A stretch of 64,000 nucleotides of DNA from Octopus sinensis. Lineage: Eukaryota. The stretch is taken from NCBI RefSeq assembly GCF_006345805.1, contig NC_043004.1:89528001-89592000 (forward strand), written 5' to 3'. Positions 1 to 64,000 of the stretch are shown here, one piece after another (position 1 is the first letter of the stretch; each line of letters opens with the position of its first letter). The notes below the pieces were generated by a model. That model made no database searches. It was not told the DNA's origin and saw nothing but the letters and a program-made list of their open reading frames with translations. A program made the translations under genes and the position numbers.

Positions 1-84
1 TGTATCAAAATTTCATGCATTTATTTGTAAAGTTAAGGAAGTTATTAAGAAGTGAAACCCATCAGTGACTTTTGGGACACCCTG
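1..84. mobile_element. Right end of a Tc1/mariner-type MITE
   Basis: GTGACTTTTGGGACACCCTG (65-84) followed by TA, the reverse complement of a CAGGGTGTCCCAAAAGTCAC mariner-like TIR. The left end is outside the window. Confidence 0.6.
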
Positions 85-324
85 TATATCTTCTGAAGGT
101 TTCAATCTTGGGAGATTTAAATTTTTGTACCAGTTTCAACACCATTAAGTCTTGCTGAATTAAAGGTACTTTTTTTTTCTTCCAAATAACGAAGAATCAA
201 AATTTAATTTAAGTTTGATAGAATAAGTAATCCAACTCCATTTTATCTAATTTAACCTCTTTATTGTTTTTCATTATTTTGGTTCACTGTCAGAATATCC
301 CTAATATCTTACAATTGCTATATA

Positions 325-332
325 TTTCAAGG
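325..332 (+). promoter_or_regulatory. 3' splice acceptor of ZNF copy 1 coding exon (mutated/shifted)
   Basis: tttcAA-ggtgtctgatg aligns with tttcAG-ggtatctgatg before copies 2-6. The canonical AG is AA here, with an AG 1 nt downstream. Confidence 0.55.
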
Positions 333-648
333 TGTCTGATGATATTGAACCCACAAACTAAAGATTGAAGACTGGCATTACCAAGGACACTGAGAATCTT
401 GTTTATACAACTTAAGTTCTACCACTGAAATATTTCCTTTGAATTGCAAGTAATATTTGATAATGACTGCACATATGTAACTCTAACATGGTTTCTGTGA
501 TGGTGTAACATCAAAATTTACTGAGATTTTCTTTTTGTCTTAAAGACTTTGAAGAAAGTATATCTTTTTTATTGAAAATATTTAAAGAAATATTTCCTTG
601 ATGCAAATTCCAGGAGTATTTTTTTTTATTTTGTGAAGAAAATTTGTT

Positions 649-829
649 ATGGAGGAGAAACTGAGTAAGAGTCAAGTTCATAATGAGAGACGATCTAATA
701 ATAATGGTGTTTCACATCAAATAAAGTAGACATCATACATGTGTGGCATCTGTGGGGAGTCTTTTAAAATGCAAAAATGTTTAATTTAACATCAGCCTTT
801 GTACACAGATTCTGAACTCTATGACTGAT
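649..829 (+). pseudogene. Disabled N-terminal leader and first finger of ZNF copy 1
   Basis: ATG 649 gives MEEKLSKSQVHNERRSNNNGVSHQIK, homologous to the leaders of copies 2-5. It is followed by TAG 727-729, TAA 787-789 and a 2-nt deletion near 826 relative to copy 2. Confidence 0.85.
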
Positions 830-2152
830 ATTTGTGGTAAAAAGTTCTCCACAGATGAAAATTTATCTACCCACAAACATATTCACACAGAGATGAAACC
901 ATATTGCCATGATATTTGTGGGGAGGCACTCTCTGAAGAAAATGGTTTATCTAACCACAAATGTATCCACACAGAAGAAAAACCATACCGTTGTGATATT
1001 TGTGGTAAAAAGTTCCTGAGAAATACTGGTTTGTTGAACCATATACGAATTCACACAGGAGAGAAACCATACGTCTGCAGCATTTGTGAGAAAGCATTTT
1101 CTCAACATAGTAACTTGATGAACCATAGCAGAATTCACACAGGTGAGAAACCACATCGTTGTGATATTTGTGGTAAATCATTCTCTCAAAACAGCAATCT
1201 GTTGGTTCATCGCCGTATTCACACAGGAGAAAAACCATACCACTGTGATATATGTGGTAAAGCATTTTCCCAGAATGGTAATTTATTAATCCATAGAAGT
1301 ACTCATGGAGGAGAGAAGCAATATCATTGTGATATATGTGGTAAAGGATTCTTTGTTAATTCTTCTTTAACTAGACACATACGAGTTCACACAGGTGAAA
1401 AGCCATACTGCTGTGATATCTGTGGGAAAACATTCACTGCTTCGAGTTCATTATCAATGCATAAACTTAACCATACAGGTAATAAGCCATACCACTGTGA
1501 CATTTGTGATAAAGCTTTCCTTAACAATAACACTTTGTTGAAGCACAGAAGAAGTCATACAGGTGAGAAACCATATCACTGTGATATCTGTGGCAAAGCA
1601 TTCTCTCAAAACAGCAATTTATTAACGCATACACGCATTCACACAGGTGAAAAGCCATATCATTGTGATATTTGTGACAAAACATTCTCGCAAAATATTA
1701 ATTTGATAATTCATAGGTCTGCTCACAGAGGAGAGAAACTCTATCCTTGTGATATTTGTGGTAATGCTTTCTCCAGTATTTCTTCTTTATCAACTCACAG
1801 ACGTATTCATACAGGAGAAAGACCACACTGCTGTGATATTTGCGGCAAAGCATTCACTGCTTCCAGTTCATTGTCAATGCATAAGCTTACACACACAGGT
1901 GAGAAGCCATACTACTGTGAAATCTGTGGTAAAAATTTCCCAAAAACTAGCATTTTGTTGAATCACAGACGAATTCACACAGGTGAGAAACCATACCAGT
2001 GTAACATTTGCAAGAAAGCATTCTCTCAGAATAGTAATTTATTGACCCACAAACGTGTTCACACAGGTGAGAAACCATATCAGTGTGATACCTGTTGTAA
2101 ATCATTCTCTCAAAATATCAATTTATTAACCCATAGACGTATTCATCTTTGA
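821..2152 (+). CDS. Poly-C2H2 zinc-finger protein, copy 1 (443 aa; 14 canonical + 2 degenerate fingers; possibly pseudogene)
   Basis: Uninterrupted CxxC...HxxxH / TGEKPY array. The start ATG is in frame only because of the upstream deletion. Confidence 0.8.
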
Positions 2153-2446
2153 CAAGACAAGTCTCATAAAGTTAATTGTACAGAAGAAGAAAAAATACCT
2201 GAGATATATGTGGTAAAAATTAATGAGGTACTTATGGTACAATGGAAAACTATATTCATGGCATACTAATGACGTAAATACAGCCAGGGACTCAGCTTGC
2301 AATTTATTTAATTGAAGAGCAGCAGTGACATGTATTCTTTGACTGAAGAATCAGTAGCAGTATTAAGCCAGCCATGAAACTCGAGCTCACATCTCTGTGA
2401 TTACTGGTCATAGTGCTTTACCTTTAATAATGATAATAATAATAAT

Positions 2447-3097
2447 AACAAGAGCACTCAGAGAGCACAAACCTCCGCCAAGGTAACACCAACATCCTCT
2501 CAACGTTTAGCTGAAGACGATTTTTAAAATGAGAATATCTGAAATAAACTCGACTGTCCTCACAGACGAGAATACTAAAAACGAACCCGACCGCTAACGA
2601 AACTTAAGTAAAAAAGAACGGAAAAATAATCCAGAATCTTTGTCTGGTACCTGATTGATCCCAATGGTAGTCATGGAATGTAAAGGTGGCTGTAGAAAAA
2701 TTAGTAACAGTAATAAATAGTTCATCCTTATCTAATACAAGTCCAAGTTAACAAATTCACCATTCAAAATAGTTACAGCCTAAAGGGAGATAATTGAGAA
2801 AGACTTAATAATAATGAAATTATTGTATATGGTGCTCAGGTGCACCACAACTTGTCAAAAAGACTTGAAAGTTAATGCTAGATTGTAATCATGTAAAGTA
2901 AATATAACAAAAAAATAATCCAGAATCCTTATCTGGTACCGGATCGATCCCAAAATCTAATCAGTTCATGCCAGTCACGAGGCCAAACATCCCTGAAAGT
3001 TTCATCTGAATCCATCCAGTGGTTCTTGAGATATTTTGTCCACAGACAAACAAACAAACATGACTGAAAACAATGCTTTCACTAAGGCGGAGGTAAT
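2447..3097 (+). mobile_element. Non-autonomous Helentron/HINE-like element
   Basis: Starts AACAAGAGCACTCAGAGAG with subterminal ACCTCCGCC, has an (ACAA)n tract and ends AAGGCGGAGGTAA. A second copy lies at 26393-26761. Confidence 0.6.
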
Positions 3098-3377
3098 AAT
3101 AATTTTTTCTTTATTAGCCACAAGTGCTCACATAACAGGAAGTGACAAAACAGGACGATACAATGGGTTTTAAAACCTTTAAAACAGTGTAAAAAGCTGC
3201 CTGGGTTTCATGTCTGTATGCCCTTCCTAATGCCAACCACTTTACAGAGTGTACTGTGTGCTTTTTATGTGGCACTTGCACAACAAAGATCTCTTGGCAG
3301 AAAGAGAGTTGGAGTTGGGAGCATGACCATAAAGGACATACCTGTATGGCTGGATGGCCATGATTTTACTTACATTC

Positions 3378-3572
3378 TTTTCTACTCAAGACACAGGAGG
3401 GGGCCAGTTGATTAGATCAATACCAGTATGCAACTGGTACTTAATTTATCAACCCCAATAGGATGAACGGCAAAGTCAACCTCGGCGGAATTTCAACTCA
3501 GAACATAAAGGCATGAAATACTGTTGAGCATTTCACCCAGTGCACTAATGTTTCTGCCAGCTTACTGCCTTA
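3378..3572 (-). mobile_element. tRNA-derived SINE (family A)
   Basis: Reverse complement of the GGCAG..AGCTGGCAGAAAC...GACTTTGCC.TTCATCC...GATAAATTAAGTACC type seen at 5184 and 55300. Confidence 0.75.
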
Positions 3573-3859
3573 TTTACTTACATTGACTTGACACAATTTT
3601 ATTTACATTGACATGTCTTCTCAAGTATAGCAAATCACTAGAAGTCTCAGTCCCTTGTCATCTCAATGAACATTAATCAATGATGATGAACTATTGTTTT
3701 TATATGATTTCCATTATTTTGAATAACTATCCCATTGTTTAGACCAGATAAGGTCTCCACATTACAGATGGAAAAAGTGAAAAATAAAGAAATATATATA
3801 TACACCTATATAAATGACATGTTTTGTTGTAATCTCTGTGCAGTAATTTGTTATTTTCT

Positions 3860-4140
3860 ACAGTTCTCTACAAGCCAGTATTTATATAATTGCAAATGTA
3901 TTCACACAGGTAATATCTGTGATGATGCATTCCCTCAATATAGTAATTATTTACACAAAAAAGAAACCATGCCATTGTGATATTTGTGGTAAAGTATTCT
4001 CTCTAATTTAAACACAAATATGTCCACAAAAGAGAAAAGCCCTACTATTTTAGTATTTATAGCATTCTCTCTGAAGTTCTAATTTATTGATCCATAAAAT
4101 CAAAGATAAATCAAATCACTGTAATATCTGTAACAAAACT
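3860..4140 (+). pseudogene. Degenerate C2H2 finger remnants
   Basis: ttctctacaagccagtattta...attcacacagg and aaaccatgccattgtgatatttgtggtaaagtattctct, with stops and indels. Confidence 0.7.
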
Positions 4141-4519
4141 CCTTGAAGGATATCCAGGTGGCATTTGAGAGGGCCAGCCATTGGATATGGATGAAAAAGA
4201 ATGATGAAACCTGGTTGGAGAGGTGATGATCCCAAAATGGACTTGAGTTTGAATACTAGTCAGTTGAAACAATAAATGGGGCCTCACATCAGTGAGTGGG
4301 GCTGGGACACTGTAAAGTTATTGAGAGGAAGGCCCTGAAATGATGCACATTCTCTCATGATGACCCCTGAAACCTACTGGCACCTGGTACATGAAGTTTT
4401 CAACTGACTGCATTTCCTTAATAAACTGTTTCTAAGTCTCTAGAGAGTAAATCATGCTATTGGGACATCTGTAGCAAAACATTCCCTGCTGATAGTTTGT
4501 GTTAATAAACACAAGTATA

Positions 4520-4733
4520 CAAGGGGGTGCTGAAAAATTCCTGGCTTTGCGTATTAAGAAAATACAGGAGGATCAATTAAGATTTTATTCAATATGTTCC
4601 CCTCTCAAATTTACACACTTATTGCAGTGGTCCTTCAGTTTTTCTAAGCCCTATAAAAGAACTCGGGAGGTTGGGTCTCCAAGCAGGCCTTCCACAAAAC
4701 CCTTAAAGCCAGGAACTTTTCAGCACCCCTTCA
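4520..4733. mobile_element. Mariner-type MITE
   Basis: TIRs CAAGGGGGTGCTGAAAAATTCCTGGCTTT and AAAGCCAGGAACTTTTCAGCACCCCTTCA, flanked by TA. Confidence 0.8.
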
Positions 4734-4735
4734 TA

Positions 4736-4980
4736 GCTGTATTCATACAGGAGAAAAACCAGAATTATATCTCTGATAAAATTTTCTTTGAAAGTAATTC
4801 AATATCAATGCATAAGTACATTCTCATCAGTGAAAGGCCCCATCATTGTGATATCTATGGTACGACAGTCACTGCTAGTTATTCATTATCTATACATCGG
4901 TCATCACACTGGAGATAAAACAATAGTATTGTGATATCTGAGCTATAACATTCTCACAGAATTGTAATTTACTGATCAGT
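4736..4980 (+). pseudogene. Degenerate C2H2 finger remnants
   Basis: gtattcatacaggagaaaaacc, gtgaaaggccccatcattgtgatatctatgg and actgctagttattcattatct are a decayed TASxSLS-type finger and linkers. Confidence 0.7.
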
Positions 4981-5183
4981 GGCAGCTCATGTATAGGCAC
5001 TGCGGAACTGCAGCACCCCCTATTTCCATTCAATATAATGAGTCCTTTTTTTTCTTTACTTCTTTCTTTATACTTGTACATTATATAATCCTTAAGCTTA
5101 ATGTCAGTAGCCATCCCCTAGTTTATAAAAAAAAATACAAAAATCCTCATATAGAACTCTGTGCTTCACAGTTCCAGCTGCAC

Positions 5184-5403
5184 AAGCGGCAAGCTGGCAG
5201 AAACGTTAGCACACCAGACGATAATGCTTGGCGGTATTTTGTTTGTCTTTATGTTCTGAGTTCAGATTCTGCCAAGGTCGACTTTGCCTTTCATCCTTTT
5301 GGAATTGATAAATTAAGTACCATTTGCATACTGGGGTCGATGTAATCGACTGTCCCCCCCCTCCTCTGCCAAACTTTCGGGCCTTGTGCCTAGAATAGAA
5401 AAG
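5184..5403 (+). mobile_element. tRNA-derived SINE (family A)
   Basis: GCGGCAAGCTGGCAGAAACGTTAGC head, GTTCAGATTC B-box-like motif and GACTTTGCCTTTCATCC core. Many copies in the window (about 15790, 19205, 26770, 27640, 31250, 33355, 55300). Confidence 0.8.
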
Positions 5404-5904
5404 TTCCAACTATGCAGTATTTGGCTGTTATGCACATGTTCACGTGTCCGAGATAGGAAGCTACATGCTAGGGAGAGAGAGCACTGTGGTTCACGCAGTG
5501 CTGACCCAGGTGTGCTAGTGAAAGGTAGTGTTTCTTTTTGACTCCGCGTGTGTTGTGCTTAAAAACATGTTTATATTCTTGAATGTGATAAAGTGTAGAA
5601 TTAGATTATTATCCTGCTTCCAGCTACAGTGTTGCTACCAGGATTTGAAAAATAGGGCAAATTTCCTTCCCTTATTTTGTGATTTAGGGGGAATTTTTGA
5701 AAAACAAGGGTGAATTCATGGCAGTGTTCAGTGAATGAATTAAACACACTACCCTGCAGTGGCTAAAATGTGAACTGATCAAGTTTATGTAAAAGTTTCC
5801 TTTTTATTTATGCACCCTTTTCAAGCCTAGCCTGGCTCATGGGCCCAGTTTCTGTGGCATATGTGTTCCTCCCTAGCTGGACGGGACGCCAGTCCATCGC
5901 AGTG

Positions 5905-6105
5905 TTACTCAAGAAACAGGAAGAAAGAGTGAGAGAAAGTTGGGGCAAAAGAGTACAACAGGGGTCGCCACCACCACCTGCCGGAGCCTCGTGGAACTTT
6001 AGGTGTTTTTGCTCAATAAACACACACAATGCCTGGTCTGAGAATCGAAATAGCGATCCTACAACCGCGACTCCACTGCCCTAACCACTGGGCCATTGCA
6101 CCTCC
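5905..6105 (-). mobile_element. tRNA-derived SINE (family C), partial
   Basis: Homologous to 16790-17153. The reverse strand begins GGAGG.GCAATGGCCCAGTGGTTAGGGCAG (tRNA-like A box). Confidence 0.75.
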
Positions 6106-6317
6106 TTGTTTCCTTTTACAGAATATTAAAACAACAGCTAAAAATTTTCTGAAGCAGCACCCCTACTAATTTTATCTATGAGCTGCCACTATTACTGATG
6201 TTTTAATGTGTTCATGCTGAAGAAAAAGCATATTGTAGTGATTTCTGTGATTAAATACTCTTTTTTAAAAAATTTTTATATGACTTTGAACACAGAAACA
6301 AGTAAAAGAGTAAAGAG

Positions 6318-6490
6318 ATGCACCTTCACTCAGGAGAGAAGGAAACTACCACTGTAATATCTGGAGTAAAAGATTCTTTCAAAGGACGTTTTTTTTCTTT
6401 TTAACCCTAGATGTTGTTTGTAAAGATTAGAAAGTCTACAAATGTAATGAGAAATTCTCTCAACAAGGCAATTTACTAACCCCCAAATTT
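6318..6490 (+). pseudogene. Highly degenerate C2H2 finger remnant
   Basis: caccttcactcaggagagaagg...ccactgtaatatctgg and gaaattctctcaacaaggcaatttactaaccc resemble a HSGEK linker and a QxGNLL finger. Confidence 0.5.
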
Positions 6491-8409
6491 TTACATGTAA
6501 TTTCTCACAAGAGTTGGCAAGCGGGAGAGCCTTGTACAGCTTGCCAGCCTTTTAAACGTGTTAAATGATGATGATGATAGTGATTGAATATTTTCATTAT
6601 AATATAAATGGGTAATGATGGACAGTATCATGCAGATTGGTTATCATTCATAACCACTCGACCTGATATCCCTAGTCATATATAGATGGAAATATCAAAG
6701 TATATCTCACAACTAATTTAGCTTCACTAGATGATTATATGCTGTACTACCACTGATATTTTACAAAGTAAAATAGATTCTGTCACTCCATTCCAGGCAG
6801 GAGCCCTTTTTAAGAAGTGGGCCATCCCACTAAAAATAATTCAAGGTAACTTTTCGTTAGGCATATCATTCAGAAAGTCCTACAAGCAAATAGTTAATTC
6901 ATGACTGCTCTACTTTTTAATGAAGAGGAAAACATTAAGAATATATATATATGCAGTGTTATTCTCTTTGCTCACTGTGTTTATGATTTATTATTGCTTA
7001 GCAGATACCAGCACAGATCAGCAGTTTTATTCACTGAAGTTATAAACATGTCCATTGGCTCTTGTTCGATTCATTGGTGCTTCCGCTTGATGAGACAACG
7101 ATGTTAAAACACTAGTTGAACCGGAACTCCTTGTCCTATTGAATTGAGTGTTGCGAATGCGTATTCGTTGTTGAGAAGCTATTCTGTAACAAAACACAAC
7201 AATGATTTGCATATTCATGTTCAAATCTGTCAGAACGTATGAATGTTTAAATGCACTACATCGTCATAGTTTAGAAAAGCTTTTATATCTTCACTGTTTT
7301 CGATTCCCAAGACTCTCTGTTACCATCCAATTCCATTATTATGAATTTGAATTGGGAGCCTGAGTCATAATGAATCTTTGATTAGCTAATTACACAACCA
7401 TGTACGCGATTCTTATGGATGTGTTGCAGTTACCCTCTTGATAGAGTTTATTGATCTCTACCATTGATCTTCTGGGATTCCTCCGCCCAGCATCAATGTA
7501 AGAAGTACCGTTGGCTCAGTTGAGCTGTTCCGCCACCTCTTCACAATCTGCTATACTGCAGTCCCGTGACTTCGCCGTATCTCTGGCAGGGTGGCTGAAT
7601 AGAGTTCTATGCCATGTCAAAGAGCAGCCCGTAACTAATAAAAATCAATAAACAAGTAAGAGGCATGCATATCTCCCACGCCAGTGTTGGGACACTAGCA
7701 TTCCCCGTTAGAAGAAAGGGCTTGGACTTGAGAAACACTCTCCGACCACGACCATCTCTTACCACAATCACATCTCTATCTACCTACCCTCCATCCAGTC
7801 TCTTCTCTCTGCCTATCATCCCCCTCTCTCTTTTCTCTGTCATTTTCATCTCATCCTACTCCTCACTCTGTAATTCTCTATTCACTGCGAGACAATTTTA
7901 TCTACTTCCTGTCTCTTTATTTCTACGGTTGTATTCCAAAAGTTTGTTGTCTTTCGCGGCAACCAAATTCACCGATCCCCTCGACACTTTCTTCCTATAT
8001 ATATATATATGTAAATGTATGTGTGTATATGTACGTATATATAATACGGCTGTTCTACATATATGGTCTGTGGTTATCGAAAGAGAAATGTCACAATGAA
8101 GAGCTATCGGAACCTACCCACTGGAGGTAAATAAAATAACTTTTTTTTTAATGGTATTTGCCTAAAATCATTGTTAAATGTAGATTGTTTAGTGGTTTTT
8201 TTTATCAGGAATTACGACGATTTTTTGGAGACATGAATTTATCAGTATGAATAATAATAATACGTAAGAACAAACACTCTGACAAAATCAGTTTCATTCA
8301 CAAAAGGACTTGGACTGAGTTTGATCTGTTTTTATTTCCCAGCTCAATTAAAGCGCCATCAAAACCAACTCATTACATTCATGATTAAATTTAATGAAAT
8401 GAGCTTTTG

Positions 8410-8444
<35 letters not shown>

Positions 8445-8565
8445 CATAAATGAGGGTGAAAAATTAGATATTAATTTAATAATACCGTCAGTTTAACACC
8501 TGGCTATACCAGAATAAGGAGCTATTTCTAGCACTAGAGTTAGCCACTTATCGTTAACTCTCTTA

Positions 8566-8614
<49 letters not shown>

Positions 8615-8619
<5 letters not shown>

Positions 8620-8825
8620 TAGTGTTCGCATTATTCCGCCAAAACTAATGCTTTTTCATCCACTTCGTTTTGAACTAATCATGCATCATCTTGTAGCGAT
8701 GAGATTTTGATGAGGTAGCTGTTAATTTTAAAAACAATATTGTAGGGTAGGTGTGAGAGACCAGATCTGGCCAGTTTGACCATAAAACAGGCAGAATACT
8801 TATGGCCGGTTTAAATGCTAAAGGG
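8615..8825. mobile_element. piggyBac-like MITE
   Basis: CCCTTTAG...CTAAAGGG termini. Same family as 11772-11984 and 14852-15045; the latter is TTAA-flanked. Confidence 0.7.
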
Positions 8826-9300
8826 ATATATATATAGATATATGTATGTATATTGTCATATTTTACATCATACGTTTGACGTCAGTTTAGTTTCGTATCA
8901 ACCAACTACAAGAACATCTCCTTTGTTGATACTAAACTGGTTTAAAGAATACTTTATACCCTGTCAGACAGAAGACCGTGATCAGAGGCTTTCCAGCCAT
9001 GCCCATCTTGTCAGTTTTAGACGATGTATTTAGAAATCAATATACAGTATTTTGTTTTCAGACTGTATGTAAAGTGCGTTTGATGGAAATTTGACTGCTG
9101 TTTCTAAAAGGCTAAAACAAAGGTTCTGTTCGTTGGTTGTCAGTGTTAGAGTTTGTTTTTAATCAAGAGTTCTTTTATTGGCATTCTTTCGATATAACTC
9201 GACCAAATCAAAACACTTCAATTCGGGTATTTCCGTGAAAGCAAATGACAGTTCGATTCTGTTTTCTGCTTGGAAATTTTCAGATTTTACCTACACACAT

Positions 9301-9313
9301 GAAACAGGTAAGA
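9301..9313 (+). promoter_or_regulatory. Candidate 5' splice donor of a 5'-UTR exon of ZNF copy 2
   Basis: ACAG|GTAAGA with GT at 9308-9309. Assignment to copy 2 is inferred from position only. Confidence 0.45.
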
Positions 9314-9319
9314 ACAAAT

Positions 9320-11232
9320 GGTTAATATAGGGCGTAACAAATATCAGAAAATCAAAAAAAAAGTGTGTAATAGGTTGTAAAACAACTTCCTATGAACGAA
9401 TATGAAAAAAAAAATTCGCGCACGCGAAAGGGGGGTGGGGGAGAGGCCTCGGAAAATTCACGGGAAGTTCCGAAAGCGTCTGAGGGCTGACCCGGGCACC
9501 AAAACAAAAAAAAATAGTGTAATATGTGTGTAAAACAACTTGCTCTAAACGATATGAAAAAAAAAATGCGCTCTCGAGAAAGAGGGGTGGGGGAGAGGCC
9601 TCGGAATATTTATATCGGGAATTTCCGAAAGCGTCTGAACCGGGCACAAAACAAAAACAAAAAACAGCGTAATAGGTGTAAAACAACTTGCTCTAAACGA
9701 CTATCATGAAAAAAATGCGCGCTCGCGAAAGGGGGGGGGGGAGAGGCTTCGGAAATTTCACATCTTCAGTCCACGGCCTTTAAACTAAGAAAAAATAGTG
9801 TAATTGGTGTAAAACTATTGTTCTAAACGAGTATCAAGAACCACACTCACACATGAATAATAAACTCCGTATTCGCAAAAAAAAAATAAATAAAGAGAAG
9901 AAATTCTGGAAAAAGTGAAGAAATGTTGGATCTCCGCCATGTGAATCAAAATACGTGTCAGAAACATCTTGAAATACTACAGAAATTATGTTACGAAAAT
10001 GATAATGTTACATACCTCTTTGAGGGTCCATCGATAATGATGATAAAGAAATGAGTTGGATTTGAACTCAGAATATTGACTAACACAACTACATACTACA
10101 AGACTCAAAATATTCAGCCAAGTCACCACCCTTTAACTAGCAATAATAATAACATCAATAACATAACAGCCAAAAGATTTATTTGTTCTGAAAATAACAA
10201 TCATAGTAAATAAATATGTTCTTTAATATCACATTCATGTGCACAGTTAAACACACTTACATACAAACAGTCACGCATGCATAATACAGAACGGAACACA
10301 TAAATGAAGGATGCATTACTTAGTATATATTACATCTAGAGATTTTGATTAATAAGTCAAATATGCAAATTATAAAGATAATTAATTGCTTTACTAAACA
10401 GTGTTGTAAAGGTGAAAAAATAAATTTGGGAAAAAAAATACACGCCAAAACTAATTATAAAGGATAATTAGGGAAGGATTGACACAAAATAATAATTTTT
10501 TCTGTCTCTTTTTTTCTGATAAATGCATCTTAATAAGTGAGAAGAATTGCATATATCTGAACTATTTCAAAGAAAAGCATAAATTTAATGTTTAAAATAG
10601 CTTTAACCAAGGAATGAGATCCAACATTTCTTCACTTTTCCAGAATTTCTTCTTTTATTATTTTTTTTTTGCGAAATACGGAGTTTATGATTCATGTGTG
10701 AGTGTGTGTTCTTGATACTCGTTTAGAACAAGTAGTTTTACACCAATTACACTATTTTTTCTTAGTTTAAAGGCCGTGGACTGAAGATGTGAAATTTCCG
10801 AAGCCTCTCCCCAACCCCCCTTTCGCGAGCGCGCATTTTTTTCATGATAGTCGTTTAGAGCAAGTTGTTTTACACCTATTACGCTGTTTTTGTTTTTGTT
10901 TTTGTGCCCGGTTCAGATGCTTTCGGAAATTCCCGATATAAATATTCCGAGGCCTCCCCACCCCTCTTTCTCGAGAGCGCATTTTTTTTTGTCATATTGT
11001 TTAGAGCAAGTTGTTTTACACATATTACACTATTTTTTTTTGTTTTGGTGCCCGGGTCAGCTCCTCAGACGCTTTCGGAACTTCCCGATGTGAATTTTCC
11101 GAGGCCTCTCCCCCACCCCCCTTTCGCGTGCGCGAATTTTTTTTTTCATATTCGTTCATAGGAAGTTGTTTTACACCTATTACACACATTTTTTTTTTGA
11201 TTTTCTGATATTTGTTACGCCCTATATTAACC
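9320..11232. mobile_element. Non-autonomous foldback DNA transposon with ~615-bp TIRs (Merlin-like termini)
   Basis: Arms 9320-9934 and 10616-11232 are inverted copies, built from ~150-bp subrepeats and ending GGTTAATATAGGGCG / CGCCCTATATTAACC. Perfect 8-bp TSD GAACAAAT at 9312-9319 and 11233-11240. The spacer has no transposase ORF. Confidence 0.9.
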
Positions 11233-11554
11233 GAACAAATATGCAAGGCTTTTTTTCTTCAAGTTTAAAATGAGACATTTCTGGCATAATTTCGTTATAG
11301 CTATACTCCACAACGCAGGTGTTTGTACCTCCTTGTCTTGACATCACGTGATTGTTGTAAATAAATGTCATTTATTTCCAATATTCTGTGAAAGCATGTC
11401 TAGCCTTGGGGGAAATCTTACCTTGCTTGGAAACCGGTAAGGATTGGTAACAAAAGGGGCATATGAATATAGAAAATCTGCTTCAGTAAGCTGTCTGATT
11501 CATGCAAGCATGGTAAAGTGGGTGTTAAAACAGTGATGATGATATATAGATAGA

Positions 11555-11655
11555 TAATGGAGCCTGGTGCAGCCCCTGGCCTTACCGGCTCAGCTCCAGT
11601 CAAACTGGCCAAAACATGCCAGCATGGAAAATGGATGTTAAATGATGATGATGAT
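11555..11655 (+). mobile_element. RTE LINE 3'-end fragment
   Basis: GGAGCCTGGTGCAGCC...CATGCCAGCATGGAAAATGGATGTTAAATGATGATG, matching the tail of the RTE at 41826-43170. Confidence 0.75.
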
Positions 11656-11771
11656 AAGTGTGTGTTCATGTTTAAATTCTGCACTTTGCATGGAAATGCA
11701 TTGAGATACAAACAGTGATGTTTGTTAACATTCCCTGTCAATGAATCATCTGTTAGTTTTTGCACCTCTAA

Positions 11772-11984
11772 CTCGTTAGTGTTCAGTTTACTCAGTCAAA
11801 AGTAGTGCTTCACATTGTTTTGAATTAGACATGCATTACTTTGTAGCTTTGAGATTTCGGCGATGTGATTGTTTATGTTTAAAATGACATTTTAGAGTAT
11901 GTATGAGAGGCCAGATCTGGCCAGTTTGAACATATAACAAGTCGAATATTTTGGCTGGATATAGCCAGTTTAAATGCTAAATGG
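11772..11984. mobile_element. piggyBac-like MITE
   Basis: Same family as 8615-8825; ends AATGCTAAATGG followed by TTAA. Confidence 0.7.
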
Positions 11985-12109
11985 TTAAAGATGAACAGAA
12001 TGAAAAGTCCCTTACTTGAAACACATGATTTAGCAACAGGAAGGACAATTTGCTATATTCTATGTTCTGTTCTGCTATTTTTCTCTTTTTTTTTTTTTAC
12101 TGTCTAGGC

Positions 12110-12429
12110 CAGTGGTTCTCAACCATTTTTCATCTATGGACCCCTTTGATTAATATTCTTTTCTGGTGGACCCCTGTAGCCATTCAATGTTCAAAATCTA
12201 TTTTTATAGATACTTCTTTCAAAATTCCTATTTTGCTTTTCATACATTAACTTGTGTAGGTCGAACTATGTAAAAGGTTTGAAAAATAAATTTACCTGTT
12301 TCTTGCAATAAATACATCTAAAGGAAATTTTTTTTATGGACCCTTAATATATACTGTGAATCCATAAATTACTATTTTGCTTGCATGAACTCCCAAAAAT
12401 CTCATTGACACCCCAGTTGTGAACCACTG
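12110..12429. mobile_element. hAT (Charlie-like) MITE
   Basis: TIRs CAGTGGTTCTCAAC and GTTGTGAACCACTG. The 8-bp flanks gtctaggc/acctaaac match only partly, suggesting an old insertion. Confidence 0.65.
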
Positions 12430-12640
12430 ACCTAAACGATGTCACTTTAGTTTGCAATCTACCTGGCCATTTACACTTGAGTGTGCAGTTTAATTCTTAT
12501 TCAAATCAGATCATTTGAAGGTTTTGGCTATGGATACTGCAGTAGACTGCATGCTAAAGTTGCACCAACTAGACTGTCCTCACTATTCTTTACTGTGTCA
12601 ACATCGTAATATCTTTTATACATCTTGTGCTCTCTTCATT

Positions 12641-12660
12641 TATTTCAGGGTATCTGATGA
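12641..12660 (+). promoter_or_regulatory. 3' splice acceptor of ZNF copy 2 coding exon (exon from 12649)
   Basis: Pyrimidine tract + tatttcAG|GGTATCTGATG, conserved in paralogs (exon starts 22075, 33911, 46002, 63049). Confidence 0.75.
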
Positions 12661-12963
12661 TATTGAGATGACACCCTGAAGACTAAAGAATGATATTGCT
12701 AAGGATACAAGGGATTGTGTTTATATAACTTCAATTTTATCGCCATGAACTATTTCTTGTGAAATGCAATTAATTTCATAATGACTGTATTATTTCTGTG
12801 ATGGTGTAACATCAAGATTTACCGAGACTTTTCAGTTGTCTTACATAATTTCTTCCATAACTTTTCATAAAAAAATATTTTTTATTCAAAATATTGTAAG
12901 TAGTATTTCTCTTGAAAATTAAAAGAGAAAGATTTTTCTATTTTGTAAAGAACACTTGAAGCT

Positions 12964-14823
12964 ATGGAGGTAAAAGTGAGTGTAAGTCAGGTCCATAATG
13001 AAACTCAACCTGATAATAATGATGTTTCTCATCAAACAGAGAAGGCATCATACATGTGTGACATCTGTGGGGACTCTTTCAAAATACAAAAATGTTTAAT
13101 TCAACATCAGTCTATACACACAGTTTCCGAACTATATGATTGTGATATTTGTGGTGAAAAGTTTTCTACAAATGAAAATTTATCCAATCACAAACAAATT
13201 CATGCAGAGATGAAACCATATTGCTGTGATATTTGTGGGAAGGTACTTTCTGAAAAGAATGGTTTATTTAACCACAAATGTATTCATGCAGAAGAAAAAC
13301 CATACCACTGTGATATTTGTGGGAAAGAATTCTCTCAAAACAGTAAGTTATTAACCCATAGACGTATTCACACAGGAGAAAAACCATATCGTTGTGATAT
13401 CTGTGGCCAAACCTTTTCTGTTAATGGTTCATTATCTACACACAAACGTAGTCACACAGGAGAAAAACCATATCGTTGTGATATTTGTGGGAAAACGTTC
13501 TCAGCTAGTAGCACATTGTCTACACATAAACAAATTCATACTGGCGAAAAACCATACCATTGTGATATCTGTAGTAAATCATTCTCTCTAAATAGTAATT
13601 TGTTGAAACATAGACGCATTCACACAGGAGAGAAACCATACCACTGTGATATTTGTGGTAAAAAATTCTCTCATAGTAGTAATTTATTAACCCATAGACG
13701 TATACATACTGGGGAAAAACCATACCATTGTGATATTTGTGGTAAAAAATGCAATACTAAGGAACGTTTATTAAGCCACAAACGCATTCACACAGGGGAA
13801 AAACCATACAAATGTGGTATCTGTGGTAATACATTCTCTGATAAGGGGTATTTACAGTCCCATAAACTGATTCATACAGGAGAAAAACCATATCACTGTG
13901 ATGAATGTGGTAAAAAATTCTCTACAAAACAATATCTATCTAACCACAAACGTACTCATGCAGGAATAAAACCATGCCACTGTGATATTTGTGGTAAAGC
14001 ATTCTCTCGGAATAGTCACTTGTTGACTCATAAACGTATTCACACAGGTGAGAAACCATATCACTGTGATATTTGTGGTAAATCGTTCACTCTAAATGGT
14101 CATTTAACTAAACACAAACGTATTCACACAGGCGAGAAACCTTATCACTGTGATACCTGTGGTATGACATTCTCTCAGAGCTCTAATTTATTGACCCATA
14201 GACGTATTCATACAGGAAATAAACCATACCACTGTGATATCTGTGGTAAAACTTTCTCTGCCAATGATTCTTTATCCAGACACAAACGTATTCACACAGG
14301 GGAAAAACCATATCATTGTGATATCTGTGGTAAGACATTCTCTGATAGTAGTTCTGTGTCATCTCACAAGCGAGTTCATACTGGTGAAAGGCCATATCAT
14401 TGTGATATCTGTGGTAAAACATTCACTGCTAGTAATTCATTATCTACACACCAAACTATTCACACAGGCGAGAAACCATATCATTGTGATATTTGTGGTA
14501 TAAAATTCTCTAAAAATTGTAATTTAATGAGGCATAAACGTCTTCACACGGGAGAGAAACCATATCACTGTGATTTCTGTGATAAAACATTCACCTCTAG
14601 TTCTGATTTGAACACACACAAACGTGTTCATACAGGAGAGAAACCATATCACTGTGGTATCTGTGGTAAATCATTCTCTCAGAATAGTCACTTATTGAAC
14701 CATAGACGTATTCACACAGGTGATAAACCTTATCAATGTGATATTTGTAGTAAGGCATTTTCTAGAAAAGGTGACTTATTAAATCACAAACGTTTACACA
14801 GGAAAGAAACTACATCTCTATGA
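12964..14823 (+). CDS. Poly-C2H2 zinc-finger protein, copy 2 (619 aa, 21 fingers)
   Basis: Intact ORF with a ~31-aa leader then tandem CDICGK...HTGEKPY repeats. No KRAB/SCAN/BTB-like domain is evident. Confidence 0.95.
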
Positions 14824-14851
14824 TATTTGTGATAGATAATTATCCTGTTAA

Positions 14852-15045
14852 CCTGTTAGCATTTAAACTGGCCATATCCAGCCCAAATATTCTACTTGCC
14901 TTATGTTTAAACTGACTGGGTCCAGCCTTTCACACCTACCCTGTAATGTCATTGAAATTTCAAGGCTACAAGATAATTCATGATTAATGCAAAACAATAT
15001 GAACAAATAAGCATTACATTTGACAATAATTTAAATGCTAAAGAG
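14852..15045. mobile_element. piggyBac-like MITE just 3' of ZNF copy 2
   Basis: TTAA at 14848-14851 and 15046-15049. It is a reverse-orientation copy of the 8615/11772 family. Confidence 0.75.
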
Positions 15046-15287
15046 TTAATCAGTTATTATACAGAGAATATATACTAATTCTGCTGAAATTCTTCAAAAG
15101 CTATTTATGTTAAGATAATTAAGTTGTGATAAGATTACAGGCATCCTAGACCAACCACATCCCAATAAAGACATTCAAATGATTGGTAATATCTCATTCA
15201 ACACACTCTAAGCTTTTTCTCACACACAATTTGTCTTTCCTACCCAAACAACACTTTCCTCTGCTCTTCAGATCAGATGAAATACAG

Positions 15288-15925
15288 TGGGATTACTTTG
15301 AGTAATCCTAGATGCCCCTCGATGCAGTTAGCTATAACCCAGATTATAAAAGTACTAGTACCTGCCTGAATATTTTATCCCTATTCATTTTATACATATA
15401 TATATGCGAAAGTAAAGAATATGTACACCCAGTGTTTAGGGTTAGGATTTTTGTTACATCAAAAACTGGTGGTGTACGTATTCTTTACCTCCGCCATATA
15501 TATGTATGTATGTATATATATATATATATATAGCAATAAGAAAATGGAGGAGAACAATAGGTGGTTCATCAACTTTTAGACATTATATTATGTTAATTTA
15601 TTTATTTACTAAACTGATAATTACAATAATATACATACATATAACATATTCTTTACATAAAAGATATAAAATATAGTAATATATAAGGATACCAGTAATT
15701 ATTATAAAAAAACATGAATATAAATTGGGAAAATAACTTACAGCTGTTTCAGCCCATAGATAAAAATACCTCATTCTACCTTTATACATACAGGGCCAAC
15801 AGTTCTCAACTGGTACTTATTTTATCAACCCCAAATGGGGTTCAAAGACAAAGTTGACTTTGGCAGAATTTGAACTGAGAACGTAAAGACAGACAAAATG
15901 CCTCTAAGCATTTTGCCTGGCATGC
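15288..15925 (+). repeat. Local segmental duplicate of 18762-19200
   Basis: Shared GAGTAATCCTAG.TGCCCCTCGAT block, a small ~85-bp inverted-repeat element and the same SINE junction (ACAGGGCCAACAGTTCTCAA). Confidence 0.8.
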
Positions 15926-16179
15926 TAACATCTCTCCTTTTGTTACTCACATTGTATACCCATCCCACAACACCCACGCTTGCCACTTCTTTCATCCCTA
16001 GGAAGAGGAGAAACTTTATTAATAAAACTTATGCAATATCTTTGGTAAATATATTTACACTCGGATTTTATGTCAGTGTTGTGTAATGTTGGAATTGTTT
16101 TGAATATTTTCCTTTGTTGTAAAATGAAAATAATAAAATATGCAGCTATAATTGTAACCACACTCGACTTTATTAAGCT

Positions 16180-16640
16180 GTTTGCTATGCTGGATGTGTG
16201 ATGTCAGTGTGCATGCTTCACACAGCACTGATGTATTGAGAGAGGAGTTGGGCATGAGAGGAATTGTATGCAATGTACAAGAGAGGAGACTATGTTGGCT
16301 CAGTCGTGTGAATTGGAGGGAATTTGTGAAAGATGGATGCCCAGGAAGATATGGGACAAAGTATTGAAGGCTGATCTGAAAATGCTGAACCCTACAAAAG
16401 AGATGTCGGAGGATTGAGATATGTACATTGTTGTTCTCACAACAGTATTGAGATCCTAGAAAAAGCATTGGTAAGGGTTCCAGTGCCCTGTAAAAGGCAG
16501 CCAGTGTAAAGTGGTTGGTGTTAGGTAGGGCATCCAGACCAAAACAGACTATGGAGCCTGGTGCAGCCCCTGGCCTTGCCAGTTCCTGTCAAGTTGTCCA
16601 ACCCATGCCAACATGGTAAATGGCTGTTAAATGATGTTAT
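16180..16640 (+). mobile_element. Degenerate RTE LINE 3' portion
   Basis: LCWMCDVSVH...LREELGMRGIVCNVQERRLCW resembles the RT C-terminus at 41826-42260, followed by the RTE 3' UTR motif. Confidence 0.75.
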
Positions 16641-16789
16641 TGTAACTTCAGGTCAGCTCTACCCCAGCAATTGTATAGCACACAGGGAAACTATGACCCA
16701 TAAATCTATTGTTGCAGTTATACCATTACCTCAGCCTAGCTGAGAGAACTATATTGAACACTTTGACATACAGCAATGAATCTAATGAA

Positions 16790-17153
16790 GAGCACTCCGT
16801 CGATTACGACGATGAGGGTTCCAGTTGATCCGATCAACGGAACAGCCTGCTCGTGAAATTAACGTGTAAGTGGCTGAGCACTCCACAGACACGTGTACCC
16901 TTAACGTAGTTCTTGGGGATATTCAGCGTGATACAGAGAGTGACAAGGCCGGCCCTTTGAAATACAGGTACAACAGAAACAGGAAGTAAGAGTGAGAGAA
17001 AGTTGTGGTGAAAGAGTACAGCAGGGATCACCACCATCCCTGCCGGAGCCTCGTGGAGCTTTTAGGTGTTTTCGCTCAATAAACACTCACGCCTGGTCTG
17101 GGAATCAAAGCCGCGAGTCCGCTGCCCTAACCACTGGGCCATTGCGCCTCCAC
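16790..17153 (-). mobile_element. tRNA-derived SINE (family C), near full length
   Basis: Reverse strand has the GTGGAGGCGCAATGGCCCAGTGGTTAGGGCAGCGG head and a core ending GGAACCCTCATCGTCGTAATCGACGGAGTGC. Confidence 0.8.
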
Positions 17154-18761
17154 AATGAATCTAATAGAAGGCTGCATAACAATCTAGATATTTTGTGCTC
17201 TTTACATTTACTGGTCAATTGTATGCCTGTAACTTCTGGTTGTTGCTGCAGCAGTGGTGAGTAATAAGGATTTGGTCAGAAGGCAAGAGAAACTGTTGCC
17301 TGCTGAGGAACTGTTCTTCTGCACTTATACGTAGTGTGCATACTTGCACTATGTGTATGAAGGCTATTGATGCTACAGTCATTTCTGTGTCTCGGCTAAA
17401 TGAAAGGGATTGTGTTTTCAAATGCAGTAGGATCTCACAAGCTTTGTAGAATGTCACAGGCAATTTTGCAAGTCAGAAGGCATTGTGGCAGACTACCATT
17501 GGCGAGTTTAGCAGAATTATGGCAATACAACCAGAAGGCATTGTGGCAGTATATCACAAAATCACAAAAAATAATGCAAAGAATTATGGACAATACATCT
17601 TGGAAGATTTTTGGAGAGGTGAAAGAGCAAGAAATCTAACTTATAAAATTTGCATTATTTAACAAAATAAATATGCTTAATAAGATAAGGGATACATAAC
17701 CTTTGCAACTGCATCCAGGAGTTGAAAAATTTTGCCAAACATTTGAGCCACATAAACCCAGCTAAATTCTCTCTGCTATTTGCCTTCCAAACCTGTGTGG
17801 CCTTTTGCTCAAGACTGCATGGTTTCCTCATGATTTGTACAGACCCTGTATAAGATACACTTAATTAAATTCCACTCTGGTTGGTAGACTATGAACAAAG
17901 GTGCTGCCACTCATTTTCGAATGTCTAACAACATCTATAAAAAAGATATGTGATGTGGTGCTTATTTAATTACAGATCTCTTCCATGGAGGTGTCTGAGT
18001 TTACATGGTAAATGTTAATGTAATATCTGGCTTGCCTATATCAAGTAGTATTCAGTATTCTCCATAAGTAAAATTACATATCTTTAAAAGTTCCTGCAAC
18101 ACATATACGATGATGAAACTGCATGTAATTTAAAACTTGGTCTATACAAAGAAAACATGTTGAATTGGTGACACAAGCAAGTTCTTCACACTTCATACAT
18201 TTAATTATATCTCATTTAGTTACCAATAATTGTACACAATGTCTGAAGATCACTTATTCATAATCCACTTAAGGCTAGGGTTTTTAAAAATATATTTTGA
18301 CCTAATTAAAGGTCTAGTATTCTGAATTCAAACTTCAAACCAAGGATCTGCATACGGTTAACCTCATAGCAGTGTTTATAGTCGTATCTGGTTTCTAAAT
18401 CTTCCTTTCATATTCTTGGCACTCAAAAACTATTAGTAGGCCAACAAAATAATGCGAGCTAGTCCTACATACACTTAATTCACTTCAAACCATGACAGTG
18501 GACAGACCTTGAATAAAGTTGCTAGACTAATAACCAGTCAAAAGTAACTGGATACAATTGGTAGTCGTCTATGGAGCAGAAATGTGCATTGGACAAATTT
18601 AAACCAAACATGCTGTATAATTGATTGTGGAAATAAAAAATAATATGCAGATGTACTAATTGCCGTATAGTTATCTTGGATGTACTCTCAGTAAAAAATA
18701 TTTAAAATCCAGTGAAGCAAACCCAGGATTTACCACTCGGATGAAATAAAGTGGGATTGCT

Positions 18762-18861
18762 TACTTTGAGTAATCCTAGGTGCCCCTCGATACAGTTAGC
18801 CATAACCCAGATTACAACAGTGCTAGCATAGTACCTGCCTGGATATTTTATCCCTATCCAT

Positions 18862-18902
<41 letters not shown>

Positions 18903-19200
18903 GGGTGTGTGTGTATATATATATATATATGTATACATATATATATATGCATGTATATATATATATGGGTGAAAGTAAAGAATACGTACACCCGGTATTT
19001 AGGGTTTTTGTTACTCCGAAAACGGGTGGTGTACACATTCTTTACCTCCGCCATATATATATATACATACATACAGGGCCAACAGTTCTCAATTTATCAA
19101 CCCCAAACGGGGTTCAAAGACAAAGTTGACTTCGGCAGAATTTGAACCGAAAACCTAAAGACAGACAAAATGCCTCTAAGCATTTTGCCTGGTGTGCTAA
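18762..19200 (+). repeat. Local segmental duplicate of 15288-15925
   Basis: See 15288-15925. The copies differ mainly in (TA)n tract lengths and in an AT-rich block present only in the other copy. Confidence 0.8.
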
Positions 19201-19632
19201 TACTTTTCTACTGTAGGCACAAGGCCTGAAATTTTGAGGGAGAGAGCCAGTCGATTAGATCGACCCGAGTATGCAGCTGGTACTTAATTTATTGATCCCG
19301 AAAGGATGAAAGGCAAAGTCAACCTCGACGGAATTTGAATTCAGAACGTAAAGATAAACGAAATGTCGCTAAGCATTTTGCCGGGGGTGCTAACAATTCT
19401 GCCAGCTCACCATCCTTACACAAACACACACACATATATATATATAACATTTAAATAATGAGGGAGATAAATTTAATATTAATTTAATTTATATCAATTT
19501 AAAACCAGTAGCCTAGCATACAAAATTCTGAAAAATCAGAGAAAATTCTAATACGTGTACATTTAAAGTGCAAAAACCACTAGGTGGTCAGCCGTATGCT
19601 AGAAGTAGATCACCTACGATCAAACTACAAAG

Positions 19633-19691
<59 letters not shown>

Positions 19692-20286
19692 TAGATAGAT
19701 AAAGGGTTAAGAGGTTTTATGCAAGCAAATTTACATTAAAAAAAACAAAAAGAAAATATTTCAAGAACTTTATCATGGATAAAAGAAATATTTGCATTTT
19801 TATCAAAATAAGCTTGTGGGGTTCAGTTTGATCAGATTAAAAAGTAAATAAAAATTAAGGGAGAGATAAGTCAATTTTTAACACTTTTTTATACAACATA
19901 TGACTTCTTTCAAAAAAGGAATGGTAATGAACAGATTTGCTCCTTTTACAACGCTTGCAGTGCCATAATTTTACATCAGCAACGTCACCTGGTGTAGTAA
20001 GGTCACATGGGGAATTACAATTTTCACAGGTGTACATATTGATAATTAGTCAACGCCGTGCCAACCACTGAAGAATGTTGTCTTCAGCTTTTCCTAATTA
20101 GTCGACGATTCCTTTCAGACTGATTCGTCCCTTCACTTTGTTTTCTACTTATCTCCCCCTTAATTTTTATGCACTTTCTTTAATCTAACCAAACTGAACA
20201 ATTACCAGCTTTTGGTTTCTACCTCTTAAAAGGATAATTTAGTCACGCTGAAATAAAACGGAATAAAAGATAGTATATTTTAAATC

Positions 20287-20676
20287 GGCAATCTTTCGTC
20301 TCTAGTAGACCTTTCCGTCGATTTCCGTAAAAAAATTTTTTTTTTTTACATATGGGCTTGCGGGAACTTTTGAAGTAATGAGAGCGAAAGAGACTAAGAG
20401 AAAGCGATTGCATGACGAGGGAAGTTCTTTTGAATTTACCGTCCAGGGGAAGCATTGATGTACATGTGTGTGTGTGTTTGATGGGGTGTGGGAGACAGAC
20501 AGTATGTTGTGTAAGTGAAGTGCTTCTGTTAGTGTGTGTGAAAGAGAGAGATAACTGAATTTTTTTACTCGGTGTATGTATATTACTTCAAAAGTTCCCG
20601 CAAGCCCATATGTAAAAAAAAAATTAATTTTTTTACGGAAATCGACGGAAAGGTCTACTAGAGACGAAAGATCGCC
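20287..20676. mobile_element. GG-terminated MITE with ~90-bp TIRs and 8-bp TSD (Merlin-like)
   Basis: GGCAATCTTTCGTCTCTAGTAGACC...GGTCTACTAGAGACGAAAGATCGCC; TSD TTTAAATC at 20279-20286 and 20677-20684. Confidence 0.9.
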
Positions 20677-21060
20677 TTTAAATCAAATTAATGTTTCATG
20701 ATTATTTCAATTCTTTTTCCCTTTTATGCCAATATGACTAAATCATCTTTTTTAAACGATTGAAATGGGTAAGTATCTTCCGCTATAGTTGCTGGCCGAC
20801 GGAACGTTTGTGAGTGGATTTGGTAAGCGGAAACTTAAGGATGATGGTTGTATATGTGCATTATATCTATGTATATACCATTGTTTTTGTGTTTATCTCC
20901 CACCATCGCTTGACAGCTGTTGGTGTGTTTACGTACCCGTAAGCTAGCGGTTCAGCAAAAAGATTCTGACAGAATAAGTACCCTTAAAATACTGTTGTCG
21001 ATTTAAAGGTGGTCCAATGACTAAAACAAGTAGAAAATAAAAGATATATTATTTCTAGGT

Positions 21061-21330
21061 GAGAATACCGATTCGAAGGTAGCACATTTTACTTAAACTT
21101 AGCCAAGAATAATGTATCTTGAAAGAAAGAAGATATAGCAACGAAAACTTTATAGTTCACTGTACTTGGGGACTATAATAACATAAACAAAACAAAAGTC
21201 CCGCCATTTTTAAATTACAGGAAGTCAAACATTAAGACGACAAGAGTGATTCCCCCTGAATATTTCATCGTAATTATCGTGGATTTGAACTGTAACGTAC
21301 TTGTTAAGTAAACCGAGCTATTTGTTTAAA
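21061..21330 (+). promoter_or_regulatory. Conserved non-coding module B upstream of ZNF copy 3
   Basis: GAGAATACCGATT (21061), CCGCCATTTT (21201, YY1-like), ACAGGAAGTC (21217, ETS-like) and GACAAGAGTGATT (21239). Homologues at 29323/30113, 44694 and 60271. Confidence 0.65.
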
Positions 21331-21444
21331 GACGTGGAAACAGAATAAGTTTAGACTATATGAAGACAGGGAAACGAGAATCATTATCCAAAGGTAGTAG
21401 ATGCAATGAGAAGATTGATTTGAAATTGTGTTTGTTTGTACCAG

Positions 21445-21548
21445 GCGTTAAAGAACAATCGATCATTTCGTGAAAGATCAAATCAGGACGTGAGGTTTTA
21501 GATTTACTACAAATCAAACTTGTGACAGTTGCAATTCAAAAACCTCAG
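21445..21548 (+). other. Candidate non-coding 5'-UTR exon of ZNF copy 3
   Basis: Flanked by tttgtttgtaccAG and CAG|GTAAGT. Confidence 0.5.
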
Positions 21549-21721
21549 GTAAGTAAACATTGTAGGCATTTCAAATGATGTTTATAATGTTAGATTTTCT
21601 TATAAGCCTAATCTTTTTGTTTTTATCTCACTGTATCATTCCTGTAGGGTATCCTTGTAGGGTATGCCTGGCGTTATCTTAATTAGCGTGAGACATTGAC
21701 TTTTTCCAATACCCACTATGT

Positions 21722-21960
21722 AAGCATGGCTGTGTAGTAAAGATGCTGGCTCTTCAACCGCGTAGTTTCACGTTCAGGCCCTCTGCGCGACATCTTGGGC
21801 AAATGTCTTCTATAACCCCGGGCTGTGAGTGAATTTGGCAGATGAAAACTGTATGGAAGTCTGTCGAGTATGTAAGTTTGGGTTTGTACCCCCACCGAAT
21901 GAAAGGCTGTGCTCCAGCATGGCCACAGTCAAATGACTTAAACAAGTAACAGAGTAAAGA
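21722..21960 (+). mobile_element. SINE (family B)
   Basis: GCATGGCTGTGTAGTAAAG head, ending CTCCAGCATGGCCACAGTCAAATGAC. Other copies near 20780, 30740, 31980, 32640, 37900, 38730, 43262, 44210 and 54610. Confidence 0.7.
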
Positions 21961-22256
21961 GTATATCCTACGTCTGTCTTAACATTTGTTCTGAAAGTCT
22001 ATGGTTAGAAATTTCTTCCTTAAAGTGTCAGTATTGTAATGTTGCTTATATCATATTCTCTGTTTATATTTCAGGGTATTTGATAATATCAAGATTTTGA
22101 AGACTAAAGAAATGACATTACCAGCGATATTGGGAATCTTGTTTCACGAAGGTGATATTTGAAGAAACTGTACTCTTGAAAATACCGAAAGAAATATTTA
22201 TCTTGAAAATTAGAGAAGAAAAGTATTTTTCAATTTTGTGAAGAAAATTTGATGTT

Positions 22257-24350
22257 ATGGAGGAGGAACTAAACAAAAGTCAGATCCATAATGAAATACA
22301 ACTTGATTATAATGATGTTTCTCATCAAACGGAGAAAACATCATTCATGTGTGACATTTGTGGGGAGTCTTTTAAAATACAAAACTGTTTAATTCAACAT
22401 CAGTCTATTCATACAGATTCAGAGCTCTATAATTGTAAAATTTGTGGTGAAAAGTTCTCTACAAATGAAAATTTAATTAACCATAAACATATTCACACAA
22501 AAGAAAATCCATACCAGTGTGATATTTGTGGTAAGACATACTCTGCTATTAGATTAGCAAGAAGACACAGACTTATTCACACAAGTGGGAAGCCTTTCCA
22601 ATGTAATATTTGTGGTAAATCGTATACTGTAAATAGTAGTTTATCTAAACACAAACGTAGTCACACAGGAGAGAAACCATTCAACTGTGATATCTGTGAT
22701 AAAACTTTCACTGTTAAATTTTCTTTAACTGTACACAAACGTATTCACACAGGAGAAAAACCATACCACTGTGATATCTGTGGCAAAAAATTTTCTGCTA
22801 GAGGTTTGGCAACAAGGCATAAAATTATTCACTCGGGCAACAAGCCATATCAATGTGATATTTGTGGTAAATCGTTCTACCAAGAAAACCATTTATTGAT
22901 ACATAAACGTGTTCACACAGGAGAGAAACCATATCATTGTGATATCTGTGGTAAAACTTTCTCTGTTAAATGTTCTTTAACTATACACAGACGTAATCAC
23001 ACTGGAGAAAAACCATATCGGTGTGATATCTGTGGTAAAACGTTCACTGGCAGTACTCTGGTATCAACACACAAACTTTCTCACACTGGCAAGAGGCTTT
23101 ACAAATGTGACGTTTGTGGTAAAGGATTCAATATGAATTGTCACTTAACTAAACACAAACGTATTCACACAGGGGAGAAACCATACCCGTGTGATATTTG
23201 TGGTAAGTCATTCTCACAAACTTCAAATTTAACAACCCATAAACGTATTCATACAGGAGAAAAACCATACCACTGTGATATTTGTGGTAAAAAGTTCTCC
23301 ACAAATGAGCATTTATCTAACCACAAATATATACACACAGGGGAAAAACGATATCACTGTGATATTTGTGGTAAAGCATTCTCCCAAAGAGGTAATTTAA
23401 AGCCTCATAAGCTTCTTCACTCAGGAGAAAAACCTTATCACTGTGATATATGTGGTAAAAATTTCTCTACCAAAGATTATTTATCTAATCACAAACGCAT
23501 TCATTCAAAGGTAAAAACATGCCGTTGTGATATTTGTGGTAAAGCATTCTCTCGAAATAGGGATTTATTGACACATAATCGCATTCACACAGGTGAGAAA
23601 CCATATCATTGTGATGTTTGTGGTAAATCATTTACTATAAGTGGTCATTTAACTAAACACAAACGTGTTCATACAGGAGAAAAACCATACCATTGTAGCA
23701 CCTGTGGTAGAATGTTCTCTAATAGTTCGATTTTATTGGCCCATAAACGTATTCACACAGGAGAGAAACCATACCACTGTGATATCTGTGGTAAATCATT
23801 CACTATAAGTGGATCTTTAACCAAACATAAACGTATTCACACAGGTGAAAAACCATTCCATTGTAATATTTGTGGTAAAACTTTCTCTGAAAGTAGTTCT
23901 GTAATATCTCATAAACGCGTTCACACTGGAGAAAAGCCATATCATTGTGATATCTGTGGAAAAACATTCACTGCTAGTGTTTCATTATCTACACACCAAA
24001 CAATTCACACAGGAGAGAAACCATATGACTGTGATATATGTGGTAGATCATTCTCGCGATCTTGTAATTTATCAAGGCATAAACGTCTTCACACAGGAGA
24101 TAAACCGTATCATTGTGATTCATGTGAAAAAACGTTTACTTCTAATTCTGATTTAAACACACACAAACGTATTCACACAGGAGAGAAACCATATCACTGT
24201 GACATCTGTGGTAAGTCATTCTCTCAAAATAGCCATTTATTGAACCATAAACGTATCCATACTGGTGACAAACCATATCGCTGTGATATTTGTAGTAAGG
24301 CATTCTCTCAACAAAGTACTTTGTCTGTCCACAAACGTATACACAGGTGA
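22257..24350 (+). CDS. Poly-C2H2 zinc-finger protein, copy 3 (697 aa, 24 fingers)
   Basis: Intact ORF with leader MEEELNKSQIHNE... and a tandem C2H2 array. Acceptor tttcAG at 22073-22074. Confidence 0.95.
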   Translation: MEEELNKSQIHNEIQLDYNDVSHQTEKTSFMCDICGESFKIQNCLIQHQSIHTDSELYNCKICGEKFSTNENLINHKHIHTKENPYQCDICGKTYSAIRLARRHRLIHTSGKPFQCNICGKSYTVNSSLSKHKRSHTGEKPFNCDICDKTFTVKFSLTVHKRIHTGEKPYHCDICGKKFSARGLATRHKIIHSGNKPYQCDICGKSFYQENHLLIHKRVHTGEKPYHCDICGKTFSVKCSLTIHRRNHTGEKPYRCDICGKTFTGSTLVSTHKLSHTGKRLYKCDVCGKGFNMNCHLTKHKRIHTGEKPYPCDICGKSFSQTSNLTTHKRIHTGEKPYHCDICGKKFSTNEHLSNHKYIHTGEKRYHCDICGKAFSQRGNLKPHKLLHSGEKPYHCDICGKNFSTKDYLSNHKRIHSKVKTCRCDICGKAFSRNRDLLTHNRIHTGEKPYHCDVCGKSFTISGHLTKHKRVHTGEKPYHCSTCGRMFSNSSILLAHKRIHTGEKPYHCDICGKSFTISGSLTKHKRIHTGEKPFHCNICGKTFSESSSVISHKRVHTGEKPYHCDICGKTFTASVSLSTHQTIHTGEKPYDCDICGRSFSRSCNLSRHKRLHTGDKPYHCDSCEKTFTSNSDLNTHKRIHTGEKPYHCDICGKSFSQNSHLLNHKRIHTGDKPYRCDICSKAFSQQSTLSVHKRIHR

Positions 24351-24454
24351 AAATCTACACCTCTGTATTTGATTTAGAACATTATCATATTAATATTTTA
24401 ACTGTGAAATTGAATTTTATGATTATTACAGAAATGATGATGTATATATATGAA

Positions 24455-24790
24455 TCATCATCATCATCGTTTAACGTCCGTTCTCCATGCTAGCATGGGT
24501 TGGACGGTTCGACCGGGGATCTGGGAAGCCAGAAGGCTGTGCCAGGCTCCAGTCTGATCTGGCAGTGTTTCTACAGCTGGATGCCCTTCCTAACGCCAAC
24601 CACTCCATGAGTGTAGTGGGTGCTTTTTACATGCCACCGGCACAGGTGCTAGGCGAGGTTGGCAACGGCCACAATCGGATTGGTGCTTTTTACGTGCCAC
24701 CGGCACGGAAGCCAGTCAAGGCGGCTCTGGCATCGGCCACATTCGGATGGTGCTTTTTACGTACCATTAGCACGGAAGGCAGTCAAAAAG
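24455..24790 (-). mobile_element. RTE LINE 3' UTR fragment ~100 bp after the copy 3 stop
   Basis: (CAT)n + CGTTTAACGTCCGTTCTCCATGCTAGCATGGG, the reverse complement of the tail at 43100-43170. Confidence 0.85.
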
Positions 24791-26392
24791 TAGAATTGTT
24801 ATTTTCTGAAAATTACATTGCATCAGTAGACTTGATATATTTCAACAGAAACTCATTCCACTTATGACATTCCTCAACAAAAGATAGATTGCAATATAAA
24901 ACTGCTTTCAGCAGTTAAGAGGATTGGAAATTTGAGTGAATATTTCTGCTTTCTTCTGTGAACATGTAAAGTTTTTTTGTAGCAAATCAGCCAAGTATTT
25001 TGTGGAGCCAATGTGCAGGAAATAAGTTGTGTGAGCTATATCTATATATTTACCATCAACAATTGAAAGAAGAAAAAGGAGGTCCTTTCAGTTCATTAAC
25101 TAAATTTCTCATAATAAATTTTTATCATTAAAGAACTTATTTTGTATATTGTGGCTGGTATTTATTGAGCCACCACTGATAAGTGTCATCTTTCATAAAA
25201 TTCAACCAGAGTTATCATCTGATGTGATGTAATTGGAAACTCTGAGCAGCTACTCCGAGACTTCAGCTCTTAATAAATCTTATGCCATTCTACTTTACTC
25301 TTTTTTGTATTTATTTTGCTTCATTGTGTATATATTTTTTTATATATTAATGTACATACACACATAAATCTAATGCATGTAAATTTTGTGTGTGTATATA
25401 TATATAATTTATGGATGTGAAAAATCTCCATTCTCCTTATAATTATTAATATTATTAATTACTCTATAGAAGATATGCAGTCCTGAGCAAGACACACAAT
25501 TACCAAACTCGAAAAACTTGACGAGGGCTTGGCCAAAGAGAAAAGGAGCTATCTTCTCCCCTTTCTCTCTGTTCCACAACACAACCTCTTTCACTAAAGA
25601 CATTCTATCTTCCCATAGAAAGTCAAGGTGGTAGGATAATCTTAAAGAACTAAGCTGATAGCAGGATCTGTCCTACATGTACCAGCAGGTGTTTGACATA
25701 TCTCTACAAATTAGCAATGTTCAAGTACTATTTATCAGTCCTGAATGTAGAATAGTTTCATTGCTCTGTGCACACCTCAAGCAGGCCTGATGAAGAATTA
25801 GGGTCCTGTGTCTGTCCCATGTGCACATTTTGTAGTATTTAATGCATTTTTCATTTATGTAGAGTTAAACTCAAACTGACAATGCTCCCGTGTAGCTTTG
25901 CTAGACTAGAGATTTCTGGAAATTGTCCATGGGTCATGGCCCAAAATCATTCAAAACAAACCAGCTGGTTGATTTCCAGCAATCTTCCTGAGATTGTTGT
26001 CACTTTTGCTTGCCACTTTATAAAACACCTCATCCACCAACATTCCAGTTGTCCTTGTCTTGGTCTTTGCTTGACCCAGGAAACGATAATTATGTCAAAG
26101 AGGAGAAGATGACAAAAAAGGGGAAAGGGAAAGATGATGAAAGAGAGGAAGGACAAGAAGAATAGGAATGTAAAAGGGATTAAGAAATAAAATAAAAGAA
26201 TGGCACAAGGCCAGCAATTTTAGTGGGAAGGAATTAGCTGATTATATTGACTCTAGTACTTGATTGATATTTTATTTTTTTCAAGGATGAAAGGCAAAAT
26301 AACTTTGGTGGTATCTGAATTTAAAATGTGTTAAATGCTGAAAGAAATGCAGTTAAGTATTTTGCTAGCTTGTCCACATAAACAATAATAAT

Positions 26393-26761
26393 AATAAGAG
26401 CACTCAGAGAGTGCAAATCTCTGCCAAGGCAACACCAATGTCCTCTCAATGATTAGCTGGAGATGATTTTTAAAATGAGAATATCTGAAATAAACTCAAC
26501 TGTTCTCACAAATGAGAATACTAAAACTGAACCTGATTGCTCTCAAAAATTAAGTAAAAAAAAACTGGGAAAATAATCCAGAATCCTTGTCCAATACCAG
26601 ATTGATCTCAAAATTTAATCAGTTCCTGCCAGTCATGAGGCTAAATATCCCTGAAAGTTTCATCCAAATCCATCCAGCAGTTCTTGAGATATCTTGTCCA
26701 TGGACAAACAAACAAATACAACTGAAAACAATACCTCCGCTTTCGCTAAGGAGGAGGTAAT
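26393..26761 (+). mobile_element. Non-autonomous Helentron/HINE-like element
   Basis: Homologous to 2447-3097; 3' hairpin ACCTCCGCTTTCGCTAAGGAGGAGGT. Confidence 0.6.
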
Positions 26762-28448
26762 TATTTTCTACAGTAAGTACAAGGTCTGAAATTTGTGTGT
26801 GTGGTGGGGGTCTTGTCAATTACATTGACCCCAGTGCTCGACTCCAAAAGGATGAAAGGCAAAGATGGCCTCAGCAGAATTTGGAGTCAGAATGTAAATA
26901 TGGGCAAAATAACACCAAGCATTTTGTCCAGCATGCTAACAATTCTGCCAGCTTGCTACCTTAAGAAAGTTCTAACTGGGCCCCTCCTGTGAGGTCATGC
27001 ATTGTTTTTATTGATATGAAATCACTATGTCATGCACATATGGTTGTGATGCATGTGCCTGGTGTACCCTTGTCAAACGGGTACTTATGATGGGTATACT
27101 GGGCTTCGTATATTTTACCCCAGTGTCACTTTGATGGCATGCGCTGTGCTCTCAATGATAATAATAATGATAATCTTTTCTACTAAAGGCACAAGGCCTG
27201 AAATTTTGTGTGTTTCACAATTTCTCATACTTTCTAGGAGTAATAAAGGGTAAAGACACCCTTTGGTCATAAATGACCATGCGATTGCACCTAGAAAGTT
27301 CCCCTCTGAGGCACAAGTCCAAGCAGGGTTGCTTGTGGAAGACCAGTAGTCACCTTTGCATACCAACATCCCCTCTCCACACCATCAATGTTATCCAAGG
27401 GAAAGGCAAAGGCCAATACAGCTTGGCATCAGTGACATTGCAACTCATTTCTACAGTCAAGTGAACAGGAACAATGTGAAATAAAGCATCTTGCTCAAGA
27501 ACACAACACAGCTTGGTCTGGTAATCAAACTCAATACCTTGTGATTGTGAGCCCAACACTACAACCATTGGGCCCATCAATTTGCCATCCCATTCTCCAA
27601 AATTTCAGGATTAGTGCCCATAGTAGAAAGGATTATTATTATGACTAAGGCAGTGAGTTGGCAGAATTGTCACTGTGCCAGAGAAAATGCTTAGCATAAT
27701 TTCTTCACCTTTTCCGGGTTGATAAAATTATTAGTTGAGCACTGGGGTCAATGAACTTGACTTAAATCTCCATTCAATATGGCTGGTGTTGTGCTAAAAT
27801 TTTGATCAAGGCAGTCTTCCGTTCTGAGTTCAAATTCTGCTAAGGTCGACTTTGCCTTTCATTCATTCGGGATCGATAGAAAAAAGTACCAGTTGAGTAC
27901 TGGGGTCAATTTAATCGACTATCCCCCTTCTTCCAAATTTCAGGCCTTGTGCCTATAGTAGAAAGGATTATTATTATGACTGACCTATATAAATGAGAAA
28001 TAAAATTATATTTAAAACCGTGAAGGCTATAGTTGCAGTAGTAATGATACAACAAAGTTAAGTTTTTTGTTTTTCAATGGCTATTGTGTTCCATACTGTA
28101 ATTGCAATATACAAAACACACATACACATATATATATATATATATATCATATATATTCATGTATACAGGAATCTGTTAAATTCCACATTATTTTTCAAAA
28201 TTATCGTGAAAATTTGAAAAGCTACAAATGGTTGGAGGAAATTTAACAAGATCCAAAATATATGTGGTCAACCGAAGAGCCCAAATTCCACAACGTAAAA
28301 CAAGCATGGATAAACTTTTTCGAGAAGAGGGTCGCATGAGACATGGTTCATTATTACGTGGCTGCACGTCTGAATTAAAATTCCGTCATTTTCCTCTAGG
28401 AAAGCCATTCAGTGAGACCCATCAAACATAATCGACCTGTGACTGCTA

Positions 28449-28823
28449 TCTTTATATATAAAAGTGAAGTTGTGTGTCTGTCTCCTACGAGTTAGATTCC
28501 TAACTACTCCCACATTTTGCGGTGCAGTGTAACCAAAAGCGGGTATCTTATAGTCGTGATTCATATCGAGCCCTTCTGGGTATTACCGCGCGTCTACGAT
28601 GAGTCTACGATTTAAAAAAAAAATTACCATCATTTTTTCCCATTTTAATGCATTTTTCGCTATTATATAAGGGAAGTAACTCTCTAAAAATGTCTACGAT
28701 GAGTCAACGATTTAAAAAAAAATTTACCATAATTTTTTTGCTATTTTTTGGCTATAACTCTCTAAAAATGCTTATATAGTTATTTCCCTTACAAACCCGA
28801 GCAACGCCGGGCGATACTGCTAG
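28449..28823 (+). mobile_element. Non-autonomous Helitron
   Basis: A|TCTTTATATATAAAAG 5' end, CCCGAGCAACGCCGGG hairpin and CTAG|T 3' end. No TSD; A/T target. Confidence 0.85.
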
Positions 28824-28868
28824 TATATATATATATAAATACCCACAATTGTACTCGCAAACTCTCGA

Positions 28869-28994
28869 AAACATCCGGTTCCGGGATGCTATCAGCCTAC
28901 TTCTGTTACCGACCCAAACATTCACCATTCGTTTATTATTTGTGCAATTCTAACCACAGAACAGCCCTCCACACCCACCTGAAGGAAGGTATGA
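28869..28994 (+). promoter_or_regulatory. Conserved module A (candidate promoter/first exon) of ZNF copy 4
   Basis: AAACATCCGGTTCCGG at 28869 and AAG|GTATGA donor with GT at 28989. Same arrangement at 43942 and 59813. Confidence 0.6.
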
Positions 28995-29322
28995 GCACCA
29001 CAACATTTCCTCTATATCTCTAGACATATACAGTATAATGTAATAACTTATCTTCTTCTGTCAAACTACTAGGCGCCAACGAATCGAGTTTCCAATTTCA
29101 CATTTCGTTCCATTTCTCACTACACATTAGTATTAGATCGTTTTTTCTAACATGTTGGATCTTACTGAGAAGTGCATAATCCCCTCGACATAGTAGTATT
29201 CTGTCAGACTTACAATTTTAGAGAAAACGCTTTCCTTCCCAATATTCCCCGGTTTTAAACTGTTTACGTTTTAACTGATACTTCTCGAAAGTATTAAGTA
29301 TTTGAGCACGTTATTTCCACGT

Positions 29323-30240
29323 GAGAATACCGATTTCAGTGTGAGCACATTTCACTTAAAGATGTTTTGGCGAAGTTTCGCATGTCGTAGCACAGATTTC
29401 CGTAAAAAACTTTTATTTTTTTACATAAGTAATGAGAGCGAAAGAGACTAAGAGGAAGCGATTTTATGACGAGAAGGTTTCACTTTGAAATCGGCCTGTG
29501 TGTGTTTGATGGGGTGTGGGAGACAGGCAGTATGTTGTGTAAGTGAAGTGCTTCTGTTAGTGTGTGCGAAGAGACAGAGAGAGTAATGTGTGAAAGAGAG
29601 AGATAACTGATTTTTTACTCGGTGTATGTGTATATGTATGTCTGCATGTATGTGTGTGTGTGTATGTATCTATGTATGTGTGTATGTATGTATGTATGGT
29701 CGATTCAGTGTAATTTTTTACTCGGTGTATGTGTATATGTATGTCTGCATGTATGTGTGTGTGTGTATGTATCTATGTGTGTGTGTGTAAGTATGTGTGT
29801 GTGTATGTATGTATGTGTGTGTGTGTATGTATCTATGTATGTGTGTGTGTGTATGTATGTATGTATGTACTCGGTGTATGTGTATATGTATGTCTGTCTC
29901 TTCGCACACACTAACAGAAGCACTTCACTTACACAACATACTGCCTGTCTCCCACACCCCATCAAACACACACAGGCCGACTTCAAAGTGAAACCTTCTC
30001 GTCGTAAAATCGCTTCCTCTTAGTCTCTTTCGCTCTCATTACTTATGTAAAAAAATAAAAGTTTTTTACGGAAATCGACGGAAATCTGTGCTACTACAAC
30101 CGAAACTATGCCCTCGGTACTATGATAATATAAACGAAAGGAAAAACCCGCCAGTTTTCAATTAGAGGAAGTCAAACATTGATGACAAGAGTGATTTCCC
30201 CTTTGTTTCTCAGATTGTGATGATCGTAAATCTGAATTGC
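29323..30240 (+). promoter_or_regulatory. Conserved module B of ZNF copy 4, split by a foldback element
   Basis: GAGAATACCGATT at 29323. The remainder CCGCCAGTTTT (30148), AGAGGAAGTC (30164) and GACAAGAGTGATT (30184) resumes after the insertion. Confidence 0.65.
29369..30112. mobile_element. GG-terminated foldback element, ~210-bp arms around a (TG/TATG)n core
   Basis: GGCGAAGTTTCG...GTAGCACAG versus CTGTGCTAC...CGAAACTATGCC. The arms are homologous to the interior of 20287-20676. No TSD; flanking host sequence is deleted. Confidence 0.85.
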
Positions 30241-30340
30241 AAGGAAATGTTTTAGGGGGGCAGATATTCTACTGCTTGATGTTCTCTCTGCTTCCAAGCA
30301 AAGTAATATTTCCCCATGGTTAGACATGATTTTTCAAAAT

Positions 30341-30630
30341 CATCATCGTTTAACGTCTGTTTTCTATGCTAGCATGGGTTGGACGATTTGACTGATGGCT
30401 GGCGAACCAGACAGCTGCACCAGGCTTCAATCTTGATCTGGCAGAGTTTCTACAGCTGGATGCCCTTCCTAACGCCAATCACTCCGAGGGTGTATTGGGT
30501 GCTTTTATGTGTCACCGGCATGAGGACCAGTCAGGCGGTACTGGTAACGGCCACGCTCAAATGGTGTTTTTTACGTGACACCTGCACAGGAGCCAGTCCA
30601 GCGGCACTGGCAACGACCTCGCTCGAATGT
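30341..30630 (-). mobile_element. RTE LINE 3' UTR fragment
   Basis: (CAT)n CGTTTAACGTC...CAGCTGGATGCCCTTCCTAACGCC. Confidence 0.8.
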
Positions 30631-32832
30631 TTATTGGGAATTAATGACAATGCTTATATGGCAATGGCACTTATTTAACAACTGTCATAAGGTATCAACA
30701 AAAGGATACACATATACGTCTGTGTGTGTGATTTCGCTCATACACACAATGGGATTCATTCAGTTTCCGTCTACCAAATCCACTCACAAGGCTTTGGTTG
30801 GCCGGGAGCTATAGTTGAAGACAACTGCCCAAGGTGCTACACAGTGGGACTGTACTGAAAACCATACGGTTCTGAATATGGCTTCTTAATCACACAGCCA
30901 TATCTGTGTGTGTTGATTATTCCACTAGTTCACTATAATCCTAATGGTAAGAAAGACAAAGTATCGAACATGGTGCAGGGTGCTCACTACTCTTGTCTCC
31001 TTTCATTCAGAGCAATGTAACCAAGTAGTTGACTGGAAGGTGATAGCAGAAGATAAGTTTGGGTGAGACAATGAAAGAAGTGAGAATATGATGAGGAAAG
31101 ACGGTGGTATGGTAAAGAGGTAGAGGGGAGATATATGGAAGAGCCAGTGATAGAAAAAATAATGAAAGATAGAGAGAGAGAGAGAAGAAATAGTTTTATA
31201 TTTGCTAGTAGAAGAGGAGAGAGCAAGTGATGGACACTCACAGAAATGGTAATATTGGTTTCAAATTTTGGCACAAGGCCAGTAAATTTGGGGGAAGGGG
31301 TTAAGTCAATTATATTGATCTGAAATATCAAATGGTACTTGTTTTATCAACCCCAAAAGGATGAAAGGCAAAGTCGACCTTGGTGGAATTAGAACTCAGA
31401 ATGTAAAGGCTGATGAGATGCTTGTATGCATTTTGTCCAGCATGCTAACAATACTGCCAGCTCACCACCTTACAGAAGGGTAACATTGACTATTAAGAGA
31501 GTGAGGTCAGTGATGACTGTCAGTAAATGTTAACTGGTGGAAAAGAGAAGGAAGGGTAGAAATAAAGTGATACAGTTTGGTGGTAGAGTGGAAAGAATAT
31601 GACCAGATTAATGTTTTCCTTAATAGACAAGCAGTATGGGACAGTGAAGAGGAGAAAGGGTGTGTGACAGTGAGATGGTAAGGGAAGCGTCTGGTGTAGA
31701 TTTAAACATGTACTCCTATTGACCCCTAGTCATTTGTTCTCCATGCTCCCTTAGATGCTCATTAGCTCCCCCATTCAGCCTTCAACTACAATGTAAGAGC
31801 GTACTTTTGATGCAAGTCTCATAAAATGCTACTCTAATTTCTAAAGCTGCAAATATTACATAAATTTTCACTTCAAATTTTGCGTAAACAATTGTAAGTA
31901 GAGTTGGCATGGAAACAATTGTAACTAATCATTAAAGCTGTCTTAAAGTATTTCTTTTATTATTTGGATTATACACATACAAACACACACAAGGGGCTTC
32001 TTTCAGATTCCATCTGTCAATTCCACTCACAAGGTTTTTGGTCAACCTGGGGCTGTAGTAGAAGACACTTACTCAAGGTGCCTCACAATGGGATCAAACC
32101 TGGAACTATATAGTAGGTAAGCAAACTTCTTACCACATAGTCACTCCTGCACCTATAAATATCTGTGAAAAATTTGCCAAACCAGTTCCTGAACAAAGTC
32201 CTTGTGATATTTGTTCTACATCCACTTGCATATACTCCTTTGACACGCCTGACGCCAGAAATGCAGTGAAAACCTGTAACCAATACTTCAGTGATTCTGA
32301 TATGAAACCAGTAAAGTTCGATACATTAATTGGCGTCATGTATTTGTAACGGAGAACCTTGTTGAGATTCAGTTTGTTTACAGTAAATCATGGCTTGTTT
32401 ATCCATTGTTCTATTCATCTATCCTCCATTTGTGCCATAGATGGATTACCTTATTCAGCTTCACCTTTCGTGGCTTCTATTGCATAATGCATTTGCTTAA
32501 CCTCTTAATATAAGCAAGGACAGAGTATATCCCAGCAGTTGGCACCCGCATGACAAGAACTCTCTGAGGGACATTCCTTTTGGCTGATGCAAGACAATAG
32601 CAGTAATTGCATTGTTCACTCAACTCCATAAAACCATTGAAGAGGTGCAGATGTGACTGTGTGCTGAGAAGTTTGCTTCCCAGATTCATGGTTCCAGGTT
32701 CACTCCCTCTGTATGGTACTTTGGGCAAGCACCTTCTACTATAGCCTCGGGTCAACTAAAGCTTTGTGTTTAGATTTGGTAAATGGGAACTAAAAGAAGC
32801 CTCTTGTGTGTGTATGTATGTATGTATGTATG

Positions 32833-32879
<47 letters not shown>

Positions 32880-34101
32880 ATAAATGAAAAAATGCATTAA
32901 ATGCTACAAAATGTGCACATGGGATAGACACAGAAGGACTCTAATTCTTCATCAGATGAAGAATTAGGATCCTTCAGTGTATGTTTTGCATTTTTCATTC
33001 CAGCCGTAGAAACATTGCTAGATCAGACTGGGCCTGGTGCAGCCTTCTGGCTTCCCAGACCCCAGTTGAACCGTCCAACCCATGCTAGCATGGAAAGCGG
33101 ACGCTAAATGATGATATATATAATATATATATATATATATGTGTTTGTATTTGTCTCTGACCACTGCTTGACAACTGGTGTTGGTTTATTTCCATCCCCA
33201 TTATTTATCAATTTGGCAAAAGAGACCAATAACACAAGTACCAGGCTTAATAAATAAGTTACTGGGGTTGATTCATTCAAGGCAGTGCTCCAGCATGGCT
33301 ACAGTCTAATGACTGAAACAAGTAAAAGATGTGTTGTTATTAATGAGATTGTGTAGACGGTGAAATGGCAGAATTGTTGGCACGCTGGACGAAATGCTTA
33401 ATGGTATTTCGCTATTGCTATATTCTGAGTTCAGATTCCGCTGGGGTTGACTTTGCCTATCATCCTTTTGGAGTAAATGAAATAAGTACCAGTGAAACAC
33501 TGGGGTCGATGTGATTGACTAGTCCCCTCCCACAATTTCAGGTAGTACTGTATTACTTACAGGTATAATGACATTGTTTGGTTTAGTATTTCCTCCATAC
33601 CTGTGATAACACTGAAAAAATAACTAGAATATAGCTTCACTACCTAGATTGATTACTTTTCTCTCTGAATGAATCATTATCATTGGACTCTGGTAATTTA
33701 CAGGTATAGTGATGTCTCCGTACATCAGTAGTTAACTGCACCCATTTCATCCGCATACGCATACCATTCTGTCTTTTTTTCTGTGTATATACTCTCACTG
33801 TATTTTTGTATTTTATCATTTTCTGTGTTTTCAATGTCTGTGATCAAAAATTTCTTCTCTCTGTTATCATTGTATTGTTTCTTACATCATACTCCCTATA
33901 TGTATTTCAGGGTATCTGATGGTATTGAGATTTTGAAAATGAAAGAATGACTTGACCAAAGATATAGGGAACATTGTTTGAGAAAGTTCACTGAAGAAAC
34001 TATATTCATTATTGAAATTATCGAAAGAAATATTTCTCTGAAAATTACAGAACTATGGGTTTTTAGAAAATTTTATTTATTTGTAAGTAAACCTGAAAGT
34101 T

Positions 34102-35775
34102 ATGGAAGATGAACTGAATGAGAGTCAGGTCCATAATGAAACACAGCCTGATGATAATAATGTTTCTCATCAAACAGAGAAGGCATCATACATGTGTGAC
34201 ATCTGTGGAAAGTCTTTTAAATTTAGAAGACATTTAATTCAACATCACTCTGTTCACAAAAGCCAGAAACCATACAAATGTGATGTTTGTGGTAAAACAT
34301 ACTCTTTAAATAGTAGTTTATATAAACACACACTTTCTCACACAGGAGAGAAACCATACCATTGTGATATCTGTGGTCAAAATTTCTCTGTTAAATATTC
34401 TTTAACTTTACATAAACGTATTCACACAGGTGAAAAGCCATATCACTGTGATATCTGTGGTAAAAGGTTCTCTGTTAGTAGTTCAGTAACGGTGCACAAA
34501 GTTATTCACACAGGCCAGAAACCATACCATTGTGATATCTGTGGTAAAGCATTCAGTTTCAGTTCCTATCTATCTAAACATAAACGTCTTCACACAGGGG
34601 AGAAGCCATGCTGCTGTGATATTTGTGGTAAGACATTCACACAAATTTCTCATTTAAAAACTCATACACGTGTTCACACAGGAGAAAAACCGTATCACTG
34701 TGATGTTTGTGGCAAAAAGTTCTCTACAAATGAACATTTATCTAGTCACAAATATGTTCACACAGGGGTAAAACGATATCACTGTGATATTTGTGGTAAA
34801 GCATTCCCCCGAAGTGGCAATTTAAAGATCCATAAATTTCTTCATACAGGAGAAAAACCTTATCACTGTGATATATGTGGAAAAAACTTCTCTACAAATG
34901 ATTATTTATCCAACCACAAACGCATTCATTCAAAGGTAAAAACCTGCCGTTGTGATATTTGTGGTAAAGCATTCTCTCGAAATAGGGATTTATTGACACA
35001 TAATCGCATTCACACAGGTGAGAAACCATATCATTGTGATGTTTGTGGTAAATCATTTACTATAAGTGGTCATTTAACTAAACACAAACGTATTCACACA
35101 GGGGAGAAACCATTCCATTGCAGTATCTGTGGAAAAAACTTTGCTAGAAGTGGATATTTATCCCAACATAGACGTATTCACACAGGAGAGAAACCATTTC
35201 ACTGTGATATCTGTGGTAAAAATTTCGCTTTAAGTGGATCTTTAACCAAACATAAACGTATTCACACAGGTGAAAAACCATTCCATTGTGATATCTGTGG
35301 TAAAACTTTCTCTGAAAGTAGTTCTGTAATATCTCATAAACGTGTTCACACTGGAGAAAAGCCATATCATTGTGATATCTGTGGAAAAACATTCACTGCT
35401 AGTAATTCATTATCTGCACATCAAACTATTCACACAGGAGAGAAACCATACGGCTGTGATATATGTGGTAAAGCTTTCTCGCGATCTGGTAATTTATTGA
35501 GACATAAACATATTCACACAGGACATAAACCATATCAGTGTGACATATGTGATAAAACGTTCTCTTGCAGTTCTTACTTAGATAAGCACAAACATGTTCA
35601 CAATGGAGACAAGCCATACCATTGTGACATCTGCGGTAAATCATTTTCTCAAAATAATCATTTATTGAATCATAGACATATTCATACAGGCGACAAACCT
35701 TATCACTGTGGTCTTTGTGGTAAAACATTCTCTCAACAAAGTACTTTGTCTGTCCACAAACGTTTACACAATTGA
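34102..35775 (+). CDS. Poly-C2H2 zinc-finger protein, copy 4 (557 aa, 19 fingers)
   Basis: Intact ORF with leader MEDELNESQVHNE...; acceptor tttcAG at 33909-33910. Confidence 0.95.
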   Translation: MEDELNESQVHNETQPDDNNVSHQTEKASYMCDICGKSFKFRRHLIQHHSVHKSQKPYKCDVCGKTYSLNSSLYKHTLSHTGEKPYHCDICGQNFSVKYSLTLHKRIHTGEKPYHCDICGKRFSVSSSVTVHKVIHTGQKPYHCDICGKAFSFSSYLSKHKRLHTGEKPCCCDICGKTFTQISHLKTHTRVHTGEKPYHCDVCGKKFSTNEHLSSHKYVHTGVKRYHCDICGKAFPRSGNLKIHKFLHTGEKPYHCDICGKNFSTNDYLSNHKRIHSKVKTCRCDICGKAFSRNRDLLTHNRIHTGEKPYHCDVCGKSFTISGHLTKHKRIHTGEKPFHCSICGKNFARSGYLSQHRRIHTGEKPFHCDICGKNFALSGSLTKHKRIHTGEKPFHCDICGKTFSESSSVISHKRVHTGEKPYHCDICGKTFTASNSLSAHQTIHTGEKPYGCDICGKAFSRSGNLLRHKHIHTGHKPYQCDICDKTFSCSSYLDKHKHVHNGDKPYHCDICGKSFSQNNHLLNHRHIHTGDKPYHCGLCGKTFSQQSTLSVHKRLHN

Positions 35776-36779
35776 GAATCTATGCACCGTTGATATTTCT
35801 GTTAGTAGATTGTCACACTAAGCTTTTTGTAATGAGTCGGCCTGTAACCATTTATATTTTTATTGAGAATATCAACCAAGCATTTTGTAGAGACTTCAAT
35901 AAATTTAGATCTTTAGAAAATATTATAGTATCAGTGAAAGGGAATTTCTGCTTGAAGCTGGTGAATTTATATTGCATCCAACTTTCAACTTTAAAACAGA
36001 CACATCTGAAAATATTGATATCAAGCTACATGTTAATAATAATGTCCATTTAACTTTTCGTTGAATTTTTCAATAAAATATTAATTTTTTATGGAACTTC
36101 TAGTGTCACAGTCTTTTTAAAAGTTCTTACATTACAGATATCAACAGATGTTCACTCAATGGAATTTTGCCGTTCAAAATATAAGGGACATTGGCATGTT
36201 TGACTTTAAAATTTATTCTTGTCTGTGATGATGCCATGATAAAAGCACCAGTGATGGTACCCTGAAAAAAAAAAAGGATTGGTGATAGTGTCACATAAAA
36301 AACACTGGTGTTAGTACCACATGTAAAGTACTGATGCTGGTTATATGTAAAAAGCACCCAGTACATGGTATAAAGTGGTTGGTGTTAAGAAGGGCATCCA
36401 GCCATAGAAACCATGCAAAAATTAACAATGGGGCCTGGTGCAGCCCTTGGCCTTACCAGCTCCCATCAAGCCCTTACTAGCATGGAAAATGGACATTAAA
36501 TGATGATAATTATGGAGGTGTGCTGTTACCTGTGTGTGTATGTATATACAAAAGTATGTGTTGTATTGTTATTTTTAGTATGTGCAATATTCATTATGCA
36601 ACCTCACTTGTAACAAATGTGATTGCTCCCACATAAAGACTGCTCCAACTAATGTGTTTATACTCCAAGCTGCTGACTCATGCCAACAACCCACACTGCC
36701 ATTTGTAGTAATCTATACAAAGAATTGATATTGCTGAACATATCGGGTCGAAGACCCGACAAATGAAGTGAGTTCATGG

Positions 36780-37220
36780 CTCGCAGGGCGGCCTGCAGTG
36801 CTAACCTTGGATTGTAGAGTGACCTGCTGTTCTTGAGGAGACCTATTGAGTCAAGTACATCAACATCAAAATAAAAATTCAAATAGAAATTGTAGTTAAG
36901 ACACCCGTGCCGGTGACACGTAAAAAGCACCGTCCGAACGTGGAAGATGCCAGCGCCGCCTGACTGGTGTCCATGTTGGTGACATGTAAAAGTACCAACC
37001 GATTGTGGCTGTTTGCCAACCTGCTCTGGCCCCTGTGCCGGTAGCATGTAAAAAGCACCCACTACACTCACGGAGTGGTTGGCGTTAGGAAGGGCATCCA
37101 GCTGTAGAAACACTGCCAGATCAGACTGGAGCCTGGTGCAGCCTCCATGGCTTCCAGACCCCAGTCGAACCGTCCAACCCATGCTAGCATGGAAAATGGA
37201 TGTTAAATGATGATGATGAC
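36780..37220 (+). mobile_element. RTE LINE 3' UTR fragment
   Basis: CACGTAAAAAGCAC repeats, GGCGTTAGGAAGGGCATCCAGCTG and a (GAT)n tail. Additional fragments near 33000, 36270, 37790 and 38110. Confidence 0.8.
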
Positions 37221-39630
37221 GACTGTGATGCCAACATCCTGCCTGTACACATGGACTTAAAAATTCAGAAGATGCCTTGTGTTGTTTTAGCAGAATTGAT
37301 ACTACTTGACCTGAACTAACCAATAGAAGCCACCTTGAATTCCTGTCAAATCTACTCTACTTCTAGCTTCTGATGAGATGGACATTTCCTGTGAGCCAAT
37401 GATATTTTTAGTTGTGGAACTGTCTCAAACTTTCATAATTATATAAATATGTGCATGTATGTGTGTGTGTGTGCCAGTTATCAGTGTAAGACTTAGATTT
37501 TGAGAAGGAAAAACTAAAAGTCATGAAGTCAACAAGGAGTCTTAACTGTGCCTACTAAACATAACTCAGTCTAACACTACTTGTCTTTATATGGAATTCT
37601 GTGGGTGTGTGATGTATCTACATTATAACAGTACTTTTCATTCACAATCTGGTAAGTATTAAAGTTTAGAAACATTTTGCTTATCTTTAGATTTGGAGAT
37701 TAAAAACTACTTGTTTCTGGGATGCAGAATATGTTATGAACTTACTAAGAGTTTAGGACTTTTTGTATTTTATTTCTTATAAATAATGAATAGGTGTGGA
37801 TCACTGGATCCTGTCAAACTCTCCAACTCATGCCAGCATGGAAAATGGATGTATAATGAAGATGATGAGGTACCTAATCATGCTCTGTTTTACAGTTTCG
37901 TGTTCAGTATTTTATAAAATATGTGCGGTAAGAAGTTTGCTTCACAAGCACATGGTTCAAGGTTCAGTTTCATTGTGGAACTTTGGGCAAGTGTCTTCTG
38001 CTGTAGTCCCCGGGCTGACCAAAGCCTTGCAAATGGATTGAACCTTACAATATGTGGTGCATCGCTGTACTTGAGAAGACCTGCCAACCACAATAGGATT
38101 CAGATCTAAAAAACAAGGTACCGTGTAAAATGCATTGATGTGGGTGCTGGTGCCACATAAAAAGCACTGGTGATGGTGCCATGTGAAAAGCATCCAGTAC
38201 ACTCTGTGGATTTGTGGGTGTTAGGAAGGGCATCCAGCTGTAGAAACTAAGCCAAAACAGGCTATGAAACCTGGTGCAGCACCTGGCCTTGTCATTTCCT
38301 GTCAAACCAATGCCAGCATGGAAAATAGATGTTAAATGTTGATGATGATGATGTTGATATGTCTGTGTCTGTGTCAGTGTCTCCTTGCGTTCACACCATG
38401 TGATAGTTGTAAATGAATATCACTGTTATGCTTGTGGTGTCCTCTGTTCTCAATCTTCCATGAGAAAACGTGTCTGGTTTGGGGGAAGTATGACCTTACT
38501 TGGAAATAGGTGAAGGTCAGTGCCGAGAAGGACATATCTGCTACAACAAAATCCCATCCAACCCATGTGAGCAAAGAATAGTGAGCATAAAAATAATGAG
38601 AGAAATCTATGCACATCGCACACAAGAAAAATTAGGTTTTAGAAATTATAGAATATGATAGTGCTGTTCATATAGAACAGAAGTGGAAATTATCTGGTGT
38701 TCCAATAACCATAATCAACCATCTTCTGTTATAGCTTCAGGCTGACCAAAGCCTTGTGAGTGGATTTAGTAGACAGAAACTGTGAGAAGCCTGTCATATA
38801 TATATGTATATATTTATGTGTTTGTCCCCCAACCCTTGCTTGATAATTGATGCTGGTATGTTTATGTTGCCGTAACTTAGCAGTTTGGCAAAAGAGACCA
38901 AGAGAATATGTACCAGGCTTACAAAAAATAAGTCCTGGGGTTGATTTCTTTGACTTAATGGCGATGTTCCAGCATGGCCGCAGTCAAATGACTGAAACAA
39001 ATAAAAGAAAAAATGCAGATGGTGAGTTTAGATGTTCCCTTTTTTTTTAGCTTTGGTATTCTTTGGGATTTATATTTCAAACTTCTGACATGATTCTTCA
39101 GAAATACCTTTATCTTTCATTTGTTTGTCATTGGACTGAGGAGCTCCAGCATAGTCAAACTGATCAAACTTCTGCCAAGTACTTATTTTTTACATTTTAA
39201 GTCGGGTACTGCTGTCAATATCTTTTGCTGAACTGCTAATGTTATGGGGACATAAACAAACTGACACCAGTTGCCAAGTGATGGGGAAGTAAAAAGGCAC
39301 ACACACACACACACACATATGACTGTCTCCTTATAGTTCCATCTACCAAGTTCCTTCACAAGGCATTGGTCAGCTTGGAGCTAGAGCAGAAAACTTGCCT
39401 ATGCAATGCAATGGGACTGAACCTGAAGCCACATGGCTGCAAAGTAAACTTCTTAATTGCACATGCCTGCTTAACTTCTTAAAAGAGTCAGCCATGTGTC
39501 CATCAATATAATGATTGTCCTGAATTTTCGAGGAATACGTTAAGAGATGGGGATAGTGAATATAAAGTTGAAGTGATGTTATTTATATTTGTCTTTGCCA
39601 TATGTAGTCATCAATTTAAAAATTGCCTGA

Positions 39631-39850
39631 TGGATCTTTTCTCTTTGAACAGCAGATTGAGAAATTAATTTTTTGTAACTAAACACTTTCAAACTTCGGA
39701 CACTGGTAGAATGTGTCATACAAAACATCTTTTACTCTTAGCGTCTTTGAGAAAAGTTTCTATTTACAAAGTTATTTCGTGTTAAAGTTGACATGTTTCA
39801 GTAATTTCAACCAATCAATGACGTGTATTCAGCTGAATAAAATTACTGCC
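39631..39850. mobile_element. Partial MITE related to 59112-59534
   Basis: GGATCTTTT...GTAACTAAACACTTTCAAACTTCG...TTTCAACCAATCAATGACGT aligns with 59113-59310. Confidence 0.6.
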
Positions 39851-40479
39851 GTTGTTTGTCAACAACAACTATCAGCAGTGTATATGAAGGCTATTGAACC
39901 AGAAACCATTGTCCATGGTTGTCCTCTTGTCTCCAGACAATCAATCAGTTTTGGAGCAATTCTCATATCTTGAGATTATTTCTCTTTCTCAAGTGGTACT
40001 GGTTATAATTTCCATTTGGCAATTATGAGACTTAGGTAATTTTGATATATCAAGAATTTTTGTGATAAAATATTTAACAAACCAGAATTGGTCTGTGTTA
40101 TTGAAAGCCACGTATCACTTGGAGTTATAGCTCATTTTTGTTACACAGGTATGGCTGTGTGATAAGAAGCTTGCTTCCGGTATAACTTTTATTTAGTTCG
40201 ACTGCTGTATTTGTGAGTAACACGTTTTTTGGTTGTCTTAGTGGTGCAACGTTTTCCCTCTGGCTTAATGGTGGGGCATAGGGTAATAAGTTGTGAGGAT
40301 TTGAATTCTTCTTCTTCAGACTTTGTGTCGTCTGAGGAAGAAATAGTGAGATGTTTGAAGAAGATTGATGCAGTAATAGAAACAAGGAATTGGACTGCAG
40401 TGGCAAAGGGAAAAATTGAAGACATAAGTCTGGAAGAGCTGAGCAAGTTCAAGGAAAACTTAAAAGGGAGGGGAATGGC

Positions 40480-41547
40480 GTGAAAGTGTTCCCCTGCAAA
40501 GAAATGTTAAAGGATAAGGAAGAGAGAACAATTGTTTACAGGACATATGCAGTGGCAACAAGAAAAATAGAAGTGGTGTTGGATGCACAAGTTGAAAAAG
40601 CGTTGAGGCCAGCTTGGCAAGGGATTTCTTACCTTGCCAGAAGAAAGAAGTTTGGAACAGTGGAGGTGCAGTTCTGGGAGGTATCTACCATCAGGCTGTA
40701 CTCAGCAACACCATTAAAAACAGATGAAGTGGTGCTTCTACCTGCATAACTTGGGAGGTGTGTGTCAAGGATTAGAGTAGAAGACATGCCCTCAGAAGTG
40801 GATGTAGCCTGGCTAGTAGCTGCCATACTGCTAGGCATGGAAGAAAAGATAGTGGTCCTGCAGACCATCAGAACACCCTACAGAAACTGGTAAGAGCAGA
40901 GCCTGGACATGGTAGTACAGGTGGCCCCAGAGGATATTGAAGGTATGGTGGAAACCATTACGGTCGCAGACATGACACTGAAAGTTAGAGTGGAAGGGAG
41001 GATTCCGCGGTGCTATAAATTTGGCCTGAAAGGCTACATTAGAGCAGATTGTCCCTCACCACATGTGAAGGCTAAGGAAAGGCAAGAGAGTGAGAAAGTA
41101 GTTGATACTCCACTGCCCATGGAAGCTGAGGAGGAAACTGAACTGGCACAGCAGATGCAAACAAGTACCAGCGTCGAGGAAGAGGAGAACACCAGCTGGG
41201 AAATGAATGGCAGGAAAAAAAAGAAGGAAGAGGAGAAAAAAGACACATGTGGTAAAGGACAACCCCAACCCACACCCACCTGGCTCCCACCCACACCCCC
41301 ACTATCTACAATCACCAATTCTTCCCATACCCCACCTGACATAAACACAAGCACAAACACACAGGAGCCCCAAATTTTCCCACCCTGGCCCCTGGATAAA
41401 TTTGTAATATTGTATAACAGGAAAAAGGGAGAACTTTGTTATGAGATAAAGACATGGGACAGAGCAATAGAAGTGGACATAACAAGGGTGGAGGGGAGTA
41501 GCCCAAGGATGTTTGCTGTACAGTGGCGGACCCGGAATACCTCTTGA
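40480..41547 (+). pseudogene. Gag-like ORF1 of a non-LTR retrotransposon (L1/Tx1-like), two in-frame stops
   Basis: ORFs 40480-40749 and 40909-41547 are in one frame, separated by TAA 40747 and TAA 40891. They contain the degenerate zinc knuckle RCYKFGLKGYIRADCP followed by an acidic/basic low-complexity tail. Confidence 0.6.
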
Positions 41548-41825
41548 GATTAAGGAATTACGAGGAAGAAATTAACATTGATTGGTGGGTTACGAAGATG
41601 GATATCAGCAAAATACCTAAAAGGGCCAGTTATACATATATTTTGATGGAATTTGACATAGACATTTTCCCAAAAAGTGGAAACTAGCTGTTACAAAGGT
41701 ATTATAAATGTTAGTATAAATTAATGTTTTCAACAAAAAAGGTAAAAAAAAGGTTATATTAACAGGTTCAAAGAAGTTGCTTGGAGGTGGGAGCCAAACA
41801 GCTTCATTCCATTTTTTCATTAAAG

Positions 41826-43170
41826 AATAGTGCTAGAATAAGAATAGCCTGGGCAAAGTTTAGGGAGCTCTTACCTCTGCTGGTGACTAAAGGCCTCTCG
41901 CTCAGAGTAAAAGGCAGACTGTATGATGCGTGTGTACGAACAGCCATGCTACATGGCAGCGAAACATGGGCTGTGACTGCTGAGGACATGCGTAAGCTCG
42001 TGAGGAATGAAGCCAGTATGCTCCGATGGATGTGTAATGTCAGTGTACATACTCGACAGAGCGTTAGCACCTTGAGAGAAATGTTGTACCTAAGAAGCAT
42101 CAGTTGTGGTGTGCAAGAGAGACGATTGCGCTGGTATGGTCATGTGGCGAGAATGGATGAAGATAGGTGTGTGAGAAAGTGCCAATCCCTAGCAGTTGAG
42201 GGAACCCGTGGAAGAGGTAGACCAAGGAAAAACCTGGGACGAGGTGGTGAAGCACGACCTTCGAAATTTAGGCCTCACTGAGGAAATGACCAGAGACCGA
42301 GACCTTTGGAAATATTCTGTACGTGAGAAGACCAGGCAGGACAAGTGAGCCCAGCCCACTTATGAATTCCTTTCCTCCCTGGACACAAGACCGGTTGAGG
42401 CAAGCGAAGTCGATATAGAACCTCATCCGACGACAGACACCATCCCACCCCCCATGCTTGCGAAGACATGTTGGGGCAAGCGAAATCGAAATCGAAATCG
42501 AAACCGAATTGAACCAGCCAGGATCCCTGGCCTGGTGGTACGTAAAAAGCACTATCCGACTCGGGGCCGTGGCACGTAAAATACTCCAATGCGACCGTAC
42601 GACAGGCACCCATGCCAACCCCCTTTGCTTGTGAAGACATGTTGGGGCAAGCGAATCGAAATCGAATTGAACCAGCCAGGATCCCTGGTCTGGTGGTACG
42701 TAAAAAGCACTATCCGACTCGTGGCCGTGGCACGTAAAATACTCCAATGCGACCGTACGACAGGCACCCTTGCCAACCCCCTTTGCTTGTGAAGACATGT
42801 TGGGGCAAGCGAATCGAAATCGAATTGAACCAGCCAGGATCCCTGGTCTGGTGGTACGTAAAAAGCACTATCCGACTCGTGGCCGATGCCAGCACCGCCT
42901 CGACTGGCTTCCGTGCCGGTGGCACATAAAATACACCAATCTGACCGTGGCCGTTGCCAGCCCCGCCTGGCACCGTGCAGGTGGCACGTAAAAAGCACCC
43001 ACTACACTCACGGAGTGGTTGGCGTTAGGAAGGGCATCCAGCTGTAGAAACATTGCCAAATTAGACTGGAGCCTGGTGCAGCCTTCTGGCTTCCCAGAAC
43101 CCCGGTCGAACCGTCCAACCCATGCTAGCATGGAGAACGGACGTTAAACGACGATGATGATGATGATGAT
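41826..43170 (+). mobile_element. 5'-truncated RTE-clade LINE (RT C-terminus + 3' UTR)
   Basis: ARIRIAWAKFRELLPLL...AMLHGSETWAV...RRLRWYGHVARM...GRGRPRK; the 3' UTR has ~158-bp tandem repeats and a (GAT)n tail. Confidence 0.92.
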
Positions 43171-43261
43171 TCAATTCATCTTTTCCATTCGTTTTTTTTT
43201 TTTTGTCCCCACCTTGTGCTGTCCCCTCTATGTACGGCTTTCATGGCCAATTTTATAGAAT

Positions 43262-43402
43262 AAAGGAGCTTGCTTCCCAACAACATTGTTCTGGGTTCAG
43301 TCCCACTGCTTGGCACCTTGGGTAAATGTCTTCTGCTATAGCCTCGGGCTGACTAAAGTCTTGTGAGTGGACTTGGAAACTGAAAGAAGCCCGTCGTATA
43401 TA

Positions 43403-43442
<40 letters not shown>

Positions 43443-43530
43443 ATATATGCATATACATTTTTTTATTTATGTATTTTGGTTTGTGTCTATCACTGTTTGA
43501 GTTGCATAATAGTAGTTTTATCTCTAATTC

Positions 43531-43562
<32 letters not shown>

Positions 43563-43790
43563 ATTGTGTCTGCGTTTGTCCCCCACCCTCACCATTGCTT
43601 GACAACCGATGTTAGTGTGTTAGTGTGTTAACGTTCCCGTAACTTACACACACACCCACACTTGGCAGTCCAGCAAAAATGACCGACGAATAAGTACTAG
43701 GCTAACAAAGAATAAGTCCTGGGGTCGATTTGTTCGACTAAAGGCGTTGCTCCAGCATGGCCACAGTCAAACGACCGAAACAAACAAAAG
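43262..43790 (+). mobile_element. SINE (family B) with internal (TA)n
   Basis: GCTTGCTTCCCAAC...AGAAGCCCGTCG(TA)n...CCAGCATGGCCACAGTCAAACGACCGAAAC. Confidence 0.75.
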
Positions 43791-43941
43791 CTATACAGCT
43801 ATATATAGAGAGAGAGAAAGAAAGAGAGGGATCCATCTATTTATTAATATATGTATACGCATGTATGTGTGTGGGACAGGATATCTTTTTTCCACACTGC
43901 TCACACGCACATTCATGACCATCCCATTCATATATAATTGT

Positions 43942-44034
43942 AAACATCCGGTTCCGGCACGCCATCTTCCTACGTTTGTTTCTTATTATTTACACAGCTC
44001 TGCATCTGAACACCCTTTCATGTACAAGGTATGG
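43942..44034 (+). promoter_or_regulatory. Conserved module A of ZNF copy 5
   Basis: AAACATCCGGTTCCGG at 43942, CGCCATCTT (YY1-like) at 43960 and AAG|GTATGG with GT at 44029. Confidence 0.6.
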
Positions 44035-44209
44035 ACACGACTAAGTTTTATTTATCTATATATACAATATGTAATATTTTGCTTTCCCCAGCTAAACCGA
44101 GCCCCAGTCCATCAAGTGTTCATTCAATTTCGTATTTCGTTCCTTTTCTCCCAATACGTCGTTATTCATTCCGTCTCTCTGTCCCTTGCATCGACTCTTT
44201 TAATCTCTT

Positions 44210-44530
44210 ATTTGTTTCAGTCATTTTGACTGCGGCCATGCTGGAGCACCGCCTGTAGTCGAACAAATAGACCCCAAGATTTATTCTTTACTAGCTTAGT
44301 TCTTATTCCATTAGTCTCTTTTGATGTAAACACACAAGCTTCGGTTGGGAGGACAAACACAGACACACAAACATATATACATATATACGACGGGTTTCCA
44401 GCTACCAAATCCACTCACAAGGCTTTGGTCGGCCCGAAGCTATGATAGAACACACTTGCCCAAGGTGTCACGCAGTGGGACTGAACCCGGAAGCATGTGG
44501 TTGGTAAATAAGCTACTTACCACACAGCCA
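44210..44530 (-). mobile_element. SINE (family B), reverse orientation
   Basis: TTTGTTTCAGTCATTTTGACTGCGGCCATGCTGGAG...GGACTGAACCCGGAAGCATGTGGTTGG. Confidence 0.75.
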
Positions 44531-44693
44531 TCATATTTTTCTGTCATTCTTGCCATCCAAGGATGGAACAGAGTCTTTCTCTTCCGATCTCCTTTGATTT
44601 TTAAATGACTTATAGAATTACAATTTTACTGTTATTCTACAAATGCAAAAACGACCACAATATTAGTAATTCTGAGTACGTTATTTTAAACTA

Positions 44694-44950
44694 GAGAATA
44701 CTGATTCGAAAGTGAGTACATTTGAATATGTTTTAATTAGCCAATAATAATATATCTTCTAATCTAGGAGATATAACAGGAAAGACTTTATCGGACGGAG
44801 AATATAGGGTTTTAGTATTATAAACAAGAGAACAGACCGCCCCCCTTTCACCATTTTTCATATATAATTAAACATTGAAAGACAAGAGTGATTTCCCTTG
44901 TATATCTCAGATTGTGGATTAAACCGCAACGACCCTGCTCGATATAAATA
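44694..44950 (+). promoter_or_regulatory. Conserved module B of ZNF copy 5
   Basis: GAGAATACTGATT at 44694, CCGCC at 44837, CACCATTTTT at 44849 and GACAAGAGTGATTTCCC at 44881. Confidence 0.65.
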
Positions 44951-46193
44951 AAGCTATGTACTTTTTCACAGCATACCTAATGACGAGCGTAATACAATAT
45001 CTTAATACAGAACGAATATTGTGTAGACTTCATTAAAAAATCCGGTACTAGTATCGTAGAGTGGTATTGTTAATGAGATAAGCTTTTAAAAGAAAACGAA
45101 GGTGATAGTCTTTGAAAAATTCTTTGACAAAAAGAATCTTTTCTGAAGGTTGCCACCATTATCTACATGACCGCGAATCTCACAGTGGTGTCCATTTCCA
45201 TAGTAACAAGCAAAGCTGTAGTCTGCCCTGTTTTCATTGTAACAAAGACGCGTTGTACTTAGCACGACTGTGACACGTTCATCACCACAAGTTTTGATGA
45301 GCGATATTTTGTGCCTGGGCCATTTCTGTCGATTTCTAATAGACAGAAATTTCTAATAAACAGAAAATGCAAGCTTCCCATTCTTGTTTTCTGACTGGAA
45401 TAAAAATTATCAAACTTTGAAACTCTGTATCATTTGTGTAAGTTTTTTTTGGTGAACAAACGAGTCCCAAATTCGGATTCAGTGTGAAAAATTGCATCCA
45501 TATTTCAAATTCGAAAAATTTCAATCAATTTGATAATTTCCAAATCTGTGACTAGCTGAAAAAATTTGATAAAAGTAATTGATGCAAGGTCTGTTGTTCT
45601 TAATTTAATGATAAGGGATACTATGATACCTGCTGGTATTGCAACAGTATTTGGTCCATTATCTCCTCCATACCTGTGGTAACACTCAACAAATTATGAT
45701 AGTGTGTACCATCACTAAATAAAGTGATTTCCTTTCTCTTTGAATAAATCATTGGCCTCAGTCACAGATTCTTGTGTTTTACAGATGTAGTAATGACTGA
45801 TTACATCAGTGAGTGATATTGATTACTCATTTGGTTGACATCACTCATTTCAGTCATCCTCATACCATTGTTTCTTTGCTCTGGGTGTATATATATCCTG
45901 TCTCTCTTAACATTTGTTTTCAATATCGATGGTCAGAAATCTCTTCCTTCAGTGTCAGCATCATATTGTTGTTTCTATCATATTCTCTTTATATATTTCA
46001 GGATATATGATGGTATCAAAACTTTGAAGAGTGAAGAATGGCATTATCAAAGATACAGGGAATCATGTTTCACAAAAATCACATTGAAGAAACTGTACCC
46101 TAATTTTGAAAATAAAGAAGAATAAAAGAATTATTTCTCTGTTGAGAATTACAGGATAAGGTTTTCTACTTTTCTGAAGGAGATTTGAAAATT

Positions 46194-48376
46194 ATGGAGG
46201 AGAAACTGAGTGAGGATCAGTTCCATAAGAAAAGACAAAGTGATAATGATGTTTCTCATCAAACAGATAAGACATCATACATGTGTGACATCTGTGGGAA
46301 GTCTTTTAAAGTTAAGAGGTATTTTGTTCGACATCAGTCTGTTCACAAAAGCCAGAAACCATACCATTGTGATATTTGTGGTAAATCATATGCTTTAAAT
46401 AGTAGTTTGTCTAAACATAAACGTAGTCACACTGGAGAGAGACCATACTGTTGTGATATTTGTGGCCACAGTTGCATTTTTAAATTTTCTTTAATTATAC
46501 ACAAACGTACTCACACAGGAGAAAAACCATATGATTGTGATATTTGTGGTAAGAAATTCTCTACTAGTGGTGCTGTAACAACGCATAGAATTATTCATAC
46601 AGGCAACAAACGGAAACTGTGCCAGTGTGACATTTGTGGTAAGACTTTCTCCCAAGATAACAATTTAGTGATACATAAACGTGTTCACACAGGAGAGAAA
46701 CCGTATCATTGTGATATCTGTGGTAAAACTTTCTCTGTTAAATGTTCTTTAACTATACACAGACGTAATCACACTGGAGAAAAACCATACCGGTGTGATA
46801 TCTGTGGTAAAACATTCTCTGGCAGTACTCTGGTATCAACACACAAGCTTACTCACTCAGACAAGAAACCGTACAAATGTGATGTTTGTGACAAAGCATT
46901 TCATCTGAATAGCCTTTTGAATAAACACAAACGTATTCACACAGGTGAGAAACCATATCAGTGTGATATTTGTGGTAAGTCATTCTCACAAACTTCAAAT
47001 TTAAAGGCCCATAAACGTATTCATACAGGAGAAAAACCATATCACTGTGATATTTGTGGTAAAAAGTTCTCTATAAATATACATTTAACTAATCACAAAA
47101 ATAGTCACACTGGGATAAAACGATATCCCTGTGATATTTGTGGTAAAGCATTCTCTCAAAGAGGCAATTTAAAGATTCATCAACTTCTTCATACGGGTGA
47201 AAAACCATATCACTGTGATACATGTGGTAAAAATTTCTCTACAAGTCAGTATTTATCAAATCACAAACGTACTCATGCAGAGGTAAAAACCTGCCACTGT
47301 GATATTTGTGGTAAAGCATTCTCTCGAAATAGGGAGTTATTGATCCATAATCGTATTCACACAGGTGAGAAACCATACCATTGCAATATTTGTGGTAAAT
47401 CTTTCACTACAAATGGTCATTTAACTAAACACAAACGTGTTCATACAGGAGAGAAACCGTACCATTGTGATATCTGTGGTAGAATGTTCTCTGGTAGTTC
47501 TAATTTATTGACCCATAAACGTATTCACTCAGGAGAAAAACCATTCCACTGTGATATTTGTGGTAAAGCATTCTCTCGAAATAGGGAGTTATTGATCCAT
47601 AATCGTATTCACACAGGTGAGAGAAACCATACCATTGCAATATTTGTGGTAAATCTTTCACTACAAATGGTCATTTAACTAAACACAAACGTGTTCATAC
47701 AGGAGAGAAACCGTACCATTGTGATATCTGTGGTAGAATGTTCTCTGGTAGTTCTAATTTATTGACCCATAAACGTATTCACTCAGGAGAAAAACCATTC
47801 CACTGTGATATTTGTGGTAAAAGTTTCACTGTAAGTGGAACCCTATCCAGACACAAACGTATTCACACAGGTGAAAAACCTTACCATTGTGATATTTGTG
47901 GTAAAACCTTCACTGATCATAGTTCCCTGCATTCTCATAAACGTGTTCATACTGGTGATAGGCCATATTGTTGTAATATTTGTGGTAAAACATTCACTGC
48001 CAGTGTTTCATTGTCTGCACACCATATTGCTCATACAGGAGAAAAACCATATGGTTGTGATATCTGTGGTAAATCATTCTCACGATCTTGTAATTTATCG
48101 AGGCATAAGCATCTTCACACAGGAAAGAAACCGTATGATTGTGATTCATGTGAAAAAACTTTCAGTTCTAATTATGATTTAGCCATACACAAACGTATTC
48201 ACACAGGAGAGAAACCATACCCCTGTGATATCTGTGGTAATGCATTTGCTCAGAAGAGTCATCTATTGAGGCATAAACGTATTCACACAGGGGATAAGCC
48301 TTATCACTGTGGTATTTGTAATAAAGCATTCTCTCAACAAAGTACTTTATCAACCCATAAACGCATACACAAATGA
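46194..48376 (+). CDS. Poly-C2H2 zinc-finger gene, copy 5 (22 unique fingers + 3 duplicated; frameshifted at ~47621 as assembled)
   Basis: ATG 46194 has the conserved leader (the ORF track starts at TTG 46185). Frame 1 ends at 47678, and the array continues in another frame to TGA 48376. Confidence 0.85.
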
Positions 48377-49140
48377 GAAACTGTACCTCTGATGTTTTAT
48401 TGTCCTTTTGTGATTAATCTACCTGTAATTTCAATAAATATAGCAATCAAATATTTTTTGACCCAACAAACACAGAATAAGTTTTGTTTCTGTACCTGTA
48501 TATTCATCATCATCTACAATTACAAAATATATTTGTGCTTCCTTCACTAAGTAACTCTCTCATAATAAAGTCAACCATTAAAGAACAGAACTCATTTTGT
48601 ATATTGTGGTTTCAGTATCTTTCTGTCCCAACTTAGTTGAGCCATTACAGACTCACCTTCCATGCAAATTTGTACAAATGTTATCAGCTGTCACCTGGGA
48701 AACTTGAAACTGGAATCTCTCAGTTGTTACTCTGAGACATTAGCTCTTAATAGATCTTATCCCACTTCATTTTATTGAGTATTCCATTTGCTTAATTTCA
48801 TACATATTCATGTACTTAATCATTTAATGTGTCTATATATTTACACACACAAGTCTATTTCATCTTTGCCAGCTGCTTCAAACTTCTTAATGTATTATGC
48901 ACAAGGCAGGTCTACTAAGCTCAAGATTAAATGTTTAAATGCATCAAATGATATTGTTTGTTTCTAGAAATAAATATTTCAGAAATGATAAGGCATCTCT
49001 ACTTTTGAGACATCTGTGAACAATTGAAAAAAATTTCTTTCATTAAATCTTAATAATTATATGTGAAATTTTTTTAAAAGATGCCAGCTCAAAGCCTTGT
49101 GAGTGGATTGAGTACATGGAAACTGGAAGAAGCCTGTTGT

Positions 49141-49222
49141 ATATATGTATATATATATATATATGTATATAGATATATATATATATATATATGTATGTAT
49201 ATATATATATATATATGTATTA

Positions 49223-49255
<33 letters not shown>

Positions 49256-49327
49256 ATATGTATATATATATATGTATATATATATATTATATTATATATA
49301 TGTATATATATAATATGTATATTATTA

Positions 49328-49371
<44 letters not shown>

Positions 49372-49495
49372 ATGTATATATATATATATATAGTATATAT
49401 ATATATATATATGTATATGTATATATATATATATGTATGTTATATATATATATATATATATGTATGTAATATATATGTATATATATTATATATAG

Positions 49496-49532
<37 letters not shown>

Positions 49533-49619
49533 ATATATATATATTATGTATATATATATATTATATATGTATATATATATATATTATATGTATATATATA
49601 ATATATATATGTATATATA

Positions 49620-49650
<31 letters not shown>

Positions 49651-49981
49651 TGTATATATAGGTATATATATAATATATATATGTATATATATATATATAA
49701 TATATATGTATGTATATATATATATATGTATTATATATATATATATATGTATATATATGTATATATATATAATATATATGTATATATATGTATATATATG
49801 TAATATATGTTATATATATATGTATATATTATGTATATATATATAATATATATGTATATATATATATATATATGTTATATATATTATATAGTATATATAT
49901 ATATATATATGTATGTATATATATATTATATATATATAGTATATATATATATATGTATTATGTATATATATATATATATGG

Positions 49982-50014
<33 letters not shown>

Positions 50015-50055
50015 GTATATATATATATGTTATTATATATATGTATATATATATG

Positions 50056-50086
<31 letters not shown>

Positions 50087-50187
50087 GTATATAATATATG
50101 TATTATATATATGTATATATATATGTATATATATATATTGTATATATATATATTATGTATATATATATTATATGTATATATATATTG

Positions 50188-50240
<53 letters not shown>

Positions 50241-50242
50241 TG

Positions 50243-50274
<32 letters not shown>

Positions 50275-50294
50275 ATATAATATATATATATGTA

Positions 50295-50331
<37 letters not shown>

Positions 50332-50381
50332 GTATGTATATATATATATATATTATATATATATAATATATTATATGTATG

Positions 50382-50416
<35 letters not shown>

Positions 50417-50838
50417 GTATGTATATATATTATATATATATGTATGTATGATATATATGTATATAATATATATTATATATATATGTATATATATAATATA
50501 TATATGTATGTATATATATTATGTATATATTATAATATATGTATATATATATATATATGTATATATAATAATATATATGTATTATATATATATGTTATAT
50601 ATATATATGTATATCTATATGTATATATATATGTTATATATATATGTATATATTATATTATATATATATGTATATATTATATATATATAATGTATATATA
50701 TATGTTATTATATATGTATATATATATATGTATATATTATATAATATATATGTATATATATATAGATATATATATATATATTGTATATATATAATATATA
50801 TATGTATATATATATATATATGTATATAATATTATATA

Positions 50839-50870
<32 letters not shown>

Positions 50871-50917
50871 ATGTATGTATTATATATTATATATATATAT
50901 AATAATATATATGTATG

Positions 50918-50951
<34 letters not shown>

Positions 50952-50973
50952 ATATATATGTATGTATATATAT

Positions 50974-51014
<41 letters not shown>

Positions 51015-51042
51015 TATATATTATGTATGTATATATATATAG

Positions 51043-51073
<31 letters not shown>

Positions 51074-51158
51074 ATATTATAATATATATATAGTATGTAT
51101 ATATAGTATATATATATATGTATGTATATATATGTATATATATATATATATATATGTG

Positions 51159-51205
<47 letters not shown>

Positions 51206-51822
51206 ATATATATTATATATATATTATATGTATGATATATATATTGTATATATATATATTATATATGTATGTATATATATATATATGTATGTATATATAT
51301 ATAATATATAATATATGTATGTATATTATAATATATATATATGTATGTATATATATATATATATGTATATATATTATATATATATATTATGTATGTATAT
51401 ATATATATATATATTATATATATATATGTATGTATATATATATATATGATGTATATATATATATATGTATGTATATATATATATGTATATGTATGTATGT
51501 ATATATATATATATGTATATATATGATATATATATATAGTATGTATATATATATATATGTATATATATATGTATAATATATATATGTATGTATATATATA
51601 TATATATGTATATATGTAGTATATATATATATGTATATATATATGATATATATATATATGTATTATATATATATATATTATGTATAATATGTATGTATAT
51701 ATATATATGTATATATATATGTATATATATATTATGTATGTATATATATATATATGTATGTATATATGTATATATATATGTATGTATATATATATGTATG
51801 TATATATATATATATATGTATG

Positions 51823-51855
<33 letters not shown>

Positions 51856-51923
51856 ATATATGTATATATATATATGTATGTATATATATATATTGTATGT
51901 ATATTATATATATATATATGTAT

Positions 51924-51954
<31 letters not shown>

Positions 51955-52680
51955 GTATGTATATATATATATATATGTATGTATATATATATATTATGTA
52001 TATATATATATAGTATGTATATATATATATATGTATGTATATATATATATATGTTATGTATATATATATATATATATATGTATGTATATATATATATATA
52101 TGTGTATATATATATATATATGTATGTATATATATATATATATATGTATGTATTATATATATATGTATGTATGTATATATATATGTATGTATATATATAA
52201 TGTATGTATGTATATATATATATATATGTATGATATATATATATATATATATATATGTATGTTATATATATATATATATATGTTATATATATATGTATGT
52301 ATATATATATATATATGTTATAGTATATATATAATATATGTATGTATATATTATATATATGTATGTATATAATATATATAGTATGTATATATATATATAT
52401 TATGTATGTATATTATATATATATGTATGTATTATATTATATATATATAATATATAATATATATTATATATATATGTATGTATTATATATATATATATGT
52501 ATGTATAATATATATGATATGTATGTATATATATATATATAGATGTATTATAATATATATATGTATGTATATATATATATATGTATGTATATATATATAT
52601 ATATGTATGTATATATATATATATGTATGTATATATTATATATATATATGTATGTATATATATATATATATATATATATT
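49141..52680. repeat. ~3.5-kb (TA)n/(TATG)n simple-repeat array
   Basis: Almost pure TA with G and TT/AA interruptions; begins directly after a family-B SINE head (about 49085-49140). Confidence 0.95.
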
Positions 52681-52830
52681 CATGGAGTGGTTGGCGTTAA
52701 GAAGGGCATCCAGCTGTAGAAACAATGCCAGATCAGACTGGAGCCTGGTGCAGCCCCTGGCTTCCCAGACCCCGGTCGAACCGTCCAACCCATGTTAGCG
52801 CGGAAAATGGACGTTAAATGATGATGATGA
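52681..52830 (+). mobile_element. RTE LINE 3'-end fragment
   Basis: GGAGTGGTTGGCGTTAAGAAGGGCATCCAGCTG...GGACGTTAAATGATGATGATG. Confidence 0.85.
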
Positions 52831-52835
52831 TATAC

Positions 52836-53645
52836 ATATATAAACATCCCATATAGTATGGCAAGACGCATATGCAGCATAGTAACTGACTCATAAACAC
52901 ACCTAGATGAACTTAAAAACTTCCTACTGGAACAAAAATACCCCCTTAAACTAATAAAAAATGGAATCTCAAGAGCAATGAAACTAGACATCACACAACT
53001 CAGGACACTCAAAACAAAAAAACAAAGAAAACATTATCCCTTTCATAAACACACACAACCCTGGAGTTACCAACATGTTTCAAATCATACATTCAAACCT
53101 ACCAATAGTCTTACAAAGCCCCAAAATGGAAAACATATTAAACAAATATTGCTTAAAAAACAGTAGACAACAAGACAAAAACCTGAAGAAACAACTAACA
53201 AGAGCGAAATTCTCATCAGAAACTAAAACTGAACTCTTTGTAAAAGAGTGCGGAGATGGTAGATGTGGGATCTGCAGTAACCCCCACCTACAAATACATA
53301 GAGGGAGACAAAGAAATGAAATTCAAAAGTGGTCATATATTCAAAATAAATGCAGATATGAACTGCAAGACGCAGAACGTAATATACTGCGTAACCTGCC
53401 CCACATGCAAGAAGGATTACATAGGTGAAACTGGAAATTCTTTATGCCAACGAGCCAGAATTCACCGGCAACATGTCCGACAGGAGCAACTGCGCAAGAT
53501 ACCACTGAGTAAACACCTAGATACATGTGGAGAAGAAAAATTTAAGATCTTTCATTTCTACAAATGTCCAAAGAATGACACCTCCTTCAGGAGGAATATG
53601 GAAGAATACTTCATAACTAAGGTCTCCCCCAAATTGAATGGCTGA
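52836..53645 (+). mobile_element. Penelope-like retroelement fragment (RT C-terminal region + GIY-YIG endonuclease), frameshifted
   Basis: INIPYSMARRICSIVTD...LDELKNFLLEQKYP; CGDGRCGIC; VIYCVTCPTCKKDYIGETG...R...H...E-YFI...P.LN. Confidence 0.85.
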
Positions 53646-55299
53646 AAATATCTCTATAATAAGCTGTACTAGATGAAGGACCAAATTTGTAAAGTAAATT
53701 GTATTACACACACAGTTCTACACATATGTTTTGGTTTTTGAAAATGCAACATTGAACAAATGATATTCTAATATTTGAATGAAACCATTTTACTTTAATT
53801 TATAGAACCAGTTACTTCTGTATGATAACATCTGTAACTTTTTCAAGTATGGACCTTATGAAATTTTGCTCATCATACATTGAAGGACAAATCTTTAAAT
53901 TTATAATTTAACAAACATAGTGTAGCATTGAGTACACTGTATATTACTCTACATTATTGTTGATCACCAAAGCAAATTGACTTTTAAAATGTGAATAAAA
54001 CAAACCTGTTTTTGTAATCCAGATTTTCCATCCCATGTAAGCACAGGAATCAAACATTGGATTGAAAGAACTGAATAGTGGTATATCAACACAATTATTT
54101 CTTCTTTCTTCCCTTCTCCAACGACACCCCTTCCAGATTCACAGGCACCCCACCACACACACATGCTCTCTCACTTTTTCCCCATTCATCACCCTCTTGT
54201 ACTATCTTATATCCCTCCCCACCACTACACACTCAATAACACTATAAAATGGTCAACATTTTTCCACAAGAACTTAGTTCAATTTGAAAACTCCAGCAGA
54301 ATGGACGAAAGCGCTAATATATGATATAAGTTATATGATGTATAACATGTAATATACAAATAAATACCTGTAAATATAAAACCATCCGAATTTCTGAGTA
54401 CCTCATTTCTTCTAATATAAAATACCTGTACATCATGTCTAAACCTCCTAATATATATATATATATATAAGAGATAATTGAGACCCAAAGGTGTCAGGTA
54501 GTGCTGAATAAGTGCTATAGACAGACTATAGTTAAGTTCAAGATTCGGTAATTTTGCAAATAAAGAGTTCAACGTTGGTTCTATGTCAGCATGTGTATTG
54601 ATTGATTCTAGTTTCAGCTTATGAGCTGTGGCCATGCTGGGGCACCGCCATTAAGAATTTTTTGCGTAATAAGATAAAAAATTCTTATATACTATATATA
54701 TATATATATATATATTTCTATGTGTGTGTCTGTTTCCCATCCTTCACCATTGCTTGACAACCTATGTGGGTGTATTTGTGTCTCCCGTAACTTAGCAGTT
54801 CGACAAAAGTGGCCAATAGAATAAATACTAGGCTTATAAAGAATAAGTCTCAGGGCCGATTTCTTCGACTAAAACCCTTCAAGGTGGTGCTCCAGCATGG
54901 CCACAGTCAACTGACTTAAACAAGTAAAAGAATAATACAGAGCTGTTGGATGGAAATTTCCATGTAAGTCCTTTTTGCTGTTTCTACTTATTTTTGAAAT
55001 CTGAAAACAGCACAAAGCCCTTACACAAAATGTTTCCTTCCATCAGGTTTCAGAATCAGGTATTTTTTCATTATAGATTTCTTTTAAACAATAATTTCAG
55101 AAAATCTGTTTCCAAATATTGTGACAGTATCAAAAAATTTGTCTGAAAACTTTTTTTGACATATCTGTATTTGCTTCCCTGTCATATGATTCTAGGTTCA
55201 CTCCCACCGTATGCTACCTTGGGAAAGTGTCTTCTCTTATATCCCTGGGCTGACCAAAGCCTTGTGAGGGTTTTTGGTGGATGGAAACTGAAAGAATTA

Positions 55300-55530
55300 A
55301 GGCAGCGAGCTGGCAGAAACGTTAGCATGCCGGGGGAAATGCTTAGTGGTATTTCATCTGCCATTAAGTTCTGAGTTCAAATTCCACCGAGTTGACTTTG
55401 CCTTCATCCTTTTGGGGTCGATAAATTGAGTACCAGTTACACACTGGGGCCAATGTAATTGACTTAATCCCTTTGTCTGTCTTTGTTTGTCCCCTCTATG
55501 TTTAGTTCCTTGTGGGCAATAAAGAAATAA
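55300..55530 (+). mobile_element. tRNA-derived SINE (family A)
   Basis: AAGGCAGCGAGCTGGCAGAAACGTTAGC...GTTCAAATTCC...GACTTTGCCTTCATCC. Confidence 0.8.
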
Positions 55531-56029
55531 GAAACTGAAAGAATCCAATCATATATGTGTGTATGTACTTAACATTGTGTGACAGTTGTAAAATGATTGT
55601 CACTCTCATACAAGCTGTGTCCCTCATTGCTAATATTGTGCAAGAACATGTAATGGCCATGGGAAAACATTGACAAGTGAATTGGTAAGAAAGTAATTGG
55701 TATCAAGGAAGTGTATAGGAACAGTGACTGTTGCCTCTACATTCCTCACCTCTGCTGTAGCAGCAACTAGAATCTCCAGATTTACAGAAATAGTCTAGGT
55801 AATGTAGGGACTAGAACATGTTCAAACTGCCATGCTGTCCTTCATAAGGTCACTGCAAGTCAAAGTATGTAATGCTGTGGCATAGTATAACAGATTTATG
55901 TGTCATACAGCCATTCAGCAGTTCCCCTGTGTGTCATAAGATTGCTGGAGTAGAGCTGACCTCAAAATAAATTATGAAAACAAAACAGACCTAGATTATG
56001 CAATAGAAATTGCATGTATTAATGCTCTT

Positions 56030-56570
56030 TACAGAATTCAGACATTCTGGGAAATTTCTTTTAAAGATGTTGATAAACATTTTCCCCACTCTAGCAGGTA
56101 TAGTAAGATAGTTAATAGAAATACTGTAAAATTTATATATTTCACTATACCTAATTTAGCAGATATTAACAGCAAGAAACAATACTATTTGCAATAGTGA
56201 ATGTATGTTTATTTATTTAGGTTGTGTTAACCAATTTGACCCTGTTTCTAATAATAAACATCTATCTGGTACCAAAAATCAGGGATGATAATTATACTGT
56301 ATCTTCTCTTAACATTAATATTAATAGATCAGGCCTCTTATGGCAGCATACCTAATAGAATGTGCAACTGTGGGAACTATGACGAATACCCTTTAGATAA
56401 CTACTGTCTGAGAAGTAATATGTTATATAAGTGCTTGGTCAAAATACCTGAAAATGTCGACTATTACATTGGAGCTACTGTTTTTAAACTGAAGATTAGA
56501 TTACTTAACCATGTTTATTCTTTTAAATACAAAAACAAAAGAAAAACAGCACTTCACTGGTCAAGTTCAT
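56030..56570 (+). mobile_element. Second, distinct Penelope-like fragment (GIY-YIG region), degenerate
   Basis: DKHFPHSSRYSKIVNRNTVKFIY..PNL; CNCGNYDEYPLDNYCLRSNMLYKC...YYIGATVFKLKIRLLNH..SF. Confidence 0.7.
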
Positions 56571-56931
56571 CTAAATTGTCATAGGGAGAAATACAGACCA
56601 TTCCATTTTGTTGTCTCTTGTAGGTAGTGTTCTTCATTACAGAAAGCAGTGGGGGAGGGGAGGAAGTCTTTCCTGTGTTCTCTGTTTTGTCCAATTTTCT
56701 AATTTAATTTTTAGTTATTGAAAGTTTATTAAAGTAATTATATTACACAAGAAAAAAAAAAATTGCTGAATGAGCACAAAGAGAAAATTTCCAATTTACA
56801 TCTCAAGTGATTCCCCGAGTTGAATAGAAATTATAACAACTTTCTTTTTGCACAAGAATTGTAAATTTTGGTTTAAAAATAAACATCTCTCTCTTTCACC
56901 CACACACATACATACATACACATTAATATTA

Positions 56932-57067
56932 GGTTGTCCCAAAAGTTCGTAAACACTTGCGAAAATTGAATTTTTACTCGCCAAGAACTAACAAAAACAA
57001 CAAAAATTATTCCTCAAAATAAAGACCATTATTTTCCAAGACTTTCTACGAACTTTTGGGACAACCC
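56932..57067. mobile_element. Tc1/mariner-type MITE
   Basis: GGTTGTCCCAAAAGTTCGTA and TACGAACTTTTGGGACAACCC, flanked by TA. Confidence 0.8.
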
Positions 57068-57621
57068 TATATCTTTAAAAAGAAAACCTATCTATATATA
57101 TATGTGTATTATGGCAAGACTTCTTTTGTACCCCCACCAAACACCTGATTTTTTTAATTTAATTTTTTTTTCTACACAAACTCCCATTTTTGGTTACGGA
57201 GAATACGAATCTGGAAAAATCGGCATTTTGAAACTTTTCCCCCTGACTCCCTAAATTCTTCATTTTAAACTCTTTTTTAGAATTTTTCCCCCACAAAATA
57301 TGCAGAAAAATACAGAGATTCTGATTCTGAAAAAATTTCCCAAAATTTCTCTACTTAGGACTAGGGTTATAGGGTTAGGGTTTTATGGTTATGGTTAGGG
57401 GGAAAAGTGAAAAATGAAGAAATTGGGTAGGGAGGGAGACATCTCAAAATTCTGATTTTTGGCAATTTTCCGCAATCTCTGTATTCAAAAATGTGGGCCT
57501 AATGCAAAGAAACCAACACCATAAAAAAAAAAATTGTGAGATAGTGGGGAGGGGGGTCTTTCTATGTATTATATATATGTGTTTTATATATATATATATG
57601 TATATATGCATATATACATAC

Positions 57622-58876
57622 ATATTATGGCTGCCCCCTCGTTATCGAGTATGGCCATTGCACGAAGCTTAACTGTTTCTGGTGCTGTGATCGAATGTGA
57701 CTTTTTAGCTCAGCTAAAGATCTACAATGTCTTGTACAAAATTGGCAACTAAAACCTTTACCAGTAATAGCTGGCTGTCGTTGTAACTGGGCTTCATGTA
57801 CCTTTGCATGTTGTTTAAGTCCTCCTGCCGAATTACACTCTCTTCCACATGCCCAACAGATATCATTAGTATGGTGTGTTACACCACCACCAATGGCCAG
57901 GTTGTCACTCATCTGTCTCGCTTTATGACTACGAAGATGACTCCTGAGTCCAGCTTTACTGAGGCTGGGTCTTGCACTGACATTGCATGTCAGCATCAAA
58001 GGAAGACCCTTCCCATCTGGAAGTGTAACAGCAATGCCCTTCCTGACATCTCTCCTTACTTTCTCATGTGCAACTTGAGATTTCTCAAAAGTGGCTGTCC
58101 CCTCGTGCTCAATCCTTCTCTGCCTGCCACGATCAATAGCTATGCCTTCCCATGTGTCAGGAGAGATGCAAGCATCTCTTAAGGAAGCCTTCAGCAAGTC
58201 CTTATACCTCTTTTTTGGTTTATGTGGAGGTCATTCTCCTTTAGCTAACTCTCCATAAAAGAGTTGTTTTGGCATCCTTGAATCCTTCATCCTGACCAGA
58301 TGACCACTCCATCTGAGCCTTTGCTTTAACACAAGAGCTTCTATACTTTCACAGTGAGAGCCTTCCATTATTTCAAGATCACTGATGCGGTCCTTCCACT
58401 TAATGCCATAGATCCGTCTGAGGCACATCTGATGGAAACATTCCAGTTGTTTAAGGTGGTATCGATATGTGACCCACGTCTTGCAGGTATAGAGAAGAGA
58501 AGGGAGCACACATGCCTTGTACACCTTTATCTTTATCTTTGTCTTTCTGCATATATTTCGCCGACTCCAGAGGTGCTTTTTTAGCCTTCCGAAAGCAACA
58601 CTTGCTTTCCTAATTCTATATGGAATTTCATCATCCAAATTGCTATATCTATTAATAGTGTTTCCCAGGTAGACAAATTGATCAACTACATCAAGTCGTT
58701 TACCATACACATAGATATTTGGTACACTATACTGCTTACCAGGGGCAGGTTGATGCATGACAACAGTTTTCTTGAGATTGACTGTCAATCCTAAGGCAGT
58801 GCAAGCATCAGAGAATGCATTCAAAATGTGTTGCATATCAATCTCTGTGTGTGCTACTAGCTCACAATCATCTGCA
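57622..58876 (-). mobile_element. 5'-truncated RTE-clade LINE (BovB-like RT) with C-terminal C2H2 fingers
   Basis: ADDCELVAHTEIDMQ...GLTVNLKKT...FVYLG...LLYTCKTW...RLRWSGHLVRM...PKQLFYGEL, then a frameshift into 58197-57625, which carries three C/H finger motifs. The 3' end is GAGGGGGCAGCCATAAT. Confidence 0.9.
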
Positions 58877-59111
58877 TTTATGTACATACTTACATGCATA
58901 CGTATATACATATCTATATGTAGGCACAGGACGTCACAAAATATAAACAACAAAAAATACAAAGTATGACATGGAATAAGGACTTTTTTTTTTGCAAGCA
59001 ACGAAAGAAACCAATGGAAAACAAGACAAGCAACACAAGGAACGACCCTCCATCAGTTGTCGGCTGTTTTTCTAATCCATATTTCGAGCAATTCACGACA
59101 AAGTAAATCTC

Positions 59112-59534
59112 TGGGATCTTTTCGGTTTGAACGGGAGTTTTTTAAAATAATTTCCACGTAACTAAACACTTTTAAACTTCGTATACTGGTAAAATGTGTT
59201 TATAAAACATCTTTTTCTCTTGGCTTTATTGAGAAAATTCTATAGTTTGTAAGATATTTGTTGTTTTTCTTCTTCAATTTCTGCAATTTCAACCAATCAA
59301 TGACGTCTATTGGAGGTGAAAACATTCTGTGCCGTATGAATATGTCCCTCGTTTAAGAAACAGATTGGGTTTAATTTACATTTCTGAAGAAAAAAAGATA
59401 CCCTTCCCCCCATCCCTAATCCTAACCCTAAAACAGATTGAAAGGCAATAGATCGATACTAGGGGCATAATTATGGGTGACAATTTCATATGACACCGCT
59501 AGAAAAAAGTGCCCTTCAAACCGAAAAGATCCCA
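59112..59534. mobile_element. MITE with 20-bp TIRs
   Basis: TGGGATCTTTTCGGTTTGAA and TTCAAACCGAAAAGATCCCA; putative 4-bp TSD TCTC at 59108-59111 and 59535-59538. Superfamily not determined. Confidence 0.8.
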
Positions 59535-59812
59535 TCTCCATAATATATATATATATATATATTACGGAGATGTACTTGCATAGCAAGTGACCTGATCTGA
59601 TATCGTGTGCTGAAACAAAAGAAGTTGCAGCGTAGAAGGTGTATATAAGCCATTTAAAACCGTTAGAATCACTTCAACTTTTAAATTTAGTTTGCCAAAA
59701 TATTTTCGTCGCTCAGAGACCGCGACCTGTTCACTGACAAAATTCCGACATGCATATGAGTGTGTGTGCGTGTGTGTGTATCCATATCCAGAATTCCCTT
59801 CATATAATCTGT

Positions 59813-59941
59813 AAACATCCGGTTCCGGTAACCAAAGATCGATTCCTGTTTCTGGCTGCTGAATTGTCTATTCTTCTCTTGTGTTCAATTCTTATAAGAT
59901 TAACCCTCCACACCTGAATACCCCTCTTAAGAAAGGTACGA
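59813..59941 (+). promoter_or_regulatory. Conserved module A of ZNF copy 6
   Basis: AAACATCCGGTTCCGG at 59813 and AAG|GTACGA with GT at 59936. Downstream sequence aligns with 28990-29360. Confidence 0.6.
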
Positions 59942-60270
59942 AGAATACAGCACTTTGTTTATGTCTCCAATTATATAGTCTGATATAATATATTTCACCT
60001 TCCTTTTGTCTCTACACATCTTCTCTCACAAACATTCGTACACAGATACACATGTATATATACTCTGCACATATATATTTCCTGGGTTTTTCATAGAAAT
60101 ACGTAAACGCCCCAATATACACTGTCAGACTTGACAGACTTCGACAAGAGTCTTCCTCTGCGATGTTGTCCGATTTTAATTGTTTACGTTTTACTGTTTA
60201 CTCTGTTTACGTTCAATATATTACAGTGAAATAATTTGTAATTCCCAGACAGCACATGTTATTGCGATAT

Positions 60271-60443
60271 GAAAATACCGATTCCAGTGTGAGCACTTTT
60301 CAGTTAAACATGTTTTAATTAGAAGAGAATAATGTATCTTGAAATAGTGATAATAGTGTCGCTGAGAGGACTTTATTAGTCGGTGCTAATGCGAAGTCAA
60401 TATAAAGACCTTCACCCGAGAACAAAAAAACAAAAACCCAGCC
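60271..60443 (+). promoter_or_regulatory. 5' half of conserved module B of ZNF copy 6
   Basis: GAAAATACCGATTCCAGTGTGAGCAC...AATAATGTATCTTGAAA...AAAAACCCAGCC, after which homology stops at a repeat. Confidence 0.55.
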
Positions 60444-60720
60444 TGGGGTGGGTGTGTTAATAAGTGTATGGAAAACGAATATGAAAAAAAAAAGCGCGCT
60501 GATGACCCTGGAGATGAGGGGTGGGGAGGGGACTTTCGGAAAATTCACAAGATCCGATTTTTTCCTCATAACTTCAGGTAAAATTGATATATATTGATTT
60601 ACCGATTTCTTTTTATGGAACCCCACGTTTTTGGTTATGGAGGATCTGATTCGGGGAAAATTTTTTTTTCAAAAATCGCATTTTCAAAATTTCAGTACCT
60701 CCCTTCACTTTTCACTTTTT
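60444..60720. mobile_element. Repeat related to the subrepeat of the 9320-11232 foldback
   Basis: GAAAACGAATATGAAAAAAAAAAGCGCG...GGGGTGGGGAGGGGACTTTCGGAAAATTCAC resembles 9393-9461. Its ends were not resolved. Confidence 0.45.
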
Positions 60721-61699
60721 CCGGAATTGGCGATGTGTTTGCCGGTATTTCTATTGTTTACGTTTTATGATAATTAAAATTCATTGGTGATCGGCATATG
60801 GATTGTCAAATAGCTTTATATGGATATTAGGTTAAATGGTAAACATGCTGAAGATTAGATGAATATTTCAGTCATTCATTCAATAATTTCGAGATAAATA
60901 TACTTAAAGAAATGAATCTAATTAGGTTAATTACAATTATATTCCACGAAGGAAAATGATACGAAACTTGAATTGATTTCCTCAATTAATTTTTGGTGGA
61001 GTTTCGGTTCTGGACGCCCACGTGTTGGATGTTCTCCGTTTTGACAATGATTTTTTTTTTGACCACAGCCTTCGAAATGATGGGGTATCTTTTTATTTTA
61101 AAAAAATGGCAATCCTTCGGTTTAACTCGACAAAACAATAACAAGACCTTTCCAGCACACCCCACGACTACCTTCCTCGTTTTTTTTTGGCACTCTCACA
61201 TGCATTGATGTTATTTTAATACCCCCCCCCCCCATAAACACATGTCTTTTGCTGGGATATAAGCAACAAAAGTAAAGGTAGAGGTAAGGTGTAGGATCCC
61301 ACCCTTCCGTTTTTTTTGTCTCATTCAACAATTTCTTTGCATTCTGATGTTTTCGATATAGGAAATTAAGATTTGCAAAAAAGCATGTTTTCAAACCAAC
61401 CAAGCAAAGCTGTGCGTAAGAAAACATTTACTAACAGAAAAGTATGCTATTAAAATAAAGTATGTTTTATGTACCTCTTTTTTAAAATCACTGTGGATAG
61501 ATTCCAGCAACAATCTTCTCAGGTTCTCCAAAAATTTAAAATTATAAACAGAAATATCTAGTGGGGTGTGTTCATTTTCAGTCTTAAACAGTGCTTGCTT
61601 GGTATAGCATTCTTCTCTATTTGATAACCTATTTAAATGGTTTGCGATCTTTGTTCTTCGTCTCATTGAAATTCTAGAAATTAATTCTTGAAATTATGC

Positions 61700-62860
61700 A
61701 TTTTTTTGTTGGTTGAAAATTCTACTGGAATTGTATATGGTTTGCATGATTGTCATAAAGTGTTGACTTTTGTCAATAAAACTCCACCCTGAGTCCTTTC
61801 TTGCCTGTCAGTATGGAATAAAACATTCTTTGGTATCTGTGTTTTGGCAGATGCATTTATGTTAGTGTCATGCATATTGCTTGATTATGTGTAATTAGGT
61901 CTCTCAGGTATGCGATTTTAAATTGCCTGGTATGTCTTACAAGGCCTTTGGCATTTATCAGTAAAATTGTGGCATCAGAAGTGACCTCTGGTGTGGTGTT
62001 TGCAGCAGTGTCAGAAGTGGCCACTCTGTCTCTTTTGTTGTTTGTGGTGGTCTTGAGTGCTGGAGTGCACTTTGATTCTGTATTAGGTGTGGGGGGGGGG
62101 TGATCCAAAAGGGGTCTCGGAGTAGCATCTCTGCCTTCCTGAGCTAGTTTTCCACCACATTTCTTAAAAATCGTGGTAGAGGCCTTGGTCTCAAGACCAC
62201 TCATGTTTAGAAACTGAGGTTGGGGGTAAGCAAGAGCATGCTCCCCATAAAAAATCCAGCTCCATAAAAGCCTCATGATAGCAAAGGAGAATGGGCACCA
62301 GCCAGCCAGCCCAAAGGTTGGGGTGGGCTGCACCTGCCTACCTCGGTTGCTATGGCGTTGAGGTAGATCTGGCCACCCCTGTTAACAGGAACAAAACCCA
62401 GATTTAAAACACTGGATGATGATGATGATTTGATGTAAACAGGTCAGCTGTGTTACAATTCTCTGTGCCATATTTAAAAAAGACTGCTGTTTGGCTGCTG
62501 TCCATACTGCATATGTATATTGTCTTTTCTTGCAAGCAGTATGTGCATCATCAGCGTATTTCCAGGGTAGAGATAGTATGTGCTGTGACATGGTTGTGTG
62601 CCCCTGCTGATCCTCATGGAAGTTTTTATTCCATTGGTGACAGTTCTCACAGGGTTTGGCATAAGCAAATTGACAGCCTGTCTCTGTGTCATTTGCTACC
62701 ATTTATATAGGACTTACAGATTACATAGGCCTTCTTTTCCCAAGGTCTCTGTTTCTCCTAGTTCTACTTGGTGCTCACCTTGGACTATTGGCCATTGTCA
62801 GCTTGCTCACTTGCTTGTATCTGTTCTTCTATCTTTTTTTTGTTTCTTTGTGAAATTTGG
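61700..62860 (-). mobile_element. Degenerate CR1/L2-like LINE 5' part (ORF1 remnant + APE endonuclease start), interrupted
   Basis: ATILLINAKGLV...KIAYLRDLI...ICMTLT(stop), then in another frame IPKNVLFHTDRQERTQGGVLL (APE-like). An upstream Cys/His-rich decayed frame lies at 62450-62750. Confidence 0.6.
62178..62429 (+). mobile_element. (GAT)n-tailed SINE/RTE 3' fragment nested in the LINE
   Basis: Ends AACCCAGATTTAAAACACTGGATGATGATGATGAT; opposite orientation to the host LINE. Confidence 0.55.
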
Positions 62861-63451
62861 ATTTTAATATATCATTGCATTACTCATAAATAGGGGTGAG
62901 CATTTTGCATTTTAGCAGAAATTGAATAGTTAAATTTAAAGGTTCAGGTAAATGTTTATACTCTATAAATATAGAAATGTAGTAGAATTTCTAATGTTGA
63001 ATCTTTAAGTATCCTCTGTGTCTTATATAGTTTCTCTTTTTACTTCAGAATATCAGATGGCATTGGATTAAATGGACTCTTTACATCAGCTGCATCGTCA
63101 TCTATGTTTATCATCTTATAGAGACGAATGGAAGGTGTTATACAAAATAGGTATAACTCAATCTATATGTCTTTTGTAGAATAACTGTGAAATGGTTCCT
63201 CTGAGTGAAATTGTTAATAACATTTCTCTATTTCACTATTTGGAATTTGTACCAAATGTGTTTACTTTCTAACTAGACTTGGAGAAATTTTATAAAGAAG
63301 CATGCAACATCTTCAGATATGGACAAAGATCACAACTGATGGAAATATAGATGTAGAACTATTTGTAAGTACAAAAACAAGAAAATGAGCCATATCTTGT
63401 GGAGACAATAAAATTATGGAAAACTAATTTTGAAAGAAACTTAAGGAATAA

Positions 63452-64000
<549 letters not shown>

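What the first reader, a model, noticed from the sequence alone, without database searches (positions are those of the whole stretch)
22897..23978. Copy 3 is a mosaic: finger-scale sequence exchange among paralogs
23520-23666 is identical to copy 4 34945-35091 (147 bp), and 23806-23978 differs from 35231-35403 at 3 of 173 sites. The finger between them is strongly divergent (GRMFSNSSILLAH vs GKNFARSGYLSQH) and resembles copy 5 (GRMFSGSSNLLTH). 22897-23074 matches copy 5 46669-46846 at 174 of 178 sites, in fingers copy 4 lacks. Fingers 1-2 match copies 1/2, while the short UTR matches copies 4/5. This points to gene conversion or unequal crossover shuffling DNA-binding specificity combinatorially.
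Basis: partly seen in the sequence, partly recalled or inferred. Interest (0 to 1): 0.75.

Follow-up and report, generated by a model that had tools for sequence, protein, structure and literature searches.

The report
Gene-conversion patches among octopus zinc-finger paralogs
One of five neighbouring zinc-finger genes in the octopus genome shares three ~150-190-base near-identical patches with two sister copies, the footprint of recent copy-and-paste (gene conversion) between duplicated genes, which is real here but already well known for this gene class.

Summary
The window is Octopus sinensis chromosome CM016866.1. It holds five tandem KRAB-less C2H2 poly-zinc-finger ORFs; c3 is 22257-24350 with 24 fingers.

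Background divergence is about 15% (dS about 0.5), and flanking non-coding DNA is only about 75% identical. The three tracts pass GENECONV-style permutation tests (p&lt;0.0002 to 0.0006). They survive a third-codon-position test (p=0.002 and 0.02). Per-finger synonymous divergence is heterogeneous only for pairs that include c3.

Short-tract ectopic gene conversion involving c3 is therefore the best explanation.
- The divergent finger between the c3-c4 tracts is derived in copy 4. Copy 3 there is only background-similar to copy 5.
- The UTR versus finger 1-2 "conflict" fits one tree plus one deletion.
- Segment-wise topology tests show no significant tree incongruence.

Direction of transfer and any functional "combinatorial shuffling" are untested. 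No independent assembly was available to exclude assembly artefacts. This is a new instance of a known process; interest is modest.

The parts
22257..24350 (+). Copy 3 (c3): uninterrupted ORF of 697 aa with 24 C2H2 fingers at strict 84-bp period. It has a 31-aa leader and no KRAB, SCAN or BTB domain.
   Evidence: the exact product is called on GCA_006345805.1 CM016866.1 89550257-89552350
22897..23074 (+). c3-c5 near-identity tract: 174/178 identical to 46669-46846. The maximal scoring segment is 22898-23084. It runs from F07 aa15 to F09 aa18. Copy 4 lacks these fingers.
   Evidence: p<0.0002; third positions p=0.0022
23150..23299 (+). Weaker second c3-c5 tract around F11 (150 bp, 7 mismatches; includes a 44-bp identical run at 23189-23232).
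   Evidence: (pairwise p=0.0024, Bonferroni 0.014)
23520..23666 (+). c3-c4 tract A: 147/147 identical to 34945-35091. It runs from F14 aa27 to F16 aa19.
   Evidence: (21 consecutive concordant polymorphic sites, global p=0.0007)
23667..23805 (+). Divergent island between the two c3-c4 tracts (tail of F16, all of F17, head of F18). Copy 3 keeps the state shared with c5 and c2; copy 4 carries the derived sequence.
   Evidence: (12 c4 singletons in F17)
23806..23978 (+). c3-c4 tract B: 170/173 identical to 35231-35403. It runs from F18 aa10 to F20 aa11.
   Evidence: p<0.0002; third positions p=0.021
22073..22256 (+). Conserved splice-acceptor-like site (tatttcAG|GG, AG at 22073-22074) followed by 182 nt of 5'UTR before the ATG. 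It is ~75% identical to the same region of c4 and c5. c1 and c2 carry an extra ~130 bp here.
   Evidence: The acceptor function is inferred from consensus and conservation and was not tested.
34102..35775 (+). Copy 4 (c4): 557 aa, 19 fingers. It is the partner of tracts A and B (34945-35091, 35231-35403). Its F12 (35119-35202) and F17 (35539-35622) are the lineage-specific divergent fingers.
46185..48376 (+). Copy 5 (c5): partner of the 22897-23074 tract (46669-46846). The ORF is split by a frameshift inside a perfect 252-bp (3-finger) tandem duplication at 47298-47549 / 47550-47803 that carries a 2-bp GA insertion.
12964..14823 (+). Copy 2 (c2): 619 aa, 21 fingers. c2 F04-F21 are collinear with c3 F07-F24. 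It was used as the polarising outgroup.
648..2152 (+). Copy 1 (c1): most divergent copy. Its leader and F01 carry in-frame stops and a frameshift (pseudogenised 5' end). The remaining ORF is 821-2152. It shares the long UTR and the c2/c3-type F01.

Best explanation
Copy 3 is one of five tandem, KRAB-less C2H2 poly-zinc-finger paralogs in Octopus sinensis. The c3, c4 and c5 copies diverged long ago (coding dS about 0.5; flanking non-coding identity about 75%). Since then copy 3 has taken part in several short-tract, in-register ectopic (interlocus) gene conversions. At least two involved its neighbour copy 4 (23520-23666 and 23806-23978). At least one involved copy 5 (22897-23074, possibly also ~23150-23299). 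Each tract is about two finger units long, and its edges lie inside fingers.

The strongly divergent finger between the two c3-c4 tracts is an unconverted island at baseline synonymous divergence. Its excess amino-acid change is specific to copy 4. High local divergence there plausibly terminated or blocked heteroduplex formation (inferred).

Whole-finger gains and losses arise separately, by unequal in-register exchange or slippage between 84-bp units. These are c4 lacking F07-F09, c4 and c5 lacking F02-F03, and the c5 3-finger duplication.

Shown: the tracts, their significance, and their persistence at synonymous sites. Inferred: the recombinational mechanism, the number of events, and blocking by divergence. 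Unknown: direction of transfer and any effect on DNA binding.
For: The tracts have 0-2% divergence against a ~15% pair background. Permutation tests on polymorphic sites give c3-c4 p=0.0006 (global 0.0007), and p<0.0002 for c3-c4 23806-23975 and c3-c5 22898-23084. The third-position-only test gives c3-c5 p=0.0022 and c3-c4 p=0.021.

NG86 synonymous divergence: c3-c4 dS is 0.12 in F18-20 against 0.59-0.63 in F17 and F21-22. c3-c5 dS is 0.22 in F07-09 against 0.52 in F18-20. Per-finger synonymous heterogeneity is significant only for the c3 pairs (c3-c4 p=0.0002, c3-c5 p=0.0065). The control pairs are homogeneous (c4-c5 p=0.28, c3-c2 p=0.29).

The triplet site-pattern test gives among-finger heterogeneity p<0.0002 and runs p=0.0008. 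The PHI-like test gives p=0.02 at 100 bp. Similarity does not extend into flanking DNA: only ~300 bp upstream aligns, at ~75%. This excludes a recent whole-gene duplication. In the tracts the other copies are normally polymorphic, so the tracts are not simply slow-evolving. GENECONV-detected conversion among poly-ZF paralogs is documented in other animals (PMC2604467; bioRxiv 10.1101/2022.11.29.518450).
Against: Strict synonymous-only site-pattern tests are marginal (n=80; runs p=0.14, max-chi2 p=0.043, heterogeneity p=0.10). Quartet-informative sites are not significantly heterogeneous among fingers (p=0.12). ML topology tests do not reject a single tree in any segment. Tracts show no GC3 enrichment, so there is no signature of GC-biased conversion. 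Only one assembly is available, and no reads, haplotypes or orthologous clusters could be obtained.
Confidence: 0.7

Rival explanations
1. No exchange occurred. The patchwork reflects finger-specific and lineage-specific rate variation on one tree: strong constraint on some fingers, and positive selection or relaxation on others (for example c4 F12 and F17).
For: Most of the signal in all-site tests comes from non-synonymous change. The strict synonymous test is marginal. Copy 4's odd fingers are dominated by c4-specific non-synonymous singletons. No segment significantly rejects the common quartet topology. F15 is conserved in all copies.
Against: Synonymous and third-position differences are also depleted in the tracts. 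The tests condition on sites that are polymorphic among the copies. The c4-c5 and c3-c2 synonymous divergences are homogeneous across the same fingers, so the fingers are not intrinsically slow. 0/147 and 3/173 differences against dS ~0.5 would need a >10-fold local drop in neutral rate in one pair only.
Confidence: 0.1
2. Assembly or polishing artefact. Short-read polishing or consensus errors in the PacBio/Hi-C assembly locally homogenised paralogs, or copy 3 is a chimeric consensus.
For: There is a single assembly only. The tract sizes (147-178 bp) are close to a short-read length. Copy 5 carries a 100%-identical 252-bp duplication with a 2-bp indel, which looks like a possible assembly error. 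The sequencing and polishing method is recalled from memory and was not checked here.
Against: At ~15% background divergence, short reads from one copy should not mis-map to another, so polishing could erase only a few differences and could not create the pattern (inference). Two of the three tracts are not identical (3 and 4 mismatches). Three separate patches with two different partners, embedded in unique copy-3 sequence, do not look like a single chimeric join. The copies are ~11 kb apart, a distance long reads can span.
Confidence: 0.1
3. Copy 3 is a hybrid gene made by one or a few unequal crossovers between misaligned tandem paralogs (reciprocal exchange), rather than by short non-reciprocal conversions.
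For: Copy 3 lies between copies 2 and 4 and contains the union of all finger positions. Its 5' end is c1/c2-like and its body is c4/c5-like. Unequal exchange demonstrably occurs in the cluster.
Against: The 5' pattern is explained by one tree plus a deletion. Similarity alternates c5 / c4 / none / c4 / (c5) over less than 1.2 kb. That would need at least four crossovers, each generating copy-number change. Similarity also stops at the ORF: the flanks are not shared with either partner beyond ~75% identity over ~300 bp. A hybrid with an upstream-gene 5' end and a downstream-gene 3' end is the deletion product and should not coexist with both parents (inference).
Confidence: 0.08

Closest known systems
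Interlocus gene conversion among lineage-specific tandem poly-zinc-finger (mostly KRAB-ZNF) paralogs in vertebrates, detected with GENECONV (Emerson & Thomas 2009, PMC2604467)
   Same: Tandem paralogs encoding long C2H2 arrays, short conversion tracts between in-register fingers, frequent differences in finger number between paralogs, and high amino-acid turnover at helix positions.
   Different: These are octopus genes with no KRAB, SCAN or BTB domain. The evidence comes from a single genome. The conversion partners are ~11 and ~23 kb away, in a five-gene array that includes two damaged copies.
PRDM9 zinc-finger coding minisatellite (e.g. PMC3890296)
   Same: The 84-bp finger unit is the currency of unequal exchange and conversion, and finger content is reshuffled.
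   Different: PRDM9 fingers within one array are near-identical at the DNA level and recombine out of register within or between alleles. Here fingers within a gene are only ~56/84 identical, and the exchange is in register between paralogous genes. The one clear out-of-register event is the 3-finger duplication in copy 5.
Cephalopod C2H2-ZNF expansion (Albertin et al. 2015 as cited; PMC12513265)
   Same: Octopus tandem clusters of many-finger C2H2 genes. This window is one such cluster in O. sinensis.
   Different: A term search of PMC12513265 found no mention of recombination, conversion or unequal exchange. Tract-level conversion in this expansion was not described in the papers I could search.

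Membership tests
C2H2 poly-zinc-finger protein gene | Tandem C-X2-C-X12-H-X3-H units joined by TGEKP-type linkers | tested here: met
   There are 24 units at exact 28-aa spacing. Pfam zf-H2C2_2 scores E=7e-178 and zf-C2H2 scores E=3e-114.
KRAB-ZNF (vertebrate type) | N-terminal KRAB (PF01352) effector domain | tested here: not met
   No KRAB, SCAN or BTB family appears among the Pfam hits. The leader is only 31 aa. An upstream coding exon cannot be excluded.
Interlocus (ectopic) gene conversion between paralogs | Discrete tracts with significantly fewer differences than the pair's background, judged on polymorphic sites | tested here: met
   p=0.0006 and p<0.0002 for two tracts.
Interlocus (ectopic) gene conversion between paralogs | The depletion of differences also holds at synonymous or third-codon positions | tested here: met
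   Third-position tests give p=0.0022 and 0.021. Per-finger Sd heterogeneity gives p=0.0002 and 0.0065, with homogeneous control pairs. The strict aa-identical codon test is only marginal.
Interlocus (ectopic) gene conversion between paralogs | Phylogenetic incongruence between tract and flanks | tested here: inconclusive
   AU and ELW tests reject no topology per segment. Quartet-site heterogeneity gives p=0.12. The PHI-like test gives p=0.02 at 100 bp only.
Interlocus (ectopic) gene conversion between paralogs | Non-reciprocal transfer with identifiable donor and recipient | not testable with these tools
   This needs orthologous clusters or population haplotypes, and none were retrievable.
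Unequal crossover / slippage in a finger array | Indels in whole multiples of the 84-bp unit, and tandem duplicated finger blocks | tested here: met
   The copies have 19, 21, 22 and 24 fingers with collinear maps. Copy 5 has a 252-bp perfect duplicate. Copy 1 shows lag-5 periodicity.
PRDM9-like coding minisatellite | Near-identical DNA repeats within one array | tested here: not met
   Mean within-gene finger identity is 55-58/84.

The most novel reading that the evidence does not exclude
In the cephalopod ZNF expansion, recurrent two-finger-sized conversion between neighbouring paralogs acts as a generator of new finger combinations. Fingers under lineage-specific selection (copy 4 F12 and F17) are actively protected as unconverted islands, so specificity-defining fingers are kept private while the backbone fingers are pooled across the cluster.
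Probability: 0.1. Interest if true: 0.55.

Novelty: new member of a known kind. Interest (0 to 1): 0.3.

Why it matters
The finding shows that at least one octopus C2H2-ZNF cluster evolves by the same processes long known for vertebrate poly-ZNF clusters: gene conversion plus finger-unit gain and loss. This has practical consequences. Gene trees, dN/dS scans and duplication dating for the cephalopod ZNF expansion can be misled unless converted tracts are masked. Paralogs can also share blocks of recognition helices. Here c3 equals c4 at F14-16, F19 and F24, and equals c5 at F08, F09 and F21. Predicted binding motifs of neighbouring genes are therefore not independent. It does not open a new question.

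Tried and rejected
(1) A full-length protein search with c3 was swamped by generic vertebrate poly-ZNFs. The best hit was 54-56% identical and there was no ortholog.
(2) A search restricted to the unique N-terminal leader found nothing.
(3) A search with the F14-F20 junction piece, meant to catch short read-derived contigs, gave a best hit of 63% identity, a different O. sinensis ZNF.
(4) Exact-sequence look-ups of c1-c4 found only the one assembly. The cluster look-up returned 'not in collection'. No haplotype or sister-species comparison was therefore possible.
(5) I tested whether the c4/c5 finger 1 is an F01/F03 fusion left by the two-finger deletion. The 3' part matches F03 no better than F01 (21/36 vs 20/36), so this was dropped.
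(6) I looked in the window for a donor of copy 4's odd fingers. c4 F12 is closest to its own neighbour c4 F13 (68/84, sharing KNFA.SG.L). That is only about 2 sd above the non-orthologous background of 56±6. c4 F17 has no match above 61/84. An out-of-register intragenic conversion is possible but not demonstrated.
(7) Segment-wise ML topology tests were non-significant.
(8) There is no GC-biased-conversion signature in GC3.
(9) No further ZNF ORF lies within ~9 kb upstream of copy 1.
(10) Copy 5 was analysed as two separate ORF pieces and was not read through its frameshift.

Full report
WHAT IS THERE

The window is AT-rich eukaryotic DNA. Exact-product look-ups place it on NCBI assembly GCA_006345805.1, chromosome CM016866.1, at about 89.53-89.59 Mb. 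A paper names that assembly as Octopus sinensis.

The window holds five same-strand C2H2 poly-zinc-finger ORFs about 11 kb apart:
- c1, 821-2152. Its leader and finger 1 upstream carry stops.
- c2, 12964-14823, 21 fingers.
- c3, 22257-24350, 24 fingers.
- c4, 34102-35775, 19 fingers.
- c5, 46185-48376, 22 fingers plus an internal duplication that breaks the frame.

Fingers sit at a strict 84-bp period. Pfam finds only C2H2-type families, with no KRAB, SCAN or BTB domain. A conserved acceptor-like tatttcAG|GG lies about 180 nt upstream of each ATG. The finger arrays are therefore probably single coding exons preceded by a short UTR segment (inferred). Between the genes lie SINE-like copies, a reverse-transcriptase fragment and a 3.5-kb (TA)n block.

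CHECKING THE OBSERVATION

All three identity statements reproduce exactly: 147/147, 170/173 and 174/178. A finger-register map shows the copies are collinear apart from whole-finger indels:
- c2 F04-21 aligns to c3 F07-24.
- c4 F02-04 aligns to c3 F04-06, and c4 F05-19 to c3 F10-24.
- c5 F02-15 aligns to c3 F04-17, and the last seven c5 fingers to c3 F18-24.
- c4 lacks c3 F07-09. c4 and c5 lack c3 F02-03.

Background divergence is 14.8% for c3-c4, 15.1% for c3-c5 and 20.3% for c3-c2. Under those rates the tracts are wildly improbable (1e-8 to 5e-9).

Paralogy outside the ORFs is limited to ~300 bp upstream at ~75% identity. The copies are therefore old, and the near-identical tracts are islands inside the coding arrays rather than remnants of a recent duplication.

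IS IT EXCHANGE OR SELECTION?

I used a GENECONV-style test that permutes the order of polymorphic sites.
- The c3-c4 run of 21 concordant polymorphic sites (23524-23641) has pairwise p=0.0006 and global p=0.0007.
- With a mismatch penalty, c3-c4 23806-23975 and c3-c5 22898-23084 both have p<0.0002.
- A weaker c3-c5 tract at 23150-23299 has p=0.0024.

Restricting the test to third codon positions keeps c3-c5 (p=0.0022) and c3-c4 (p=0.021).

Nei-Gojobori synonymous divergence follows the same mosaic. c3-c4 dS is 0.12 in F18-20 and 0.25 in F12-16, against 0.63 in F17, 0.59 in F21-22 and 0.41-0.52 in F04-11. c3-c5 dS is 0.22 in F07-09 against 0.52 in F18-20.

A useful internal control is that per-finger synonymous differences are heterogeneous for c3-c4 (p=0.0002) and c3-c5 (p=0.0065) but homogeneous for c4-c5 (p=0.28) and c3-c2 (p=0.29). 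The fingers are therefore not intrinsically fast or slow. Copy 3 specifically has been involved in something with each partner.

Triplet site patterns are strongly clustered when all sites are used (among-finger p<0.0002, runs p=0.0008).

WEAKNESSES

- With only codons whose amino acid is identical in all three copies (80 sites), the clustering is marginal (p=0.04-0.14).
- Quartet-informative sites are not significantly heterogeneous among fingers (p=0.12).
- A PHI-like test reaches p=0.02 only at the 100-bp window.
- ML topology tests never reject the overall best quartet tree ((c3,c4),(c2,c5)) in any segment.

The case therefore rests on the discrete tracts, not on demonstrable tree switching. 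The tracts show no GC3 excess.

(1) The divergent finger. Using c2 to polarise, 12 of the differences in F17 are singletons of copy 4, while c2, c3 and c5 agree. The same holds for F22, with 15 singletons. c3-c5 divergence at F17 is 14.3%, equal to the 15.1% background. Copy 3 therefore did not import this finger from copy 5. Copy 3 keeps the common state and copy 4 carries a lineage-specific version. Its excess is mainly non-synonymous, on baseline synonymous divergence. The island at 23667-23805 is best seen as unconverted sequence between two conversion tracts. One continuous event is excluded unless repair was patchy, because a donor or recipient would then share the island.

(2) The 5' end. 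Copies 1 and 2 share a ~130-bp UTR segment and the c2/c3-type finger 1. Copies 4 and 5 share a remodelled finger 1 and lack F02-03. The tree ((c1,c2),(c3,(c4,c5))) explains both characters with one event each, so no mosaic is needed there.

(3) Modularity. Tract edges fall within fingers: F14 aa27 to F16 aa19, F18 aa10 to F20 aa11, and F07 aa15 to F09 aa18. The exchange is about two fingers long but does not respect finger boundaries.

(4) Direction. With c3, c4 and c5 roughly equidistant at baseline, either direction gives the same pattern. Copy 3 is the common partner, but it may be donor or recipient.

MECHANISM

The most likely mechanism is short-tract, in-register, non-allelic gene conversion between tandem paralogs during recombinational repair. 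Tract ends are set by local sequence divergence (inferred from general knowledge of homologous recombination).

Unequal exchange at the 84-bp unit acts separately. The evidence is the whole-finger indels among copies, a 100%-identical 252-bp (3-finger) tandem duplicate with a 2-bp insertion in copy 5, and an older 5-finger periodicity in copy 1.

One consequence is that copy 3 shares the -1/2/3/6 helix residues with copy 4 at F14-16, F19 and F24, and with copy 5 at F08, F09 and F21. Whether this changes or pools DNA-binding specificity is untested.

RIVALS

Rate heterogeneity without exchange is disfavoured by the synonymous and third-position results and by the homogeneous control pairs (confidence 0.1).

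An assembly or polishing artefact cannot be excluded without reads. It is unlikely, however, to create three patches with two partners from a 15% background, and two of the patches are not identical (confidence 0.1).

A hybrid gene formed by reciprocal unequal crossover would need at least four crossovers within 1.2 kb and would share flanks with its partners, which it does not (confidence 0.08).

COMPARISON WITH WHAT IS KNOWN, AND NOVELTY

GENECONV-detected short conversions among lineage-specific poly-ZF paralogs, and frequent finger-number change, were reported across animals by Emerson & Thomas 2009 (PMC2604467). [quoted passage not shown] The cephalopod C2H2 expansion is well described, but a term search of a recent dedicated paper found no mention of conversion or recombination.

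This is therefore a new instance of a known process in a lineage where it had not been spelled out, not a new kind of thing. Interest is modest at 0.3. Its main value is as a caution for phylogenetic and selection analyses of the octopus ZNF expansion.

WHAT LED NOWHERE

All three protein-database searches, the exact-sequence cluster look-up and the contig look-ups failed to give orthologs, haplotypes or read-derived contigs.

Noticed in passing
window 47298-47803 (copy 5): A perfect 252-bp (exactly three fingers) tandem duplication. The second unit is 100% identical except for a 2-bp GA insertion near 47619-47620, which shifts the frame and splits the ORF (46185-47678 / 47738-48376). It is either a very recent in-register unequal exchange in a now-broken gene, or an assembly error.
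   Followed up: partly
window ~648-2152 (copy 1): The leader and finger 1 of copy 1 carry in-frame stops and a frameshift, so its 5' end is pseudogenised. The remaining 14-finger array shows a 5-finger periodicity (lag-5 identity 62/84 against 55/84 background), suggesting an old internal 420-bp duplication.
   Followed up: partly
window 35119-35202 and 35539-35622 (copy 4 F12, F17): Two copy-4 fingers are nearly as different from their positional counterparts (60-61/84) as unrelated fingers are (56±6/84), with mostly copy-4-specific non-synonymous changes. F12 resembles its own neighbour F13 (68/84, shared KNFA.SG.L). This hints at out-of-register intragenic conversion or at lineage-specific selection.
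   Followed up: partly
c3 coordinates 23255-23375 (c4 vs c5) and 23943-24008 (c2 vs c4): There are further candidate conversion tracts between other pairs. c4-c5 in F12-F13 gives p=0.0066 at third positions. c2-c4 has a 66-bp tract in F20 with p=0.0028. Exchange may therefore not be restricted to copy 3.
   Followed up: no
window 22073-22074 and the homologous sites upstream of c2, c4, c5: A conserved polypyrimidine tract plus AG|GG acceptor-like motif lies about 180 nt upstream of each ATG. This implies an upstream (probably non-coding) exon and a shared gene structure. Copies 1 and 2 have an extra ~130 bp in this UTR.
   Followed up: partly
window 24439-24775, with copies at 36905-37222(-), 42852-43164(-), 52680-52848(-), 30339-30629(+), 33000-33138(-): A ~320-bp SINE-like repeat (87-92% identity between the closest copies) is inserted about 90 bp after the copy 3 stop codon and scattered through the intergenic regions.
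   Followed up: no
window 49140-52679: A 3.5-kb degenerate (TA)n microsatellite (79% matches) lies directly downstream of copy 5. It explains the GC trough and the spurious 230-aa 'ORF' at 51680-52372.
   Followed up: yes
window 58231-59001 (-): An ORF with a weak reverse-transcriptase (RVT_1) match (E=1.7e-5, below the Pfam cut-off), probably a LINE fragment. The ORF at 40909-41547 (+) has no Pfam hit.
   Followed up: partly
window 26381-26764 vs 2435-3100: DNA 2.0-2.4 kb downstream of copy 3 matches DNA 0.3-0.95 kb downstream of copy 1 at ~84-85% identity. It could be a remnant of the ancestral 3' flank or a shared repeat.
   Followed up: no
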